In this document: piece by piece, positions 1 through 34,832 of the stretch | Layout of the letters: the number at the start of each line of letters is the position of its first letter | Numbering within the stretch: the stretch's first letter is position 1 | DNA from: Nitrospirota bacterium | GTDB lineage: Bacteria; Nitrospirota; UBA9217 | NCBI GenBank assembly: GCA_037916085.1 | Contig: JBAIYC010000081.1 | Span: 1 to 34,832, forward strand | Length of the DNA stretch: 34,832 bases | Reading direction: 5' to 3' | Made by a program: the position numbers and the translations under genes | Notes under the pieces: model-generated | The model's database searches: none | Told to the model about the DNA's origin: nothing | What the model saw: the letters and a program-made list of their open reading frames with translations, nothing else

Positions 1-309
1 GTCTTCGGAGTGTTGCCGAGCTTTGTCCCCATCGAAGACCTGTCAAAGCATTGGGGCAAGAAAGTGCATCAGTTCAACCATGATCTCCATGCGCCGACCG
101 GCTGGGGGTGGTTGTCGCTCATCAGCAAGGGCGACTATCTGAACTTTGTCGGCATCGCCATGCTGGCCGGTTTGACGATCGTCTGCTATCTCGCGATCCT
201 TCCGTCGCTGCTCAGGAAAAAGGACATGCCCTACGTGATCATCGGGATCGTCGAGGTCCTCGTGCTCACCCTGGCTGCAAGCGGCATCCTGAGGGGTGGG
301 GGACACTAG
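1..309 (+). CDS. C-terminal fragment of an integral membrane protein (5' end lies outside the window); family not recognised
   Basis: Frame +1 is open from base 1 to TAG 307-309. It has two hydrophobic helices (NFVGIAMLAGLTIVCYLAILPSLL and YVIIGIVEVLVLTLAASGIL). A hairpin terminator follows at 348-382. Confidence 0.5.
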   Translation, partial: VFGVLPSFVPIEDLSKHWGKKVHQFNHDLHAPTGWGWLSLISKGDYLNFVGIAMLAGLTIVCYLAILPSLLRKKDMPYVIIGIVEVLVLTLAASGILRGGGH

Positions 310-347
310 GACAGCGTACCAACAGCACCGGATCGATGCTCTTCTAC

Positions 348-382
348 GGGCGGCCGAAAAGCCGCCCGTTTCCTTTTCTTGT
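348..382 (+). terminator. Intrinsic terminator
   Basis: GGGCGGC (348-354), loop CGAAAA, GCCGCCC (361-367), then the T-rich run GTTTCCTTTTCTTGT. Confidence 0.7.
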
Positions 383-435
383 GTTCGCATACCGTTGCAT
401 TCTTCATCGCAAAGGTCCTTTGGGCACATTTTTTC

Positions 436-465
436 TTGACCTTGGGCGGCGGGAAGGAGTATACA
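436..465 (+). promoter_or_regulatory. Candidate sigma-70 promoter for the SulP gene
   Basis: TTGACC (436-441), 18 nt spacer, TATACA (460-465), about 45 nt upstream of ATG 510. Confidence 0.3.
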
Positions 466-509
466 TTCTGTCGTTTGCATTTCTATCCTACGTAGCAAGG
501 AACTTGACC

Positions 510-2240
510 ATGCCTGAATCGAAGCTCGAACCAAAGCTGCTTACCGTGATCCGCGAGGGCTATTCCGGGGAAATATTCTTTAAGGACCTCACCGCCGGCA
601 TCATCGTCGGTATCGTTGCGCTCCCTCTTGCCATCGCCTTCGCGATCGCGTCGGGTGTGACTCCCGAGCAGGGTCTCTACACGGCCATCGTTGCGGGGGT
701 CCTTATCTCTCTCTTGAGCGGGAGCAGGGTGCAGATCGGCGGACCCACCGGCGCATTCATCGTCATCATCTACGGCATTGTGCAGAAGTACGGCTACGAC
801 GGCCTTGTGGTGGCGACCATCCTGTCCGGGATCCTGCTCATCATCATGGGCGTGGCCAAGATGGGATCGGTGATCAAGTACATTCCCTATCCGGTCACCG
901 TGGGATTCACTGCGGGCATCGCGCTTATCATCGCGACAGGACAGATCCGCGACTTCCTCGGTCTGCAGATGGACAAGGTCCCCGCCGAGTTCGTGGAGAA
1001 GGTCGAAGCGTTCGTGGAGCATGCCGGAACAATCAGCCCGACAGCGGCGGCAATCGGCATTCTGACCCTCGTGATCGTGGTGCTGTGGCCGCGGGTGACC
1101 CGCCGCATACCGGGTTCGCTCGTAGCGATCATCGTGACGACGGCGATCGTCTCGATCTTTAAATTGCCGGTCGAGACCATCGGAAGCAGGTTCGGCGCCG
1201 TTTCGAGCACGCCGCCGACTCTGCATATGCCACACATAGACTGGTCGAAGATCCGGTACATGATCTCGCCGGCCATATCGATCGCGCTGCTTGCCGGCAT
1301 CGAATCGTTGCTCTCGGCTGTGGTCGCGGACGGTATGACTGGCCGCAGACATCGATCGAACATGGAACTGGTGGCTCAAGGTGTTGCGAATGTCGCATCG
1401 CCGTTCTTTGGCGGGATTCCTGCAACGGGGGCCATCGCCCGGACGGCCACGAACATCAAGAACGGGGCGCTCACGCCGGTCGCGGGGATCATTCATGCGG
1501 TCGTGCTCCTGCTCATCATGCTCTTCTTCGGCAAATGGGCTGCACTCATTCCCATGGCGACGCTCGCCGGCATCCTGATCGTTGTTTCCTACAACATGAG
1601 CGAGTACCACCTGTTCATCAAGATGTTCAAGAGCCCGAAAAGCGACATCGCGGTACTGATCGCGACGTTCCTGCTGACCGTGCTCGTCGACCTCACCGTA
1701 GCCATCCAGGCCGGAATCGTCCTGGCTGCGCTCCTCTTCATGAAGCGCATGGCGGATGTGACGCAGGTGGGCTATATCACGTCCATGATGGAGGACGAGG
1801 AGGACACGTCTGACCAGGATCCAAACGCCATCAAACGTTTCACGGTGCCGAAGGGTGTCGAGGTCTTCGAGGTCAACGGGCCCTTCTTCTTCGGTGCGGC
1901 CGACCGCTTCAAGCATGTGCTCTCGCTCATCGTGCAGAAGCCGAAAGTGCTGGTCCTCAGGATGCGGCCGGTGCTGTCGATGGATGCCACGGCCCTGCGT
2001 GCGCTCGAAGATGTCTATGAACAGACCCGGAAGGACGGAGCGGTCCTCATCCTGGCGGGCGTTCATACGCAGCCCATGATCACCATGGACAAGGCTGGCT
2101 TCTTGGACAAGATCGGCGTGGACAATGTGTTCGAGAACGTTTGTGACGCGCTCAGAAGGGCCAGGGAGATCGTGGGTGCCAAGCCGGTGCTTCGAGAATC
2201 GCAGATCCAGGAAGTCGGCTGGGAACAGGCAGACCGGTAG
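510..2240 (+). CDS. SulP-family anion (sulfate/bicarbonate-type) permease with C-terminal STAS domain
   Basis: ATG 510 lies in the 108..2240 frame; the upstream part of that ORF overlaps the previous gene and its terminator. SulP hallmarks are LTAGIIVGIVALPLAIAFAIASGV and GGPTGAFIVI, with many TM helices. The C-terminal block VEVFEVNGPFFFGAADRF...VLVLRMRPVLSMDATALRALEDV is STAS-like. Confidence 0.9.
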   Translation: MPESKLEPKLLTVIREGYSGEIFFKDLTAGIIVGIVALPLAIAFAIASGVTPEQGLYTAIVAGVLISLLSGSRVQIGGPTGAFIVIIYGIVQKYGYDGLVVATILSGILLIIMGVAKMGSVIKYIPYPVTVGFTAGIALIIATGQIRDFLGLQMDKVPAEFVEKVEAFVEHAGTISPTAAAIGILTLVIVVLWPRVTRRIPGSLVAIIVTTAIVSIFKLPVETIGSRFGAVSSTPPTLHMPHIDWSKIRYMISPAISIALLAGIESLLSAVVADGMTGRRHRSNMELVAQGVANVASPFFGGIPATGAIARTATNIKNGALTPVAGIIHAVVLLLIMLFFGKWAALIPMATLAGILIVVSYNMSEYHLFIKMFKSPKSDIAVLIATFLLTVLVDLTVAIQAGIVLAALLFMKRMADVTQVGYITSMMEDEEDTSDQDPNAIKRFTVPKGVEVFEVNGPFFFGAADRFKHVLSLIVQKPKVLVLRMRPVLSMDATALRALEDVYEQTRKDGAVLILAGVHTQPMITMDKAGFLDKIGVDNVFENVCDALRRAREIVGAKPVLRESQIQEVGWEQADR

Positions 2241-2283
2241 CGGGGCGCTTACCGGAAGGAGGGCACCGAAGACGGATTTTTCC

Positions 2284-2313
2284 TTGACTCACGCAAGCTC
2301 CTTGTAGTACATT
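2284..2313 (+). promoter_or_regulatory. Candidate sigma-70 promoter for the hydrogenase-like operon
   Basis: TTGACT (2284-2289), 18 nt spacer, TACATT (2308-2313). It would give a leader of about 180 nt before ATG 2500. Confidence 0.35.
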
Positions 2314-2499
2314 TGGTCCATTGATCCCGAAAACGTTGCGGCAACATGCAACGGTCGCGATATTTGAAAAGATGGGCCTACTGAGCATGGACGTTTCAAG
2401 TAAACTCTATTCGTCTTCAGCCATTTCGAGGATCCACATCAAGCACCATTCACGGGTCAAGGTTCTCTTCCCGGTCCCTGATGCAGGGGAGGGAAGAGA

Positions 2500-4545
2500 A
2501 TGACAATCTCGCCGCTGCACATAGTCTCACTGTCATTCTTTGTCCTGTTCGCACTTCTCCTGATAACCCCGCTTCTCCGCCTGAACCAGAAACTCCTCGT
2601 AACGACCGGCTTTTCGCTCTTGGCCCTTGCTTCCCTTGGCGCGGTAATCGGGGGTGCGCTTGCGGTCGCCACGGGGACTGTCGAGACGTTTGTTCTCTCC
2701 GCAGGGCTTCCCGATCTGCCGTTCCATTTGCGGCTCGATCTCCTGTCCGGCTACTTTCTCGTCGTTGTCGGCCTCCTCGCCTTTTTCGTTTCTATCTATT
2801 CTATCGGCTACGTCCGGGGCTTCCTGGGACACCGGCCGGTAACAAGCCTGGTCGTATTCTATACGCTCTTTCTGGCGGGCATGCTCCTGGTGATCCTCGC
2901 TGACGATGCCTTCTTCTTTCTCATCGCTTGGGAGATGATGGCGGCTTCATCCTATTTTCTGGTGATGTTCGAAGATGAACGCATCGAGAACCGAAGGGCC
3001 GCTTTTCTGTACCTGGTGGTGGCTCACGTCGGCGCCATTGCCATCCTCCTGTCCTTCGGCGTCATGGCCGGCCTTGCCACGGGGTTCACAGGGTTCCAGA
3101 GCTATACCTTTGACGCGATGCGCGAGACGGAACTGCCGGCGGGGCTGGCGACCTTGGCTTTCCTCCTCGCGTTCTTCGGGTTCGCGGCAAAGGCGGGCGT
3201 GATCCCGCTCCATATCTGGCTGCCCGAGGCCCACCCTGTCGCTCCGTCGAACATATCCGCGCTCATGAGCGGCGTTATGCTCAAGACGGCGATCTACGGT
3301 ATCGTCCGCGTCGTCTTCGACCTGATCGGGGACTTTCCCTGGTGGTGGGGAGCCCTTGTGCTCGTCTTCGGCCTTGTATCGGCGGTCATGGGCGTTCTTT
3401 ACGCTCTCATGCAGCATGATCTCAAGCGGCTCCTTGCCTATCATTCCGTGGAGAATATCGGCATCATCCTGATCGGCATCGGGCTGTCCATGATCTTCCT
3501 GTCCTTCAACATGCAACTGCTAGCCGCGCTGGCCCTGATCGCGGGTCTCTATCACACGCTGAACCACGCGATGTTCAAGGGCCTGCTCTTCATGGGGGCA
3601 GGGGCAGTGCTCCATGCGACGCATGAGCGGAACATGGAGGAAATGGGCGGACTGATCCGCTTCATGCCCTGGACGTCTGTGCTGTTCCTCGTTGGTTGCA
3701 TCTCGATCTCAGCGCTACCGCCCTTCAATGGTTTCGTCTCGGAATGGCTGACATACCAGGCGTTCCTGCTCTCGCCCTCGCTTCCCAGCCCGCTGCTGAA
3801 CCTGCTCATCCCGCTCGGCGCGGCGCTCCTGGCGCTGACGAGCGCTCTTGCCGCGGCCTGCTTCGTAAAGGCCTTCGGCGTTACCTTCCTGGGCCATCAG
3901 CGGGGCCACCGGCATGGGCAGGTGCGGGAGGCAGGTTGGTCCATGCGCATCGGCATGTTGCTCGCTGCGCTCACCTGCCTGGGGCTCGGCGTCCTCCCGA
4001 CGCTCATGATACGCTGGATGGACCCTCTCGCCGAGGACCTGGTCGGAGGGTCGATCGGATCATCGGCGTCGGGGCTCGGATGGATGTGGCTCACTCCCAT
4101 CGCGGCCGAACGGGCGTCGTATGCGGCGCCGATCGCCTTTGTCGTGATCTTGGGGGTGGTGATGATCACCTACATCCTTCTGCACGCGAAGCCGGGCGCG
4201 ATCAGCCGCGTACCCCTCTGGGACTGCGGTTTCGAAAAGGTGACCAGCCGGATGCAGTATACGGCCACCTCATTTGCCATGCCGCTCCGAAGGATATTCG
4301 GGTTCCTTTTCAGCATCAAAGAGCATGTAAAGAGATTTGGAGCGAGCGCCCACCCGGCCTTCCCGGACCGCCTGCAGTATCATCTCCGGGTGCGGGACCG
4401 CTTCTGGATGTGGCTCTATCAGCCGGTCGTGGACGCGAGCTTCTGGCTTTCGCGCAGGATCGGCAGGATGCAGCAAGGGAAGATCCAGGTCTATCTCATC
4501 TATTCGTTCGTGACGATCCTGGTTTTGCTGATATTCTCTCAATGA
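2500..4545 (+). CDS. HyfB/NuoL-like antiporter-type membrane subunit of an Ehr/group-4-hydrogenase-like complex
   Basis: 681 aa and polytopic. NuoL/HyfB-type blocks are AWEMMAASSYFLV, LPEAHPVAPSNISALMSGVMLKTAIYG, KRLLAYHSVENIG and HTLNHAMFKGLLFMGAG. The strong SD GGGAGGGAAGAGA abuts the ATG. Confidence 0.9.
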   Translation: MTISPLHIVSLSFFVLFALLLITPLLRLNQKLLVTTGFSLLALASLGAVIGGALAVATGTVETFVLSAGLPDLPFHLRLDLLSGYFLVVVGLLAFFVSIYSIGYVRGFLGHRPVTSLVVFYTLFLAGMLLVILADDAFFFLIAWEMMAASSYFLVMFEDERIENRRAAFLYLVVAHVGAIAILLSFGVMAGLATGFTGFQSYTFDAMRETELPAGLATLAFLLAFFGFAAKAGVIPLHIWLPEAHPVAPSNISALMSGVMLKTAIYGIVRVVFDLIGDFPWWWGALVLVFGLVSAVMGVLYALMQHDLKRLLAYHSVENIGIILIGIGLSMIFLSFNMQLLAALALIAGLYHTLNHAMFKGLLFMGAGAVLHATHERNMEEMGGLIRFMPWTSVLFLVGCISISALPPFNGFVSEWLTYQAFLLSPSLPSPLLNLLIPLGAALLALTSALAAACFVKAFGVTFLGHQRGHRHGQVREAGWSMRIGMLLAALTCLGLGVLPTLMIRWMDPLAEDLVGGSIGSSASGLGWMWLTPIAAERASYAAPIAFVVILGVVMITYILLHAKPGAISRVPLWDCGFEKVTSRMQYTATSFAMPLRRIFGFLFSIKEHVKRFGASAHPAFPDRLQYHLRVRDRFWMWLYQPVVDASFWLSRRIGRMQQGKIQVYLIYSFVTILVLLIFSQ

Positions 4546-4566
4546 CATTGGAAACTCAAATGTCAT
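4542..4566. repeat. 8-bp perfect inverted repeat at the hyfB-like stop codon
   Basis: ATGACATT (4542-4549), 9 nt, AATGTCAT (4559-4566). It contains the TGACATTG motif that recurs at 4663-4670 and 9603-9610 (minus sense). Confidence 0.6.
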
Positions 4567-4675
4567 AATCCCGAAAGGTATATCCGGCAGCCCATGACCG
4601 AATACGGTACAACGACGCTCTTTGGTTCTTGGGTTATGATATGAACGTTGGACCCCGTCATGTGACATTGTTGTC

Positions 4676-5632
4676 GTGGAGCATGCGTTGATCGCCTATC
4701 CATACTTCATAGAGCTCCTTCAGGTCACGGCGCTGCTCGTCATGGCCCCGCTCTTTTCCGGCTGGGTCAAGATGGTGAAGTGCTGGTTCCAGGGGAGAAG
4801 TGCCCCGAGCATCCTGCAGCCGTGGCGCGACATCCTGAAACTCTTCTCCAAGGACGTGACCCTGGCTGAGAACGCCTCGTGGATATTCCGTTTCACGCCC
4901 TACCTGGTCTTCGGTGTGTCGGTCCTGGCGGGAGGAATCGTTCCGATCCTATCGATGGACCTGCCGCTGTCGGCGTCCGCCGATGTCATTGCGCTGGTTG
5001 CACTCTTCGCTATTGCCCGGTTCTTCACGGCGCTAGCCGGTATGGACATCGGGACCGCGTTCGGAGGCATGGGATCGAGCCGCGAGATGACGATCGCGTC
5101 GCTCGCCGAACCTGCCATGCTCATGGCGGTCTTTGCCGTATCCCTCGTAGCCAAGTCCACATCACTATCTCAGATGGCCCTGATCATATCCCAGGGGCAC
5201 TCGTTGCTCCGGCCCTCGCTGGTCTTCGCGCTTCTGGCCTTTGTCCTTATTGCACTGGCCGAGACGGGAAGGGTCCCGGTGGACAATCCTGCGACGCATC
5301 TGGAACTCACAATGATCCATGAGGCCATGGTCCTGGAGTATTCGGGCCGGCATCTCGCGCTCGTCGAATGGGCAAAGATGATGAAGCTGTTTCTCTTCGT
5401 GGCGCTCGGCATCGCCTCGTTCTTTCCCTGGGGGATCGCTTCGGGGGCCGGCCTTGTCGATGCTCTGGCGTCCGTTCCCCTTCTGGTCCTCAAGCTCGCA
5501 ATCACCGGTGTGGGGCTGGTTCTCGTCGAGACCGGGCTGGCAAAGATGCGGATTTTCCGGGTGACGGAGTTCCTGGGGTCGGCGTTCCTCTTCGCCACCC
5601 TCGGCATGCTGTCGTATTTCATGCTGGAATGA
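4676..5632 (+). CDS. HyfC/HycD/NuoH-like membrane subunit
   Basis: APLFSGWVKMVKCWFQGRSAPSILQPWRDILKLF and LAETGRVPVDNPATHLELTMIHEAMVLEYSG are NuoH/HycD signatures. A GTG start is assumed (TTG 4688 is an alternative) and there is no clear SD. Confidence 0.85.
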   Translation: MEHALIAYPYFIELLQVTALLVMAPLFSGWVKMVKCWFQGRSAPSILQPWRDILKLFSKDVTLAENASWIFRFTPYLVFGVSVLAGGIVPILSMDLPLSASADVIALVALFAIARFFTALAGMDIGTAFGGMGSSREMTIASLAEPAMLMAVFAVSLVAKSTSLSQMALIISQGHSLLRPSLVFALLAFVLIALAETGRVPVDNPATHLELTMIHEAMVLEYSGRHLALVEWAKMMKLFLFVALGIASFFPWGIASGAGLVDALASVPLLVLKLAITGVGLVLVETGLAKMRIFRVTEFLGSAFLFATLGMLSYFMLE

Positions 5633-5764
5633 ATTGGATGGCGGAATCGGGATCGCGAAGCAGGGGACGAAGATCTTCATGACCCTACGAGCGGAATCCG
5701 TGGGGGTTCTTTTGAATCACGTCGTCCCGAATCATGCCCGGGATAAGGAAGGAACGAGGGGCCG

Positions 5765-6430
5765 ATGAACATCCATCTTGCAACGCAGCTCAACAGCCTT
5801 CTTGCCTCATTGATCCTGCTGACGGCCTTTGCCTTGCTGGTGCAGCGCAGGATGAACGCTTTGCTCCATCTCTTCGCGTGGCAAGGACTCCTGCTTGCGG
5901 TGAGCACGGCGATCGTGGGATATCTGGGCGGCGCGCACGATCTCTATATATCGTCGATCCTGACGCTGACGATCAAGGTCGTCCTTCTTCCGTACATTCT
6001 GCACAAACTCATCGTTCAGCTGAAGATCCACAAGGAGATCGAGAGCGTCGTGAACGTGCCCGCGACCATGCTGATGGGCATCGTCCTGGTGATTTTCTCC
6101 TATCATCTGACAGCCCCGATCCGGGAGCTCTCGACTCTGGTGACCCGTTCGACCCTCGCTGTGGCCCTAGCAACGGTCATGCTCGGGTTCCTCATGATGA
6201 TCACGCGCAAACACGCGGTTACGCAGATCATCGGGTTCCTTGCGATGGAGAACGGCCTCCTCTTCGCGGCGACGAGCGCGACCTACGGCATGCCGCTCGT
6301 GGTCGAGCTGGGTGTTGCGCTGGACCTCCTGATAGCGGCCTTTATCTTCGGCATGTTCTTTTTCCACATCAGGACGACCTTCGACAGTCTTGACGTGGAC
6401 CAGATGGCGAGGCTGAAGGAAGAGGATTGA
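5765..6430 (+). CDS. HyfE-like small polytopic membrane subunit (NuoK-related)
   Basis: 221 aa and all hydrophobic helices. The motif GFLAMENGLLF is NuoK/HyfE-like. Size and operon position match HyfE, and the SD GGAAGGAACGAGGGG lies upstream. Confidence 0.8.
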   Translation: MNIHLATQLNSLLASLILLTAFALLVQRRMNALLHLFAWQGLLLAVSTAIVGYLGGAHDLYISSILTLTIKVVLLPYILHKLIVQLKIHKEIESVVNVPATMLMGIVLVIFSYHLTAPIRELSTLVTRSTLAVALATVMLGFLMMITRKHAVTQIIGFLAMENGLLFAATSATYGMPLVVELGVALDLLIAAFIFGMFFFHIRTTFDSLDVDQMARLKEED

Positions 6431-6551
6431 CGCGTGTCCGGGGAGGGCGAAAGTGACAAAGACAAACGAGCAGAGTTCAAACCGGTGCGTGTCGTTTGAT
6501 TTGAACGTTGACAGTGAACTTCATTCGTTAAGGCGGTCTTGAGGAGCCGGC

Positions 6552-8000
6552 ATGTCCCTTCTCATTCTCCTGATCGTACCGCTTGTCGCGTCCCTGGCCC
6601 TTGCTTTCATCGGCGACCGCAAGCTTGCTCCCGAGGTGAACATCCTCGGCTCTGCTGCCACGTTTGCCGCAAGCGTGCAACTCGCCCTCTACGTCTACGA
6701 GGAGGGCCCGATCCTGACCGGCGGCAACTTCTTCTACATCGACGCATTCAGCGTCTATCTGACGGTCCTCACCTCCTTCGTATCCATGACCACGTCGATC
6801 TTCAGCAGGCGTTACATGCGGCGCGAGCGAGAACACGGCACGGTTGGCCACCGCAGGATGCGCTTCTACCACTCGATGTTCCAGCTCTTCATCTTTGCGA
6901 TGCTGCTCTGCCTGCTCACGAACAACGTGGGGATCCTCTGGATATCCATGGAACTTGCCACGCTGTCCACCGTCCTGCTTGTGTCGCTCTACCGAACGCC
7001 AGCGGCCATCGAGGCCGCCTGGAAGTACTTCATCCTCTGCGGCGTCGGCATCGCTCTGGCGCTCTTCGGCACGGTGCTTCTCTACTTTGCCGCGGAGAAG
7101 GTTCTGGGGGCGGGAGGAGCGGCCCTCCACTGGACGAACCTGAGCAAGGTGAGCGATCAGCTGGAGCCCACGATCCTGTCGCTTGCCTTTGTGTTCCTAG
7201 TGGTAGGGTACGGGACGAAGGTCGGCCTCGTGCCCATCCATAACTGGCTTCCCGACGCGCACAGCGAGGGGCCGACCCCCATTTCGGCCGTTCTCTCGGG
7301 ACTGCTCCTGAACATCGCGCTCTATGCGCTCGTACGCTGTAAGGTGCTGGTCGACGGATCGACGGGCAACCATCATTCTGGAAATATCATGATGGGCTTC
7401 GGCATCATCTCCATCATGGTCGCGTCATTTTCCCTGCTCCGCCAGAAGGACATCAAGCGCATGTTCGCCTATTCCTCGATCGAACATATGGGCATCGCGA
7501 CGTTCGCCTTCGGTCTGGGGGGCCCGGTGGCAACCTTTGGCGCGCTGCTGCACATGCTTGTGCACAGTCTGACGAAGTCGTCCATCTTCTTTACGGTCGG
7601 CCATGCGGCACAGATGCACCGGACGCAGGAGATGGACCGCATCAAGGGACTCATCCGCGGGAACCCGCTCGTCGGATGGGGGATGGCGCTCGGCGTCATG
7701 GCGATCGTGGGAATGCCGCCGTTCGGCGTCTTTGCCAGCGAGTTCCTGATCCTGACTGCGGCTATCAAGGACGCTCCGCTTCTTGCGCCCTTCCTGCTCT
7801 TGGGCCTCGGGGTGTCCTTTGCAGCCTTGTTCCGCAGGGTCCAACCCATGGTATCGGGGCATGTTCCGCCGCACCAGAAGGGGCTCAGGGCGTCCCATGT
7901 GCCGGTGATCTTGCATATGCTCGTGGTCCTGATCCTCGGTCTGTACATGCCCAAATTCCTCTCTGGATGGTTCCAGACAACGGTAGGAGTATTGAAGTAG
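6552..8000 (+). CDS. HyfF/NuoN(M)-like antiporter-type membrane subunit
   Basis: WLPDAHSEGPTPISAVLSGLLLNIALYA, KRMFAYSSIEHMG and HSLTKSSIFF are present, and the SD GAGGAG lies upstream. Confidence 0.9.
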   Translation: MSLLILLIVPLVASLALAFIGDRKLAPEVNILGSAATFAASVQLALYVYEEGPILTGGNFFYIDAFSVYLTVLTSFVSMTTSIFSRRYMRREREHGTVGHRRMRFYHSMFQLFIFAMLLCLLTNNVGILWISMELATLSTVLLVSLYRTPAAIEAAWKYFILCGVGIALALFGTVLLYFAAEKVLGAGGAALHWTNLSKVSDQLEPTILSLAFVFLVVGYGTKVGLVPIHNWLPDAHSEGPTPISAVLSGLLLNIALYALVRCKVLVDGSTGNHHSGNIMMGFGIISIMVASFSLLRQKDIKRMFAYSSIEHMGIATFAFGLGGPVATFGALLHMLVHSLTKSSIFFTVGHAAQMHRTQEMDRIKGLIRGNPLVGWGMALGVMAIVGMPPFGVFASEFLILTAAIKDAPLLAPFLLLGLGVSFAALFRRVQPMVSGHVPPHQKGLRASHVPVILHMLVVLILGLYMPKFLSGWFQTTVGVLK

Positions 8001-8030
8001 GACAGAAACAATGTATACGAAGAATATCCT

Positions 8031-9602
8031 ATGAGCCGACTGAAGCAGGTCATAGAAACCACCTTCGGTCCTGACGCAAAGCACGATGCGGGCCAGCAGC
8101 CATCGGACGTGGTAGCCTTTCTTGTGCCGAGGGCCAGGTTTGCCGAAGCGGCGAAGGCGCTCAAGAAGGAATACGCGCTGCTTGCCGCTGAATGGGCTTC
8201 CGATGAAACGCCTTTCGGGAGGGGCTTCGGTATCTATGCCTGTTTCCGGAAGGAAAGCGAATATCTCATCGTCAAGACCATCGTTCCTCTCGACGATCCT
8301 ACCTTTCCGAGCCTGACGAAGAAATTCGTTCCCGCATTCCGCTTCGAGAGGCAGATGCAGAGCCTCATGGGGGTGACGGCCAACGGCCATCCGGACTCAC
8401 GGCCGTGGATCAAGCACGAGGATTGGCCGGCGGAAGCGTGGCCGCTCAGGAAGGCATTTTCTGCGTCGCAGAGACTGCCGCGAGTGGCAGGCGAATACCG
8501 CTGGGTCCGGGCGGACGGGGAGGGAATCTATGAGATCCCGGTTGGGCCGGTGCACGCAGGGATCATCGAACCGGGCCATTTCCGTTTCCAGGCAATGGGC
8601 GAAGATATCATCAATTTGGAAGAGAAGCTGGGGTATGTCCACAAGGGCATCGAAAAACGGTTCGAGTCCATGACCTGGCAGGATGCTGCCCGTCTAGCAG
8701 CTCGTGTTTCCGGCGACACGACCGTCGCTCACAGTCTTGCTTATGCGAGGGCAGTCGAGTCGCTCACGGGGTGCATCGTCCCGGAGCGGGCGCATTGGCT
8801 GCGCGCGCTGTTCCTGGAGCGGGAGCGTATCGCGAACCACCTGGGAGATCTCGGCGCGATCTGCAACGATGTTGCGTTTGCGTTCCTTCTCTATCAGCTG
8901 CACAGGCTGAAGGAGGACGTCCTGCGCACCAACCAGAGGCTTTTCGGCCACCGCTTCCTGATGGACCGGGTCGTGCCGGGCGGCGTGACCGCGGACATCG
9001 ATGCCGAAGGCACCAGTGCGATCCTTGCCGAGCTCGAGATGATTGAGCGCGAGTTCGCCCGCCTCGTGCTGATCTACGACGAGAATGCTTCGGTTGAGGA
9101 CCGGGTACGCGATACCGGCATCCTGTCGTCTGGCAAGGCCCGGGACCTCGGGGTCGTGGGGTTCGTCGCGCGGGCCAGCGGACTGAACCTCGATTGCCGC
9201 ATCCAGCATCCGTTCCCGCCCTATGATCGCATCGCGGTAACGATCCCCGTGCTGGTGAGCGGTGACGCCCATGCACGCGCATGGATCAGGATCGAAGAGG
9301 TTCGCGATTCCATCCGCATCATCCAGGAGATCCTGCGGACGCTTCCCCAAGGGGCGGTCTCGGTGCTGCCGGGTCCGCCAACTGCGGACAGGGCTGGATT
9401 CGGCGCGGTCGAAGGGTGGCGCGGGGAGATCATCACCTGGGTACAGTCCGGACCGAAGGGGGAGATCAATCGCTGCATGGTCCGGGACCCCTCGAGCGTG
9501 AACTGGCTGGGTCTCGAGCAATGCATCTTCGGGAACATCGTTCCAGACTTTCCGCTCTGCAACAAGAGCTTCAACCAGTCGTACTCGGGAAATGATTTGT
9601 GA
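8031..9602 (+). CDS. Fused NuoC-NuoD / HycE-HyfG-like 'large subunit' lacking the [NiFe] cysteine ligands (Ehr-type)
   Basis: The N-terminal ~150 aa are NuoC-like. The blocks EIPVGPVHAGIIEPGHFRF and EEKLGYVHKGIEK are typical of group-4 large subunits. The L1 site reads ARVSGDTTVAH instead of RxCGxCxxxH. The L2 site reads VPDFPLCNKSFNQS instead of DPCxxC. Confidence 0.85.
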   Translation: MSRLKQVIETTFGPDAKHDAGQQPSDVVAFLVPRARFAEAAKALKKEYALLAAEWASDETPFGRGFGIYACFRKESEYLIVKTIVPLDDPTFPSLTKKFVPAFRFERQMQSLMGVTANGHPDSRPWIKHEDWPAEAWPLRKAFSASQRLPRVAGEYRWVRADGEGIYEIPVGPVHAGIIEPGHFRFQAMGEDIINLEEKLGYVHKGIEKRFESMTWQDAARLAARVSGDTTVAHSLAYARAVESLTGCIVPERAHWLRALFLERERIANHLGDLGAICNDVAFAFLLYQLHRLKEDVLRTNQRLFGHRFLMDRVVPGGVTADIDAEGTSAILAELEMIEREFARLVLIYDENASVEDRVRDTGILSSGKARDLGVVGFVARASGLNLDCRIQHPFPPYDRIAVTIPVLVSGDAHARAWIRIEEVRDSIRIIQEILRTLPQGAVSVLPGPPTADRAGFGAVEGWRGEIITWVQSGPKGEINRCMVRDPSSVNWLGLEQCIFGNIVPDFPLCNKSFNQSYSGNDL

Positions 9603-9724
9603 CAATGTCAAAGAAGAAAGCCCGCATGTCGACTCATGCAACGAGAGGCAAAGGCCAGGATCGACATTGCATTTGCGCTTTGCGTCGGCAGATGTTTCTT
9701 GAACAGTAAGTTCCTGGTGATCCC

Positions 9725-10231
9725 ATGATACGCATCCTAAAACAGATATTCCGCACCGGCGTTGTGACGGAGCCTTTGCCGCCGGTCACAGACCCGGAGA
9801 TCGAGAAGATCGGCGTGCAGCTCGAGGAGGCCATCCAGCGCCGCTTCCGACGCAGCCTGACCATCCGTCAGGTGGATTCCGGTTCGTGCAACGGCTGCGA
9901 GCTTGAGATCCATGCGATGAACAACGTCTATTACAACTGCGAGCGCTTCGGTATCCATTTCACGGCCTCGCCGCGCTTCGCCGACATGCTGCTCGTGACC
10001 GGACCCGTCTCCCATAACATGGAGATCGCCCTTCGGAGGACCTACAATGCGACTCCATCGCCCAAGATCGTGGTCGCAGTCGGCGATTGCGGGTGCAATG
10101 GAGGGATCTTCGGCGAAAGCTATGCGTCTTTGGGAGGCATCGGCCGAGTCATCCCCGTGAACGCGGTCATCCCGGGATGTCCTCCGACGCCGACAGCATT
10201 GCTTCAGGGCATCCTGAAAGCCCTTGGATAG
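9725..10231 (+). CDS. NuoB/HycG/HyfI-like small subunit with intact [4Fe-4S] ligands
   Basis: DSGSCNGCELEI, VGDCGCNGGIFG and IPGCPPTP supply the four conserved cluster cysteines of the NuoB/group-4 small subunit family. Confidence 0.9.
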   Translation: MIRILKQIFRTGVVTEPLPPVTDPEIEKIGVQLEEAIQRRFRRSLTIRQVDSGSCNGCELEIHAMNNVYYNCERFGIHFTASPRFADMLLVTGPVSHNMEIALRRTYNATPSPKIVVAVGDCGCNGGIFGESYASLGGIGRVIPVNAVIPGCPPTPTALLQGILKALG

Positions 10232-10285
10232 AGACACACCTTCCTTTTTTCCCTGACCGCATCTTGTCATCCCGCTGCTTTTCCT

Positions 10286-10314
10286 TTGCCACCCGTTATG
10301 CGCTCAGCTATAAT
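10286..10314 (+). promoter_or_regulatory. Sigma-70 promoter for the DUF2147-like gene
   Basis: TTGCCA (10286-10291), 17 nt spacer, TATAAT (10309-10314). Confidence 0.55.
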
Positions 10315-10375
10315 GCAGTCGAGCAAAGGCGAAGATTCCCTTCTCGTCGAAAGCAGTGTCCAAAGAGGTGAACAG

Positions 10376-10840
10376 ATGAAAGTGCTGGCACGGATCGCCG
10401 TCGTCGTTGCCCTTGTGACTGTTGGTATTCCTGCTGTGGTTTGGGCTGTGCAGGCAGATGATATCCTCGGCGTCTGGTTCAACGCCGAGAAGGACGCGAG
10501 GATCGAGATCGTGAAGTGCGGCGAACGGTACTGCGGGAAGGTCGTCTGGCTCAAAGAGCCCAACTACCCTGAGGGATCGAAGGATGGGATACCGGGAACG
10601 CCGAAGTTGGACCATAACAATCGCGACGGGGCCCGCAGCAAAGACCCGATCATCGGCCTCGAGATCGTCCGGGATTTCCGGTACGCAGGCGACAACCTCT
10701 GGAAGGACGGAACGGTCTACGATCCCAAGAATGGGAAGACGTATCATGGCAAAATGACTCTGGTGTCCCCGGAGAGGCTTGATCTCCGAGGCTTCATCGG
10801 CATTTCTCTGCTAGGCAGGACCGCGACCTGGACGCGCTGA
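10376..10840 (+). CDS. Secreted DUF2147-like protein
   Basis: ATG 10376 is preceded by AGAGGTG. The signal peptide is MKVLARIAVVVALVTVGIPAVVWA. GVWFNAEKDARIEIVKCGERYCGKVVWL...YDPKNGKTYHGKMTL matches my recollection of the DUF2147 pattern. Confidence 0.7.
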   Translation: MKVLARIAVVVALVTVGIPAVVWAVQADDILGVWFNAEKDARIEIVKCGERYCGKVVWLKEPNYPEGSKDGIPGTPKLDHNNRDGARSKDPIIGLEIVRDFRYAGDNLWKDGTVYDPKNGKTYHGKMTLVSPERLDLRGFIGISLLGRTATWTR

Positions 10841-10874
10841 TCAAGCGGCATGGGTCGCGACGAAAGGGGACCGC

Positions 10875-11267
10875 GTGATAGATCGCCTTGTGAAGACCCG
10901 GATGATCCAGGCTCGCGAATCGCTCGGTCAGGCGAAGGCGATCCTGGAAGGCGATATGGACTCCGGGCTCGTGATCAACGGATTGTATTATGCCTTCTAC
11001 TATCCCGTGGTCGCGCTCGTGTATGAAGGCAGGACCCCTTCGGCCATGCAGAGCGTTGTGATCGGCCTCTTCGACGACCAGTTCATCAGGACCGGAACGT
11101 TCCCCAAGGAATTCTCCGATGTGATCCACCGGGTCTTCGATCTGAAGCCGAAATGCGGCGGCGAACCCGTCAACGTACCTCGGGATGAGATCATCCGTCT
11201 GACAGGAATCGCCCAGGACTTCATCGCCGCCGTGAACCTCTACCTGGAGCTCAAGGCAACGCAGTGA
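10875..11267 (+). CDS. Stand-alone HEPN-domain protein (degenerate motif)
   Basis: GTG start with AAGGGGA upstream. The 130-aa all-helical pattern A..SL..A..IL......GLVINGLYYAFYYPVVALVY...GLFDDQFIRTGTFPKEF...RVFDLK resembles small HEPN proteins. No Rx4-6H motif is visible. Confidence 0.6.
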   Translation: MIDRLVKTRMIQARESLGQAKAILEGDMDSGLVINGLYYAFYYPVVALVYEGRTPSAMQSVVIGLFDDQFIRTGTFPKEFSDVIHRVFDLKPKCGGEPVNVPRDEIIRLTGIAQDFIAAVNLYLELKATQ

Positions 11268-11357
11268 CAGCTCGCTCCTCTTCCTGCCCAATTCCGCGAT
11301 AGTTCGTACGCATGCCTCGGGGATGCCTTTTCCTGCGTGGATTTTTGCAGCTTAGTC

Positions 11358-11366
11358 TGGTATAGT
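11358..11366 (+). promoter_or_regulatory. Extended -10 promoter element (TGgTATAGT)
   Basis: cTGGTATAGT at 11357-11366, just upstream of the TIGR01212-type gene. Confidence 0.4.
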
Positions 11367-11401
11367 ACACAAACGTGCGGAGACTGTTCCGCGCAGAGAA
11401 C

Positions 11402-12346
11402 ATGAGGTCATCATCAGTAACGATACGACAGACCGTCAGGCGATATAATTCCTTCGGCCAGTTCATGAAGGAGCGTTTCGGCCTGCCGGTGTATAAGGTG
11501 AATGTGGACGCCGGTTTCACCTGTCCGAACCGGGACGGAACGATTTCCATTGGCGGGTGCATCTACTGCAACAACGACAGCTTTCGCCCCAGCGTCTGCA
11601 GCAGCACGGTGCCGCTGGGCGAGCAGATTGGGAAGGGAATTCCCTATCTCCGTCGCAGGTACGGGGCGGAGAGGTTCGTTGTCTATTTTCAGCCCTTTAC
11701 GAACACCTATGCTCCGGTAGAGACGCTGGAACGGCTGTACCGTGAGGCACTGGCCCATCCAGGCGTCGTCGGCCTCGCGATCGGGACGAGGCCTGATTGC
11801 GTCGATGAGGAGAAGATAAGGCTTCTCGAGGACCTTGCTCGGGATCGTTTCATCCTTGTGGAGTACGGCCTCCAGTCCATTTACGACCGGACGCTTCAGT
11901 TCATTAACCGGGGGCATGATTATGCACGCTTCCGCGAGGCCGTCGAGATGACCGCAGGGCGCGGCATTCACATCGGAGCTCATTTGATCCTCGGGTTCCC
12001 GACGGAAACCCGCGACGAAATGCTTGACATGGCCGATGCAGTCATGCGCATGCCTATCGGGTTCCTGAAGCTCCATCAGCTCCAGGTGATACGAAACACC
12101 GCACTCGCCGACCTGTTTGCGGTCAAGCCCTTTCCCACCCTGGGATATCAGGACTATATCGGGCTGGTGGCTGATTTCCTGGAGCGGCTGTCTCCCGACG
12201 TTGTCATCCAGCGCCTTTTTGCAGCTGCGCCGGCGGACATCCTGATCGCTCCGGTCTGGGACCGCACACGAAGCGAGTTCCTGAACGATCTTGATGCGTT
12301 TCTGGAGCGAAACGATAGCTATCAGGGCAAGAAGAACAGGCGATAA
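11402..12346 (+). CDS. TIGR01212-family (YhcC/YtqA-like) radical SAM protein
   Basis: GLPVYKVNVDAGFTCPNRDGTISIGGCIYCNNDSF is the characteristic N-terminal cluster region. The start is ambiguous: ATG 11402 is preferred because the -10 element at 11361-11366 would put the TSS near 11373, with GTG 11375 as the alternative. Confidence 0.85.
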   Translation: MRSSSVTIRQTVRRYNSFGQFMKERFGLPVYKVNVDAGFTCPNRDGTISIGGCIYCNNDSFRPSVCSSTVPLGEQIGKGIPYLRRRYGAERFVVYFQPFTNTYAPVETLERLYREALAHPGVVGLAIGTRPDCVDEEKIRLLEDLARDRFILVEYGLQSIYDRTLQFINRGHDYARFREAVEMTAGRGIHIGAHLILGFPTETRDEMLDMADAVMRMPIGFLKLHQLQVIRNTALADLFAVKPFPTLGYQDYIGLVADFLERLSPDVVIQRLFAAAPADILIAPVWDRTRSEFLNDLDAFLERNDSYQGKKNRR

Positions 12347-12418
12347 CACGGCGGATAAGCGATAGCTGGCCGCCGTGCGGCGCATTCATCGAGCAACAAA
12401 CCTAGGAAGGACCTTTTC

Positions 12419-13078
12419 ATGATCGATCTCCACACGCATTCATTGTTCAGCGACGGCGTCCTCGTCCCGTCGGAGTTGGTCCGGCGAGCGGTGATAAAGG
12501 GCTATGAGGTCATCGCGATCACCGACCATGCCGATGCGTCGAACCTCGATTTCATCATCCCCAGGGTGACGGCGGCATGCCGGGAGCTGGGCAAACGTTG
12601 GAAGATCCGGGCGCTGCCGGGCATCGAACTGACCCACATCCCGCCCGATACCTTCGGGGAATTGACCCGCAAAGCCCGGTCGCTGGGAGCAGCGATCGTC
12701 GTGGCCCACGGGGAGACCATCGTAGAACCGGTTCATCCTGGCACGAACCGCGCCGCCATCAATGCCGGCATTGACATCCTGGCCCACCCGGGGTTGATCA
12801 CGAAAGCGGAGGCGGCGCTTGCTGCAAAGAAAGGTGTCTTCCTCGAGATAACAACGAGGAAGGGCCACAGCTTGTCCAACGGTCATGTTGCGAAGATGGC
12901 AGAAGCGGCGGGGGCGCGGCTCGTGATCGATACGGACACGCACGAGCCGGGGGACCTTGTTTCCGACGAAGAGGCGCGGAACGTGTTGGTGGGGGCCGGG
13001 CTCGGCGCGAAAGAGGCAGACCGGGTATTCAGGAACTCGCGAGAACTTGCGGAAAGGGCCCTCAAGAGATTCGCATGA
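12419..13078 (+). CDS. PHP-domain (histidinol-phosphatase-like) metal-dependent phosphoesterase
   Basis: MIDLHTHSLFSDG..., AITDHAD, VVAHGE, ILAHPG and IDTDTH are PHP metal-binding His/Asp blocks. The SD AGGAAGGA lies upstream. Confidence 0.85.
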   Translation: MIDLHTHSLFSDGVLVPSELVRRAVIKGYEVIAITDHADASNLDFIIPRVTAACRELGKRWKIRALPGIELTHIPPDTFGELTRKARSLGAAIVVAHGETIVEPVHPGTNRAAINAGIDILAHPGLITKAEAALAAKKGVFLEITTRKGHSLSNGHVAKMAEAAGARLVIDTDTHEPGDLVSDEEARNVLVGAGLGAKEADRVFRNSRELAERALKRFA

Positions 13079-13123
13079 GGCATTGCCGATGGGAGACGTT
13101 CAACAAGGAGGACAGGGGACGGA

Positions 13124-13840
13124 ATGGCCAAGATCAAGAAGAAGACACCGAAAGCTCAACAGCCTGCTGAAGAGTTCCGGTCTATCGCGCACACGGTCGC
13201 TGATGCATACCGGGCCTATCGTAACCAATTCAATGCTGCACTGACCGTCATCGCCATTGCCGCAGCCGTCATGGTTGTGTACTGGCTCATTTCGGCGAAC
13301 AAGGAAAAGCAGGCAAGCAAGCTGCTTGCAGCGGCATACCAGGCCGCTGAGCCCGGCGCCGCCACGCCGGCGAACAACCTCTTGGCCCTGCAGCGCTTTC
13401 AGGAAGTCGTGAAGCAGTATGGGGGAACGATGAACGGGGCGGTGGCCCAGTTCTCCCTCGGGAACATCTATGCGCAGATGGGGCAATATGGGCAAGCGGT
13501 GCAGGAATACGAGAAGTTCACTAAGGAGTACGGGAAGGAGCAATTCCTTCTGCCCTTTGTGTACCAGCGGATGGGATACGCTTATCTGGCCCTTGGCAAG
13601 CAGGATGACGCCGTGAAGGCCTTTAGTCGGGCCGAGGCGGTCGGCGGTCCTGGACCGGCAACCGTGGAACTCGCGAGGATCTACGACCATGAAGGGAAAT
13701 CAGCAGAGTCCCAGAAGATGTACAAGGAGGTGAGCGAGAAGCTCGCCGCTACGTCGTGGGCTGTGGAGGCGAGGACCAAGCTTCCACCGCCGGACCTGAA
13801 AGCACCAGTGACCATGCCGGCGGGGACCGCTGAAAAGTAG
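13124..13840 (+). CDS. Membrane-anchored tetratricopeptide-repeat protein (YfgM-like topology)
   Basis: It has a basic N-terminus and one TM helix (LTVIAIAAAVMVVYWLI). TPR-like repeats follow (AQFSLGNIYAQMGQYGQAVQEYEKF..., YQRMGYAYLALGKQDDAVKAF). The SD AAGGAGGA lies upstream. Confidence 0.7.
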   Translation: MAKIKKKTPKAQQPAEEFRSIAHTVADAYRAYRNQFNAALTVIAIAAAVMVVYWLISANKEKQASKLLAAAYQAAEPGAATPANNLLALQRFQEVVKQYGGTMNGAVAQFSLGNIYAQMGQYGQAVQEYEKFTKEYGKEQFLLPFVYQRMGYAYLALGKQDDAVKAFSRAEAVGGPGPATVELARIYDHEGKSAESQKMYKEVSEKLAATSWAVEARTKLPPPDLKAPVTMPAGTAEK

Positions 13841-13866
13841 CCTATCCGGGGCCTCGGAGGTGATGA

Positions 13867-13910
13867 AATAAAAAGGGTCAGGAGCATGTCTCCTGACCCT
13901 TTTGTGTTTT
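13867..13910. terminator. Bidirectional intrinsic terminator between convergent genes
   Basis: GGGTCAGGAG (13875-13884), loop CATGT, CTCCTGACCC (13890-13899). It is flanked by AATAAAAA on the left and TTTTGTGTTTT on the right. Confidence 0.85.
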
Positions 13911-13924
13911 CGGCTTGCTTCGGG

Positions 13925-15268
13925 CTAGATCGCATCGACATCGACGACGAGCCGAATCTTCTGGCCGACGCGGATCGTGCGGATGCCGTTGTTCCACTCG
14001 CGGATGTCGGCGACGGTGACGTCATGCTTGCGAGCGATCTTCGCAAGGTTGTCGCCGCGGCGAACACGGTAGAGGATCTGTTGCTTTTTGCCGAGCTGTT
14101 CGGGGGCGATGGCGGTCAACGTTTCGTCCTTGCCGACGGCATTGACGGGGACGAGCAACTGCTGGCCGGATGAAACGCGATTTTTCTTGATGCCGTTGAC
14201 CTCCCGAATGGCCTCCGGGCTGGTGTTGTAACGCTGTGCGATGCCTGGAAGGGTCTCACCCCTGCCGACCAGATGACGTTCCCAGCGGATTTTCTGGTCC
14301 GCCGGGACGGCAGCGTAGGCCGTCAGGAAGGTCTCACGGGCACCCTTCGGGACGCGCAGGACGTATTGCGATGCATCGGGAGGCGTCGCCCAGCGCTTCA
14401 GCTCGGGATTCAGCTCCTTGATGGTCTCGAAGGTCGTTCCTGCACAGCGGGCGATAAGGCGCAGGTCGGTACTCTCGGTGATCACGACCTCATCATAGAC
14501 GAAGGGCTCGACGGCTGGTATCTGGAAACCGTAGGCCTCGGGATTCTTCGCGATGATGGTCGCGGCCATGAACTTGGGGATGTAGTTCTTCGTTTCACGG
14601 CGGATATACCGGGATGCTTTCAGGTCCCAGAAGTCCTCGGAACGAGTGCGCAGAACAGCGCGCTGGACCTTGCCGGCACCGGCATTGTAGGACGCAAGGG
14701 CAAGAGGCCAAGAACCGAACAGGTTATGCAGGTCCTTCAGATGCTCGGCGGCCGCATAGGTCGCTTTGACGGGGTCCTTCCGTTCGTCCACCCACCAGTC
14801 GATCCGGAGGCCGTAGAGCTTGCCGGTGTGGGGCATGAACTGCCAGGGACCGACGGCGCGGGCCCAGGAGATTGCATAGGGATTGAAGCCGCTCTCGATC
14901 ATCGCCACGTACACAAGGTCCTCAGGGAGGTTCTTCTCGCGGAAGATCTCGCGCATCGTCGGAATATAACGGGCGGAGCGGTCGAGCCATCTCTGGAAGA
15001 TATCGCGACCTCTGGTCTTGAAGTATTCCATGTGGTTCTCGACGCTGTCGTTCAGGATCATCGGGATCTGGTACGGGCGTCCCTCGAGCGCACTGTCCGC
15101 GTTTGCGTCGAGTTGCGCCGCGTCCTCCTGGGGAGGATTGAAATCACTGAGGATTGTCTGTGATGCCGAAGTGCCGGCCGCGGGATCGGAGTGGGCTGGC
15201 GCCGGGAACAGGGAAAGGGTCGTACAAACGACGAGTAGCGTCAAAATGACGTTAAGGCACGATCGCAT
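13925..15268 (-). CDS. MltD-like membrane-bound lytic murein transglycosylase with C-terminal LysM repeats
   Basis: It has a signal peptide and an SLT catalytic region (YVAMIESGFNPYAISWARAVGPWQFM). LysM-like repeats include HLVGRGETLPGIAQRYNTSPEAIREVNG and YRVRRGDNLAKIARKHDVTVADIREWN. Confidence 0.9.
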   Translation of the reverse strand: MRSCLNVILTLLVVCTTLSLFPAPAHSDPAAGTSASQTILSDFNPPQEDAAQLDANADSALEGRPYQIPMILNDSVENHMEYFKTRGRDIFQRWLDRSARYIPTMREIFREKNLPEDLVYVAMIESGFNPYAISWARAVGPWQFMPHTGKLYGLRIDWWVDERKDPVKATYAAAEHLKDLHNLFGSWPLALASYNAGAGKVQRAVLRTRSEDFWDLKASRYIRRETKNYIPKFMAATIIAKNPEAYGFQIPAVEPFVYDEVVITESTDLRLIARCAGTTFETIKELNPELKRWATPPDASQYVLRVPKGARETFLTAYAAVPADQKIRWERHLVGRGETLPGIAQRYNTSPEAIREVNGIKKNRVSSGQQLLVPVNAVGKDETLTAIAPEQLGKKQQILYRVRRGDNLAKIARKHDVTVADIREWNNGIRTIRVGQKIRLVVDVDAI

Positions 15269-15387
15269 TATTCCTCCAAAAGTATTGCTTAATTTCTACC
15301 TGATTAGCGTGCTAAAGTCAAGGAAAAAATACCATATTAATTTGTAGAGTACATAAAATGATGTTTTCTGAGCCACGGCGGAGAACC

Positions 15388-15416
15388 TTGTAATCCGCGA
15401 TACAGTCCTGTATGAT
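15388..15416 (+). promoter_or_regulatory. Sigma-70 promoter placing the TSS on the queE start codon (leaderless candidate)
   Basis: TTGTAA (15388-15393), 17 nt spacer, TATGAT (15411-15416), then 6 nt (TGGCCC) to ATG 15423. No SD is present. Confidence 0.45.
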
Positions 15417-15422
15417 TGGCCC

Positions 15423-16175
15423 ATGGACCAGGCATATGTTGACGAAATATTTGCTTCTGTCCAGGGCGAAGGTCCCTTCGTGGGCCAGCGGCAGGTCTTC
15501 GTGCGCTTCCAGGGATGCGACCTTCGCTGCGCCTATTGCGACACGCCGGAAACAGCCAAGCTGCCCGGTGGCGACGCGGCATCTCCCTGCAAGGCGCAGA
15601 TCTTCACGGGATCCTTTGAACGGGAGGAAGTGCCGAATCCGATCCCGGCATCTTTGCTTTCCGAGCTGTGCTCACGGCTCCATGTTCCCGGTCCGGCGAA
15701 GACGGTTGTGAGCCTCACCGGAGGCGAGCCGCTGCTTCAGCGGGAGTTCCTTCGCCGGTGGCTCCCGGGCATCGGGCAGACCTGCAGGATCTATCTGGAG
15801 ACCAGCGGCATTCACCATGATGCCATGCGCGAGCTTGCATCCCATATCGATGTCGTTAGCATGGACGTGAAGCTCCCGTCGGCGACCGGCCAGCCGGGGC
15901 GGTGGGATGAGCACCGCCGGTTTCTCGAAGCTACGAACGACACCGATGTCTTTCTGAAGGCCGTTGTCACCCGCAATACGGTTGCCGACGACGTGATTCG
16001 TGCCGCCCATCTGATCGCGGAACGCGACAGCCTGCTGACGCTCATTCTGCAGCCGGCGAGCGGATCTTTTGCTCCCCGAACAGAGGACCTCCTTCTGTTC
16101 CAGGCCATCGCGCTGGGGGTCATCGGTGACGTACGGATTATCCCGCAGGTCCACAAAATGCTTCTCCTTCCCTAG
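15423..16175 (+). CDS. queE: 7-carboxy-7-deazaguanine synthase (radical SAM, queuosine pathway)
   Basis: IFASVQGEGPFVGQRQVFVRFQGCDLRCAYCDTPE is the QueE N-terminal signature with the CX3CX2C cluster motif. Confidence 0.9.
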   Translation: MDQAYVDEIFASVQGEGPFVGQRQVFVRFQGCDLRCAYCDTPETAKLPGGDAASPCKAQIFTGSFEREEVPNPIPASLLSELCSRLHVPGPAKTVVSLTGGEPLLQREFLRRWLPGIGQTCRIYLETSGIHHDAMRELASHIDVVSMDVKLPSATGQPGRWDEHRRFLEATNDTDVFLKAVVTRNTVADDVIRAAHLIAERDSLLTLILQPASGSFAPRTEDLLLFQAIALGVIGDVRIIPQVHKMLLLP

Positions 16176-16202
16176 ACCGGGAACGAAGAGGGGGGCTCGT
16201 GC

Positions 16203-17633
16203 ATGAAATACGGGTTGCTGGTGCGGGTCATCGAGGAACTTGCCGGCATCCTGCCGGACTCACGGGTGGAGAAGGTGATTCCCGTTAATGATGACCATAT
16301 CGCGCTCCTTCTCTACCGAAAGAGAAGGAGCTATATTTTCCTCATCGCACCTGAACCGACCCTGCCCCGTCTTCATCTGCTCTCTCGGAAGCCTACGGCA
16401 ACAGCTTCGACTGCCCCATTCTTTCTGTCACTGAAGAAATATCTGACCGGAAGCGGCATCACCTGCATTCGCCTGGTGAATCAGGACCGGGTGGCCGAGA
16501 TCAGGTTCTCCCGGTTCGATCAAACGTTCATTCTCATTGTTGAGCTTCTCGGCAGCTCGTGCAACGCCGTTCTGACCGCTGGAGACGGCAGGATCATGGC
16601 CGTTCACCGTCCTGTTCCGCCCGGGGAACTGGTGAGAAGGCCCCTGGTCCCGGGTTTCGTTTATGAGCTCCCAGCGCCGCGATGGACGGCTGGTAGGGCA
16701 TCCGCCGGCAGCGGCGGGCTGCCCGCCGTCACCGGGGAATCCGTGCACCTTGCGGCGAACAAAGCGGCGGAAGCGATGTTCGAACGCATCGTTGCCGAGC
16801 GGGAACTGACGTCGCTTCGGCGGTCCCTCGGGAAAGCGATCAAGCAGGCGCGGTTACGGGCTGAGCGCCGCTGCGAGGCAGTGCAAGGAGACCTCGCCGT
16901 CGCCCAGAAGGGTGATGACTTCCGGCGCATGGGCGAACTCATCCTTGCGAACCTGCAGCGGATCGGGCGCGGACAGGCGCAGGCGGACCTGCAGGATCCC
17001 GAAGGAGGGGTCCATCAAATCGCGCTTGATCCGTCCCGATCGCCGTGGGAAAACGCCGATAGGTACTTCAAGAGATACAAGAAGTCTAAAGCGGGGATGG
17101 CGGTTCTTCAGGAACGGCTGTCTGAGACTCGGACGGAACTGGATTTTCTGTCCGTGATCCAGGGAGATCTGGAAGCAGCAGCCGGCCCGGAGGCGCTCGC
17201 AGCCGTCAGGAAGGAACTGACGATGCGCGGTCTATGCTGTCCGACTGCGGGAAGAGCGGCCAGACAAGAAGCCTCGTCAGCGCCGTACCGGACAATTACC
17301 TATGAAGGCTGGAACATTCTTATAGGACGAAGCGCAGCCGGTAACGACTACGTGACGATGCATATCGCTCGTCCTGACGACCTCTGGCTGCATGCAGAAG
17401 GCATCCCGGGGTCGCACGTCCTCGTATCGAATCCCCGGAAGCGCGATATCCCTCCGTCAGTGCTCGGGAAGGCGGCATCCCTGGCGGCCTACTACAGCAA
17501 GGGCAAGGGCTCTTCCAAGGTGCCTGTTGCTTATACGCCGGCAAAATACGTGGGAAAGCCGAAAGGTGCAGCGCCGGGGACCGTCGTTCTCAAGCAGAGA
17601 CGAAGCATTGTAGCCGCGCCGCAGCGGGAATAG
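16203..17633 (+). CDS. NFACT-family protein (RqcH/FbpA-like, ribosome quality-control type)
   Basis: It has an NFACT-N-like N-terminus and a coiled-coil middle. The C-terminal GWNILIGRSAAGNDYVT...DDLWLHAEGIPGSHVLV is NFACT-R/DUF814. Confidence 0.8.
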   Translation: MKYGLLVRVIEELAGILPDSRVEKVIPVNDDHIALLLYRKRRSYIFLIAPEPTLPRLHLLSRKPTATASTAPFFLSLKKYLTGSGITCIRLVNQDRVAEIRFSRFDQTFILIVELLGSSCNAVLTAGDGRIMAVHRPVPPGELVRRPLVPGFVYELPAPRWTAGRASAGSGGLPAVTGESVHLAANKAAEAMFERIVAERELTSLRRSLGKAIKQARLRAERRCEAVQGDLAVAQKGDDFRRMGELILANLQRIGRGQAQADLQDPEGGVHQIALDPSRSPWENADRYFKRYKKSKAGMAVLQERLSETRTELDFLSVIQGDLEAAAGPEALAAVRKELTMRGLCCPTAGRAARQEASSAPYRTITYEGWNILIGRSAAGNDYVTMHIARPDDLWLHAEGIPGSHVLVSNPRKRDIPPSVLGKAASLAAYYSKGKGSSKVPVAYTPAKYVGKPKGAAPGTVVLKQRRSIVAAPQRE

Positions 17634-17653
17634 CGCATGAGCTGGATTGTTCC

Positions 17654-17682
17654 TTGACAAGGTTGGTTCATCCGCCTATAAT
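17654..17682 (+). promoter_or_regulatory. Perfect-consensus sigma-70 promoter
   Basis: TTGACA (17654-17659), exactly 17 nt spacer, TATAAT (17677-17682), 44 nt upstream of ATG 17726. Confidence 0.75.
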
Positions 17683-17725
17683 TCGCCATATCATACTTTG
17701 TTGCTAGAAGGCTATTGTCGGCCTC

Positions 17726-18178
17726 ATGGAAACCATCGACCTGCTCCGGAAGATCGTGCTTTTTAAAGGCTGCACCAGGGATGATGTCGAACTCGTCGCC
17801 GATCTGTTCCAGGAACGTCATATCAAGGCGGGCACAACGATCTTCAACGAGAAGATGCCGGCGGAAGCTCTTTTCATCATCAGGAGCGGGACCGTGCGGA
17901 TATTCCTCATGGCCGGCGAAGGCGAAGAGGCAGGCATCCTGCAACTGGGGCAGGGCGATTTTTTTGGAGAGATCGCTCTGATCCAGGAATCGACGCGGGC
18001 GGTTTCTGCCCGCGCCGAGACCGCGACCGACATCCTCATTCTGACCCGTAAGGACTTTTCCGCACTTCTTGACCTCGAACCTCGCGTTGGAGTGAAGATG
18101 ACCTTGGCCATCTCCCGTCTCCTGGCCATGCGCGTCAAGGCCTACAGCAACAAACTCCGTGAACTCCTCCTCTCATGA
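17726..18178 (+). CDS. Stand-alone cyclic-nucleotide-binding (CAP effector-type) domain protein
   Basis: 150 aa. FKGCTRDDVELVADLF...FFGEIALIQESTRAVSARAETATDILILTRKDF is the cNMP-binding beta-barrel/phosphate-binding cassette. No DNA-binding domain follows. Confidence 0.85.
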   Translation: METIDLLRKIVLFKGCTRDDVELVADLFQERHIKAGTTIFNEKMPAEALFIIRSGTVRIFLMAGEGEEAGILQLGQGDFFGEIALIQESTRAVSARAETATDILILTRKDFSALLDLEPRVGVKMTLAISRLLAMRVKAYSNKLRELLLS

Positions 18179-19137
18179 TCCTGGCAGGGATCGATGTCGG
18201 AACGAATACCCTCCGTTTGCTCATTGCCAATATTGCCGCTGATTCATACCGTGAGCTCGCATCAGGTCGCACTATCACTCGTCTGGGGCAGGATCTGGAC
18301 CGGAGCGGCTACCTTTCGCAGGAAGCGCAGGAACGCTCTCTCAATGCCCTGGAGGAGTTCTCCCGTACCATCCAGGCCTTTGCCCCTCGTGCAGTCCTTG
18401 CGGTCGGAACGAGCGCGCTGCGGAATGCTTGGAACAGCGACCAGTTCGTTCGGGCCATAAAAGACCGGACGGGAATCGAACTTCGCATCATCAGCGCGGA
18501 GGAAGAGGCCAGGCTCACGCTTCTCGGAGTGCGTAGGGCACTTTTCCCGCCGAGGTCTGGCGGCCCTGACCCGCTTTCGTCCGCATTGGTGGTAGATATC
18601 GGAGGAGGGAGCACCGAGATTATTGCGACCGCGAAGGGAGCGGCCGTCCACATGCAGAGTCTTGACCTGGGGGCCGTCTACCTCACCGACCGGCATATCA
18701 GGAATGATCCGCCCGGGAGGCCTGAGGTAGACAATGTACGCGCTGCAGTTCGGCAAGGACTAGACGCATGGGAAGGGGACCTCAAAGCCGCTGGAGGAGC
18801 GGGTCCAAGAAGCTTCGCGACGCTCGCCGGTACCGCTGGGACGATCACGACCCTGGCCGCCATGGATCTTGAGCTTGAACGCTACGATCCCGAGAGGATC
18901 AACGGCCATATGCTGTTGCGGACCGCGATCGACAGGATGATCCGCGAACTGTCTTTGCTGAGCCGGGAACAGCGCAGACGCCTTGCCGGCCTCGAACGCG
19001 GCCGGGAGGACATCATCCTTGCCGGCGCCGTCATCTGCCAGGAAATCATGGAGCGCTGCGGGAAGAAGGACCTGCTCGTGAGCGACTGGGGTCTCCGCGA
19101 GGGAATCGTCCTCGATCTCAACGAAAAGCTTCGCTGA
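18175..19137 (+). CDS. Ppx/GppA-family phosphatase (exopolyphosphatase / pppGpp phosphohydrolase type)
   Basis: GIDVGTNTLRLLIA and VVDIGGGSTEI are ASKHA phosphate motifs. The ATG overlaps the stop of the preceding gene (ATGA at 18175-18178). Confidence 0.9.
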   Translation: MILAGIDVGTNTLRLLIANIAADSYRELASGRTITRLGQDLDRSGYLSQEAQERSLNALEEFSRTIQAFAPRAVLAVGTSALRNAWNSDQFVRAIKDRTGIELRIISAEEEARLTLLGVRRALFPPRSGGPDPLSSALVVDIGGGSTEIIATAKGAAVHMQSLDLGAVYLTDRHIRNDPPGRPEVDNVRAAVRQGLDAWEGDLKAAGGAGPRSFATLAGTAGTITTLAAMDLELERYDPERINGHMLLRTAIDRMIRELSLLSREQRRRLAGLERGREDIILAGAVICQEIMERCGKKDLLVSDWGLREGIVLDLNEKLR

Positions 19138-19210
19138 CCATGTACCCGACAATGCCTTCCTCCCTGTCAGGAATATTCCCCTTTTCATCTGGCTGTATTA
19201 TAATAGGCCC

Positions 19211-20581
19211 ATGAGCGATGCGCGCATACTCATCATGGATGACGATCCGAGGGAGCGCAGCAAGATCGAGGCAGCCCTTCGGCAGAAGGGGTACGACGTG
19301 GTCGGGTTAGGGACAGCGCCTGAAGCGATCGAGGCGCTCAGGAGAGACCACTTCGACGTCATGCTGACGGACTGCACCATCCCTGGTGTCGACGCTCTTC
19401 AGGCATCGGGAGAAGCCCGGAAGATCAATCCCGACCTGGCAGTGATCATCATGACAGCCTACGGCACCATCGAGACCGCGGTGAAGGCCATCAAGGCGGG
19501 CGCTTACGATTACCTTGCGAAGCCCATCGATCTGGACCAGCTTGCAGTGCTGGTCGAGCGGGTGTCGGAACGGCAGGGCCTGATCCGCGAGAACAGCGAA
19601 CTGCGGGAGCAGCTCCGGGAACGGTACAAGTTCGAGGAGATCACGGGTACGAGCCATGCCATGGAGGAGGTGCTGAACCTGGCCGGCCGGGTGGCCGGCA
19701 GCAGTGCGACGGTCCTCCTCCGGGGCGAAAGCGGAACCGGCAAGGAACTGATCGCCCGCGCCATCCATTACCACAGTCCCCGTGCGGCTGCGCAGTTCAT
19801 CAAAGTGAACTGTGCGGCCCTGCCGGAAACGCTGCTGGAAAGCGAGCTGTTTGGCCACGAGAAGGGGGCGTTCACCGGCGCTGCTGCACGACGCATCGGG
19901 AGGTTCGAACTTGCGGACCGGGGGACGCTCTTCCTCGACGAGATCGGCGATATTTCGCCGGCCGTGCAGATCAAACTGCTCCGGGTTCTGCAGGAGCGGG
20001 AGTTCGAACGGCTCGGGGGGAACCAGACGATCAAGGTTGACGTGCGGCTGATAGCGGCGACGAACCGCGATTTGGAGCAGGCCATGCGGGAAGGCAGGTT
20101 CCGCGAGGACCTGTACTACCGACTGAACGTTGTGACCGTGACGATACCGCCGTTGCGGGACCGGAAAGAGGATATCCCAGCGCTCATGGAGCATTTCATC
20201 GAGAAGTACAGTGCGGCGAACCGGAAGAAGATTTCCGGTGTCACCGCAGAAGCACGGGAGCTCCTGATGCGGTATTCCTATCCCGGAAACGTGCGGGAAC
20301 TTGAAAACATCATGGAGCGCGCCGTCGTGCTGTCGAAGGGCGGGAACATCGCTACGGTGGACCTTCCCATCCACCTGCGAACCACTGAGAGCGACGAGAA
20401 ACTCTGCGTCAAGAAGAAGGGGTCATCGCTCAACGAAACGCTGGATACGGTGGAGCGGGGGCTCATTCTAGAGGCGCTCAAGGAAGCCGGCGGTGTGCAG
20501 ACCCGGGCGGCGGAGAAGCTGGGTATCAGCGAGCGGGTGCTTCGGTACAAGCTGTCTAAGTACAAGATAAAGGAACAGTGA
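19211..20581 (+). CDS. NtrC-family sigma-54-dependent response regulator (REC-AAA+-Fis HTH)
   Basis: The receiver has MDDD, the phospho-acceptor in VMLTDCTIPG, IMTAYG and LAKP. The AAA+ domain has Walker A GESGTGKE, GAFTGA and LFLDEIG. The C-terminal HTH is TRAAEKLGISERVLRYKL. Confidence 0.95.
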   Translation: MSDARILIMDDDPRERSKIEAALRQKGYDVVGLGTAPEAIEALRRDHFDVMLTDCTIPGVDALQASGEARKINPDLAVIIMTAYGTIETAVKAIKAGAYDYLAKPIDLDQLAVLVERVSERQGLIRENSELREQLRERYKFEEITGTSHAMEEVLNLAGRVAGSSATVLLRGESGTGKELIARAIHYHSPRAAAQFIKVNCAALPETLLESELFGHEKGAFTGAAARRIGRFELADRGTLFLDEIGDISPAVQIKLLRVLQEREFERLGGNQTIKVDVRLIAATNRDLEQAMREGRFREDLYYRLNVVTVTIPPLRDRKEDIPALMEHFIEKYSAANRKKISGVTAEARELLMRYSYPGNVRELENIMERAVVLSKGGNIATVDLPIHLRTTESDEKLCVKKKGSSLNETLDTVERGLILEALKEAGGVQTRAAEKLGISERVLRYKLSKYKIKEQ

Positions 20582-20582
20582 G

Positions 20583-20810
20583 ATGAAAAGCTTCCGATCA
20601 CTGGTCATCGTGGCGGTCGCTGTGGTGCTGGCGCTGTTCTATCTGTCCTCAACGGGGAAGAAGCCGCCGATGATACCTTCCGACGCGGCTCATCAGGGGA
20701 CCACGACACAGGAAGGCTGTACTGCCTGTCACGCTCCGGGGAAGTCTTCGCCGCTCAAAGAGATGCATCCGCCGAAGGAACAATGTTTGGTCTGCCATAA
20801 GACGGGCTAG
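20583..20810 (+). CDS. Small membrane-anchored diheme c-type cytochrome (doubled CXXCH)
   Basis: 75 aa with an N-terminal TM helix (LVIVAVAVVLALFYL). The two heme motifs are CTACH and CLVCH. The ATG lies 1 nt after the regulator stop codon. Confidence 0.75.
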   Translation: MKSFRSLVIVAVAVVLALFYLSSTGKKPPMIPSDAAHQGTTTQEGCTACHAPGKSSPLKEMHPPKEQCLVCHKTG

Positions 20811-20982
20811 GGAATACTGGGTAGCAAGACCGATGTGGCAACCTAGGGACTTCGACTCTGTTGCCGAAAAAGAAATTGCTGTAGGGGCGCTTCATTCGGA
20901 CTGCACGTACCCTGCAGCATCGCGCTTGATATCTTTCGCGGCGCGATCATAGATGAACTCACGCAGAAAGGCGGCCAATGAC

Positions 20983-21690
20983 ATGAGCAGCTTTCTTCTG
21001 ATCCACGGTGCGTTCCGGGGAGCATGGCTGTGGGAGCGTCTGATGCCGCTCTTGATGAGGGGCGGGGGGAACCCTGTCGCAATCGACCTGCCCGGTCACG
21101 GCGATCGTTCGGCGGACCGAAAGGGCATCACCATGTCCTCCTACATCGAAGACGTGATGCATTTCATCCGCGACGAAAACCTTCAGGATATCGTGCTTGT
21201 CGGCCACAGCATGTCGGGCATCGTCATCAGCAAAGTGGCCGAGGAGATGCCGGACAGGATCAGGCATCTCGTCTACCTTGCGGCCGCAGTGCCCAAGGAC
21301 AACGACGCACTGATCGATCTCCTGACGAAGGATCGACAGGCAGCACTGCGACCGCAGTACGGGAAGGTGCAGGAGCTTTTCGGTCCGATCGAACAGCTCC
21401 GTCCCATGTACTTTACCGACCTCGAAGGGGATGAACAGACCTATTTCCTCAGACAGCTGACGCCGCAGCCACTGGCAGTATTCTTTGAGCATGTCCGGTT
21501 CAAGAAATTTCCCGATGTGGCCATGCCGAAGACCTATATCATGGGACTGAAGGACAAAAGTTTCCCGCCGGAGCTAGCGCGGCGATTCGCGGATCGTCTG
21601 GGAGTGAAGCCTCTAGAAATAGATGCGGGCCACGACCTCATGGTGTCGCAGCCCGGTGAAGTGGCTGATGTGCTTTTGAAGTGCTGCTAA
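20983..21690 (+). CDS. Alpha/beta-fold hydrolase (methylesterase/SABP2-like subfamily)
   Basis: FLLIHGAFRGAWLWERL...VAIDLPGHG and the nucleophile elbow GHSMSG are present. ATG 20983 is preferred over 20953 because homologues start close to the HG motif. Confidence 0.8.
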   Translation: MSSFLLIHGAFRGAWLWERLMPLLMRGGGNPVAIDLPGHGDRSADRKGITMSSYIEDVMHFIRDENLQDIVLVGHSMSGIVISKVAEEMPDRIRHLVYLAAAVPKDNDALIDLLTKDRQAALRPQYGKVQELFGPIEQLRPMYFTDLEGDEQTYFLRQLTPQPLAVFFEHVRFKKFPDVAMPKTYIMGLKDKSFPPELARRFADRLGVKPLEIDAGHDLMVSQPGEVADVLLKCC

Positions 21691-21703
21691 AGAAGATGGT
21701 CCG

Positions 21704-22033
21704 CTAGCCCTTGTGGCAGCGTTTGCAATTACTGGCGTCCTTTACGTCAAAGGCCTTCTTCCCGTCGTGACAGCTCCCGCAGAACTTGCCTTTCGTCAGT
21801 GCAGACATGTCCATCTGGTACGCCGCTCCGCCCGTCATCTGAAAGGTCTTATAATGACAATTGTTGCAGCGCTGGCCTTTCAGGTTCACATGATATTCAT
21901 GGTTGAACAGCACCGGCGCCGCGCCCTTGGGCCGGTACTCCTTATCTCCGCCGCCGACCTTGGCAGGAACGGAGAATGGGGCCAGAATGAGGGATCCACT
22001 TGCCACGACCGCGATAAACAAGGCTGTTCGCAT
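21704..22033 (-). CDS. Periplasmic triheme cytochrome c (c7/c3-like), paralogue 3
   Basis: It has a signal peptide and three heme motifs (CNNCH, CGSCH, CKRCH). ATG 22033 is preceded by AAGGAGG. An alternative ATG at 22054 overlaps the upstream stop as ATGA. Confidence 0.85.
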   Translation of the reverse strand: MRTALFIAVVASGSLILAPFSVPAKVGGGDKEYRPKGAAPVLFNHEYHVNLKGQRCNNCHYKTFQMTGGAAYQMDMSALTKGKFCGSCHDGKKAFDVKDASNCKRCHKG

Positions 22034-22050
22034 AAGGAGCCGCCTCCTTG

Positions 22051-22365
22051 TCATTTCTTGTGACACCGCATGCAGTTCTTCGAGGAAGCGAGGTCGAAGG
22101 CCTTCATCCCGTTGTGGCAATGTCCGCAGAAACCGTTCTTGGTAATCTTTTCCTTATGCATTTCATATCCTGCTCCCTTGGCGAATTTCTGAAAGTGGCA
22201 GGCAACGCATTTGAGGCCCCGCACATGCAGGTGGTAATCGTGGCTGAAATGGACCGGCTCGATGTTCTGCGGAGTAAAGACGATATCTCCGCCGCCGGCG
22301 GCCATGGCTGCAGGAAAAGGAAGGAGAACAAGACCCATGACCAGGATCAGGATGGCGTTCCGCAT
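22051..22365 (-). CDS. Periplasmic triheme cytochrome c (c7/c3-like), paralogue 2
   Basis: It has a signal peptide and three heme motifs (CVACH, CGHCH, CMRCH). It is colinear with its neighbours (GGGDI.F.P....PV.FSH..H). Confidence 0.85.
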   Translation of the reverse strand: MRNAILILVMGLVLLPFPAAMAAGGGDIVFTPQNIEPVHFSHDYHLHVRGLKCVACHFQKFAKGAGYEMHKEKITKNGFCGHCHNGMKAFDLASSKNCMRCHKK

Positions 22366-22376
22366 GACTCCTCCGG

Positions 22377-22694
22377 TTACTTATGACATCTCACGCAGTT
22401 GTCCGGAGACTTGACATCGAAGGATTTCTGCCCGTTGTGGCACTTGCCGCAGAAATCGCCCTTGGTCAGCTTCGCCATATCCATCTTGTACGATCCTTGT
22501 GCCATGTGAAAGATCTGGTAATGACAGCCCGTGCACTTGATGCCTTTTCCTTTTACGTGTGCTTCGTGACTGAACGTCACCGGGGCCGCATTCTTCGGCG
22601 TGAATTTGATGTCCCCGCCGCCCACCTTCTCTGCAGAGGCGGCCGCAGACAGAACGAGTACCGATGCGATGATGAATAGAACCATTTTCTTCAT
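22377..22694 (-). CDS. Periplasmic triheme cytochrome c (c7/c3-like), paralogue 1
   Basis: The signal peptide is MKKMVLFIIASVLVLSAAASA. The heme motifs are CTGCH, CGKCH and CVRCH. The SD GGGAGGGAGGA lies upstream. Confidence 0.9.
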   Translation of the reverse strand: MKKMVLFIIASVLVLSAAASAEKVGGGDIKFTPKNAAPVTFSHEAHVKGKGIKCTGCHYQIFHMAQGSYKMDMAKLTKGDFCGKCHNGQKSFDVKSPDNCVRCHK

Positions 22695-22735
22695 TGTTCC
22701 GATCCTCCCTCCCGCATAAGGTCAAATCTGGCGTG

Positions 22736-22764
22736 ATTATACCAAAAGTCTATGGGAATTACAA
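22736..22764 (-). promoter_or_regulatory. Sigma-70 promoter (extended -10) for the cytochrome trio
   Basis: The minus strand reads TTGTAA (22764-22759), 17 nt spacer, TGgTATAAT (22744-22736). Confidence 0.55.
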
Positions 22765-22803
22765 GCTTTTCTTTGTTGATGTGCCATCGTCTTCTGCGGC
22801 ATC

Positions 22804-22812
22804 TGGTATAAT
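22804..22812 (+). promoter_or_regulatory. Extended -10 promoter for the PDO-like/radical SAM/archease operon
   Basis: TGgTATAAT at 22804-22812. The SD GAGGTGA lies before ATG 22847. Confidence 0.5.
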
Positions 22813-22846
22813 CAAGAAGAAACCTACTTCCCCGTGAGGTGACGCC

Positions 22847-23653
22847 ATGCTTAAAGAAAGCACACTCCAGATCATCAGGGACTCGCTTGCCGGAATGAGA
22901 AACCCCGTTCGCCTTGTGCTGTTCACAAGCGACACGGGATGCGAAGCGTGCCCCGACACAGTCGCGACGGCGCGGGCCATCAAGGCAGCATCGCCGAAGA
23001 TCGCCCTGGAAGTCTACCACATCACCATGGACCGGGACAAGGTCGCAGAATATGCCATCAAGCGGGTGCCGTCTGTCGTGGTACAGTCGACCGTCAGACG
23101 CTCCGTGACGTTCAGCGGTGCCATGGAGGGGATATCGCTGATCATGCTGCTCGACGCCATTAAGGGTGTGGCGGAGAACCGGAAGTGGTTCCCCGAACGG
23201 ATCGCTTCTGCGTTGACATTGCTGCGGCAGGAGGTGCACGTCCAGGTGTTCCTCGAGAACGATTGCACGCTGTGCAAACCCGTTGCCGAGACGGCCATGG
23301 GTCTCGCTTTGACGAACCGCATGGTCAACGCGGAAATCCTCGTGGCCGATGATTTTCCCGACCTGCTGTCAAGGTACCGCATCAAGATCCTGCCCTACCT
23401 CCTTTTTGGCGAAACGCTCTCGCATGGAGGGCATGCGTCGGAGAGCGAGTTCCTCGAGATGCTCTTTCAGGCCCAGGGGAGGGCGGGGGCGGCAGAGAAA
23501 CGATGCGCCATCTGCGGTCAGCCGTCGGCCGACAGGATCTGCGACTCCTGCAAGTCCAAAATCCAGGCCGAGGCGCTCAACCACAAGCACAGGGAAGAGC
23601 AGCTCCACGAGAAGGGGACTATCGTAGATCACCACGGACACAGCCATCATTGA
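22847..23653 (+). CDS. Protein-disulfide-oxidoreductase-like protein (two thioredoxin folds) with C-terminal zinc ribbon and His-rich tail
   Basis: Two Trx-like units carry CEAC and CTLC, laid out like archaeal glutaredoxin-like PDO proteins. CAICGQPSADRICDSC (CxxC-N8-CxxC) follows, and the protein ends in HHGHSHH. Confidence 0.7.
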   Translation: MLKESTLQIIRDSLAGMRNPVRLVLFTSDTGCEACPDTVATARAIKAASPKIALEVYHITMDRDKVAEYAIKRVPSVVVQSTVRRSVTFSGAMEGISLIMLLDAIKGVAENRKWFPERIASALTLLRQEVHVQVFLENDCTLCKPVAETAMGLALTNRMVNAEILVADDFPDLLSRYRIKILPYLLFGETLSHGGHASESEFLEMLFQAQGRAGAAEKRCAICGQPSADRICDSCKSKIQAEALNHKHREEQLHEKGTIVDHHGHSHH

Positions 23654-23693
23654 CGCCAGCATGGCCACCTGCGCCGTGCGACCGGAACCGATT

Positions 23694-24704
23694 ATGAAGC
23701 AAGCGCTCTTTCAGGAAAGCCGGGAAGGCGGCAAGGTGCAATGCAGTCTCTGCTCCCACCGCTGTTTGATCGCGCCCGGTCACCGCGGGATCTGCGCGGT
23801 GCGCGAGAACCAGGACGGGACGCTGGTCAGTCTTGTCTATGACCGGGTGATCGCGCGGAACATCGATCCTATCGAGAAGAAGCCTCTCTTTCACTTCCTT
23901 CCCGGCAGCAGCTCCTTCTCCATCGCGACGCCGGGCTGCAATTTCCGCTGCAAGCACTGCCAGAACGCCGACATATCGCAGCTCCCCCGGGACCATGGCG
24001 GGGCGATCGCTGGCGAGCCGGTCTCGCCGAAGGCCATCGTGGAGGCAGCCGTCCGTTCCGGATGTGCAAGCATCTCCTACACCTATACCGAGCCGACCAT
24101 CTTCTTCGAACTCGCCTATGATACGGCAAAGCTTGCCCGTGCCGCCGGCCTCCGGAACGTCTTCGTCACCAACGGCTACATCACTCCCGAGGCGCTGCGC
24201 GAGATCGCACCCGTCCTTGATGCGGCGAACATCGACCTCAAGGGGTTCACCGATGCGTTCTACCGGGAAATCTGCGGGGCCCGGCTGCAGCCGGTGCTAG
24301 ATGCTATCCGGCTGTACAAGGAACTCGGCATCTGGATCGAGATCACGACGCTTGTCATCCCCGGTCATAATGACAGCGAGACCGAGCTGAAAGAGACCGC
24401 GAAGTTCGTCAGCTCGGTTGGCGAGGGCATCCCCTGGCACGTGACCAGGTTCCATCCAACCTACAAGCTGACGGACCGGCCGCGGACGCCTCTTGATACG
24501 CTGACGCGTGCACGCAGGATAGGCCTGGACGCAGGCCTCCGGTATGTGTACGAAGGCAACATCCCCGGCGAGGGCGAGGAAACGTTTTGCTGGAGCTGCA
24601 GGAAGTCGCTGGTGAAGCGGTACGGGTTCTCGGTGGAAGAGAACCATGTCCGGGACGGCGCGTGCGGGTATTGCGGAGCGAGGATCGACGGCGTGTGGAA
24701 GTGA
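23694..24704 (+). CDS. AmmeMemoRadiSam-system-type radical SAM enzyme (PflA-like)
   Basis: GGKVQCSLCSHRCLIAPGHRGICAVREN, IEKKPLFHF and the cluster motif GCNFRCKHCQN are present, with C-terminal CWSC...CGYC. ATG 23694 is preferred, with ATG 23661 as the alternative. Confidence 0.8.
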   Translation: MKQALFQESREGGKVQCSLCSHRCLIAPGHRGICAVRENQDGTLVSLVYDRVIARNIDPIEKKPLFHFLPGSSSFSIATPGCNFRCKHCQNADISQLPRDHGGAIAGEPVSPKAIVEAAVRSGCASISYTYTEPTIFFELAYDTAKLARAAGLRNVFVTNGYITPEALREIAPVLDAANIDLKGFTDAFYREICGARLQPVLDAIRLYKELGIWIEITTLVIPGHNDSETELKETAKFVSSVGEGIPWHVTRFHPTYKLTDRPRTPLDTLTRARRIGLDAGLRYVYEGNIPGEGEETFCWSCRKSLVKRYGFSVEENHVRDGACGYCGARIDGVWK

Positions 24705-24736
24705 AGCGGTCGGGAGCGGCAGGCTCGGAGCTTGGA

Positions 24737-25147
24737 GTGGACTACGAGACCTTCGACCATCAGGCGGACATTGGCGTGCGGGGATTCGGAGCTTCGCTGG
24801 AGGAAGCATATGCAAACGCAGCGGCTGCAATGTACTCTGTCATCGTCGATATCGAGCGTGTTGCACAGCATGAGTCCCGGACCGTTCATGTGAGCGCCGG
24901 AGACCGTGAACAGCTCCTGGTGGAATGGCTGAATGGGCTCCTTGCCCTTTCCGATATCGAGCGCATGGTCTTTGCCCGTTTTGAAGTACGCATAGAAGGG
25001 AATGACCTGTCGGGAACGGCCTGGGGAGAGAAGCTTGACCATCTGCGGCATGAGCCGAAGGTGGAGGTGAAAGGGGCGACCTATCACCTGCTGAAAGTCG
25101 CGAAGGAAGGCGGCCGCTATACGGCCCAGTGCGTCGTGGATGTATGA
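24737..25147 (+). CDS. Archease (RtcB activator family)
   Basis: DYETFDHQADIGVRGFG...KGATYHLLKV is the archease pattern. The start is uncertain: GTG 24737 gives about 136 aa, and GTG 24701 would overlap the radical SAM stop as GTGA. Confidence 0.75.
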   Translation: MDYETFDHQADIGVRGFGASLEEAYANAAAAMYSVIVDIERVAQHESRTVHVSAGDREQLLVEWLNGLLALSDIERMVFARFEVRIEGNDLSGTAWGEKLDHLRHEPKVEVKGATYHLLKVAKEGGRYTAQCVVDV

Positions 25148-25178
25148 AGCAAGAAGACAGCGGTCAGATAAGAGAGGG

Positions 25179-25208
25179 CTGACAGTCTGAATCCCCGCGG
25201 TGTATGAT
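25179..25208 (+). promoter_or_regulatory. Internal sigma-70 promoter placing the TSS on the rtcB ATG (leaderless candidate)
   Basis: CTGACA (25179-25184), 18 nt spacer, TATGAT (25203-25208), then 6 nt (GTCCCC) to ATG 25215. No SD is present. Confidence 0.4.
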
Positions 25209-25214
25209 GTCCCC

Positions 25215-26645
25215 ATGGATCCAAAGTCCCTCCATAAGATAAACGATTTTCTCTGGGAAGTCCCGCAGCAGGGCGAGATGCGGGTTCCGGGCCGCATCTT
25301 CGCGAGTGAGAAGCTGATCACCGAGATGGATGAGAAGGTCAGGGAACAGGTGAGGAACGTGGCGATGCTGCCAGGCATCCAGATCGCATCGCTCGCCATG
25401 CCTGATGCGCATTGGGGCTACGGATTCCCCATCGGCGGCGTGGCAGCATTCGATCCCGGGGAGGGGGGCATCATTTCCATGGGCGGCGTTGGTTTCGACA
25501 TCTCCTGCGGCGTCCGCACCATGAAGACCGGGCTCACAGGCGAAGAGATCAAGCCGAAGCTCGAACGGCTCGTGGACCGGTTCTACAGCCGTGTACCGGC
25601 GGGGGTCGGTTCTGAGGGTCTGATCCGGTTGAACCCCGCCCAGATCGATGAGATGCTCGTGGGCGGCGCAGAATGGGCCGTGAAGCGGGGATACGGCCTG
25701 GCCGAGGACCTTGAGTATACGGAGGAGCACGGAAGGGTAGATGGTGCCGAACCTGCGGCGGTCTCCTCGACGGCAAAGAAGCGGCAGGAGCGCGAGATGG
25801 GCACGCTCGGGTCGGGGAACCATTACCTCGAAGTCCAGATCGTGGATGAGGTGTATGACGAGACGACGGCCCGGGCTTTCGGTCTGCGGCGGAATGATGT
25901 CGTCATCACCATTCACTGCGGTTCGCGGGGGTTGGGTCACCAGATCGGTACCGATGCGCTCCGGAGTCTGGCCAATGCGGCCCAGCGGTTCAATCTGCCG
26001 ATCCGGGACCGTGAACTGGCGTCGGCGCCGATCTCGTCGCCGGAGGGTCAGCGCTATTACGGGGCTATGAGCGCAGGCATCAACTGCGCACTGGCGAACC
26101 GGCAGATCCTTACACACCTGGTCCGTGAGGTCTTCAACGAAGTCTTTCCGAACGGGTCGATCAAGATGCTCTACGATATCAGCCATAACACCTGCAAGGT
26201 GGAGACGCATCATATCCAGGGCAAGAAGAAGCGCCTCTATGTCCACCGGAAAGGCGCCACGCGCGCCTTCGGACCGGGGCAGATCGACCTGCCCCTGGAA
26301 TACAGCCACGCGGGCCAACCCGTGCTCATCGGCGGGACCATGGGCACGTCGTCCTACATACTGGTCGGCACCGAGGAGGGAATGGATGTCGCCTTCGGCT
26401 CGGCCTGCCACGGCGCAGGCAGGGCCATGTCGCGCACACAGGCAAAGAAGCAGTGGCACGGCCGCGAGGTCATCCGCTCCCTTGAAGCGCAGGGCATCCT
26501 GGTCCGGGGCCATTCCTATGCCGGCATCGCCGAAGAAGCGCCGGGTTCCTACAAGGACGTGGGCGAGGTCGTCGATGCTGCGCACCATGCGAACCTCGCG
26601 CGGAAGGTGGTTCGCGTCAGGCCGCTTGCCTGCGTCAAAGGATGA
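25215..26645 (+). CDS. rtcB: RNA 3'-phosphate/2',3'-cyclic phosphate ligase RtcB
   Basis: MRVPGRIFASEKLI, PDAHWGYGFPIGGV, GGVGFDISCG, GSGNHYLE, HCGSRGLGHQ and HRKGATRA are RtcB metal/GTP-site blocks. GTG 25200 is the alternative start. Confidence 0.95.
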   Translation: MDPKSLHKINDFLWEVPQQGEMRVPGRIFASEKLITEMDEKVREQVRNVAMLPGIQIASLAMPDAHWGYGFPIGGVAAFDPGEGGIISMGGVGFDISCGVRTMKTGLTGEEIKPKLERLVDRFYSRVPAGVGSEGLIRLNPAQIDEMLVGGAEWAVKRGYGLAEDLEYTEEHGRVDGAEPAAVSSTAKKRQEREMGTLGSGNHYLEVQIVDEVYDETTARAFGLRRNDVVITIHCGSRGLGHQIGTDALRSLANAAQRFNLPIRDRELASAPISSPEGQRYYGAMSAGINCALANRQILTHLVREVFNEVFPNGSIKMLYDISHNTCKVETHHIQGKKKRLYVHRKGATRAFGPGQIDLPLEYSHAGQPVLIGGTMGTSSYILVGTEEGMDVAFGSACHGAGRAMSRTQAKKQWHGREVIRSLEAQGILVRGHSYAGIAEEAPGSYKDVGEVVDAAHHANLARKVVRVRPLACVKG

Positions 26646-26689
26646 TCGCATCGGGTCGCGCACCGGGATATACGGAGAAGGAGCACGAG

Positions 26690-26723
26690 GAGCGGCAAAG
26701 GTTTTTGCCGCTCTTGGTGTTCC
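26690..26723 (+). terminator. Intrinsic terminator after rtcB
   Basis: GAGCGGCAAA (26690-26699), loop GGTT, TTTGCCGCTC (26704-26713), then TTGGTGTTCC. Confidence 0.6.
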
Positions 26724-26758
26724 TGCGGTCAAAATGAGATGCATGACCGATGAAATGC

Positions 26759-26767
26759 TGCTATAGT
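26759..26767 (+). promoter_or_regulatory. Extended -10 promoter for the exporter operon
   Basis: TGcTATAGT at 26759-26767, 20 nt upstream of ATG 26787. Confidence 0.4.
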
Positions 26768-26786
26768 AAGGGCGAAGTCAGCCGGT

Positions 26787-27635
26787 ATGATCAGCGAGGG
26801 TATCGTGAAGAAGAAAGGCCTCATCGTTGGCGCAGTCGTTGCAGCGGGTGTCATCGGAGCGGTCATGCTGTTGCTGCAGAGCCGCCGTGACGGTGATTCG
26901 GCATTGTTGCTGTCCGGCACGATAGAAGTCACCGAAGTGAACCTGGGGTTCAAGACGGCCGGCCGTGTCGCAGAAATGCTCGTCGAGGAAGGCGCGAAGG
27001 TCGGGAAAGGTCAGCGCATCGCTGTGCTGGACCAGGCCGAGATCCGGAGCATCGTTGACCAGAACAGGGCCGCAGTGAAGTATTCCGAGGCCGTGTTCGA
27101 AAAGGCGCGGAAGGACCTTGACCGCGCAACGCATCTGGCCAGGGACGAGGTCATCTCCGCCCAGCAGATGGACGCGGCAGGTACCACGTACGACGTGGCA
27201 CGTTCGCAGCTCCAGCAGGCCAGGGCGGCGCTTGATGCATCAGAGGTCCGGTTGCGGGACACCGTGCTTCTGTCGCCCACACCGGGAACGGTCCTTCAGA
27301 AGGTCGTGGAGGCAGGAGAAACCGTCCCGGCGGGCGCGACCGTCTACAGCATCGGAGACCTGGATGCTCCCTGGGTGAAGGTGTACGTGAACGAAACGAA
27401 GCTCGGCGCCGTCCGGCTCGGACAGCACGCCCAGGTGAGGGTCGATTCGTATCCGAAGAGGATCTTCGAGGGCACGGTCACGCAGATCAATTCGGAGGCC
27501 GAGTTCACGCCCAAGCACATTCAGACACAGGAAGAGCGTGTCAAGCTTGTCTACGGCGTCAAAGTGAGCGTCCGGAACGAGGGCGATGTTCTTAAGCCCG
27601 GCATGCCTGCGGATGTGGCCATTCAGCTGAAATGA
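26787..27635 (+). CDS. HlyD/YbhG-like periplasmic adaptor (membrane fusion) protein
   Basis: It has an N-terminal TM helix and a lipoyl-like hairpin (GTIEVTEVNLGFKTAGRVAEMLVEEGAKVGKGQRIAVLD). A coiled coil and a beta-barrel (VRVDSYP...FEGTVTQI...KPGMPADV) follow. Confidence 0.9.
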   Translation: MISEGIVKKKGLIVGAVVAAGVIGAVMLLLQSRRDGDSALLLSGTIEVTEVNLGFKTAGRVAEMLVEEGAKVGKGQRIAVLDQAEIRSIVDQNRAAVKYSEAVFEKARKDLDRATHLARDEVISAQQMDAAGTTYDVARSQLQQARAALDASEVRLRDTVLLSPTPGTVLQKVVEAGETVPAGATVYSIGDLDAPWVKVYVNETKLGAVRLGQHAQVRVDSYPKRIFEGTVTQINSEAEFTPKHIQTQEERVKLVYGVKVSVRNEGDVLKPGMPADVAIQLK

Positions 27636-27695
27636 CGTGATCGGCTGAGTACTTCCCGGCTGTGTTCTCAAGCAGGTCATGCTTTCTTGCTACCC

Positions 27696-28634
27696 ATGAA
27701 CGATCCCATCGCCATCCAGGCATCATCCCTTTCAAAATCCTTCAATGGCACAGCCGCTGTCTCAAACCTGGAACTGAACGTCCGCCGCGGCGAACTGTAC
27801 GGCCTCGTCGGCCCCGACGGGGCAGGCAAGACCACGACGCTCCGCATGCTTGCCGGCATCATGGATCCCACATCGGGGGATGCGCGGGTCGCGGGGCATT
27901 CGGTCCGGACGGAAGGCGAGCTGATCAAGGAAAAGATCGGATATATGTCCCAGCGGTTCGGTCTCTACGAGGACCTGACGGTTATTGAGAACATCGAGTT
28001 CTACGCCGACATCTACGGCGTTCCACGGAGCGAGCGGAGCGCGCGCTTCGATCGTCTCCTTGGCTTCAGCAATCTAGCGCCGTTTCGGAAACGGCTGGCA
28101 GGAGCCCTGTCGGGGGGCATGAAGCAGAAGCTTGGGCTTGCCTGCGCGCTCGTGCATACGCCGGAGGTATTGCTGCTTGACGAACCGACCAACGGCGTAG
28201 ACCCGGTCTCGCGGAGGGATTTCTGGAAGATCCTGTACGACCTGCTGAAGGACCGTGTCACCATTTTCGTGTCCACATCCTATCTTGATGAGGCCGAGCG
28301 GTGCACCAGGATCGGCCTTCTTTATGACGGCAGGCTGATCAAAGAGGACGATCCGCTTGCTCTGCGCAGGTCCTATCCGCTGCCCGTCGTCGAGATCTGG
28401 TGCGCAGAGGTGAGGCGCGCCGGCCGCCTGCTCCACGGAATGCCGGGCATCACGCAGGTAAGTGTCTATGGAGATCGGATGCATGTCACGCTCGGGAAAG
28501 GGCAGGACACGGCGCTGGTCGTAGAGCGCCTGCGGAAGGAACAGGTGCTGGTCATCGATCATCGGTCGATCATGCCTTCGCTGGAGGACGTGTTCATATC
28601 GCTGGTGGAAGGAACGGAGGGGCATGGAGAATGA
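27696..28634 (+). CDS. ABC transporter ATP-binding protein (YbhF N-half-like)
   Basis: Walker A is GPDGAGKTT, the signature is LSGGMKQKL and Walker B is LLLLDEPTNGVD. The H-loop position reads FVSTSYLDEAE (Ser instead of His). Confidence 0.9.
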   Translation: MNDPIAIQASSLSKSFNGTAAVSNLELNVRRGELYGLVGPDGAGKTTTLRMLAGIMDPTSGDARVAGHSVRTEGELIKEKIGYMSQRFGLYEDLTVIENIEFYADIYGVPRSERSARFDRLLGFSNLAPFRKRLAGALSGGMKQKLGLACALVHTPEVLLLDEPTNGVDPVSRRDFWKILYDLLKDRVTIFVSTSYLDEAERCTRIGLLYDGRLIKEDDPLALRRSYPLPVVEIWCAEVRRAGRLLHGMPGITQVSVYGDRMHVTLGKGQDTALVVERLRKEQVLVIDHRSIMPSLEDVFISLVEGTEGHGE

Positions 28635-29578
28635 ATGACACCGCGGCAGGCCCGGCGTCAAAGGACATTGCCGTCAAGATCAATGACCTCAGCCGAAGCT
28701 TCGGGGATTTCATCGCGGTGGACCGGGTCAGTCTCGAGGTGAGGAAGGGCGAGATCTTCGGTTTTCTCGGGCCGAATGGAGCCGGAAAGTCCACGACGAT
28801 ACGCATGCTCTGCGGCCTCCTCCTGCCCACCGGCGGATGCGGTACCGTCGCGGGGTGGGACATCATCACCGGGTCCGAGAGGATCAAGCAGAGCATTGGC
28901 TACATGTCCCAGCGCTTCTCTCTCTACGACGACCTGACGGTGGAGGAGAACATCGATTTCTTCAGTGGTCTCTACGGCGTGTCGGGTGTGCGACAGGAAG
29001 AACGAAAGAATTGGGCGCTCGACCTCGCGGGTCTGACCGACCGGAGAAGAGCAATGACGAAATCGCTCCCGGTAGGCTTCAAGCAGCGTCTTGCTCTCGG
29101 ATGCGCCATCCTGCACGAACCTTGCCTGCTGTTCCTGGACGAACCGACATCGGGTGTCGATCCCTTGTCCCGGAGACGGTTCTGGGAATTGATCGGCAAC
29201 ATGGCGCAGAAGGGGGTGACGGTCTTCGTCACGACCCATTATCTGGATGAGGCTGACTACTGCGACCGCCTTGCGCTTATCTATCGCGGGAGGCTGATCG
29301 CGGAAGGATCGCCGCAACAGCTGCGTCATGAACACATGAGCGGCGAGGTGCTCGAGATTGAAGCGGAACCGCTTGCGGCCGCCATGGAGGTCCTGCAGCG
29401 GCAGGGGTATGACGCCGCCGTGTTCGGGAATCGGATCCATGCCATAGTCCCTGCCGTCGAGACCGCCGCCCGGCCCATCCGCTCATCCCTCGAAGCGGCG
29501 AGCATCCGGGTCGGCGGCATGGAGAAGATACCGCCGTCGCTTGAGGACGTGTTTGTGACAATGATAGAACAGTCGTAA
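28631..29578 (+). CDS. ABC transporter ATP-binding protein (YbhF C-half-like)
   Basis: The ATG overlaps the upstream stop (ATGA). Walker A is GPNGAGKST and Walker B is LLFLDEPTSGVD. The H-loop VFVTTHYLDEAD is intact. The signature is degenerate (SLPVGFKQRL). Confidence 0.9.
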   Translation: MNDTAAGPASKDIAVKINDLSRSFGDFIAVDRVSLEVRKGEIFGFLGPNGAGKSTTIRMLCGLLLPTGGCGTVAGWDIITGSERIKQSIGYMSQRFSLYDDLTVEENIDFFSGLYGVSGVRQEERKNWALDLAGLTDRRRAMTKSLPVGFKQRLALGCAILHEPCLLFLDEPTSGVDPLSRRRFWELIGNMAQKGVTVFVTTHYLDEADYCDRLALIYRGRLIAEGSPQQLRHEHMSGEVLEIEAEPLAAAMEVLQRQGYDAAVFGNRIHAIVPAVETAARPIRSSLEAASIRVGGMEKIPPSLEDVFVTMIEQS

Positions 29579-29639
29579 CAAGTCGAGAGGCGGTCTGCAC
29601 TCGAGGCTCAATGACAGATTCATTGACGACCGATCTGCT

Positions 29640-30749
29640 ATGAAACTCATCCGCATCAGGGCGATCGCTCAGAAGGAAGCGCTCCAGGTCATCCGCGACC
29701 CGTTCAGCCTGGCCATGGCCTTCATCGTCCCGCTGTTCCTGCTCCTGATCTTCGGGTACGCCATTACCTTGGACATCCGCGAGATCGATACGATCGTGCT
29801 TGATCGTGACGGGAGCAGCCTGAGCCGCGAACTGGCGACCGAGCTCAGGGAAACGGGGTATTTCACCATCAGGAAGTACGTCGAGCGCGAACGGGATATC
29901 GAGAACGAGCTCGATTCGGGAGCGGCAAAGGTGGCCGTCATGATACCGACGGACTTCAGCAAGAAAATCCGTTCCGGTGGGACCCCCAAACTCGGCGTTA
30001 TCATAGACGGCAGCGACGCGAACACGGCAATGATCGCCCAGGGATACCTCACGGGCATCGTAACGCAGTTCTCGTCCCGCTTTGCCACAGCATCTCTCCG
30101 GCTGCCCATCGATGTACGGACCAGAGTCTGGTACAATCCCGATCTCAAATCTCGCAACTTTATCATTCCCGGCCTGATCGCTGTCATCATGGCCGTCATC
30201 GTCGCCCTGCTCACCTCGCTCACCGTGTCCCGGGAATGGGACCGGGGGACGATGGAGCAGCTGATCGCCACGCCCGTCACGAGATACGAGATCATCATCG
30301 GGAAGCTCGTCCCCTACTTCTGCATCGGCCTTGCCGACACGCTGCTCTGCATCGCCATGGGGACGCAGCTTTTCCATGTGCCTCTTCGGGGGAGTCTGCC
30401 GCTGCTCCTTGCGCTGTCGGGGGTATTTCTCGCCGGCGGGCTCTGCATGGGTATTCTGATCTCGATCATCGCACGGCAGCAGCTGCTGTCGAGCCAGATG
30501 GCGCTCCTGGGCACCTTCCTGCCGGCATTCCTGCTCTCGGGCTTCATGTTCTCCATCGCCAGCATGCCGCGTCCGATACAGTACGCGACCTATGCGGTGT
30601 CCGCGCGGTATTTCGTCAATATTATCATGGGGATCTTCCTGAAAGGTGTGACGTTCCGGCTGGTTCTCGTCGAAACGGCGCTGCTGATCGTTTACGGAAT
30701 CCTCATGTTCGGCCTTGCGGGCCGGAAATTCAGGAAACGGGTGGAATAA
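29640..30749 (+). CDS. ABC-2-type transporter permease (YbhS/YbhR-like)
   Basis: N-terminal KEALQVIRDPFSLAMAFIVPLFLLLIFGY is followed by a large extracytoplasmic loop. The C-terminal part is an ABC-2 membrane domain (REWDRGTMEQLIATPV). Confidence 0.9.
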   Translation: MKLIRIRAIAQKEALQVIRDPFSLAMAFIVPLFLLLIFGYAITLDIREIDTIVLDRDGSSLSRELATELRETGYFTIRKYVERERDIENELDSGAAKVAVMIPTDFSKKIRSGGTPKLGVIIDGSDANTAMIAQGYLTGIVTQFSSRFATASLRLPIDVRTRVWYNPDLKSRNFIIPGLIAVIMAVIVALLTSLTVSREWDRGTMEQLIATPVTRYEIIIGKLVPYFCIGLADTLLCIAMGTQLFHVPLRGSLPLLLALSGVFLAGGLCMGILISIIARQQLLSSQMALLGTFLPAFLLSGFMFSIASMPRPIQYATYAVSARYFVNIIMGIFLKGVTFRLVLVETALLIVYGILMFGLAGRKFRKRVE

Positions 30750-31861
30750 TGTTCGGCAGGCTGAAACAGATGGTCCGGAAAGAGTTCATCCAGGTGCTGC
30801 GAGACAAGCGGCTGCGCTTCTTTGTCATCGTTCCTCCGATGATCCAGCTGCTGGTCTTCGGGTACGTGGTATCCATGGACGTGAACAACGTGGAAACAGC
30901 CGTGCTGGACCGGGACAGAACAGCGGAAAGCCGGGATGTGATCGAGCGGTTCCGGTCCACAGGCTACTTCACCATCGTCCGTCAGCTGGCGGACGAGAGC
31001 GGCGTCCGGGACGCCCTCGACCGCGGAGAGGCCTTATGCGTCATCCAGATCGAACGAGGTTTCGGCCGCGACCTGCTGCGCGGGAACGCGGCATCGGTGC
31101 AGGTCATCATCGATGGCACGAACTCGAACACCGCGGCGGTCGTGCAGGGCTATGTGGACCAGATCATGGCTGGCATGCAGTCGGATGTCCTTGCCAGGCG
31201 AGGGATCGTTGTCGGCCAGCGCATCGATATGAGGATCCGCTCGTGGTACAATCCGGACCTCCGGAGCAAGAACTACAACGTACCGGCGGTCATGGCGACC
31301 ATCATCACGCTCGTCTGCCTCATGCTCACCTCCATGGCGATCGTCCGGGAGCGGGAGTTGGGGACCATGGAGCAGCTGATGGTGAGCCCCCTTCGGCCGG
31401 GCGAACTGATGCTCGGAAAGACCATCCCGTTCGCCGCGATCAGTTTCTTCGATATGACTCTGGTCGCCACCCTTGGGGTCATCTGGTTCCACGTTCCCGT
31501 GAACGGATCGCTCCTGGTCCTCCTTGCAGGCACGCTTCTGTACCTGCTCTCGGTGCTCGGCGTGGGACTGTTCATCTCCACCCTGGTGGGCACGCAGCAG
31601 CAGGCGCTCATGGGTACGATCCTCTTCTATATGCCGTCGATCCTGCTCTCGGGTTTCGTGTTCCCGATCAAGAACATGCCCGTACTTTTCCAATACTTGA
31701 CCCTGATCATCCCGCTCCGCTACTTCCTCGTGATCATCCGGGGGGTGTTCCTGAAGGGTGTGGGGTTCGACCTGCTCTGGCCGGAGATGGCCGCTCTTCT
31801 CGCCATCGGTCTTCTTGTCATTACGCTCAGCGCCTTCCGCTTCCGCAAACGGCTGGGATGA
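30749..31861 (+). CDS. ABC-2-type transporter permease (YbhS/YbhR-like), paralogue
   Basis: The ATG overlaps the upstream TAA (TAATG). KEFIQVLRDKRLRFFVIVPPMIQLLVFGY and RERELGTMEQLMVSPL parallel the preceding gene. Confidence 0.9.
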   Translation: MFGRLKQMVRKEFIQVLRDKRLRFFVIVPPMIQLLVFGYVVSMDVNNVETAVLDRDRTAESRDVIERFRSTGYFTIVRQLADESGVRDALDRGEALCVIQIERGFGRDLLRGNAASVQVIIDGTNSNTAAVVQGYVDQIMAGMQSDVLARRGIVVGQRIDMRIRSWYNPDLRSKNYNVPAVMATIITLVCLMLTSMAIVRERELGTMEQLMVSPLRPGELMLGKTIPFAAISFFDMTLVATLGVIWFHVPVNGSLLVLLAGTLLYLLSVLGVGLFISTLVGTQQQALMGTILFYMPSILLSGFVFPIKNMPVLFQYLTLIIPLRYFLVIIRGVFLKGVGFDLLWPEMAALLAIGLLVITLSAFRFRKRLG

Positions 31862-31902
31862 AGAGAATCGGCCGTTGCCGAACCATGAACATCAAAGAAA
31901 TA

Positions 31903-31911
31903 TGGTATAGT
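31903..31911 (+). promoter_or_regulatory. Extended -10 promoter for norCB
   Basis: TGgTATAGT at 31903-31911. The SD GGGAGGTG lies before ATG 31984. Confidence 0.45.
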
Positions 31912-31983
31912 TTCACTATCCTGCCTTGTAGAGTGTTTCTGGACAATTTTCGGGAATAATTCAGGTCGCCTGGGAGGTGCGGA

Positions 31984-32655
31984 ATGACGAAAAAGTCTGC
32001 ATTCTGGATCTTTTTTCTCGGGACGGTTTCATCGGCCATCCTGTTCCTTGGGCTGACCTATGACTCACTTGTGCAGATGCCGAAGAGGACACACGAGGAA
32101 GGCCTGAGCGCACAGGTTGCATCCGGCAAATGGGTCTGGCAGAAATACAACTGTAACGACTGCCATACCATACTGGGGATCGGAGGGTACTATGCGCCCG
32201 ATCTCACAAAGGTAATGGGCTATCGGGACCAGGAATGGGCGGCCCGGTTCTTGAAGGATCCCGCTAGCGTGTGGCCTGCAAACCGGAAGATGCCGACCCT
32301 CCATCTGAAGGACCAAGAGATTGCCGATGTCATCGCCTTCCTGGCCTGGGTCAACACCATCGATACGAACAACTGGCCGCCGAAGCCGCTGGTGGCTTCT
32401 GCCGCGGCTTCCTCCAAGCCGGGAGAAGCGTTATTCAAGTCCAATGGATGCACGGCTTGCCATACCATCGGCGGAATCGGCGGGACGGTCGGTCCCGACC
32501 TGACGACGGTCGGCAGGAGGCGCGACAAGGAATGGATCGAGGCTCAGATCAAGGACCCGAAGTCGCACAATCCAGGATCCATCATGCCGTCGTTCGCGCG
32601 CCTGCCGCAAAAGGACATTGACGACCTCGCCGATTATCTGAGCGGGCTTCGATAA
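31984..32655 (+). CDS. norC: Nitric-oxide reductase subunit C fused to an extra C-terminal class-I cytochrome c domain
   Basis: A TM anchor is followed by the NorC block GKWVWQKYNCNDCHTILGIGGYYAPDL. After about aa 140 comes a second domain, GEALFKSNGCTACHTIGGIGGTVGPDL...IMPSF...DLADYL. Confidence 0.85.
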   Translation: MTKKSAFWIFFLGTVSSAILFLGLTYDSLVQMPKRTHEEGLSAQVASGKWVWQKYNCNDCHTILGIGGYYAPDLTKVMGYRDQEWAARFLKDPASVWPANRKMPTLHLKDQEIADVIAFLAWVNTIDTNNWPPKPLVASAAASSKPGEALFKSNGCTACHTIGGIGGTVGPDLTTVGRRRDKEWIEAQIKDPKSHNPGSIMPSFARLPQKDIDDLADYLSGLR

Positions 32656-32665
32656 GGAGGATGAG

Positions 32666-33991
32666 ATGAAATACGAATCGCAAAAGATCGCTCTCAATTA
32701 CTTCATTATTGCCGTAGCTCTATTCGGCCTTCAGATCGTCTTCGGGCTCCTGACCGGCGCCAAATATGTCTGGGACGCAGATCCGCTCATCAATATCCTG
32801 CCGTTCAATACCTCACGCGCCATTCATATCAACCTGCTCGTTGTCTGGTTGCTCTTCGGTTTCATGGGAGGGACCTATTATCTTGTGCCGGAAGAGGCCC
32901 AGACCGAACTGTACAGCGTAAAGCTTGCGAATTTCCAGCTTGTGCTGTTCGCGCTCATTGGCGTTGCGGCAATTGTCGGCTACCTCTTCGGCTGGACCTG
33001 GGGCATGCCGTTTCTGGAGCAGCCGACGATATTGAAGGTCGGCATCGTCATTGTTGCTCTGATGTTTCTGTTTAACATTTTCATGACGATGATGAAGACG
33101 AAGAAGTGGACCGTGATCCAGGGGGTGTTGCTCGGCGGGCTCGTCCTTCTCGCGGGCATGTTTCTTTTCGGTATCGTCTTTTTGAAGAACCTCGCGACAC
33201 AGTACTACTGGTGGTGGTGGGTTATCCATCTCTGGGTCGAGGGGGCCTGGGAACTCGTCACCGGCGCTATCATGGCGTTCATTCTCATGAAGCTCACCGG
33301 CGTTGAGCGAGAGCAGGTGGAAAAATGGCTCTATGTCGAGGTCGGTCTTGTTCTGTTCACCGGCATTGTGGGCACCGGCCATCACTATTACTGGATCGGG
33401 ACGCCCGGCTACTGGCTCTGGTGGGGCGGAATTTTCAGCGCTCTGGAGCCGCTCCCCATCCTCTTCATGGTTATCGACACAATGCGGGTCGTTCGCGAAA
33501 GAAAGATCGATATTCCGAACCGCATTGCCATGAACTGGGCCGTAGGGTGTGCGATCATGCATTTCTTCGGGGCGGGCGTCTGGGGCTTTGCTCACACGCT
33601 GCCGCAGATCAACGCCTGGACCCATGGGACCCAGATAACAGCGTCGCACGGCCATTTTGCATTTTTCGGCGCATACGCTATGCTGAACCTTACGATGATG
33701 TACTTTGCCATGCCGCAGCTCAAGGGAGTCAAGGCGTTTGACCAGGGGCTCGGGAGGAAGGCTTTCTGGTTCATGAACTTCTTCATGATCCTGATCGCGC
33801 TCGCGCTTGCCATCGCCGGCGTAGTGCAGGTCTATTTTCAGCGTGTTCTCGGCATGGATTACCTCACCACACAGAGCTTCATGAAGCTGTGGTATGCCGT
33901 GTTCTGGACATCAGCGTGGGGTTTTGCGGCCGGGCTCGTGATGTTCCTCGTTGATTTTTTCAAACTTGCTTCTGCGAGACAGACGCAGTGA
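32666..33991 (+). CDS. norB: Nitric-oxide reductase subunit B (cNOR-type heme-copper oxidase superfamily)
   Basis: MKYESQKIALNYF..., RAIHINLLVVWLLFGFMGGTYYLVPEE, YWWWWVIHLWVEGAWE, GTGHHYYWIG and ITASHGHFAFFGAY are present. All six His ligands and the cNOR glutamates are visible. Confidence 0.92.
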   Translation: MKYESQKIALNYFIIAVALFGLQIVFGLLTGAKYVWDADPLINILPFNTSRAIHINLLVVWLLFGFMGGTYYLVPEEAQTELYSVKLANFQLVLFALIGVAAIVGYLFGWTWGMPFLEQPTILKVGIVIVALMFLFNIFMTMMKTKKWTVIQGVLLGGLVLLAGMFLFGIVFLKNLATQYYWWWWVIHLWVEGAWELVTGAIMAFILMKLTGVEREQVEKWLYVEVGLVLFTGIVGTGHHYYWIGTPGYWLWWGGIFSALEPLPILFMVIDTMRVVRERKIDIPNRIAMNWAVGCAIMHFFGAGVWGFAHTLPQINAWTHGTQITASHGHFAFFGAYAMLNLTMMYFAMPQLKGVKAFDQGLGRKAFWFMNFFMILIALALAIAGVVQVYFQRVLGMDYLTTQSFMKLWYAVFWTSAWGFAAGLVMFLVDFFKLASARQTQ

Positions 33992-34009
33992 GTCGCCGGG
34001 GGCGCAACG

Positions 34010-34195
34010 ATGAAACGACCGGTCGTGGACCAGGATCTCTGCATCGGCTGCGGTCACTGTGCCGAGGTCTGTCCGCAGGTGTTCGAAATCGAAGAGGAGA
34101 AGTCACAGGTCATCGGACCGAGCAGGTGCGATACCTGCAACTGCCAGGAAGCGATTGACACCTGTCCGGTGCAGGCGATCAGCTGGGGTGAATAG
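34010..34195 (+). CDS. Small single-cluster ferredoxin
   Basis: 61 aa with CIGCGHCAEVCP ... DTCP (Cx2Cx2C...CP). Confidence 0.8.
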   Translation: MKRPVVDQDLCIGCGHCAEVCPQVFEIEEEKSQVIGPSRCDTCNCQEAIDTCPVQAISWGE

Positions 34196-34351
34196 ATCAA
34201 GAACGGGGGGATGGTCGTCGATCCTGTCTCAGACCGCAGCCAGATCGACCGACGCGGGATTCAGGGGCTGTATCGTTACGCATCAGGTCAGGCATCTTCC
34301 GGAAGAGTTCTCGTGAGGGGGCCGAGGCCATGTTCGAGAAGGAGGGCTGCG

Positions 34352-34582
34352 ATGGCAAATGTAAAGGTGACGCTCGACAGGGATCAGTGCACCAGCTGCG
34401 AATCATGCTGGACGATCTGCCCGGAGGTCTTTGAACAGAATTCCATGGACAACTGGAGCCAGGTCGTTGCGAAATATCAGGTAGGAGGCGATCCGTCTAT
34501 CGGCCAGTTTCCGGATGCCCTGCGGGACAAGGTGCAGGAGGCCGCGGATTCCTGCCCGGTTGCGATCATCCATGTCGGATGA
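34352..34582 (+). CDS. Small single-cluster ferredoxin (second copy)
   Basis: ATG 34352 is preceded by GAAGGAGGG. 76 aa with CTSCESCWTICP ... DSCP. Confidence 0.75.
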   Translation: MANVKVTLDRDQCTSCESCWTICPEVFEQNSMDNWSQVVAKYQVGGDPSIGQFPDALRDKVQEAADSCPVAIIHVG

Positions 34583-34747
34583 TTCGCAGGCTCGCAGCGG
34601 TGAAGTAGATTTAACGACGTCTGCCCGATACGTGAGGCCCGCGGGTGAAGGCTACTTCGCCCAAGAGGGGGAGTAGCGGCAGCTGGGTTTGGGGAACAGC
34701 CACAGCCGAGGACGGCAAGAGATTTCCTCGGAAGAAATGGCGACGCA

Positions 34748-34759
34748 TCGCGATCGCGA
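34748..34759. repeat. 12-bp perfect palindrome upstream of a promoter
   Basis: TCGCGATCGCGA at 34748-34759, 19 nt upstream of the TTGACA at 34778. Confidence 0.5.
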
Positions 34760-34777
34760 GTCACGGGACCGCTTTCG

Positions 34778-34806
34778 TTGACAAGCTGCACCCCCTATGA
34801 TACATT
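34778..34806 (+). promoter_or_regulatory. Candidate sigma-70 promoter for a gene starting at the window edge
   Basis: TTGACA (34778-34783), 17 nt spacer, TACATT (34801-34806). GAGGTG and ATG 34825 follow, and only 8 nt of that ORF are in the window. Confidence 0.45.
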
Positions 34807-34832
34807 CAAACCCGAGGTGCCTTGATGCGTTC

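What the first reader, a model, noticed from the sequence alone, without database searches (positions are those of the whole stretch)
2500..10231. Six-gene complex-I-like module with an Fe-S cluster but no visible electron-input subunit or maturation genes
The operon encodes NuoL-like (2500), NuoH-like (4676), HyfE/NuoK-like (5765), NuoN-like (6552), NuoCD-like (8031) and NuoB-like (9725) subunits. The NuoB-like subunit keeps all four [4Fe-4S] cysteines (SCNGCE, GDCGCNGG, PGCPP). The module therefore keeps the ion-translocating arm and the terminal cluster. It lacks a NuoI/HycF/HyfH/EchF-type 2x[4Fe-4S] subunit, HyfA, HyfD, a formate dehydrogenase, and any hyp/hycI maturation genes within the window. 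The flanking genes appear to have their own candidate promoters (the 2284-2313 site upstream, after the SulP gene, and the DUF2147-like gene at 10286-10314 downstream). How electrons reach or leave the single cluster, and what is reduced at the degenerate active site, is open. The adjacent SulP/STAS anion permease could hint at an anion or bicarbonate connection, but that is pure speculation.
Basis: partly seen in the sequence, partly recalled or inferred. Interest (0 to 1): 0.7.

Follow-up and report, generated by a model that had tools for sequence, protein, structure and literature searches.

The report
Cysteine-less hydrogenase-like complex (Ehr/Hyq)
This is a Nitrospirota copy of an already described six-gene, complex-I-like membrane complex (called Ehr, Hyq or "hyfBCEFGI") that has lost its nickel-iron site but keeps one iron-sulfur cluster and intact ion channels; its function is still unknown, and its gene neighbours in many bacteria hint at bicarbonate/anion handling.

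Summary
The six ORFs are real, at the stated coordinates. They encode HyfB-, HyfC/NuoH-, HyfE-, HyfF-, HycE/NuoCD- and HycG/NuoB-like proteins. The small subunit keeps its four [4Fe-4S] cysteines. All four NiFe cysteines of the large subunit are replaced. No NuoI/HycF, HyfA, Fdh or hyp gene lies in the window, or within 10 kb of the operon in 80 related species. The thing is not new. The same hyfBCEFGI cluster is published for Nitrospira ("Ehr", function unknown), Acidithiobacillus and Cupriavidus. In Azorhizobium caulinodans it is the "Hyq endo-hydrogenase, a core six-subunit complex I". My additions: (1) The ex-NiFe site is not degenerate. It is an invariant new motif (R-x-S-G-D-S/T ... N-K-S-F-N-x-S-Y-S-G-x-D). 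(2) Every key antiporter and E-channel residue is invariant, and dN/dS is 0.03-0.09. (3) The ferredoxin-like module is ancestral and was lost only in this crown clade. (4) SulP permeases of at least four subfamilies, and carbonic anhydrases of three classes, recur next to the operon. Best reading: a redox-coupled ion-translocating Ehr/Hyq complex with unknown partners.

The parts
108..2240 (+). SulP/SLC26-type anion permease with a C-terminal STAS domain. The longest ORF is given. The gene call in the 99%-identical contig L004 corresponds to a start near 510. It ends 259 nt before hyfB.
   Evidence: PF00916 7.8e-86 and PF01740 6e-18. Best NCBIfam match is DauA-like, 552 bits, below the cut-off; the sulP subfamily match is above its cut-off. 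SulP lies directly upstream of hyfB in 8 of 59 loci with enough flank, from at least 4 SulP subfamilies.
2284..2313 (+). Weak sigma-70-like promoter candidate upstream of hyfB (TTGACT-18-TACATT, 9/12).
   Evidence: Site counts are not above shuffles. No sigma-54 -24/-12 match on the + strand in 2241-2499. The upstream region is not conserved in relatives.
2500..4545 (+). hyfB/hyqB-like subunit: NuoL/MrpA-type antiporter-like, 681 aa.
   Evidence: NF005086 818 bits. Invariant in 65 species: E145, K231, K262, H352, H356, K360 and E415. These align with NuoL/M/N E144, K229/K234, K265, H334, H338, K342 and E407. dN/dS 0.05-0.08.
4676..5632 (+). hyfC/hyqC-like subunit: NuoH/HycD-type membrane subunit that joins the peripheral and membrane parts, 318 aa.
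   Evidence: PF00146 5e-36. Invariant acidic chain E145, D203, E210, E216 and E221, aligning with E. coli NuoH E157, D213, E220, D223 and E228.
5765..6430 (+). hyfE/hyqE-like small membrane subunit (NuoK/J-related), 221 aa.
   Evidence: NF008556 1.7e-27. PF00420 is weak. Conserved K71, E162 and E181. It is the most conserved subunit: 93% identity to relatives, dN/dS 0.03-0.04.
6552..8000 (+). hyfF/hyqF-like subunit: NuoM/N-type antiporter-like, 482 aa.
   Evidence: NF005045 762 bits. Invariant E134, K223, H334, H338, K342 and E397 in 69 species.
8031..9602 (+). hyfG/hyqG/ehrL-like large subunit: a NuoC-NuoD fusion of 523 aa with the four NiFe cysteines replaced by a conserved polar motif.
   Evidence: 7z0s_E at 1.7e-60. 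RVSGDTTVAHS replaces RVCGICGFAHS, and NKSFNQSYSGNDL replaces IGSLDPCYSCTDR. Conservation: S227 68/70; G228 and D229 70/70; S/T230 69/70; N511, K512 and S513 70/70; S517 66/70; Y518, G520 and D522 70/70. The complex-I quinone ligands are absent: Y273 of NuoCD aligns with G228, and H224 with I179.
9725..10231 (+). hyfI/hyqI/ehrS-like small subunit (NuoB/HycG type), 168 aa, with one [4Fe-4S] site of the hydrogenase CxxC type and no extra Fe-S domain.
   Evidence: 7z0s_G at 1.9e-36 and MbhJ at 7.7e-35. C55, C58, C122 and C152 are conserved 61-62/62. All clade members are 157-190 aa.
10286..10840 (+). Unrelated downstream gene (DUF2147, probably secreted) with its own strong promoter-like site at 10286-10314. 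Its likely start is ATG 10376. It marks the 3' end of the operon.
   Evidence: PF09917 3.3e-37. TTGCCA-17-TATAAT, 11/12. Sequence read.

Best explanation
What it is. The locus is a Nitrospirota member of the known Ehr/Hyq family (annotated 'hyfBCEFGI'). This is a self-contained six-subunit descendant of group-4 (4f-like) membrane [NiFe]-hydrogenases. It has lost the NiFe ligands and the ferredoxin-like (HycF/NuoI) relay.

What it keeps:
- One [4Fe-4S] cluster on the NuoB-like subunit.
- A re-modelled, strictly conserved polar pocket where the NiFe centre (or, in complex I, the quinone head group) would sit.
- A complete ion-translocation apparatus: a NuoH-like E-channel, HyfE, and two antiporter-like subunits.

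Most likely mechanism (inferred). It works like a minimal complex I. The redox state of the single cluster changes through electron exchange between the membrane quinone pool and a still unidentified soluble partner or small substrate. That partner would dock directly at the HyfG/HyfI surface or pocket. The change is coupled through HyfC to H+ or Na+ movement in HyfE/F/B. The direction may be reversible.

It is not a canonical NiFe hydrogenase and not a formate hydrogenlyase.

Shown versus inferred. Shown: the composition, the conserved residues, purifying selection, and the absence of linked redox partners. Inferred: the redox coupling, the quinone as one partner, and the identity of the other partner.
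For: - Family and structure matches.
- The BCEFGI order is found in nearly all of the best 80 of at least 597 matching species. In most lineages the genes overlap by 1-16 nt, which suggests translational coupling of a stoichiometric complex.
- The four cluster cysteines are conserved 61-62/62. The ex-NiFe motif is invariant in 70 species.
- All canonical Glu/Lys/His residues of both antiporter-like subunits, and the acidic residues of NuoH, are invariant.
- dN/dS is 0.03-0.09 for all six genes.
- No HycF/NuoI, HycB/HyfA, FdhF, Hyp or NuoEFG lies within 10 kb in 84 loci by BLAST and motif scan.
- None is found among the 129 nearest neighbour genes by Pfam.
- Sister clades (CCCC and some Cys-less) do carry a HycF-like gene or a Cys-rich extended HyfI, so the relay was lost secondarily.
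- The literature assigns the same cluster to Ehr/Hyq: PMC3357923, PMC2650096, PMC12342949, PMC10284858.
Against: - No electron donor or acceptor is identified.
- The complex-I quinone ligands (Tyr/His) are absent, so quinone binding is unproven.
- With only one cluster, electron entry and exit sites are conjecture.
- Genetic work in A. caulinodans links the orthologous operon to H2 uptake and evolution (PMC3357923). A non-hydrogenase model does not explain this.
- The recurring SulP and carbonic-anhydrase neighbours point to a transport or pH role that need not involve redox turnover.
Confidence: 0.55

Rival explanations
1. Energiser of anion/inorganic-carbon or pH homeostasis. The complex is chiefly an ion pump, or a vectorial device, that works with the adjacent SulP (bicarbonate-type or other anion) permease and a carbonic anhydrase. 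This would be analogous to cyanobacterial NDH-1MS/CupA, DabAB, or the gamma-CA module of plant complex I. The Fe-S cluster powers or merely gates it.
For: - SulP lies directly upstream on the same strand in Nitrospirota, Methylococcales, two betaproteobacterial groups and Thiobacillus. The SulPs are 33% identical or less between groups. Positional enrichment: P about 2e-6, or 6e-4 after collapsing to lineages.
- A TauE/TSUP anion permease is present in 6 loci, and in L004, the window's own species.
- Carbonic anhydrases of three classes abut the operon. Beta-CA: L011. Gamma-CA/CcmM-like: L023, L040, L160. CsoSCA-like: L022, L147, L165.
- An independent note reports a beta-CA next to hyf, and carbon-fixation genes next to another hyf copy, in A. 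caldus (PMC3826726).
- Many hosts are chemolithoautotrophs.
Against: - Only about 11% of loci show such neighbours.
- Alphaproteobacterial operons are instead nif-regulated (PMC2650096).
- SulP-CA pairing is common in its own right.
- The SulP substrate is unknown. The window's SulP scores best as DauA-like.
- No Zn-type ligand set appears in HyfG.
- No CA is in this window.
Confidence: 0.2
2. Unorthodox H2:quinone oxidoreductase ('endo-hydrogenase') as proposed for A. caulinodans Hyq. The complex oxidises or evolves H2 at a non-NiFe site in HyqG.
For: - Deletion of hyqRBCEFGI slowed diazotrophic growth. It also removed about 80% of microaerobic H2 evolution, including in a nifK background (PMC2650096; PMC3357923, read).
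- The window's proteins share gene order, subunit sizes and motifs with the Bradyrhizobium and Azospirillum operons that those authors call orthologous.
Against: - All four metal-ligating cysteines are absent, and no conserved Cys or His set replaces them.
- The three Cys called conserved in alphaproteobacterial HyqG are variable across the family: C278 40/70, C510 34/70, and position 516 is Q in the window.
- No hyp genes are linked in 164 loci.
- Ehr is not induced by H2 in N. moscoviensis (PMC12342949).
- It is not detected in A. ferrooxidans grown on H2, and HydDB calls it a non-hydrogenase (PMC7735108).
- The in vivo H2 phenotypes could be indirect.
Confidence: 0.12
3. pmf-driven reverse electron transport. 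Quinol electrons are pushed uphill to a ferredoxin or flavodoxin that docks directly on HyfI. This would supply low-potential reductant for the reductive TCA cycle (Nitrospira) or for nitrogenase (diazotrophs).
For: - Hosts are enriched in organisms that live on high-potential donors or fix N2: Nitrospirota, Gallionella, Mariprofundus, Thiobacillus, Acidithiobacillus, Bradyrhizobium, Azospirillum, Methylococcales.
- A. caulinodans hyq belongs to the nif regulon, and its loss impairs diazotrophic growth (PMC2650096).
- Loss of the HycF relay would expose the cluster-bearing subunit (inference).
Against: - Only two antiporter-like subunits are present. By analogy with complex I, this gives too few H+ per 2e- to reach ferredoxin potential from ubiquinol (established bioenergetics; my inference).
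- No ferredoxin or flavodoxin gene is linked in any locus.
- Heterotrophs without such needs also carry the operon.
Confidence: 0.1
4. Decaying remnant of a hydrogenase operon with no present function.
For: - Ligand loss and subunit loss.
- Occasional disrupted copies: a 3.4-kb insertion between hyfE and hyfF in L001; a fragmented second copy in L003; a fragmented hyfC in L067.
Against: - All six ORFs are intact.
- dN/dS is 0.03-0.09.
- Functional residues are invariant across phyla.
- At least 597 species carry relatives.
Confidence: 0.01

Closest known systems
Hyq 'endo-hydrogenase' of Azorhizobium caulinodans (hyqRBCEFGI; PMC2650096, PMC3357923)
   Same: - The same six structural genes in the same order.
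- HyqG is a NuoC::D fusion lacking both CxxC motifs.
- HyqI has four Cys, at 55, 58, 112 and 152 (here 55, 58, 122 and 152).
- The authors describe it as a core six-subunit version of complex I.
- Bradyrhizobium and Azospirillum operons, which those authors call orthologous, are 45-49% identical to the window's large subunit and share its motifs.
   Different: - The window has no hyqR-like HTH gene. That gene is present directly upstream in 13 other loci.
- The window has no sigma-54/NifA promoter.
- The host is a Nitrospirota bacterium, not a diazotrophic alphaproteobacterium.
- The inter-gene spacers are long.
- The A. caulinodans sequence itself could not be fetched, so the comparison is indirect.
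Ehr (Ech-hydrogenase-related) complexes, including Nitrospira Ehr / 'hyfBCEFGI' and Geobacter sulfurreducens EhrA-S (PMC10284858, PMC12342949, PMC5596200, PMC7894505, PMC6349859)
   Same: - A group-4-like large subunit without NiFe ligands.
- Phylogenetically next to group 4f.
- Antiporter-like subunits are present.
- The function is stated as unknown.
- About half of Nitrospirales genomes carry it.
   Different: Ehr is a loose label that also covers complexes with other subunit sets, some with ferredoxin-like or Fdh partners. The window belongs to the crown clade with exactly six subunits and a short HyfI.
E. coli hydrogenase-4 (HyfA-J) and formate hydrogenlyase-1 (structure 7Z0S)
   Same: Best sequence and structure matches for every subunit. 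The same membrane-subunit types and the same CxxC-type proximal cluster.
   Different: - E. coli has the NiFe cysteines, HyfH/HycF, HyfA/HycB, HyfD, FdhF, and hyp/hycI maturation. None of these is present here.
- E. coli HycG and HyfI are 252-255 aa, against 168 aa here.
Respiratory complex I (Nuo/Nqo)
   Same: Homologous NuoB, C, D, H, L/M/N and K/J modules. The coupling residues are conserved.
   Different: - No NuoEFG or NuoI.
- No NuoA.
- Only two antiporter-like subunits.
- No Tyr/His quinone ligands.
- A CxxC cluster motif rather than tandem CC.
CO2-hydrating complex-I relatives (cyanobacterial NDH-1MS with CupA; DabAB). Comparison from general knowledge.
   Same: Antiporter-like subunits are genetically linked to inorganic-carbon genes. 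Here the links are SulP and beta-, gamma- and CsoSCA-like carbonic anhydrases in a minority of loci.
   Different: No CupA or DabA homologue. No CA in this window. The linkage is statistical, not universal.

Membership tests
Ehr/Hyq six-subunit complex | Group-4-type large subunit (NuoC-NuoD fusion) lacking all four NiFe-ligating cysteines | tested here: met
   C->S227, C->T230, C->S517 and C->G520 against HycE. The same replacements are seen in 66-70 of 70 relatives.
Ehr/Hyq six-subunit complex | NuoB-like small subunit with four Cys for one [4Fe-4S] cluster and no further Fe-S domain | tested here: met
   C55, C58, C122 and C152. Length is 168 aa; the clade range is 157-190 aa.
Ehr/Hyq six-subunit complex | Gene set and order hyf/hyq B-C-E-F-G-I with no hyfA, hyfD, hyfH, hyfJ | tested here: met
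   The same order is found in nearly all of the 84 loci compared (43 show the complete B-C-E-F-G-I with nothing else recognised beside it; most others are the same order cut by a contig end or flanked by SulP, a regulator or a second hyf copy; a few carry hyfI first).
Ehr/Hyq six-subunit complex | Direct orthology to the experimentally studied A. caulinodans Hyq proteins | not testable with these tools
   The A. caulinodans sequence was not retrievable. Indirect support comes from the Bradyrhizobium and Azospirillum loci (L053, L079, L052), which PMC3357923 lists as orthologous. L053 HyqG is 503 aa with Cys at the reported 491/497 positions.
[NiFe]-hydrogenase group 4 (Hyf/Hyc, 4f) | L1 (RxCGxCxxxH) and L2 (DPCxxCxxH/R) metal-binding motifs | tested here: not met
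   The window has RVSGDTTVAHS and NQSYSGNDL.
[NiFe]-hydrogenase group 4 (Hyf/Hyc, 4f) | Ferredoxin-like 2x[4Fe-4S] subunit (HycF/HyfH/EchF), or a fused equivalent | tested here: not met
   None in the window or in 84 loci. It is present in CCCC relatives and in some Cys-less sister clades.
[NiFe]-hydrogenase group 4 (Hyf/Hyc, 4f) | Maturation genes (hypA-F, endopeptidase) in the genome | tested here: inconclusive
   Absent from the 34.8-kb window and from all flanks. The rest of the genome is not available.
Formate hydrogenlyase | Linked formate dehydrogenase (FdhF) and HycB/HyfA | tested here: not met
   No hit in the window. One weak FdhF-like hit (23% identity), 2.3 kb downstream of hyfI in L018, is the only hit in 84 loci.
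Respiratory complex I | NADH module NuoEFG, NuoI, and the Tyr/His quinone ligands of NuoD | tested here: not met
   (Y273 aligns with G228, H224 with I179).
Mrp cation/proton antiporter | MrpA-G set including MrpE/F/G, and no NuoB/D/H-like subunits | tested here: not met
   Only MrpA/D-like (HyfB, HyfF) and NuoK-like (HyfE) parts are present. NuoB, NuoCD and NuoH homologues are present.
DAB / NDH-1MS CO2-hydrating systems | DabA or CupA partner protein | tested here: not met
   None is detected in the window. In other loci the only CA-type neighbours are of the beta, gamma and CsoSCA-like classes.

The most novel reading that the evidence does not exclude
The Ehr/Hyq complex is a redox- or gradient-powered engine for inorganic-carbon/anion uptake or cytoplasmic pH control. 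It acts together with a SulP-family (bicarbonate-type) permease and a carbonic anhydrase. That would make it a third, independent case of a complex-I-derived machine recruited for CO2/HCO3- handling, after cyanobacterial NDH-1MS and DabAB. It would be widespread in nitrifiers, in iron and sulfur oxidisers, and in methanotrophs.
Probability: 0.12. Interest if true: 0.75.

Novelty: already known. Interest (0 to 1): 0.3.

Why it matters
It sits in environmentally important chemolithoautotrophs and diazotrophs. About 15 years after its first description it still has no agreed function.

Knowing its function would fill a gap in the energy budgets of nitrite, iron and sulfur oxidisers. It would also show how far a complex-I-type coupling machine can be stripped down.

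The window adds no new kind of system. The comparative results here sharpen the question:
- The replacement motif at the ex-NiFe site is invariant.
- The ferredoxin relay was lost secondarily.
- SulP and carbonic-anhydrase genes recur next to the operon.

They point to low-CO2 and low-pH phenotypes as concrete tests.

Tried and rejected
- Hidden small subunit in the spacers: rejected. ORFs there are 44 aa or fewer, with no Cys motifs.
- Structured or known RNA in the spacers or leader: rejected. Fold z-scores run from -0.03 to +1.46. Rfam gave nothing below E = 0.8.
- Repeats shared by the spacers: only one weak 27-nt pair, treated as chance.
- Sigma-54 promoter upstream of hyfB, expected from the A. 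caulinodans NifA/sigma-54 control and from sigma-54 regulators in 19 loci: not found. Genome-wide matches are below shuffle expectation.
- Conserved regulatory block upstream of hyfB among Nitrospirota relatives: none.
- Conserved redox partner in neighbourhoods, tested by BLAST clustering within 6 kb and by Pfam of the 129 nearest genes: none found. The recurring neighbours are regulators, SulP, TauE and lineage-specific synteny such as MetRS.
- Canonical quinone site: rejected on ligand identity.
- Pseudogene decay: rejected.
- The Marreiros et al. 2013 Ehr paper could not be read, so its subtype definitions are taken only from citing papers.
- The first MAFFT run timed out and was repeated with faster settings.
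- Structure prediction was not run. Sequence matches to solved FHL chains already span the proteins, and the tool returns no coordinates for measuring cluster exposure.

Full report
**1. Observation**

The window carries six same-strand ORFs at exactly the coordinates given. Profile searches identify them as follows:
- HyfB-like: NF005086, 818 bits.
- NuoH/HyfC-like: PF00146, 5e-36.
- HyfE-like: NF008556, 1.7e-27.
- HyfF-like: NF005045, 762 bits.
- A NuoC-NuoD fusion of the HycE/HyfG type: PF00329 plus PF00346.
- NuoB/HycG-like: PF01058, 3.7e-29.

The closest solved structures are the E. coli formate hydrogenlyase chains HycE (7z0s_E, 1.7e-60, aligned over residues 79-522) and HycG (7z0s_G, 1.9e-36). 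Pyrococcus MBH follows, and then complex I.

The small subunit has the SCNGCE, GDCGC and PGCPP motifs. In the large subunit the HycE motif RVCGICGFAHS reads RVSGDTTVAHS. The C-terminal DPCYSCTDR reads NQSYSGNDL. All four NiFe cysteines are therefore gone.

Pfam and NCBIfam scans of every long ORF in the 34.8-kb window found no NuoI/HycF/HyfH, HyfA/HycB, FdhF, Hyp or HycI. The spacers hold only ORFs of 44 aa or fewer. A CxxCxxCxxxCP scan found only a 61-aa ferredoxin at 34010-34195, 24 kb away.

**2. Where it comes from and how common it is**

The nearest homologues (76-99% identity) come from Nitrospirota/Nitrospiraceae assemblies. They include Nitrospirota, Mariprofundus, Gallionella, Sideroxyarcus, Thiobacillus, Acidithiobacillus, Methylococcales, Bradyrhizobium, Azospirillum, Paraburkholderia, Acidobacteriaceae, Rokubacteria and Chloroflexia.

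A full HMMER search of 1.84 billion cluster representatives gave 1184 clusters at E <= 1e-30. Among the best 150, about 100 lack the cysteines and about 20 have all four.

**3. It is already described**

The same hyfBCEFGI operon was reported:
- in 'every NOB-like' Nitrospira genome (PMC5596200);
- as an Ehr complex 'phylogenetically close to group 4f' that lacks the CxxC motifs, function unknown (PMC10284858);
- as present in 'about half of all' Nitrospirales genomes and not induced by H2 (PMC12342949).

Six-gene hyfBCEFGI clusters were also noted as 'incomplete hyf operons' in Cupriavidus metallidurans and C. necator (PMC2864759). In Acidithiobacillus ferrooxidans HydDB classed the catalytic subunit as a non-hydrogenase, and the proteins were not detected on H2 (PMC7735108).

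In Azorhizobium caulinodans the cluster is hyqRBCEFGI. It is described as 'a core (6 subunit) version of (14 subunit)' complex I. HyqI has Cys 55, 58, 112 and 152, and HyqG lacks both CxxC motifs. Deleting it slowed diazotrophic growth and removed most microaerobic H2 evolution (PMC2650096, PMC3357923).

The authors list Bradyrhizobium and Azospirillum as having orthologous operons. My loci L053, L079 and L052 from those genera have the same order and motifs and are 46-49% identical to the window's large subunit. The finding is a rediscovery of a known, unsolved complex.

**4. What the comparison adds: the site**

The ex-NiFe site is not degenerate. Across 70 species:
- S227 is kept in 68/70.
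- G228 and D229 are kept in 70/70.
- S/T230 is kept in 69/70.
- N511, K512 and S513 are kept in 70/70.
- N515 is kept in 67/70, and S517 in 66/70.
- Y518, G520 and D522 are kept in 70/70.

Part of the motif (DFPLxNKSF) is shared with the CCCC relatives. The Ser/Gly replacements and the new Asp are specific to the Cys-less forms.

The two residues that bind the quinone head group in complex I are not present. E. coli NuoCD Y273 aligns with the invariant G228, and H224 aligns with the invariant I179. The three cysteines that the Azorhizobium authors called conserved are variable across the family.

**5. What the comparison adds: the machine is intact**

The four cluster cysteines are conserved in 61-62 of 62 sequences.

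Both antiporter-like subunits keep every canonical residue, invariant in 65-69 species:
- HyfB: E145, K231, K262, H352, H356, K360 and E415.
- HyfF: E134, K223, H334, H338, K342 and E397.

HyfC keeps the acidic chain that aligns with NuoH E157, D213, E220, D223 and E228. HyfE keeps two membrane glutamates.

Against three Nitrospirota relatives, dN/dS is 0.03-0.09 for all six genes. dS is saturated, so these are rough values.

In most lineages the genes overlap by 1-16 nt. The pseudogene rival is excluded.

**6. What the comparison adds: the missing relay**

In the best 80 genome loci plus 4 contigs, no HycF/NuoI, HycB/HyfA, Hyp or NuoEFG homologue lies within 10 kb. The only FdhF-like hit is a weak one (23% identity) 2.3 kb downstream of hyfI in L018. 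Pfam of the 129 nearest neighbour genes shows no ferredoxin, flavodoxin or dehydrogenase family recurring. All HyfI proteins of this clade are 157-190 aa.

A metagenome scan seeded with the CCCC relatives gave a different picture. The true-hydrogenase forms often have a 112-115-aa HycF-like gene between G and I, or a 240-310-aa HyfI with 11-17 cysteines. So do several Cys-less sister groups.

In a neighbour-joining ordering rooted on E. coli HycE, the CCCC forms are basal. Cys-less forms with extra Fe-S modules are intermediate. The window sits in a large crown clade that is uniformly Cys-less and relay-less.

The absence of a NuoI-type subunit is therefore real, derived, and typical of the Hyq-type clade.

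**7. Neighbours**

Recurring neighbours are:
- two-component/sigma-54 regulators, in 19 loci;
- a small HTH_3 gene directly upstream, in 13 loci, probably the hyqR equivalent;
- SulP-STAS permeases, in 12 loci;
- TauE/TSUP permeases, in 6 loci.

SulP lies directly upstream on the same strand in these groups:
- the window, L004 and L001 (Nitrospirota);
- L012 and L032 (Methylococcales);
- L021;
- L022 (Thiobacillus, 12-nt gap);
- L050.

The SulPs belong to at least four subfamilies that are 33% identical or less to each other. A simple positional test gives P about 2e-6, or 6e-4 after collapsing to lineages. In L004, the window's own species, the order is TauE, a 139-aa ORF, SulP, then hyfBCEFGI.

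Carbonic anhydrases of three classes abut the operon:
- a Can-type beta-CA in L011;
- gamma-CA/CcmM-like proteins in L023 and L040 (between TauE and hyfB) and in L160 (after hyfI, in a Nitrospira-type operon);
- a CsoSCA-like protein with CxDxR and Hx9C motifs in L022, L147 and L165.

An A. caldus genome paper independently noted a beta-CA next to one hyf cluster and carbon-fixation genes next to another (PMC3826726).

This is a minority pattern, about 11% of the 164 loci.

**8. Operon boundaries in the window**

The upstream promoter-like site (2284-2313) is weak. The DUF2147 gene downstream has a strong site (10286-10314), and it probably starts at 10376. No sigma-54 site precedes hyfB.

The 120-130-nt spacers between genes are peculiar to this Nitrospirota lineage. 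They are unstructured, match no Rfam family, and share no convincing repeat.

**9. Mechanism**

The following are shown:
- a six-subunit composition under strong selection;
- one conserved cluster site;
- a conserved polar pocket at the position that holds NiFe in hydrogenases and the quinone head group in complex I;
- a complete proton/ion path.

From these I infer a minimal complex-I-like coupling device. Reduction and oxidation of the single [4Fe-4S] cluster, and protonation changes around D229/K512, would be transmitted through HyfC to HyfE/F/B. One redox partner is probably a membrane quinone. The other would be a soluble carrier or small substrate that docks where HycF once sat, or in the pocket.

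I put 0.55 on this general reading. The rivals are:
- a transport/pH/DIC-centred role with SulP and CA: 0.2. It overlaps with the main reading if the pump is redox-driven.
- the published non-NiFe hydrogenase proposal: 0.12.
- pmf-driven ferredoxin reduction: 0.1.
- decay: 0.01.

**10. Verdict**

The interest of the finding as such is low to moderate.

The open functional question is genuine. The invariant replacement motif, the stepwise loss of the relay, and the SulP/carbonic-anhydrase linkage are useful leads rather than discoveries of a new kind.

Noticed in passing
window 4546-4675, 5633-5764, 6431-6551, 9603-9724: Spacers of 121-132 nt separate four of the five hyf gene junctions (the fifth, hyfF-hyfG, is 30 nt) here and in the closest Nitrospirota relatives. 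In almost all other lineages the genes overlap by 1-16 nt. The spacers are not structured (z from +0.5 to +1.5), match no Rfam family, and encode nothing convincing.
   Followed up: yes
window 4542-4569: A promoter-like site (ATGACA-16-CATAAT with an upstream TG, 10/12) sits right after the hyfB stop codon. It is a possible internal promoter for hyfC-I.
   Followed up: no
L001 5087-8234: In a 76%-identical relative the operon is split between hyfE and hyfF by a 3.4-kb insertion. The insertion carries a UPF0175/DUF3368 pair, an SDH_protease-family gene and a T5orf172 gene, and looks like mobile or defence cargo.
   Followed up: partly
L002 1-4513, L005 107-4509, L003 214-4414: Related Nitrospirota carry a second, divergent (about 40% identity), also Cys-less E'-F'-G'-I' set directly upstream of hyfB. 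In L003 that copy is fragmented.
   Followed up: partly
L001 12342-14540; L003 12496-14717: A triheme cytochrome c7 gene and two uncharacterised genes (one with an MJ0711_N domain) follow hyfI in L001 and L003; the two uncharacterised genes also follow hyfI in L005 and L006. The window has a DUF2147 gene there instead. In L001 NikR and a CbiMQO-type Ni/Co transporter lie 2.5 kb further on.
   Followed up: partly
L022 12295-13353; L147 14632-15765; L165 14347-15462: A 352-377-aa protein family with a weak but consistent CsoSCA (carboxysome-shell carbonic anhydrase) catalytic-domain match and CxDxR / Hx9C motifs. It is encoded next to hyfBCEFGI and SulP. It may be an undescribed cytoplasmic CA subclass.
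   Followed up: partly
window 32666-34582: A COX1-like (heme-copper oxidase subunit I family) ORF is followed by a 61-aa 2x[4Fe-4S] ferredoxin (34010-34195) and a 123-aa ORF with one ferredoxin motif. This is an unusual pairing, unrelated to the hyf operon.
   Followed up: no
window 19211-20581: A sigma-54-dependent response regulator (NtrC type) lies 9 kb downstream. Regulators of this type are adjacent to the operon in 19 other loci, but no sigma-54 promoter was found before hyfB here.
   Followed up: partly
window 10286-10840: The DUF2147 gene probably starts at ATG 10376 rather than at the longest-ORF TTG. ATG 10376 has the RBS AGAGGTG and a signal-peptide-like N-terminus. This places the strong promoter-like site 10286-10314 upstream of the gene.
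   Followed up: partly

Follow-up and report, generated by a model that had tools for sequence, protein, structure and literature searches.

A probable six-subunit Ehr-type complex from a Nitrospirota bacterium, built like a membrane hydrogenase but without Ni-Fe cysteine ligands

Six genes on the forward strand of a 34.8-kb stretch of Nitrospirota DNA (the window, meaning the whole of the sequence analyzed) very probably encode an Ehr-type complex of six subunits, built like a group 4f-type membrane hydrogenase. Judged by alignment, the large subunit of this complex retains none of the four Ni-Fe cysteine ligands. Earlier work has described the Ehr type in Nitrospira and Geobacter, and the window adds no new kind of system. 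The type bears on bioenergetics and on the evolution from hydrogenase to complex I. Ehr complexes are widespread, and their genes regularly carry the names of hydrogenase-3/4 or complex I subunits, a mis-annotation that distorts genome-based H2 and formate predictions.

The operon (2500-10231) comprises genes for HyfB-, HyfC/NuoH-, HyfE- and HyfF-like membrane subunits followed by the large and the small subunit. The first gene (2500-4545) encodes a HyfB/HycC-like, antiporter-like membrane subunit of 681 aa with Pfam Proton_antipo_M/N matches, a score of 818 bits against a cut-off of 667 for NCBIfam 'hydrogenase 4 subunit B', and HycC as its best PDB match (7z0s_C, E 1.6e-70). Charged residues Glu145 (TM5), Lys231 (TM7), Lys262 (TM8) and Glu415 (TM12) were invariant in the orthologs, apart from one Arg at Glu145, and the same Glu/Lys/Lys/Glu set is present in the Cys-containing relative L081. 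The HyfC/HycD/NuoH-like subunit (318 aa, 4676-5632; Pfam NADHdh) matched HycD best (7z0s_D, E 2.1e-40, versus 3e-7 for NuoH), fell below the cut-offs of NuoH models, and keeps the acidic motif of the TM5-6 loop (E..PVD..E..HE..EYSG). Next to it is a HyfE-like membrane subunit (221 aa, 5765-6430) with a NuoK-like C-terminal half; it matched NCBIfam 'hydrogenase 4 membrane subunit' below cut-off (E 1.7e-27) and Pfam Oxidored_q2 weakly (residues 131-218), and is 75-95% identical among orthologs. The second antiporter-like subunit, HyfF-like (482 aa, 6552-8000), scored 762 bits against a cut-off of 543 for NCBIfam 'hydrogenase 4 subunit F', with MbsH of Mbs (6U8Y, E 2e-36) as best PDB match. Compared with E. 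coli NuoM, Glu134, Lys223 and Glu397 correspond to E144, K234 and E407, while Asn254 stands at the K265 position; all four residues are essentially invariant in the orthologs and identical in L081. No homologues of NuoA, NuoI, NuoJ, NuoE, NuoF or NuoG were found in the six-gene operon.

In the 260-bp gap ahead of the first gene, a consensus scan gave a weakly supported promoter-like site on the forward strand (2284-2313, 9/12 matches), one of 5 such sites in the region compared to 2.6 expected from shuffles. A riboswitch or other RNA element ahead of the operon was dropped as a candidate, since an Rfam scan of the whole window at gathering thresholds returned no RNA element; one chance-level match was obtained in 2150-2600.

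The large subunit (523 aa, 8031-9602) is a fused NuoC-like and NuoD/HycE-like protein, as a sequence-only reading of this DNA had recognized. The open reading frame, its coordinates and every peptide quoted in that reading were present in the sequence, including EIPVGPVHAGIIEPGHFRF, EEKLGYVHKGIEK, ARVSGDTTVAH (residues 224-234) and VPDFPLCNKSFNQS. Pfam identified Complex1_30kDa at residues 32-147 and Complex1_49kDa at residues 290-444; NiFeSe_Hases was sub-threshold (21.9 against a cut-off of 25.8). An AlphaFold model of the subunit (pLDDT 94.2) matched E. coli HycE (7Z0S_E) with a TM of 0.95, followed by E. coli NuoCD as second-best structural match with a TM of 0.90. The large subunit is a member of the group-4-hydrogenase/complex-I superfamily.

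Both former Ni-Fe ligand sites were located by alignment. At the N-terminal motif (RVSGDTTVAH, 8703-8732, containing Ser227, Asp229, Thr230 and His234), a gap-free HMMER alignment set HycE RVCGICGFAHS against RVSGDTTVAHS, bearing out the proposal that one cysteine has become Ser227 and the other Thr230 while His234 is kept. MbhL RMCGICSFSH also aligned to RVSGDTTVAH. The C-terminal site had been read as holding one remaining cysteine, but this residue was misplaced. HMMER aligned HycE SLDPCYSCTD to SFNQSYSGND, and closer Cys-containing relatives have NKSFELCYACxDR opposite NKSFNQSYSGNDL; the true ligand positions are Ser517 and Gly520 within NQSYSG (motif NQSYSGNDL, then the stop codon, 9573-9602). 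Cys510 ('PLC') lies outside the site, upstream of it by 7 residues, and its counterpart in hydrogenases is Ile. The count obtained from alignments to HycE and to the Cys-containing relatives is none of four ligands rather than the one of four first proposed. The subunit does end where mature HycE does, with no C-terminal extension as had been remarked, but this has no diagnostic value, since the Cys-containing relatives likewise end directly behind ...CxDR.

With all four cysteine ligands absent, the protein is unable to hold a Ni-Fe centre, in agreement with the sequence-only reading; it can therefore not be a [NiFe] hydrogenase, and the complex is unable to make or consume H2. To our knowledge, it is established chemistry that Ser, Thr and Gly are unable to stand in for thiolates at the Ni-Fe(CO)(CN)2 site. 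All hydrogenase large-subunit models scored far below their cut-offs (NCBIfam NiFeSe_hydrog, 21 bits against 600), and no hyp maturation or endopeptidase genes were found within the 34.8-kb window. The warning that a hydrogenase annotation would mislead was well placed. Relatives are publicly named 'Ni,Fe-hydrogenase III large subunit' or 'NADH-quinone oxidoreductase subunit C', and the operon neighbours pass the NCBIfam equivalog cut-offs for 'hydrogenase 4 subunit B' and 'subunit F'.

For comparison, an ortholog set of 80 loci from Nitrospirota, Nitrospinota and Desulfobacterota was assembled, giving 81 sequences with the window. Hosts of the ortholog clade are Nitrospirota, Nitrospinota and Geobacteraceae/Desulfuromonadales, and wherever one of the 80 loci covers the whole operon, the six-gene order is kept. 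RVSGD[ST]TVAH was present in 72 of the 81 large subunits and S-G-D in all 81, dN/dS of the large subunit was 0.07-0.13, and residues 501-520 rank jointly with 161-180 as its most conserved 20-residue block (mean conservation 0.97 in both). Nearly invariant motifs in 80 orthologs together with dN/dS near 0.1 argue that the gene is neither a pseudogene nor an assembly error; an assembly error hiding ligand cysteines, which had been raised as a possible objection, is ruled out by the same motifs in 80 independent assemblies. Intact 523-aa open reading frames occur in more than 100 relatives. Hundreds of metagenomic Ehr loci were also found.

Orthologs in Geobacteraceae metagenome-assembled genomes are 65-67% identical and share the gene order, and Geobacteraceae have two tandem paralog operons, the upstream of which has a ferredoxin-fused small subunit. 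Inserts of about 3.4 kb separate the HyfE- and HyfF-like genes in four loci (L013, L019, L066 and L072). The two examined, L013 and L072, contain toxin-antitoxin, nucleotidyltransferase and T5orf172-type genes, a mobile and defence content that ruled them out as extra subunits. An NJ tree placed the family apart from HycE, MbhL and Nqo4 in 284/300 bootstraps. The neighbours of the window sequence in the tree were group 4f and other Cys-less sequences, and it stayed clear of the Hyc/Hyf, Mbh and NuoD clades. Within the family the NJ bootstraps did not settle the branching order, with the Cys-containing clade monophyletic in only 26/300 replicates, and they did not distinguish one Cys-loss event from several.

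The NuoB/HycG-like small subunit (168 aa, 9725-10231; Pfam Oxidored_q6) contains four cysteines and no ferredoxin domain, and matched HycG (7Z0S) with E 1.9e-36. Cys55, Cys58, Cys122 and Cys152 line up with their counterparts in HycG and MbhJ, which in those structures bind the proximal [4Fe-4S] cluster. The four residues are invariant in all orthologs covering them, and would bind one proximal cluster. In the Cys-containing relative L081 the small subunit is longer, at 240 aa, and carries an N-terminal 2x[4Fe-4S] domain that its window counterpart lacks. Sister Cys-less clades have one or two further clusters in an N-terminal ferredoxin-like domain of the small subunit, implying electron delivery towards the same pocket. 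No CxxCxxCxxxCP motif, as expected of a NuoI/HycF-like gene or ferredoxin domain, was found in any frame near the operon across the 81 loci, and a hidden NuoI/HycF-like gene was dropped as a candidate on these grounds. There is thus no obvious electron route to the cluster.

Conservation in the large subunit is highest in the blocks that surround the former active site, and the pocket has been remodelled into a strictly conserved set of polar and charged residues: Asp229, Trp463, Arg464, Glu180 and Tyr518. In EGWRG (9411-9425), the counterpart of hydrogenase E(A/S)PRG, Arg464 is kept and Pro is replaced by Trp463; the majority of Cys-less relatives have Trp at this position, the majority of Cys-containing ones Pro. 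Among distant Cys-less relatives, conservation of Asp229 reaches at least 90%. In eight relatives the small subunit is cluster-less, and these retain intact operons and the Asp/Trp/Arg/Glu/Tyr pocket, with Trp replaced by Asn in L087. The persistence of the pocket signature in relatives without cluster cysteines suggests that its conserved role may need no electrons. Across the wider family, Fe-S content was seen to range stepwise from three clusters to none, with the pocket kept apart from the L087 substitution. A cleaner definition of Ehr is offered by the absence of all four ligand cysteines together with the Asp/Trp/Arg/Glu/Tyr signature, supplemented by the single cluster kept in the window clade and the graded Fe-S loss across the family.

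Upstream, a SulP/STAS transporter gene (108-2240) adjoins the operon. SulP stands beside the operon in the window, its three closest relatives and four distant loci. With about 8 of about 170 loci, the association was judged too sparse for an operon partner and is kept as a hint. Clusters of flanking open reading frames included regulators, transporters, ATP synthase, cytochrome c7 and two uncharacterized families without a Pfam match. Next to operons of the cluster-less types lie genes for a CBS protein with an anion transporter, for a beta-carbonic anhydrase and for F-ATP synthase. No recurrent redox partner, such as formate dehydrogenase or CODH, was detected in the flanks of about 170 loci.

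Our preferred reading, held tentatively and short of an even chance, is that the Ehr-type complex still works as an ion-translocating machine. A state change at the interface of pocket and cluster would couple to movement of H+ or Na+ through the HyfC/HyfE/HyfF/HyfB arm. In this change the single cluster would gain or lose one electron through a low-potential carrier that docks directly, and the redox step would be paired with protonation of the Asp/Glu/Arg network. The reading draws on the invariant cluster cysteines, on the further clusters kept by sister clades, and on the conserved charged residues and acidic loop of the membrane subunits. Against it stand the missing electron route, the lack of a recurrent redox partner in the flanks and the pocket kept by cluster-less relatives, and no site suggests itself as the acceptor.

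A non-redox transporter of ions, or of ions coupled to anions, is a credible alternative, if on balance an unlikely one. The membrane arm would then resemble an Mrp-type antiporter or a device for pH and ion homeostasis, with the peripheral arm as a structural plug or gate and the [4Fe-4S] cluster, outside any catalytic electron path, as a structural element or a redox/O2 sensor. Such a transporter is favoured by the loss of the Ni-Fe site together with the ferredoxin input domain, by the eight cluster-less relatives, which keep their operons and pocket (Trp to Asn in L087), and by recurrent neighbours that belong to transporters and regulators instead of redox enzymes. Acid induction points the same way, as a 'group 4f' operon of Methylocystis with the motif ...AARVS was induced at least 16-fold at pH 5 (bioRxiv 10.1101/2025.08.29.672306). 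However, the four cluster cysteines never vary among orthologs of the window clade, and the one- or two-cluster wire to the pocket kept by many sister clades is difficult to account for unless electrons are transferred; the link with SulP is also weak. We regard it as doubtful that the job of the remodelled pocket is other than redox and that the window complex is a redox-gated or redox-independent ion (or ion/anion) machine. If true, this machine could serve pH homeostasis or inorganic-carbon and anion handling together with the adjoining SulP transporter, and would represent a new hydrogenase-derived functional class, like the DAB/Cup re-use of complex I modules.

It is quite improbable that the complex is a complex-I-like ferredoxin:quinone oxidoreductase, or its pmf-driven reverse (quinol:ferredoxin), with a quinone in the remodelled pocket. 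Acting in this way, it could provide the reductive TCA cycle of Nitrospira and Nitrospina with reduced ferredoxin. The clade occurs in Nitrospirota, Nitrospinota and Geobacteraceae/Desulfuromonadales, groups that rely on ferredoxin-dependent 2-oxoacid oxidoreductases, which may favour this reading. The operon encodes a minimal complex I core (NuoB, C, D, H and K-like subunits and two antiporter-like ones) with an N2-equivalent cluster, and NuoCD is the second-best structural match. The quinone ligands of complex I are nevertheless absent, with Nqo4 Tyr87 and His38 corresponding to Gly228 and Ile179 in a gap-free alignment to 2fug_4. NuoD models of the large subunit all fell below curated cut-offs (NF004739, 216 versus 360 bits; TIGR01962, 181 versus 459), the NuoH-like subunit is nearest HycD, and NuoA, NuoJ and NuoI homologues are missing. 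Furthermore, a residue as bulky as Trp463 may occupy the pocket instead of opening it.

A decaying relic, that is, a pseudogenized hydrogenase operon without function, might be suspected from the loss of catalytic ligands and input domain and from the mobile and defence genes inserted in four loci, but is almost certainly not the explanation given the intact open reading frames, dN/dS near 0.1, conservation that peaks at the former active site, an operon order conserved across phyla, and the detection of all subunits as proteins in Geobacter (PMC7894505). A genuine [NiFe] hydrogenase of the Hyf/formate hydrogenlyase kind, its cysteines hidden by an assembly or sequencing artefact or exchanged for unconventional ligands, is just as remote: the public names and the cut-offs passed by its neighbours favour it, but it is contradicted by the absence of all four ligands with the same residues in 80 independent assemblies, by large-subunit model scores, by the lack of hyp or endopeptidase genes in the window, and by the chemistry of the Ni-Fe site noted above.

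Among known systems, the window differs from Ehr in nothing essential. They share a Cys-less group-4-like large subunit encoded together with antiporter-like, NuoH-like, HyfE-like and small subunits, a phylogenetic place beside group 4f, and a host lineage in Nitrospirota; the window clade is a variant with the proximal cluster only. The name was reportedly coined by Coppi in 2005 for Geobacter sulfurreducens GSU0739-0745, and a survey of Ehr complexes is said to have been made by Marreiros et al. in 2013. Among the database matches none was labelled Ehr, and the G. sulfurreducens type sequences lay outside the comparison. Assignment to the Ehr class, already suggested by the sequence-only reading, agrees in operon content and ligand loss with published descriptions of Ehr in Nitrospira, where it lies near group 4f, has no CxxC motifs and is of unknown function (PMC10284858, PMC12342949). 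Ehr is reported from about half of Nitrospirales genomes, and its expression in N. moscoviensis did not rise with H2 (PMC12342949), which fits a complex that is not a hydrogenase and gives no positive function. In Geobacter, the Ehr subunits, all detected as proteins, were more abundant on formate (PMC7894505), and Ehr-related genes are reported in M. tuberculosis (Rv0082-0087; PMC6728331).

For group 4f ('Ehf') the comparison used P0127 (locus L081) with about 19 further Cys-containing sequences. Shared with the window are PVGPxHAGIIEPGHFRF, DFPLxNKSF and a C-terminal end without extension, and in L081 also the six-gene order, the antiporter charged residues, and antiporter-like subunits that are 35-41% identical. 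Unlike the window, group 4f keeps RxCGxC and ELCYxCxDR, has Pro rather than Trp in E-x-P-R-G, and has no Asp229. E. coli formate hydrogenlyase (7Z0S)/Hyf is the best solved-structure match for four window subunits, yet HycE is only 30% identical to the large subunit in spite of E 1.7e-60 and the high TM. Formate hydrogenlyase has a Ni-Fe site, the iron-sulfur subunits HycF and HycB, and formate dehydrogenase, whereas the window has a HyfE-like and a second antiporter-like subunit. Complex I resembles the window in fold, in loss of the Ni-Fe site, in the cysteine positions of the NuoB cluster and in the antiporter charged residues; the window differs in lacking Tyr87/His38 and NuoA/E/F/G/I/J and in falling below the NuoD and NuoH model cut-offs. 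Mbs has 13 subunits, among them one that is NuoI-like and the Mrp modules. The large subunit of this Pyrococcus Mbx/Mbs sulfane reductase (6U8Y) is a much weaker match to the window (E 1.8e-24, rank about 50), and the likeness between the two systems is that of hydrogenase-derived complexes, a respiratory one in the case of Mbs, that make no H2.

The large subunit is encoded by the fifth gene (8031-9602, +) of a six-gene plus-strand operon with short gaps (30-133 bp), preceded by genes for HyfB/HycC-like (2500-4545), HyfC/HycD/NuoH-like (4676-5632), HyfE-like (5765-6430) and HyfF-like (6552-8000) subunits and followed by one for a NuoB/HycG-like small subunit (9725-10231). The 523-residue product contains every peptide quoted in the sequence-only reading and has NuoC-like (PF00329, residues 32-147) and NuoD-like (PF00346, residues 290-444) Pfam domains, while a NiFeSe_Hases match (residues 206-271) stays below threshold; hydrogenase large-subunit models scored ~21 bits against a cut-off of 600. 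By sequence its closest solved relative was E. coli HycE (7z0s_E, E 1.7e-60), with MbhL and Nqo4 ranking next. In a gap-free HMMER alignment RVCGICGFAHS of HycE lies over RVSGDTTVAHS, placing Ser227 and Thr230 at the N-terminal ligand cysteines and bearing out the earlier statement that both are replaced while His234 is kept. At the C-terminal site GSLDPCYSCTD of HycE lies over KSFNQSYSGND (HMMER), with Ser517 and Gly520 at the ligand positions, and this register was confirmed by much closer Cys-containing relatives (DFPLINKSFELCYACxDR against DFPLCNKSFNQSYSGNDL). According to the alignments to HycE and to these relatives, none of the four ligands is left; the earlier count of one was in error, having included Cys510 ('PLC'), which lies 7 residues upstream of the ligand site where HycE has Ile. 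The protein does end at the mature HycE end, as had been noted, yet the missing C-terminal extension is not diagnostic because Cys-containing relatives end at the same point. No hyp or endopeptidase genes were found in the window.

An exhaustive search for family members, using 50%-identity representatives, yielded 1184 proteins at E <= 1e-30. Among the best 150 of these, 123 near-full-length representatives were surveyed for motifs; most were Cys-less (xxSGDxxxxH and NKSFNLSY(S/A)GxDL), and ~20 retained both CxxC pairs (RxCGxC and NKSFELCYxCxDR). A neighbor-joining tree of the NuoD-like domain, with support from 284 of 300 bootstraps, set the whole family apart from HycE, a Hyf-type sequence, MbhL and Nqo4, clearly placing the large subunit outside Hyc/Hyf/Mbh/NuoD; the Cys-containing sequences were monophyletic in only 26 of 300 replicates. 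The Cys-less group is distinguished by Asp229 (at least 90% conserved) and by Trp463 of E-G-W-R-G (E-x-P-R-G in hydrogenases); Arg464, Tyr518 and Glu180 (of IIEPGH) are common to both. Together these five residues form a pocket at the former Ni-Fe site. Nitrospirota loci L004, L006, L008 and L010 have, in tandem with the orthologous operon and immediately upstream of it, another Cys-less operon that is its paralog, as do Geobacteraceae (L072:319-1125 and L076:205-3941), where the paralog has a small subunit with a 2x[4Fe-4S] ferredoxin domain and a large subunit reading AAGDTT...NLSYCGFDL.

Orthologs (80 loci from one-genome-per-species assemblies, 64-80% identity) were drawn from Nitrospirota, Nitrospinota, Thermodesulfovibrionales, Geobacteraceae, Desulfuromonadales and others. 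The six-gene order was kept in each of those among the 80 loci that cover the whole operon; as a side observation, a ~3.4 kb insert splits the HyfE-like and HyfF-like genes in L013 (5000-8300), L072 (5100-8500), L019 and L066, containing MqsR/MqsA-like toxin-antitoxin, nucleotidyltransferase, T5orf172/MUG113 and SDH-type protease genes in L013 and L072. Charged residues are kept in the HyfB-like subunit (Glu145, Lys231, Lys262, Glu415), as is the acidic loop of the HycD-like subunit, and the HyfF-like subunit has Glu134, Lys223, Asn254 and Glu397 at NuoM E144, K234, K265 and E407. In orthologs these key HyfB-like and HyfF-like residues hardly vary, and the Cys-containing locus L081 shares them. 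The invariant Asn254 replaces the central TM8 lysine of NuoM; since L081 has the same residue, this is a family trait unconnected with loss of the Ni-Fe site. In the small subunit, Cys55, Cys58, Cys122 and Cys152 line up with the matching cysteines in HycG and MbhJ and do not vary among orthologs, so that the predicted ligands of one [4Fe-4S] cluster are retained. No NuoI/HycF-type gene, and no CxxCxxCxxxCP in any frame, was found in or beside the operon across 81 loci.

When small subunits were surveyed in 80 additional metagenomic loci, taken as a sample, four types were seen paired with Cys-less large subunits, with 3, 2, 1 or 0 Fe-S clusters per complex across the family: (a) the proximal cluster together with a 2x[4Fe-4S] ferredoxin domain; (b) proteins of ~290 aa whose N-terminal domain, with one C-P and one CxxCxxC, is probably sufficient for one cluster; (c) the proximal cluster alone, as in the window; and (d) proteins, always encoded first, in which at most one of the four cluster cysteines survives (e.g. 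GSSNAEE..GDNAKDGG..PGNPP). Type (b), with its degenerate ferredoxin-like N-terminal domain, occurs in L097, L101, L103, L109, L139, L146 and L162, and type (d) in L085 (1-390), L087 (1371-1916), L089, L090, L096, L111, L124 and L126. Type (d) complexes appear, from their sequences, to be without any redox cofactor. The Asp/Trp/Arg/Glu/Tyr pocket is kept in all four types, the exception being Trp to Asn in L087.

The complex would still be ion-translocating, with a state change at the interface of pocket and cluster coupled to ion movement. The case for a redox trigger rests mainly on the cluster cysteines and on sister clades, and types (a) and (b) argue for electron delivery to the pocket region in many Ehr complexes. 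Retention of the pocket in cluster-less type (d) argues instead for a role of the pocket that does not need electrons, as expected of a non-redox transporter. Because these types pull in opposite directions, a redox pump is proposed only tentatively, at somewhat less than an even chance, and a non-redox transporter is considered a little less likely, electron delivery in types (a) and (b) weighing against it. That Fe-S clusters are lost stepwise while the pocket stays the same gives the field a useful lead; the window alone makes the functional question no more testable and holds no surprise for a specialist.

Identity as NuoD of complex I was ruled out by alignment, Tyr87 and His38 of Nqo4 corresponding to Gly228 and Ile179, and is also contradicted by NuoD model scores (216 bits where the cut-off is 360, and 181 where it is 459). 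The complex can be neither a hydrogenase nor a canonical quinone reductase. An AlphaFold2 model of the large subunit (92-sequence alignment, mean pLDDT 94.2) superposed on HycE (TM 0.95, rmsd 2.1 A) and on E. coli NuoCD (TM 0.90), only residues 175-179, in the loop carrying His38 in Nqo4, being poorly predicted. A Foldseek search of the PDB returned no solved structure closer than HycE (30% identity), and many proteins from Nitrospirota MAGs are 76-99% identical to the large subunit. Of the 81 sequences compared (the window's and its 80 orthologs), 72 have RVSGD[ST]TVAH and every one has S-G-D, and the C-terminal (C/I)NKSFNQSYSG(N/H)DL, followed by the stop codon, is almost invariant. The most conserved 20-residue blocks are 161-180 (beta1-beta2 loop region), 261-280 and 501-520, the last being the former C-terminal ligand region. 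Pairwise dN/dS was 0.07-0.13, with dS near saturation. The large subunit is thus under strong purifying selection centred on the former active site; dN/dS, near-invariant motifs and the conserved blocks rule out a non-functional relic, and the same replaced motifs in 80 orthologous loci rule out a sequencing or assembly artefact.

In the operon flanks of the loci surveyed, no redox partner gene recurred. Recurrent there were histidine kinases, sigma-54 regulators, ArsR, SulP transporters, a CBS protein with an anion transporter, beta-carbonic anhydrase and, adjoining the cluster-less type, F-ATP synthase. Directly upstream of the window's operon is a SulP/STAS anion transporter (108-2240, +), above the sulP-subfamily cut-off and below those of DauA and BicA; SulP genes also neighbor operons in L002, L007, L017, L091, L127, L159 and L162, some being distant family members. 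The large subunit is followed by beta-carbonic anhydrase in L085 and by a CBS protein and ArsB/CitMHS-type transporter in L087 and L088. Such neighbors may point to involvement in the handling of anions or inorganic carbon, or may be coincidental. Downstream of the operon, 1-2.5 kb past the small subunit, subsets of L001-L035 encode two families lacking Pfam hits and absent from the window: a ~343-aa ORF (24 loci, e.g. L033 ~12235-13269) and a ~170-aa membrane protein (16 loci, e.g. L001 ~4128-4634). The window has three tandem cytochrome c7-like genes (21704-22725, -); around a dozen further Nitrospirota loci have homologues a short distance past the Ehr small-subunit gene. At the window's edge (31984-34600, +), genes for a dihaem-type cytochrome c with FixO/cbb3-like domains and for a haem-copper oxidase subunit of the COX1 family precede ORFs carrying two CxxCxxCxxxCP motifs (34040 and 34388); the group looks like a terminal-oxidase or NOR-like cluster. 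Long ORFs without a Pfam match lie at 25164-26744 (-) and 25200-26645 (+), overlapping candidates on both strands, and at 30715-31959 (+).

The Ehr-class interpretation is supported both by the tree and by literature already describing such complexes; it is a correct recognition of a known class. The Ehr complex, earlier named putative formate hydrogenlyase, is present in 'about half of all genomes' of Nitrospirales, and in N. moscoviensis H2 brought no increase in its expression (PMC12342949). In Geobacter sulfurreducens, Ehr (GSU0739-45) was more abundant with formate (PMC7894505), an FDH-Ehr pairing was suggested for Margulisbacteria (PMC6349859), and Rv0081-0087 of M. tuberculosis is considered Ehr (PMC6728331). 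A 'group 4f [NiFe]-hydrogenase' operon of Methylocystis was induced by log2 4.2-4.5 at pH 5, its catalytic subunits having a conserved motif that ends ...AARVS (2026 preprint, bioRxiv 10.1101/2025.08.29.672306). Since AARVS immediately precedes G-D in the window's large subunit, these proteins may likewise be Cys-less and Ehr-type, classed as hydrogenases by HydDB.

Locus L081, from an apparent spore-former with a Cys-containing large subunit (P0127), has the same six-gene order as the window. Its small subunit is 240 aa long with an N-terminal 2x[4Fe-4S] ferredoxin domain, whereas that of the window, at 168 aa, looks like the L081 protein minus this domain.
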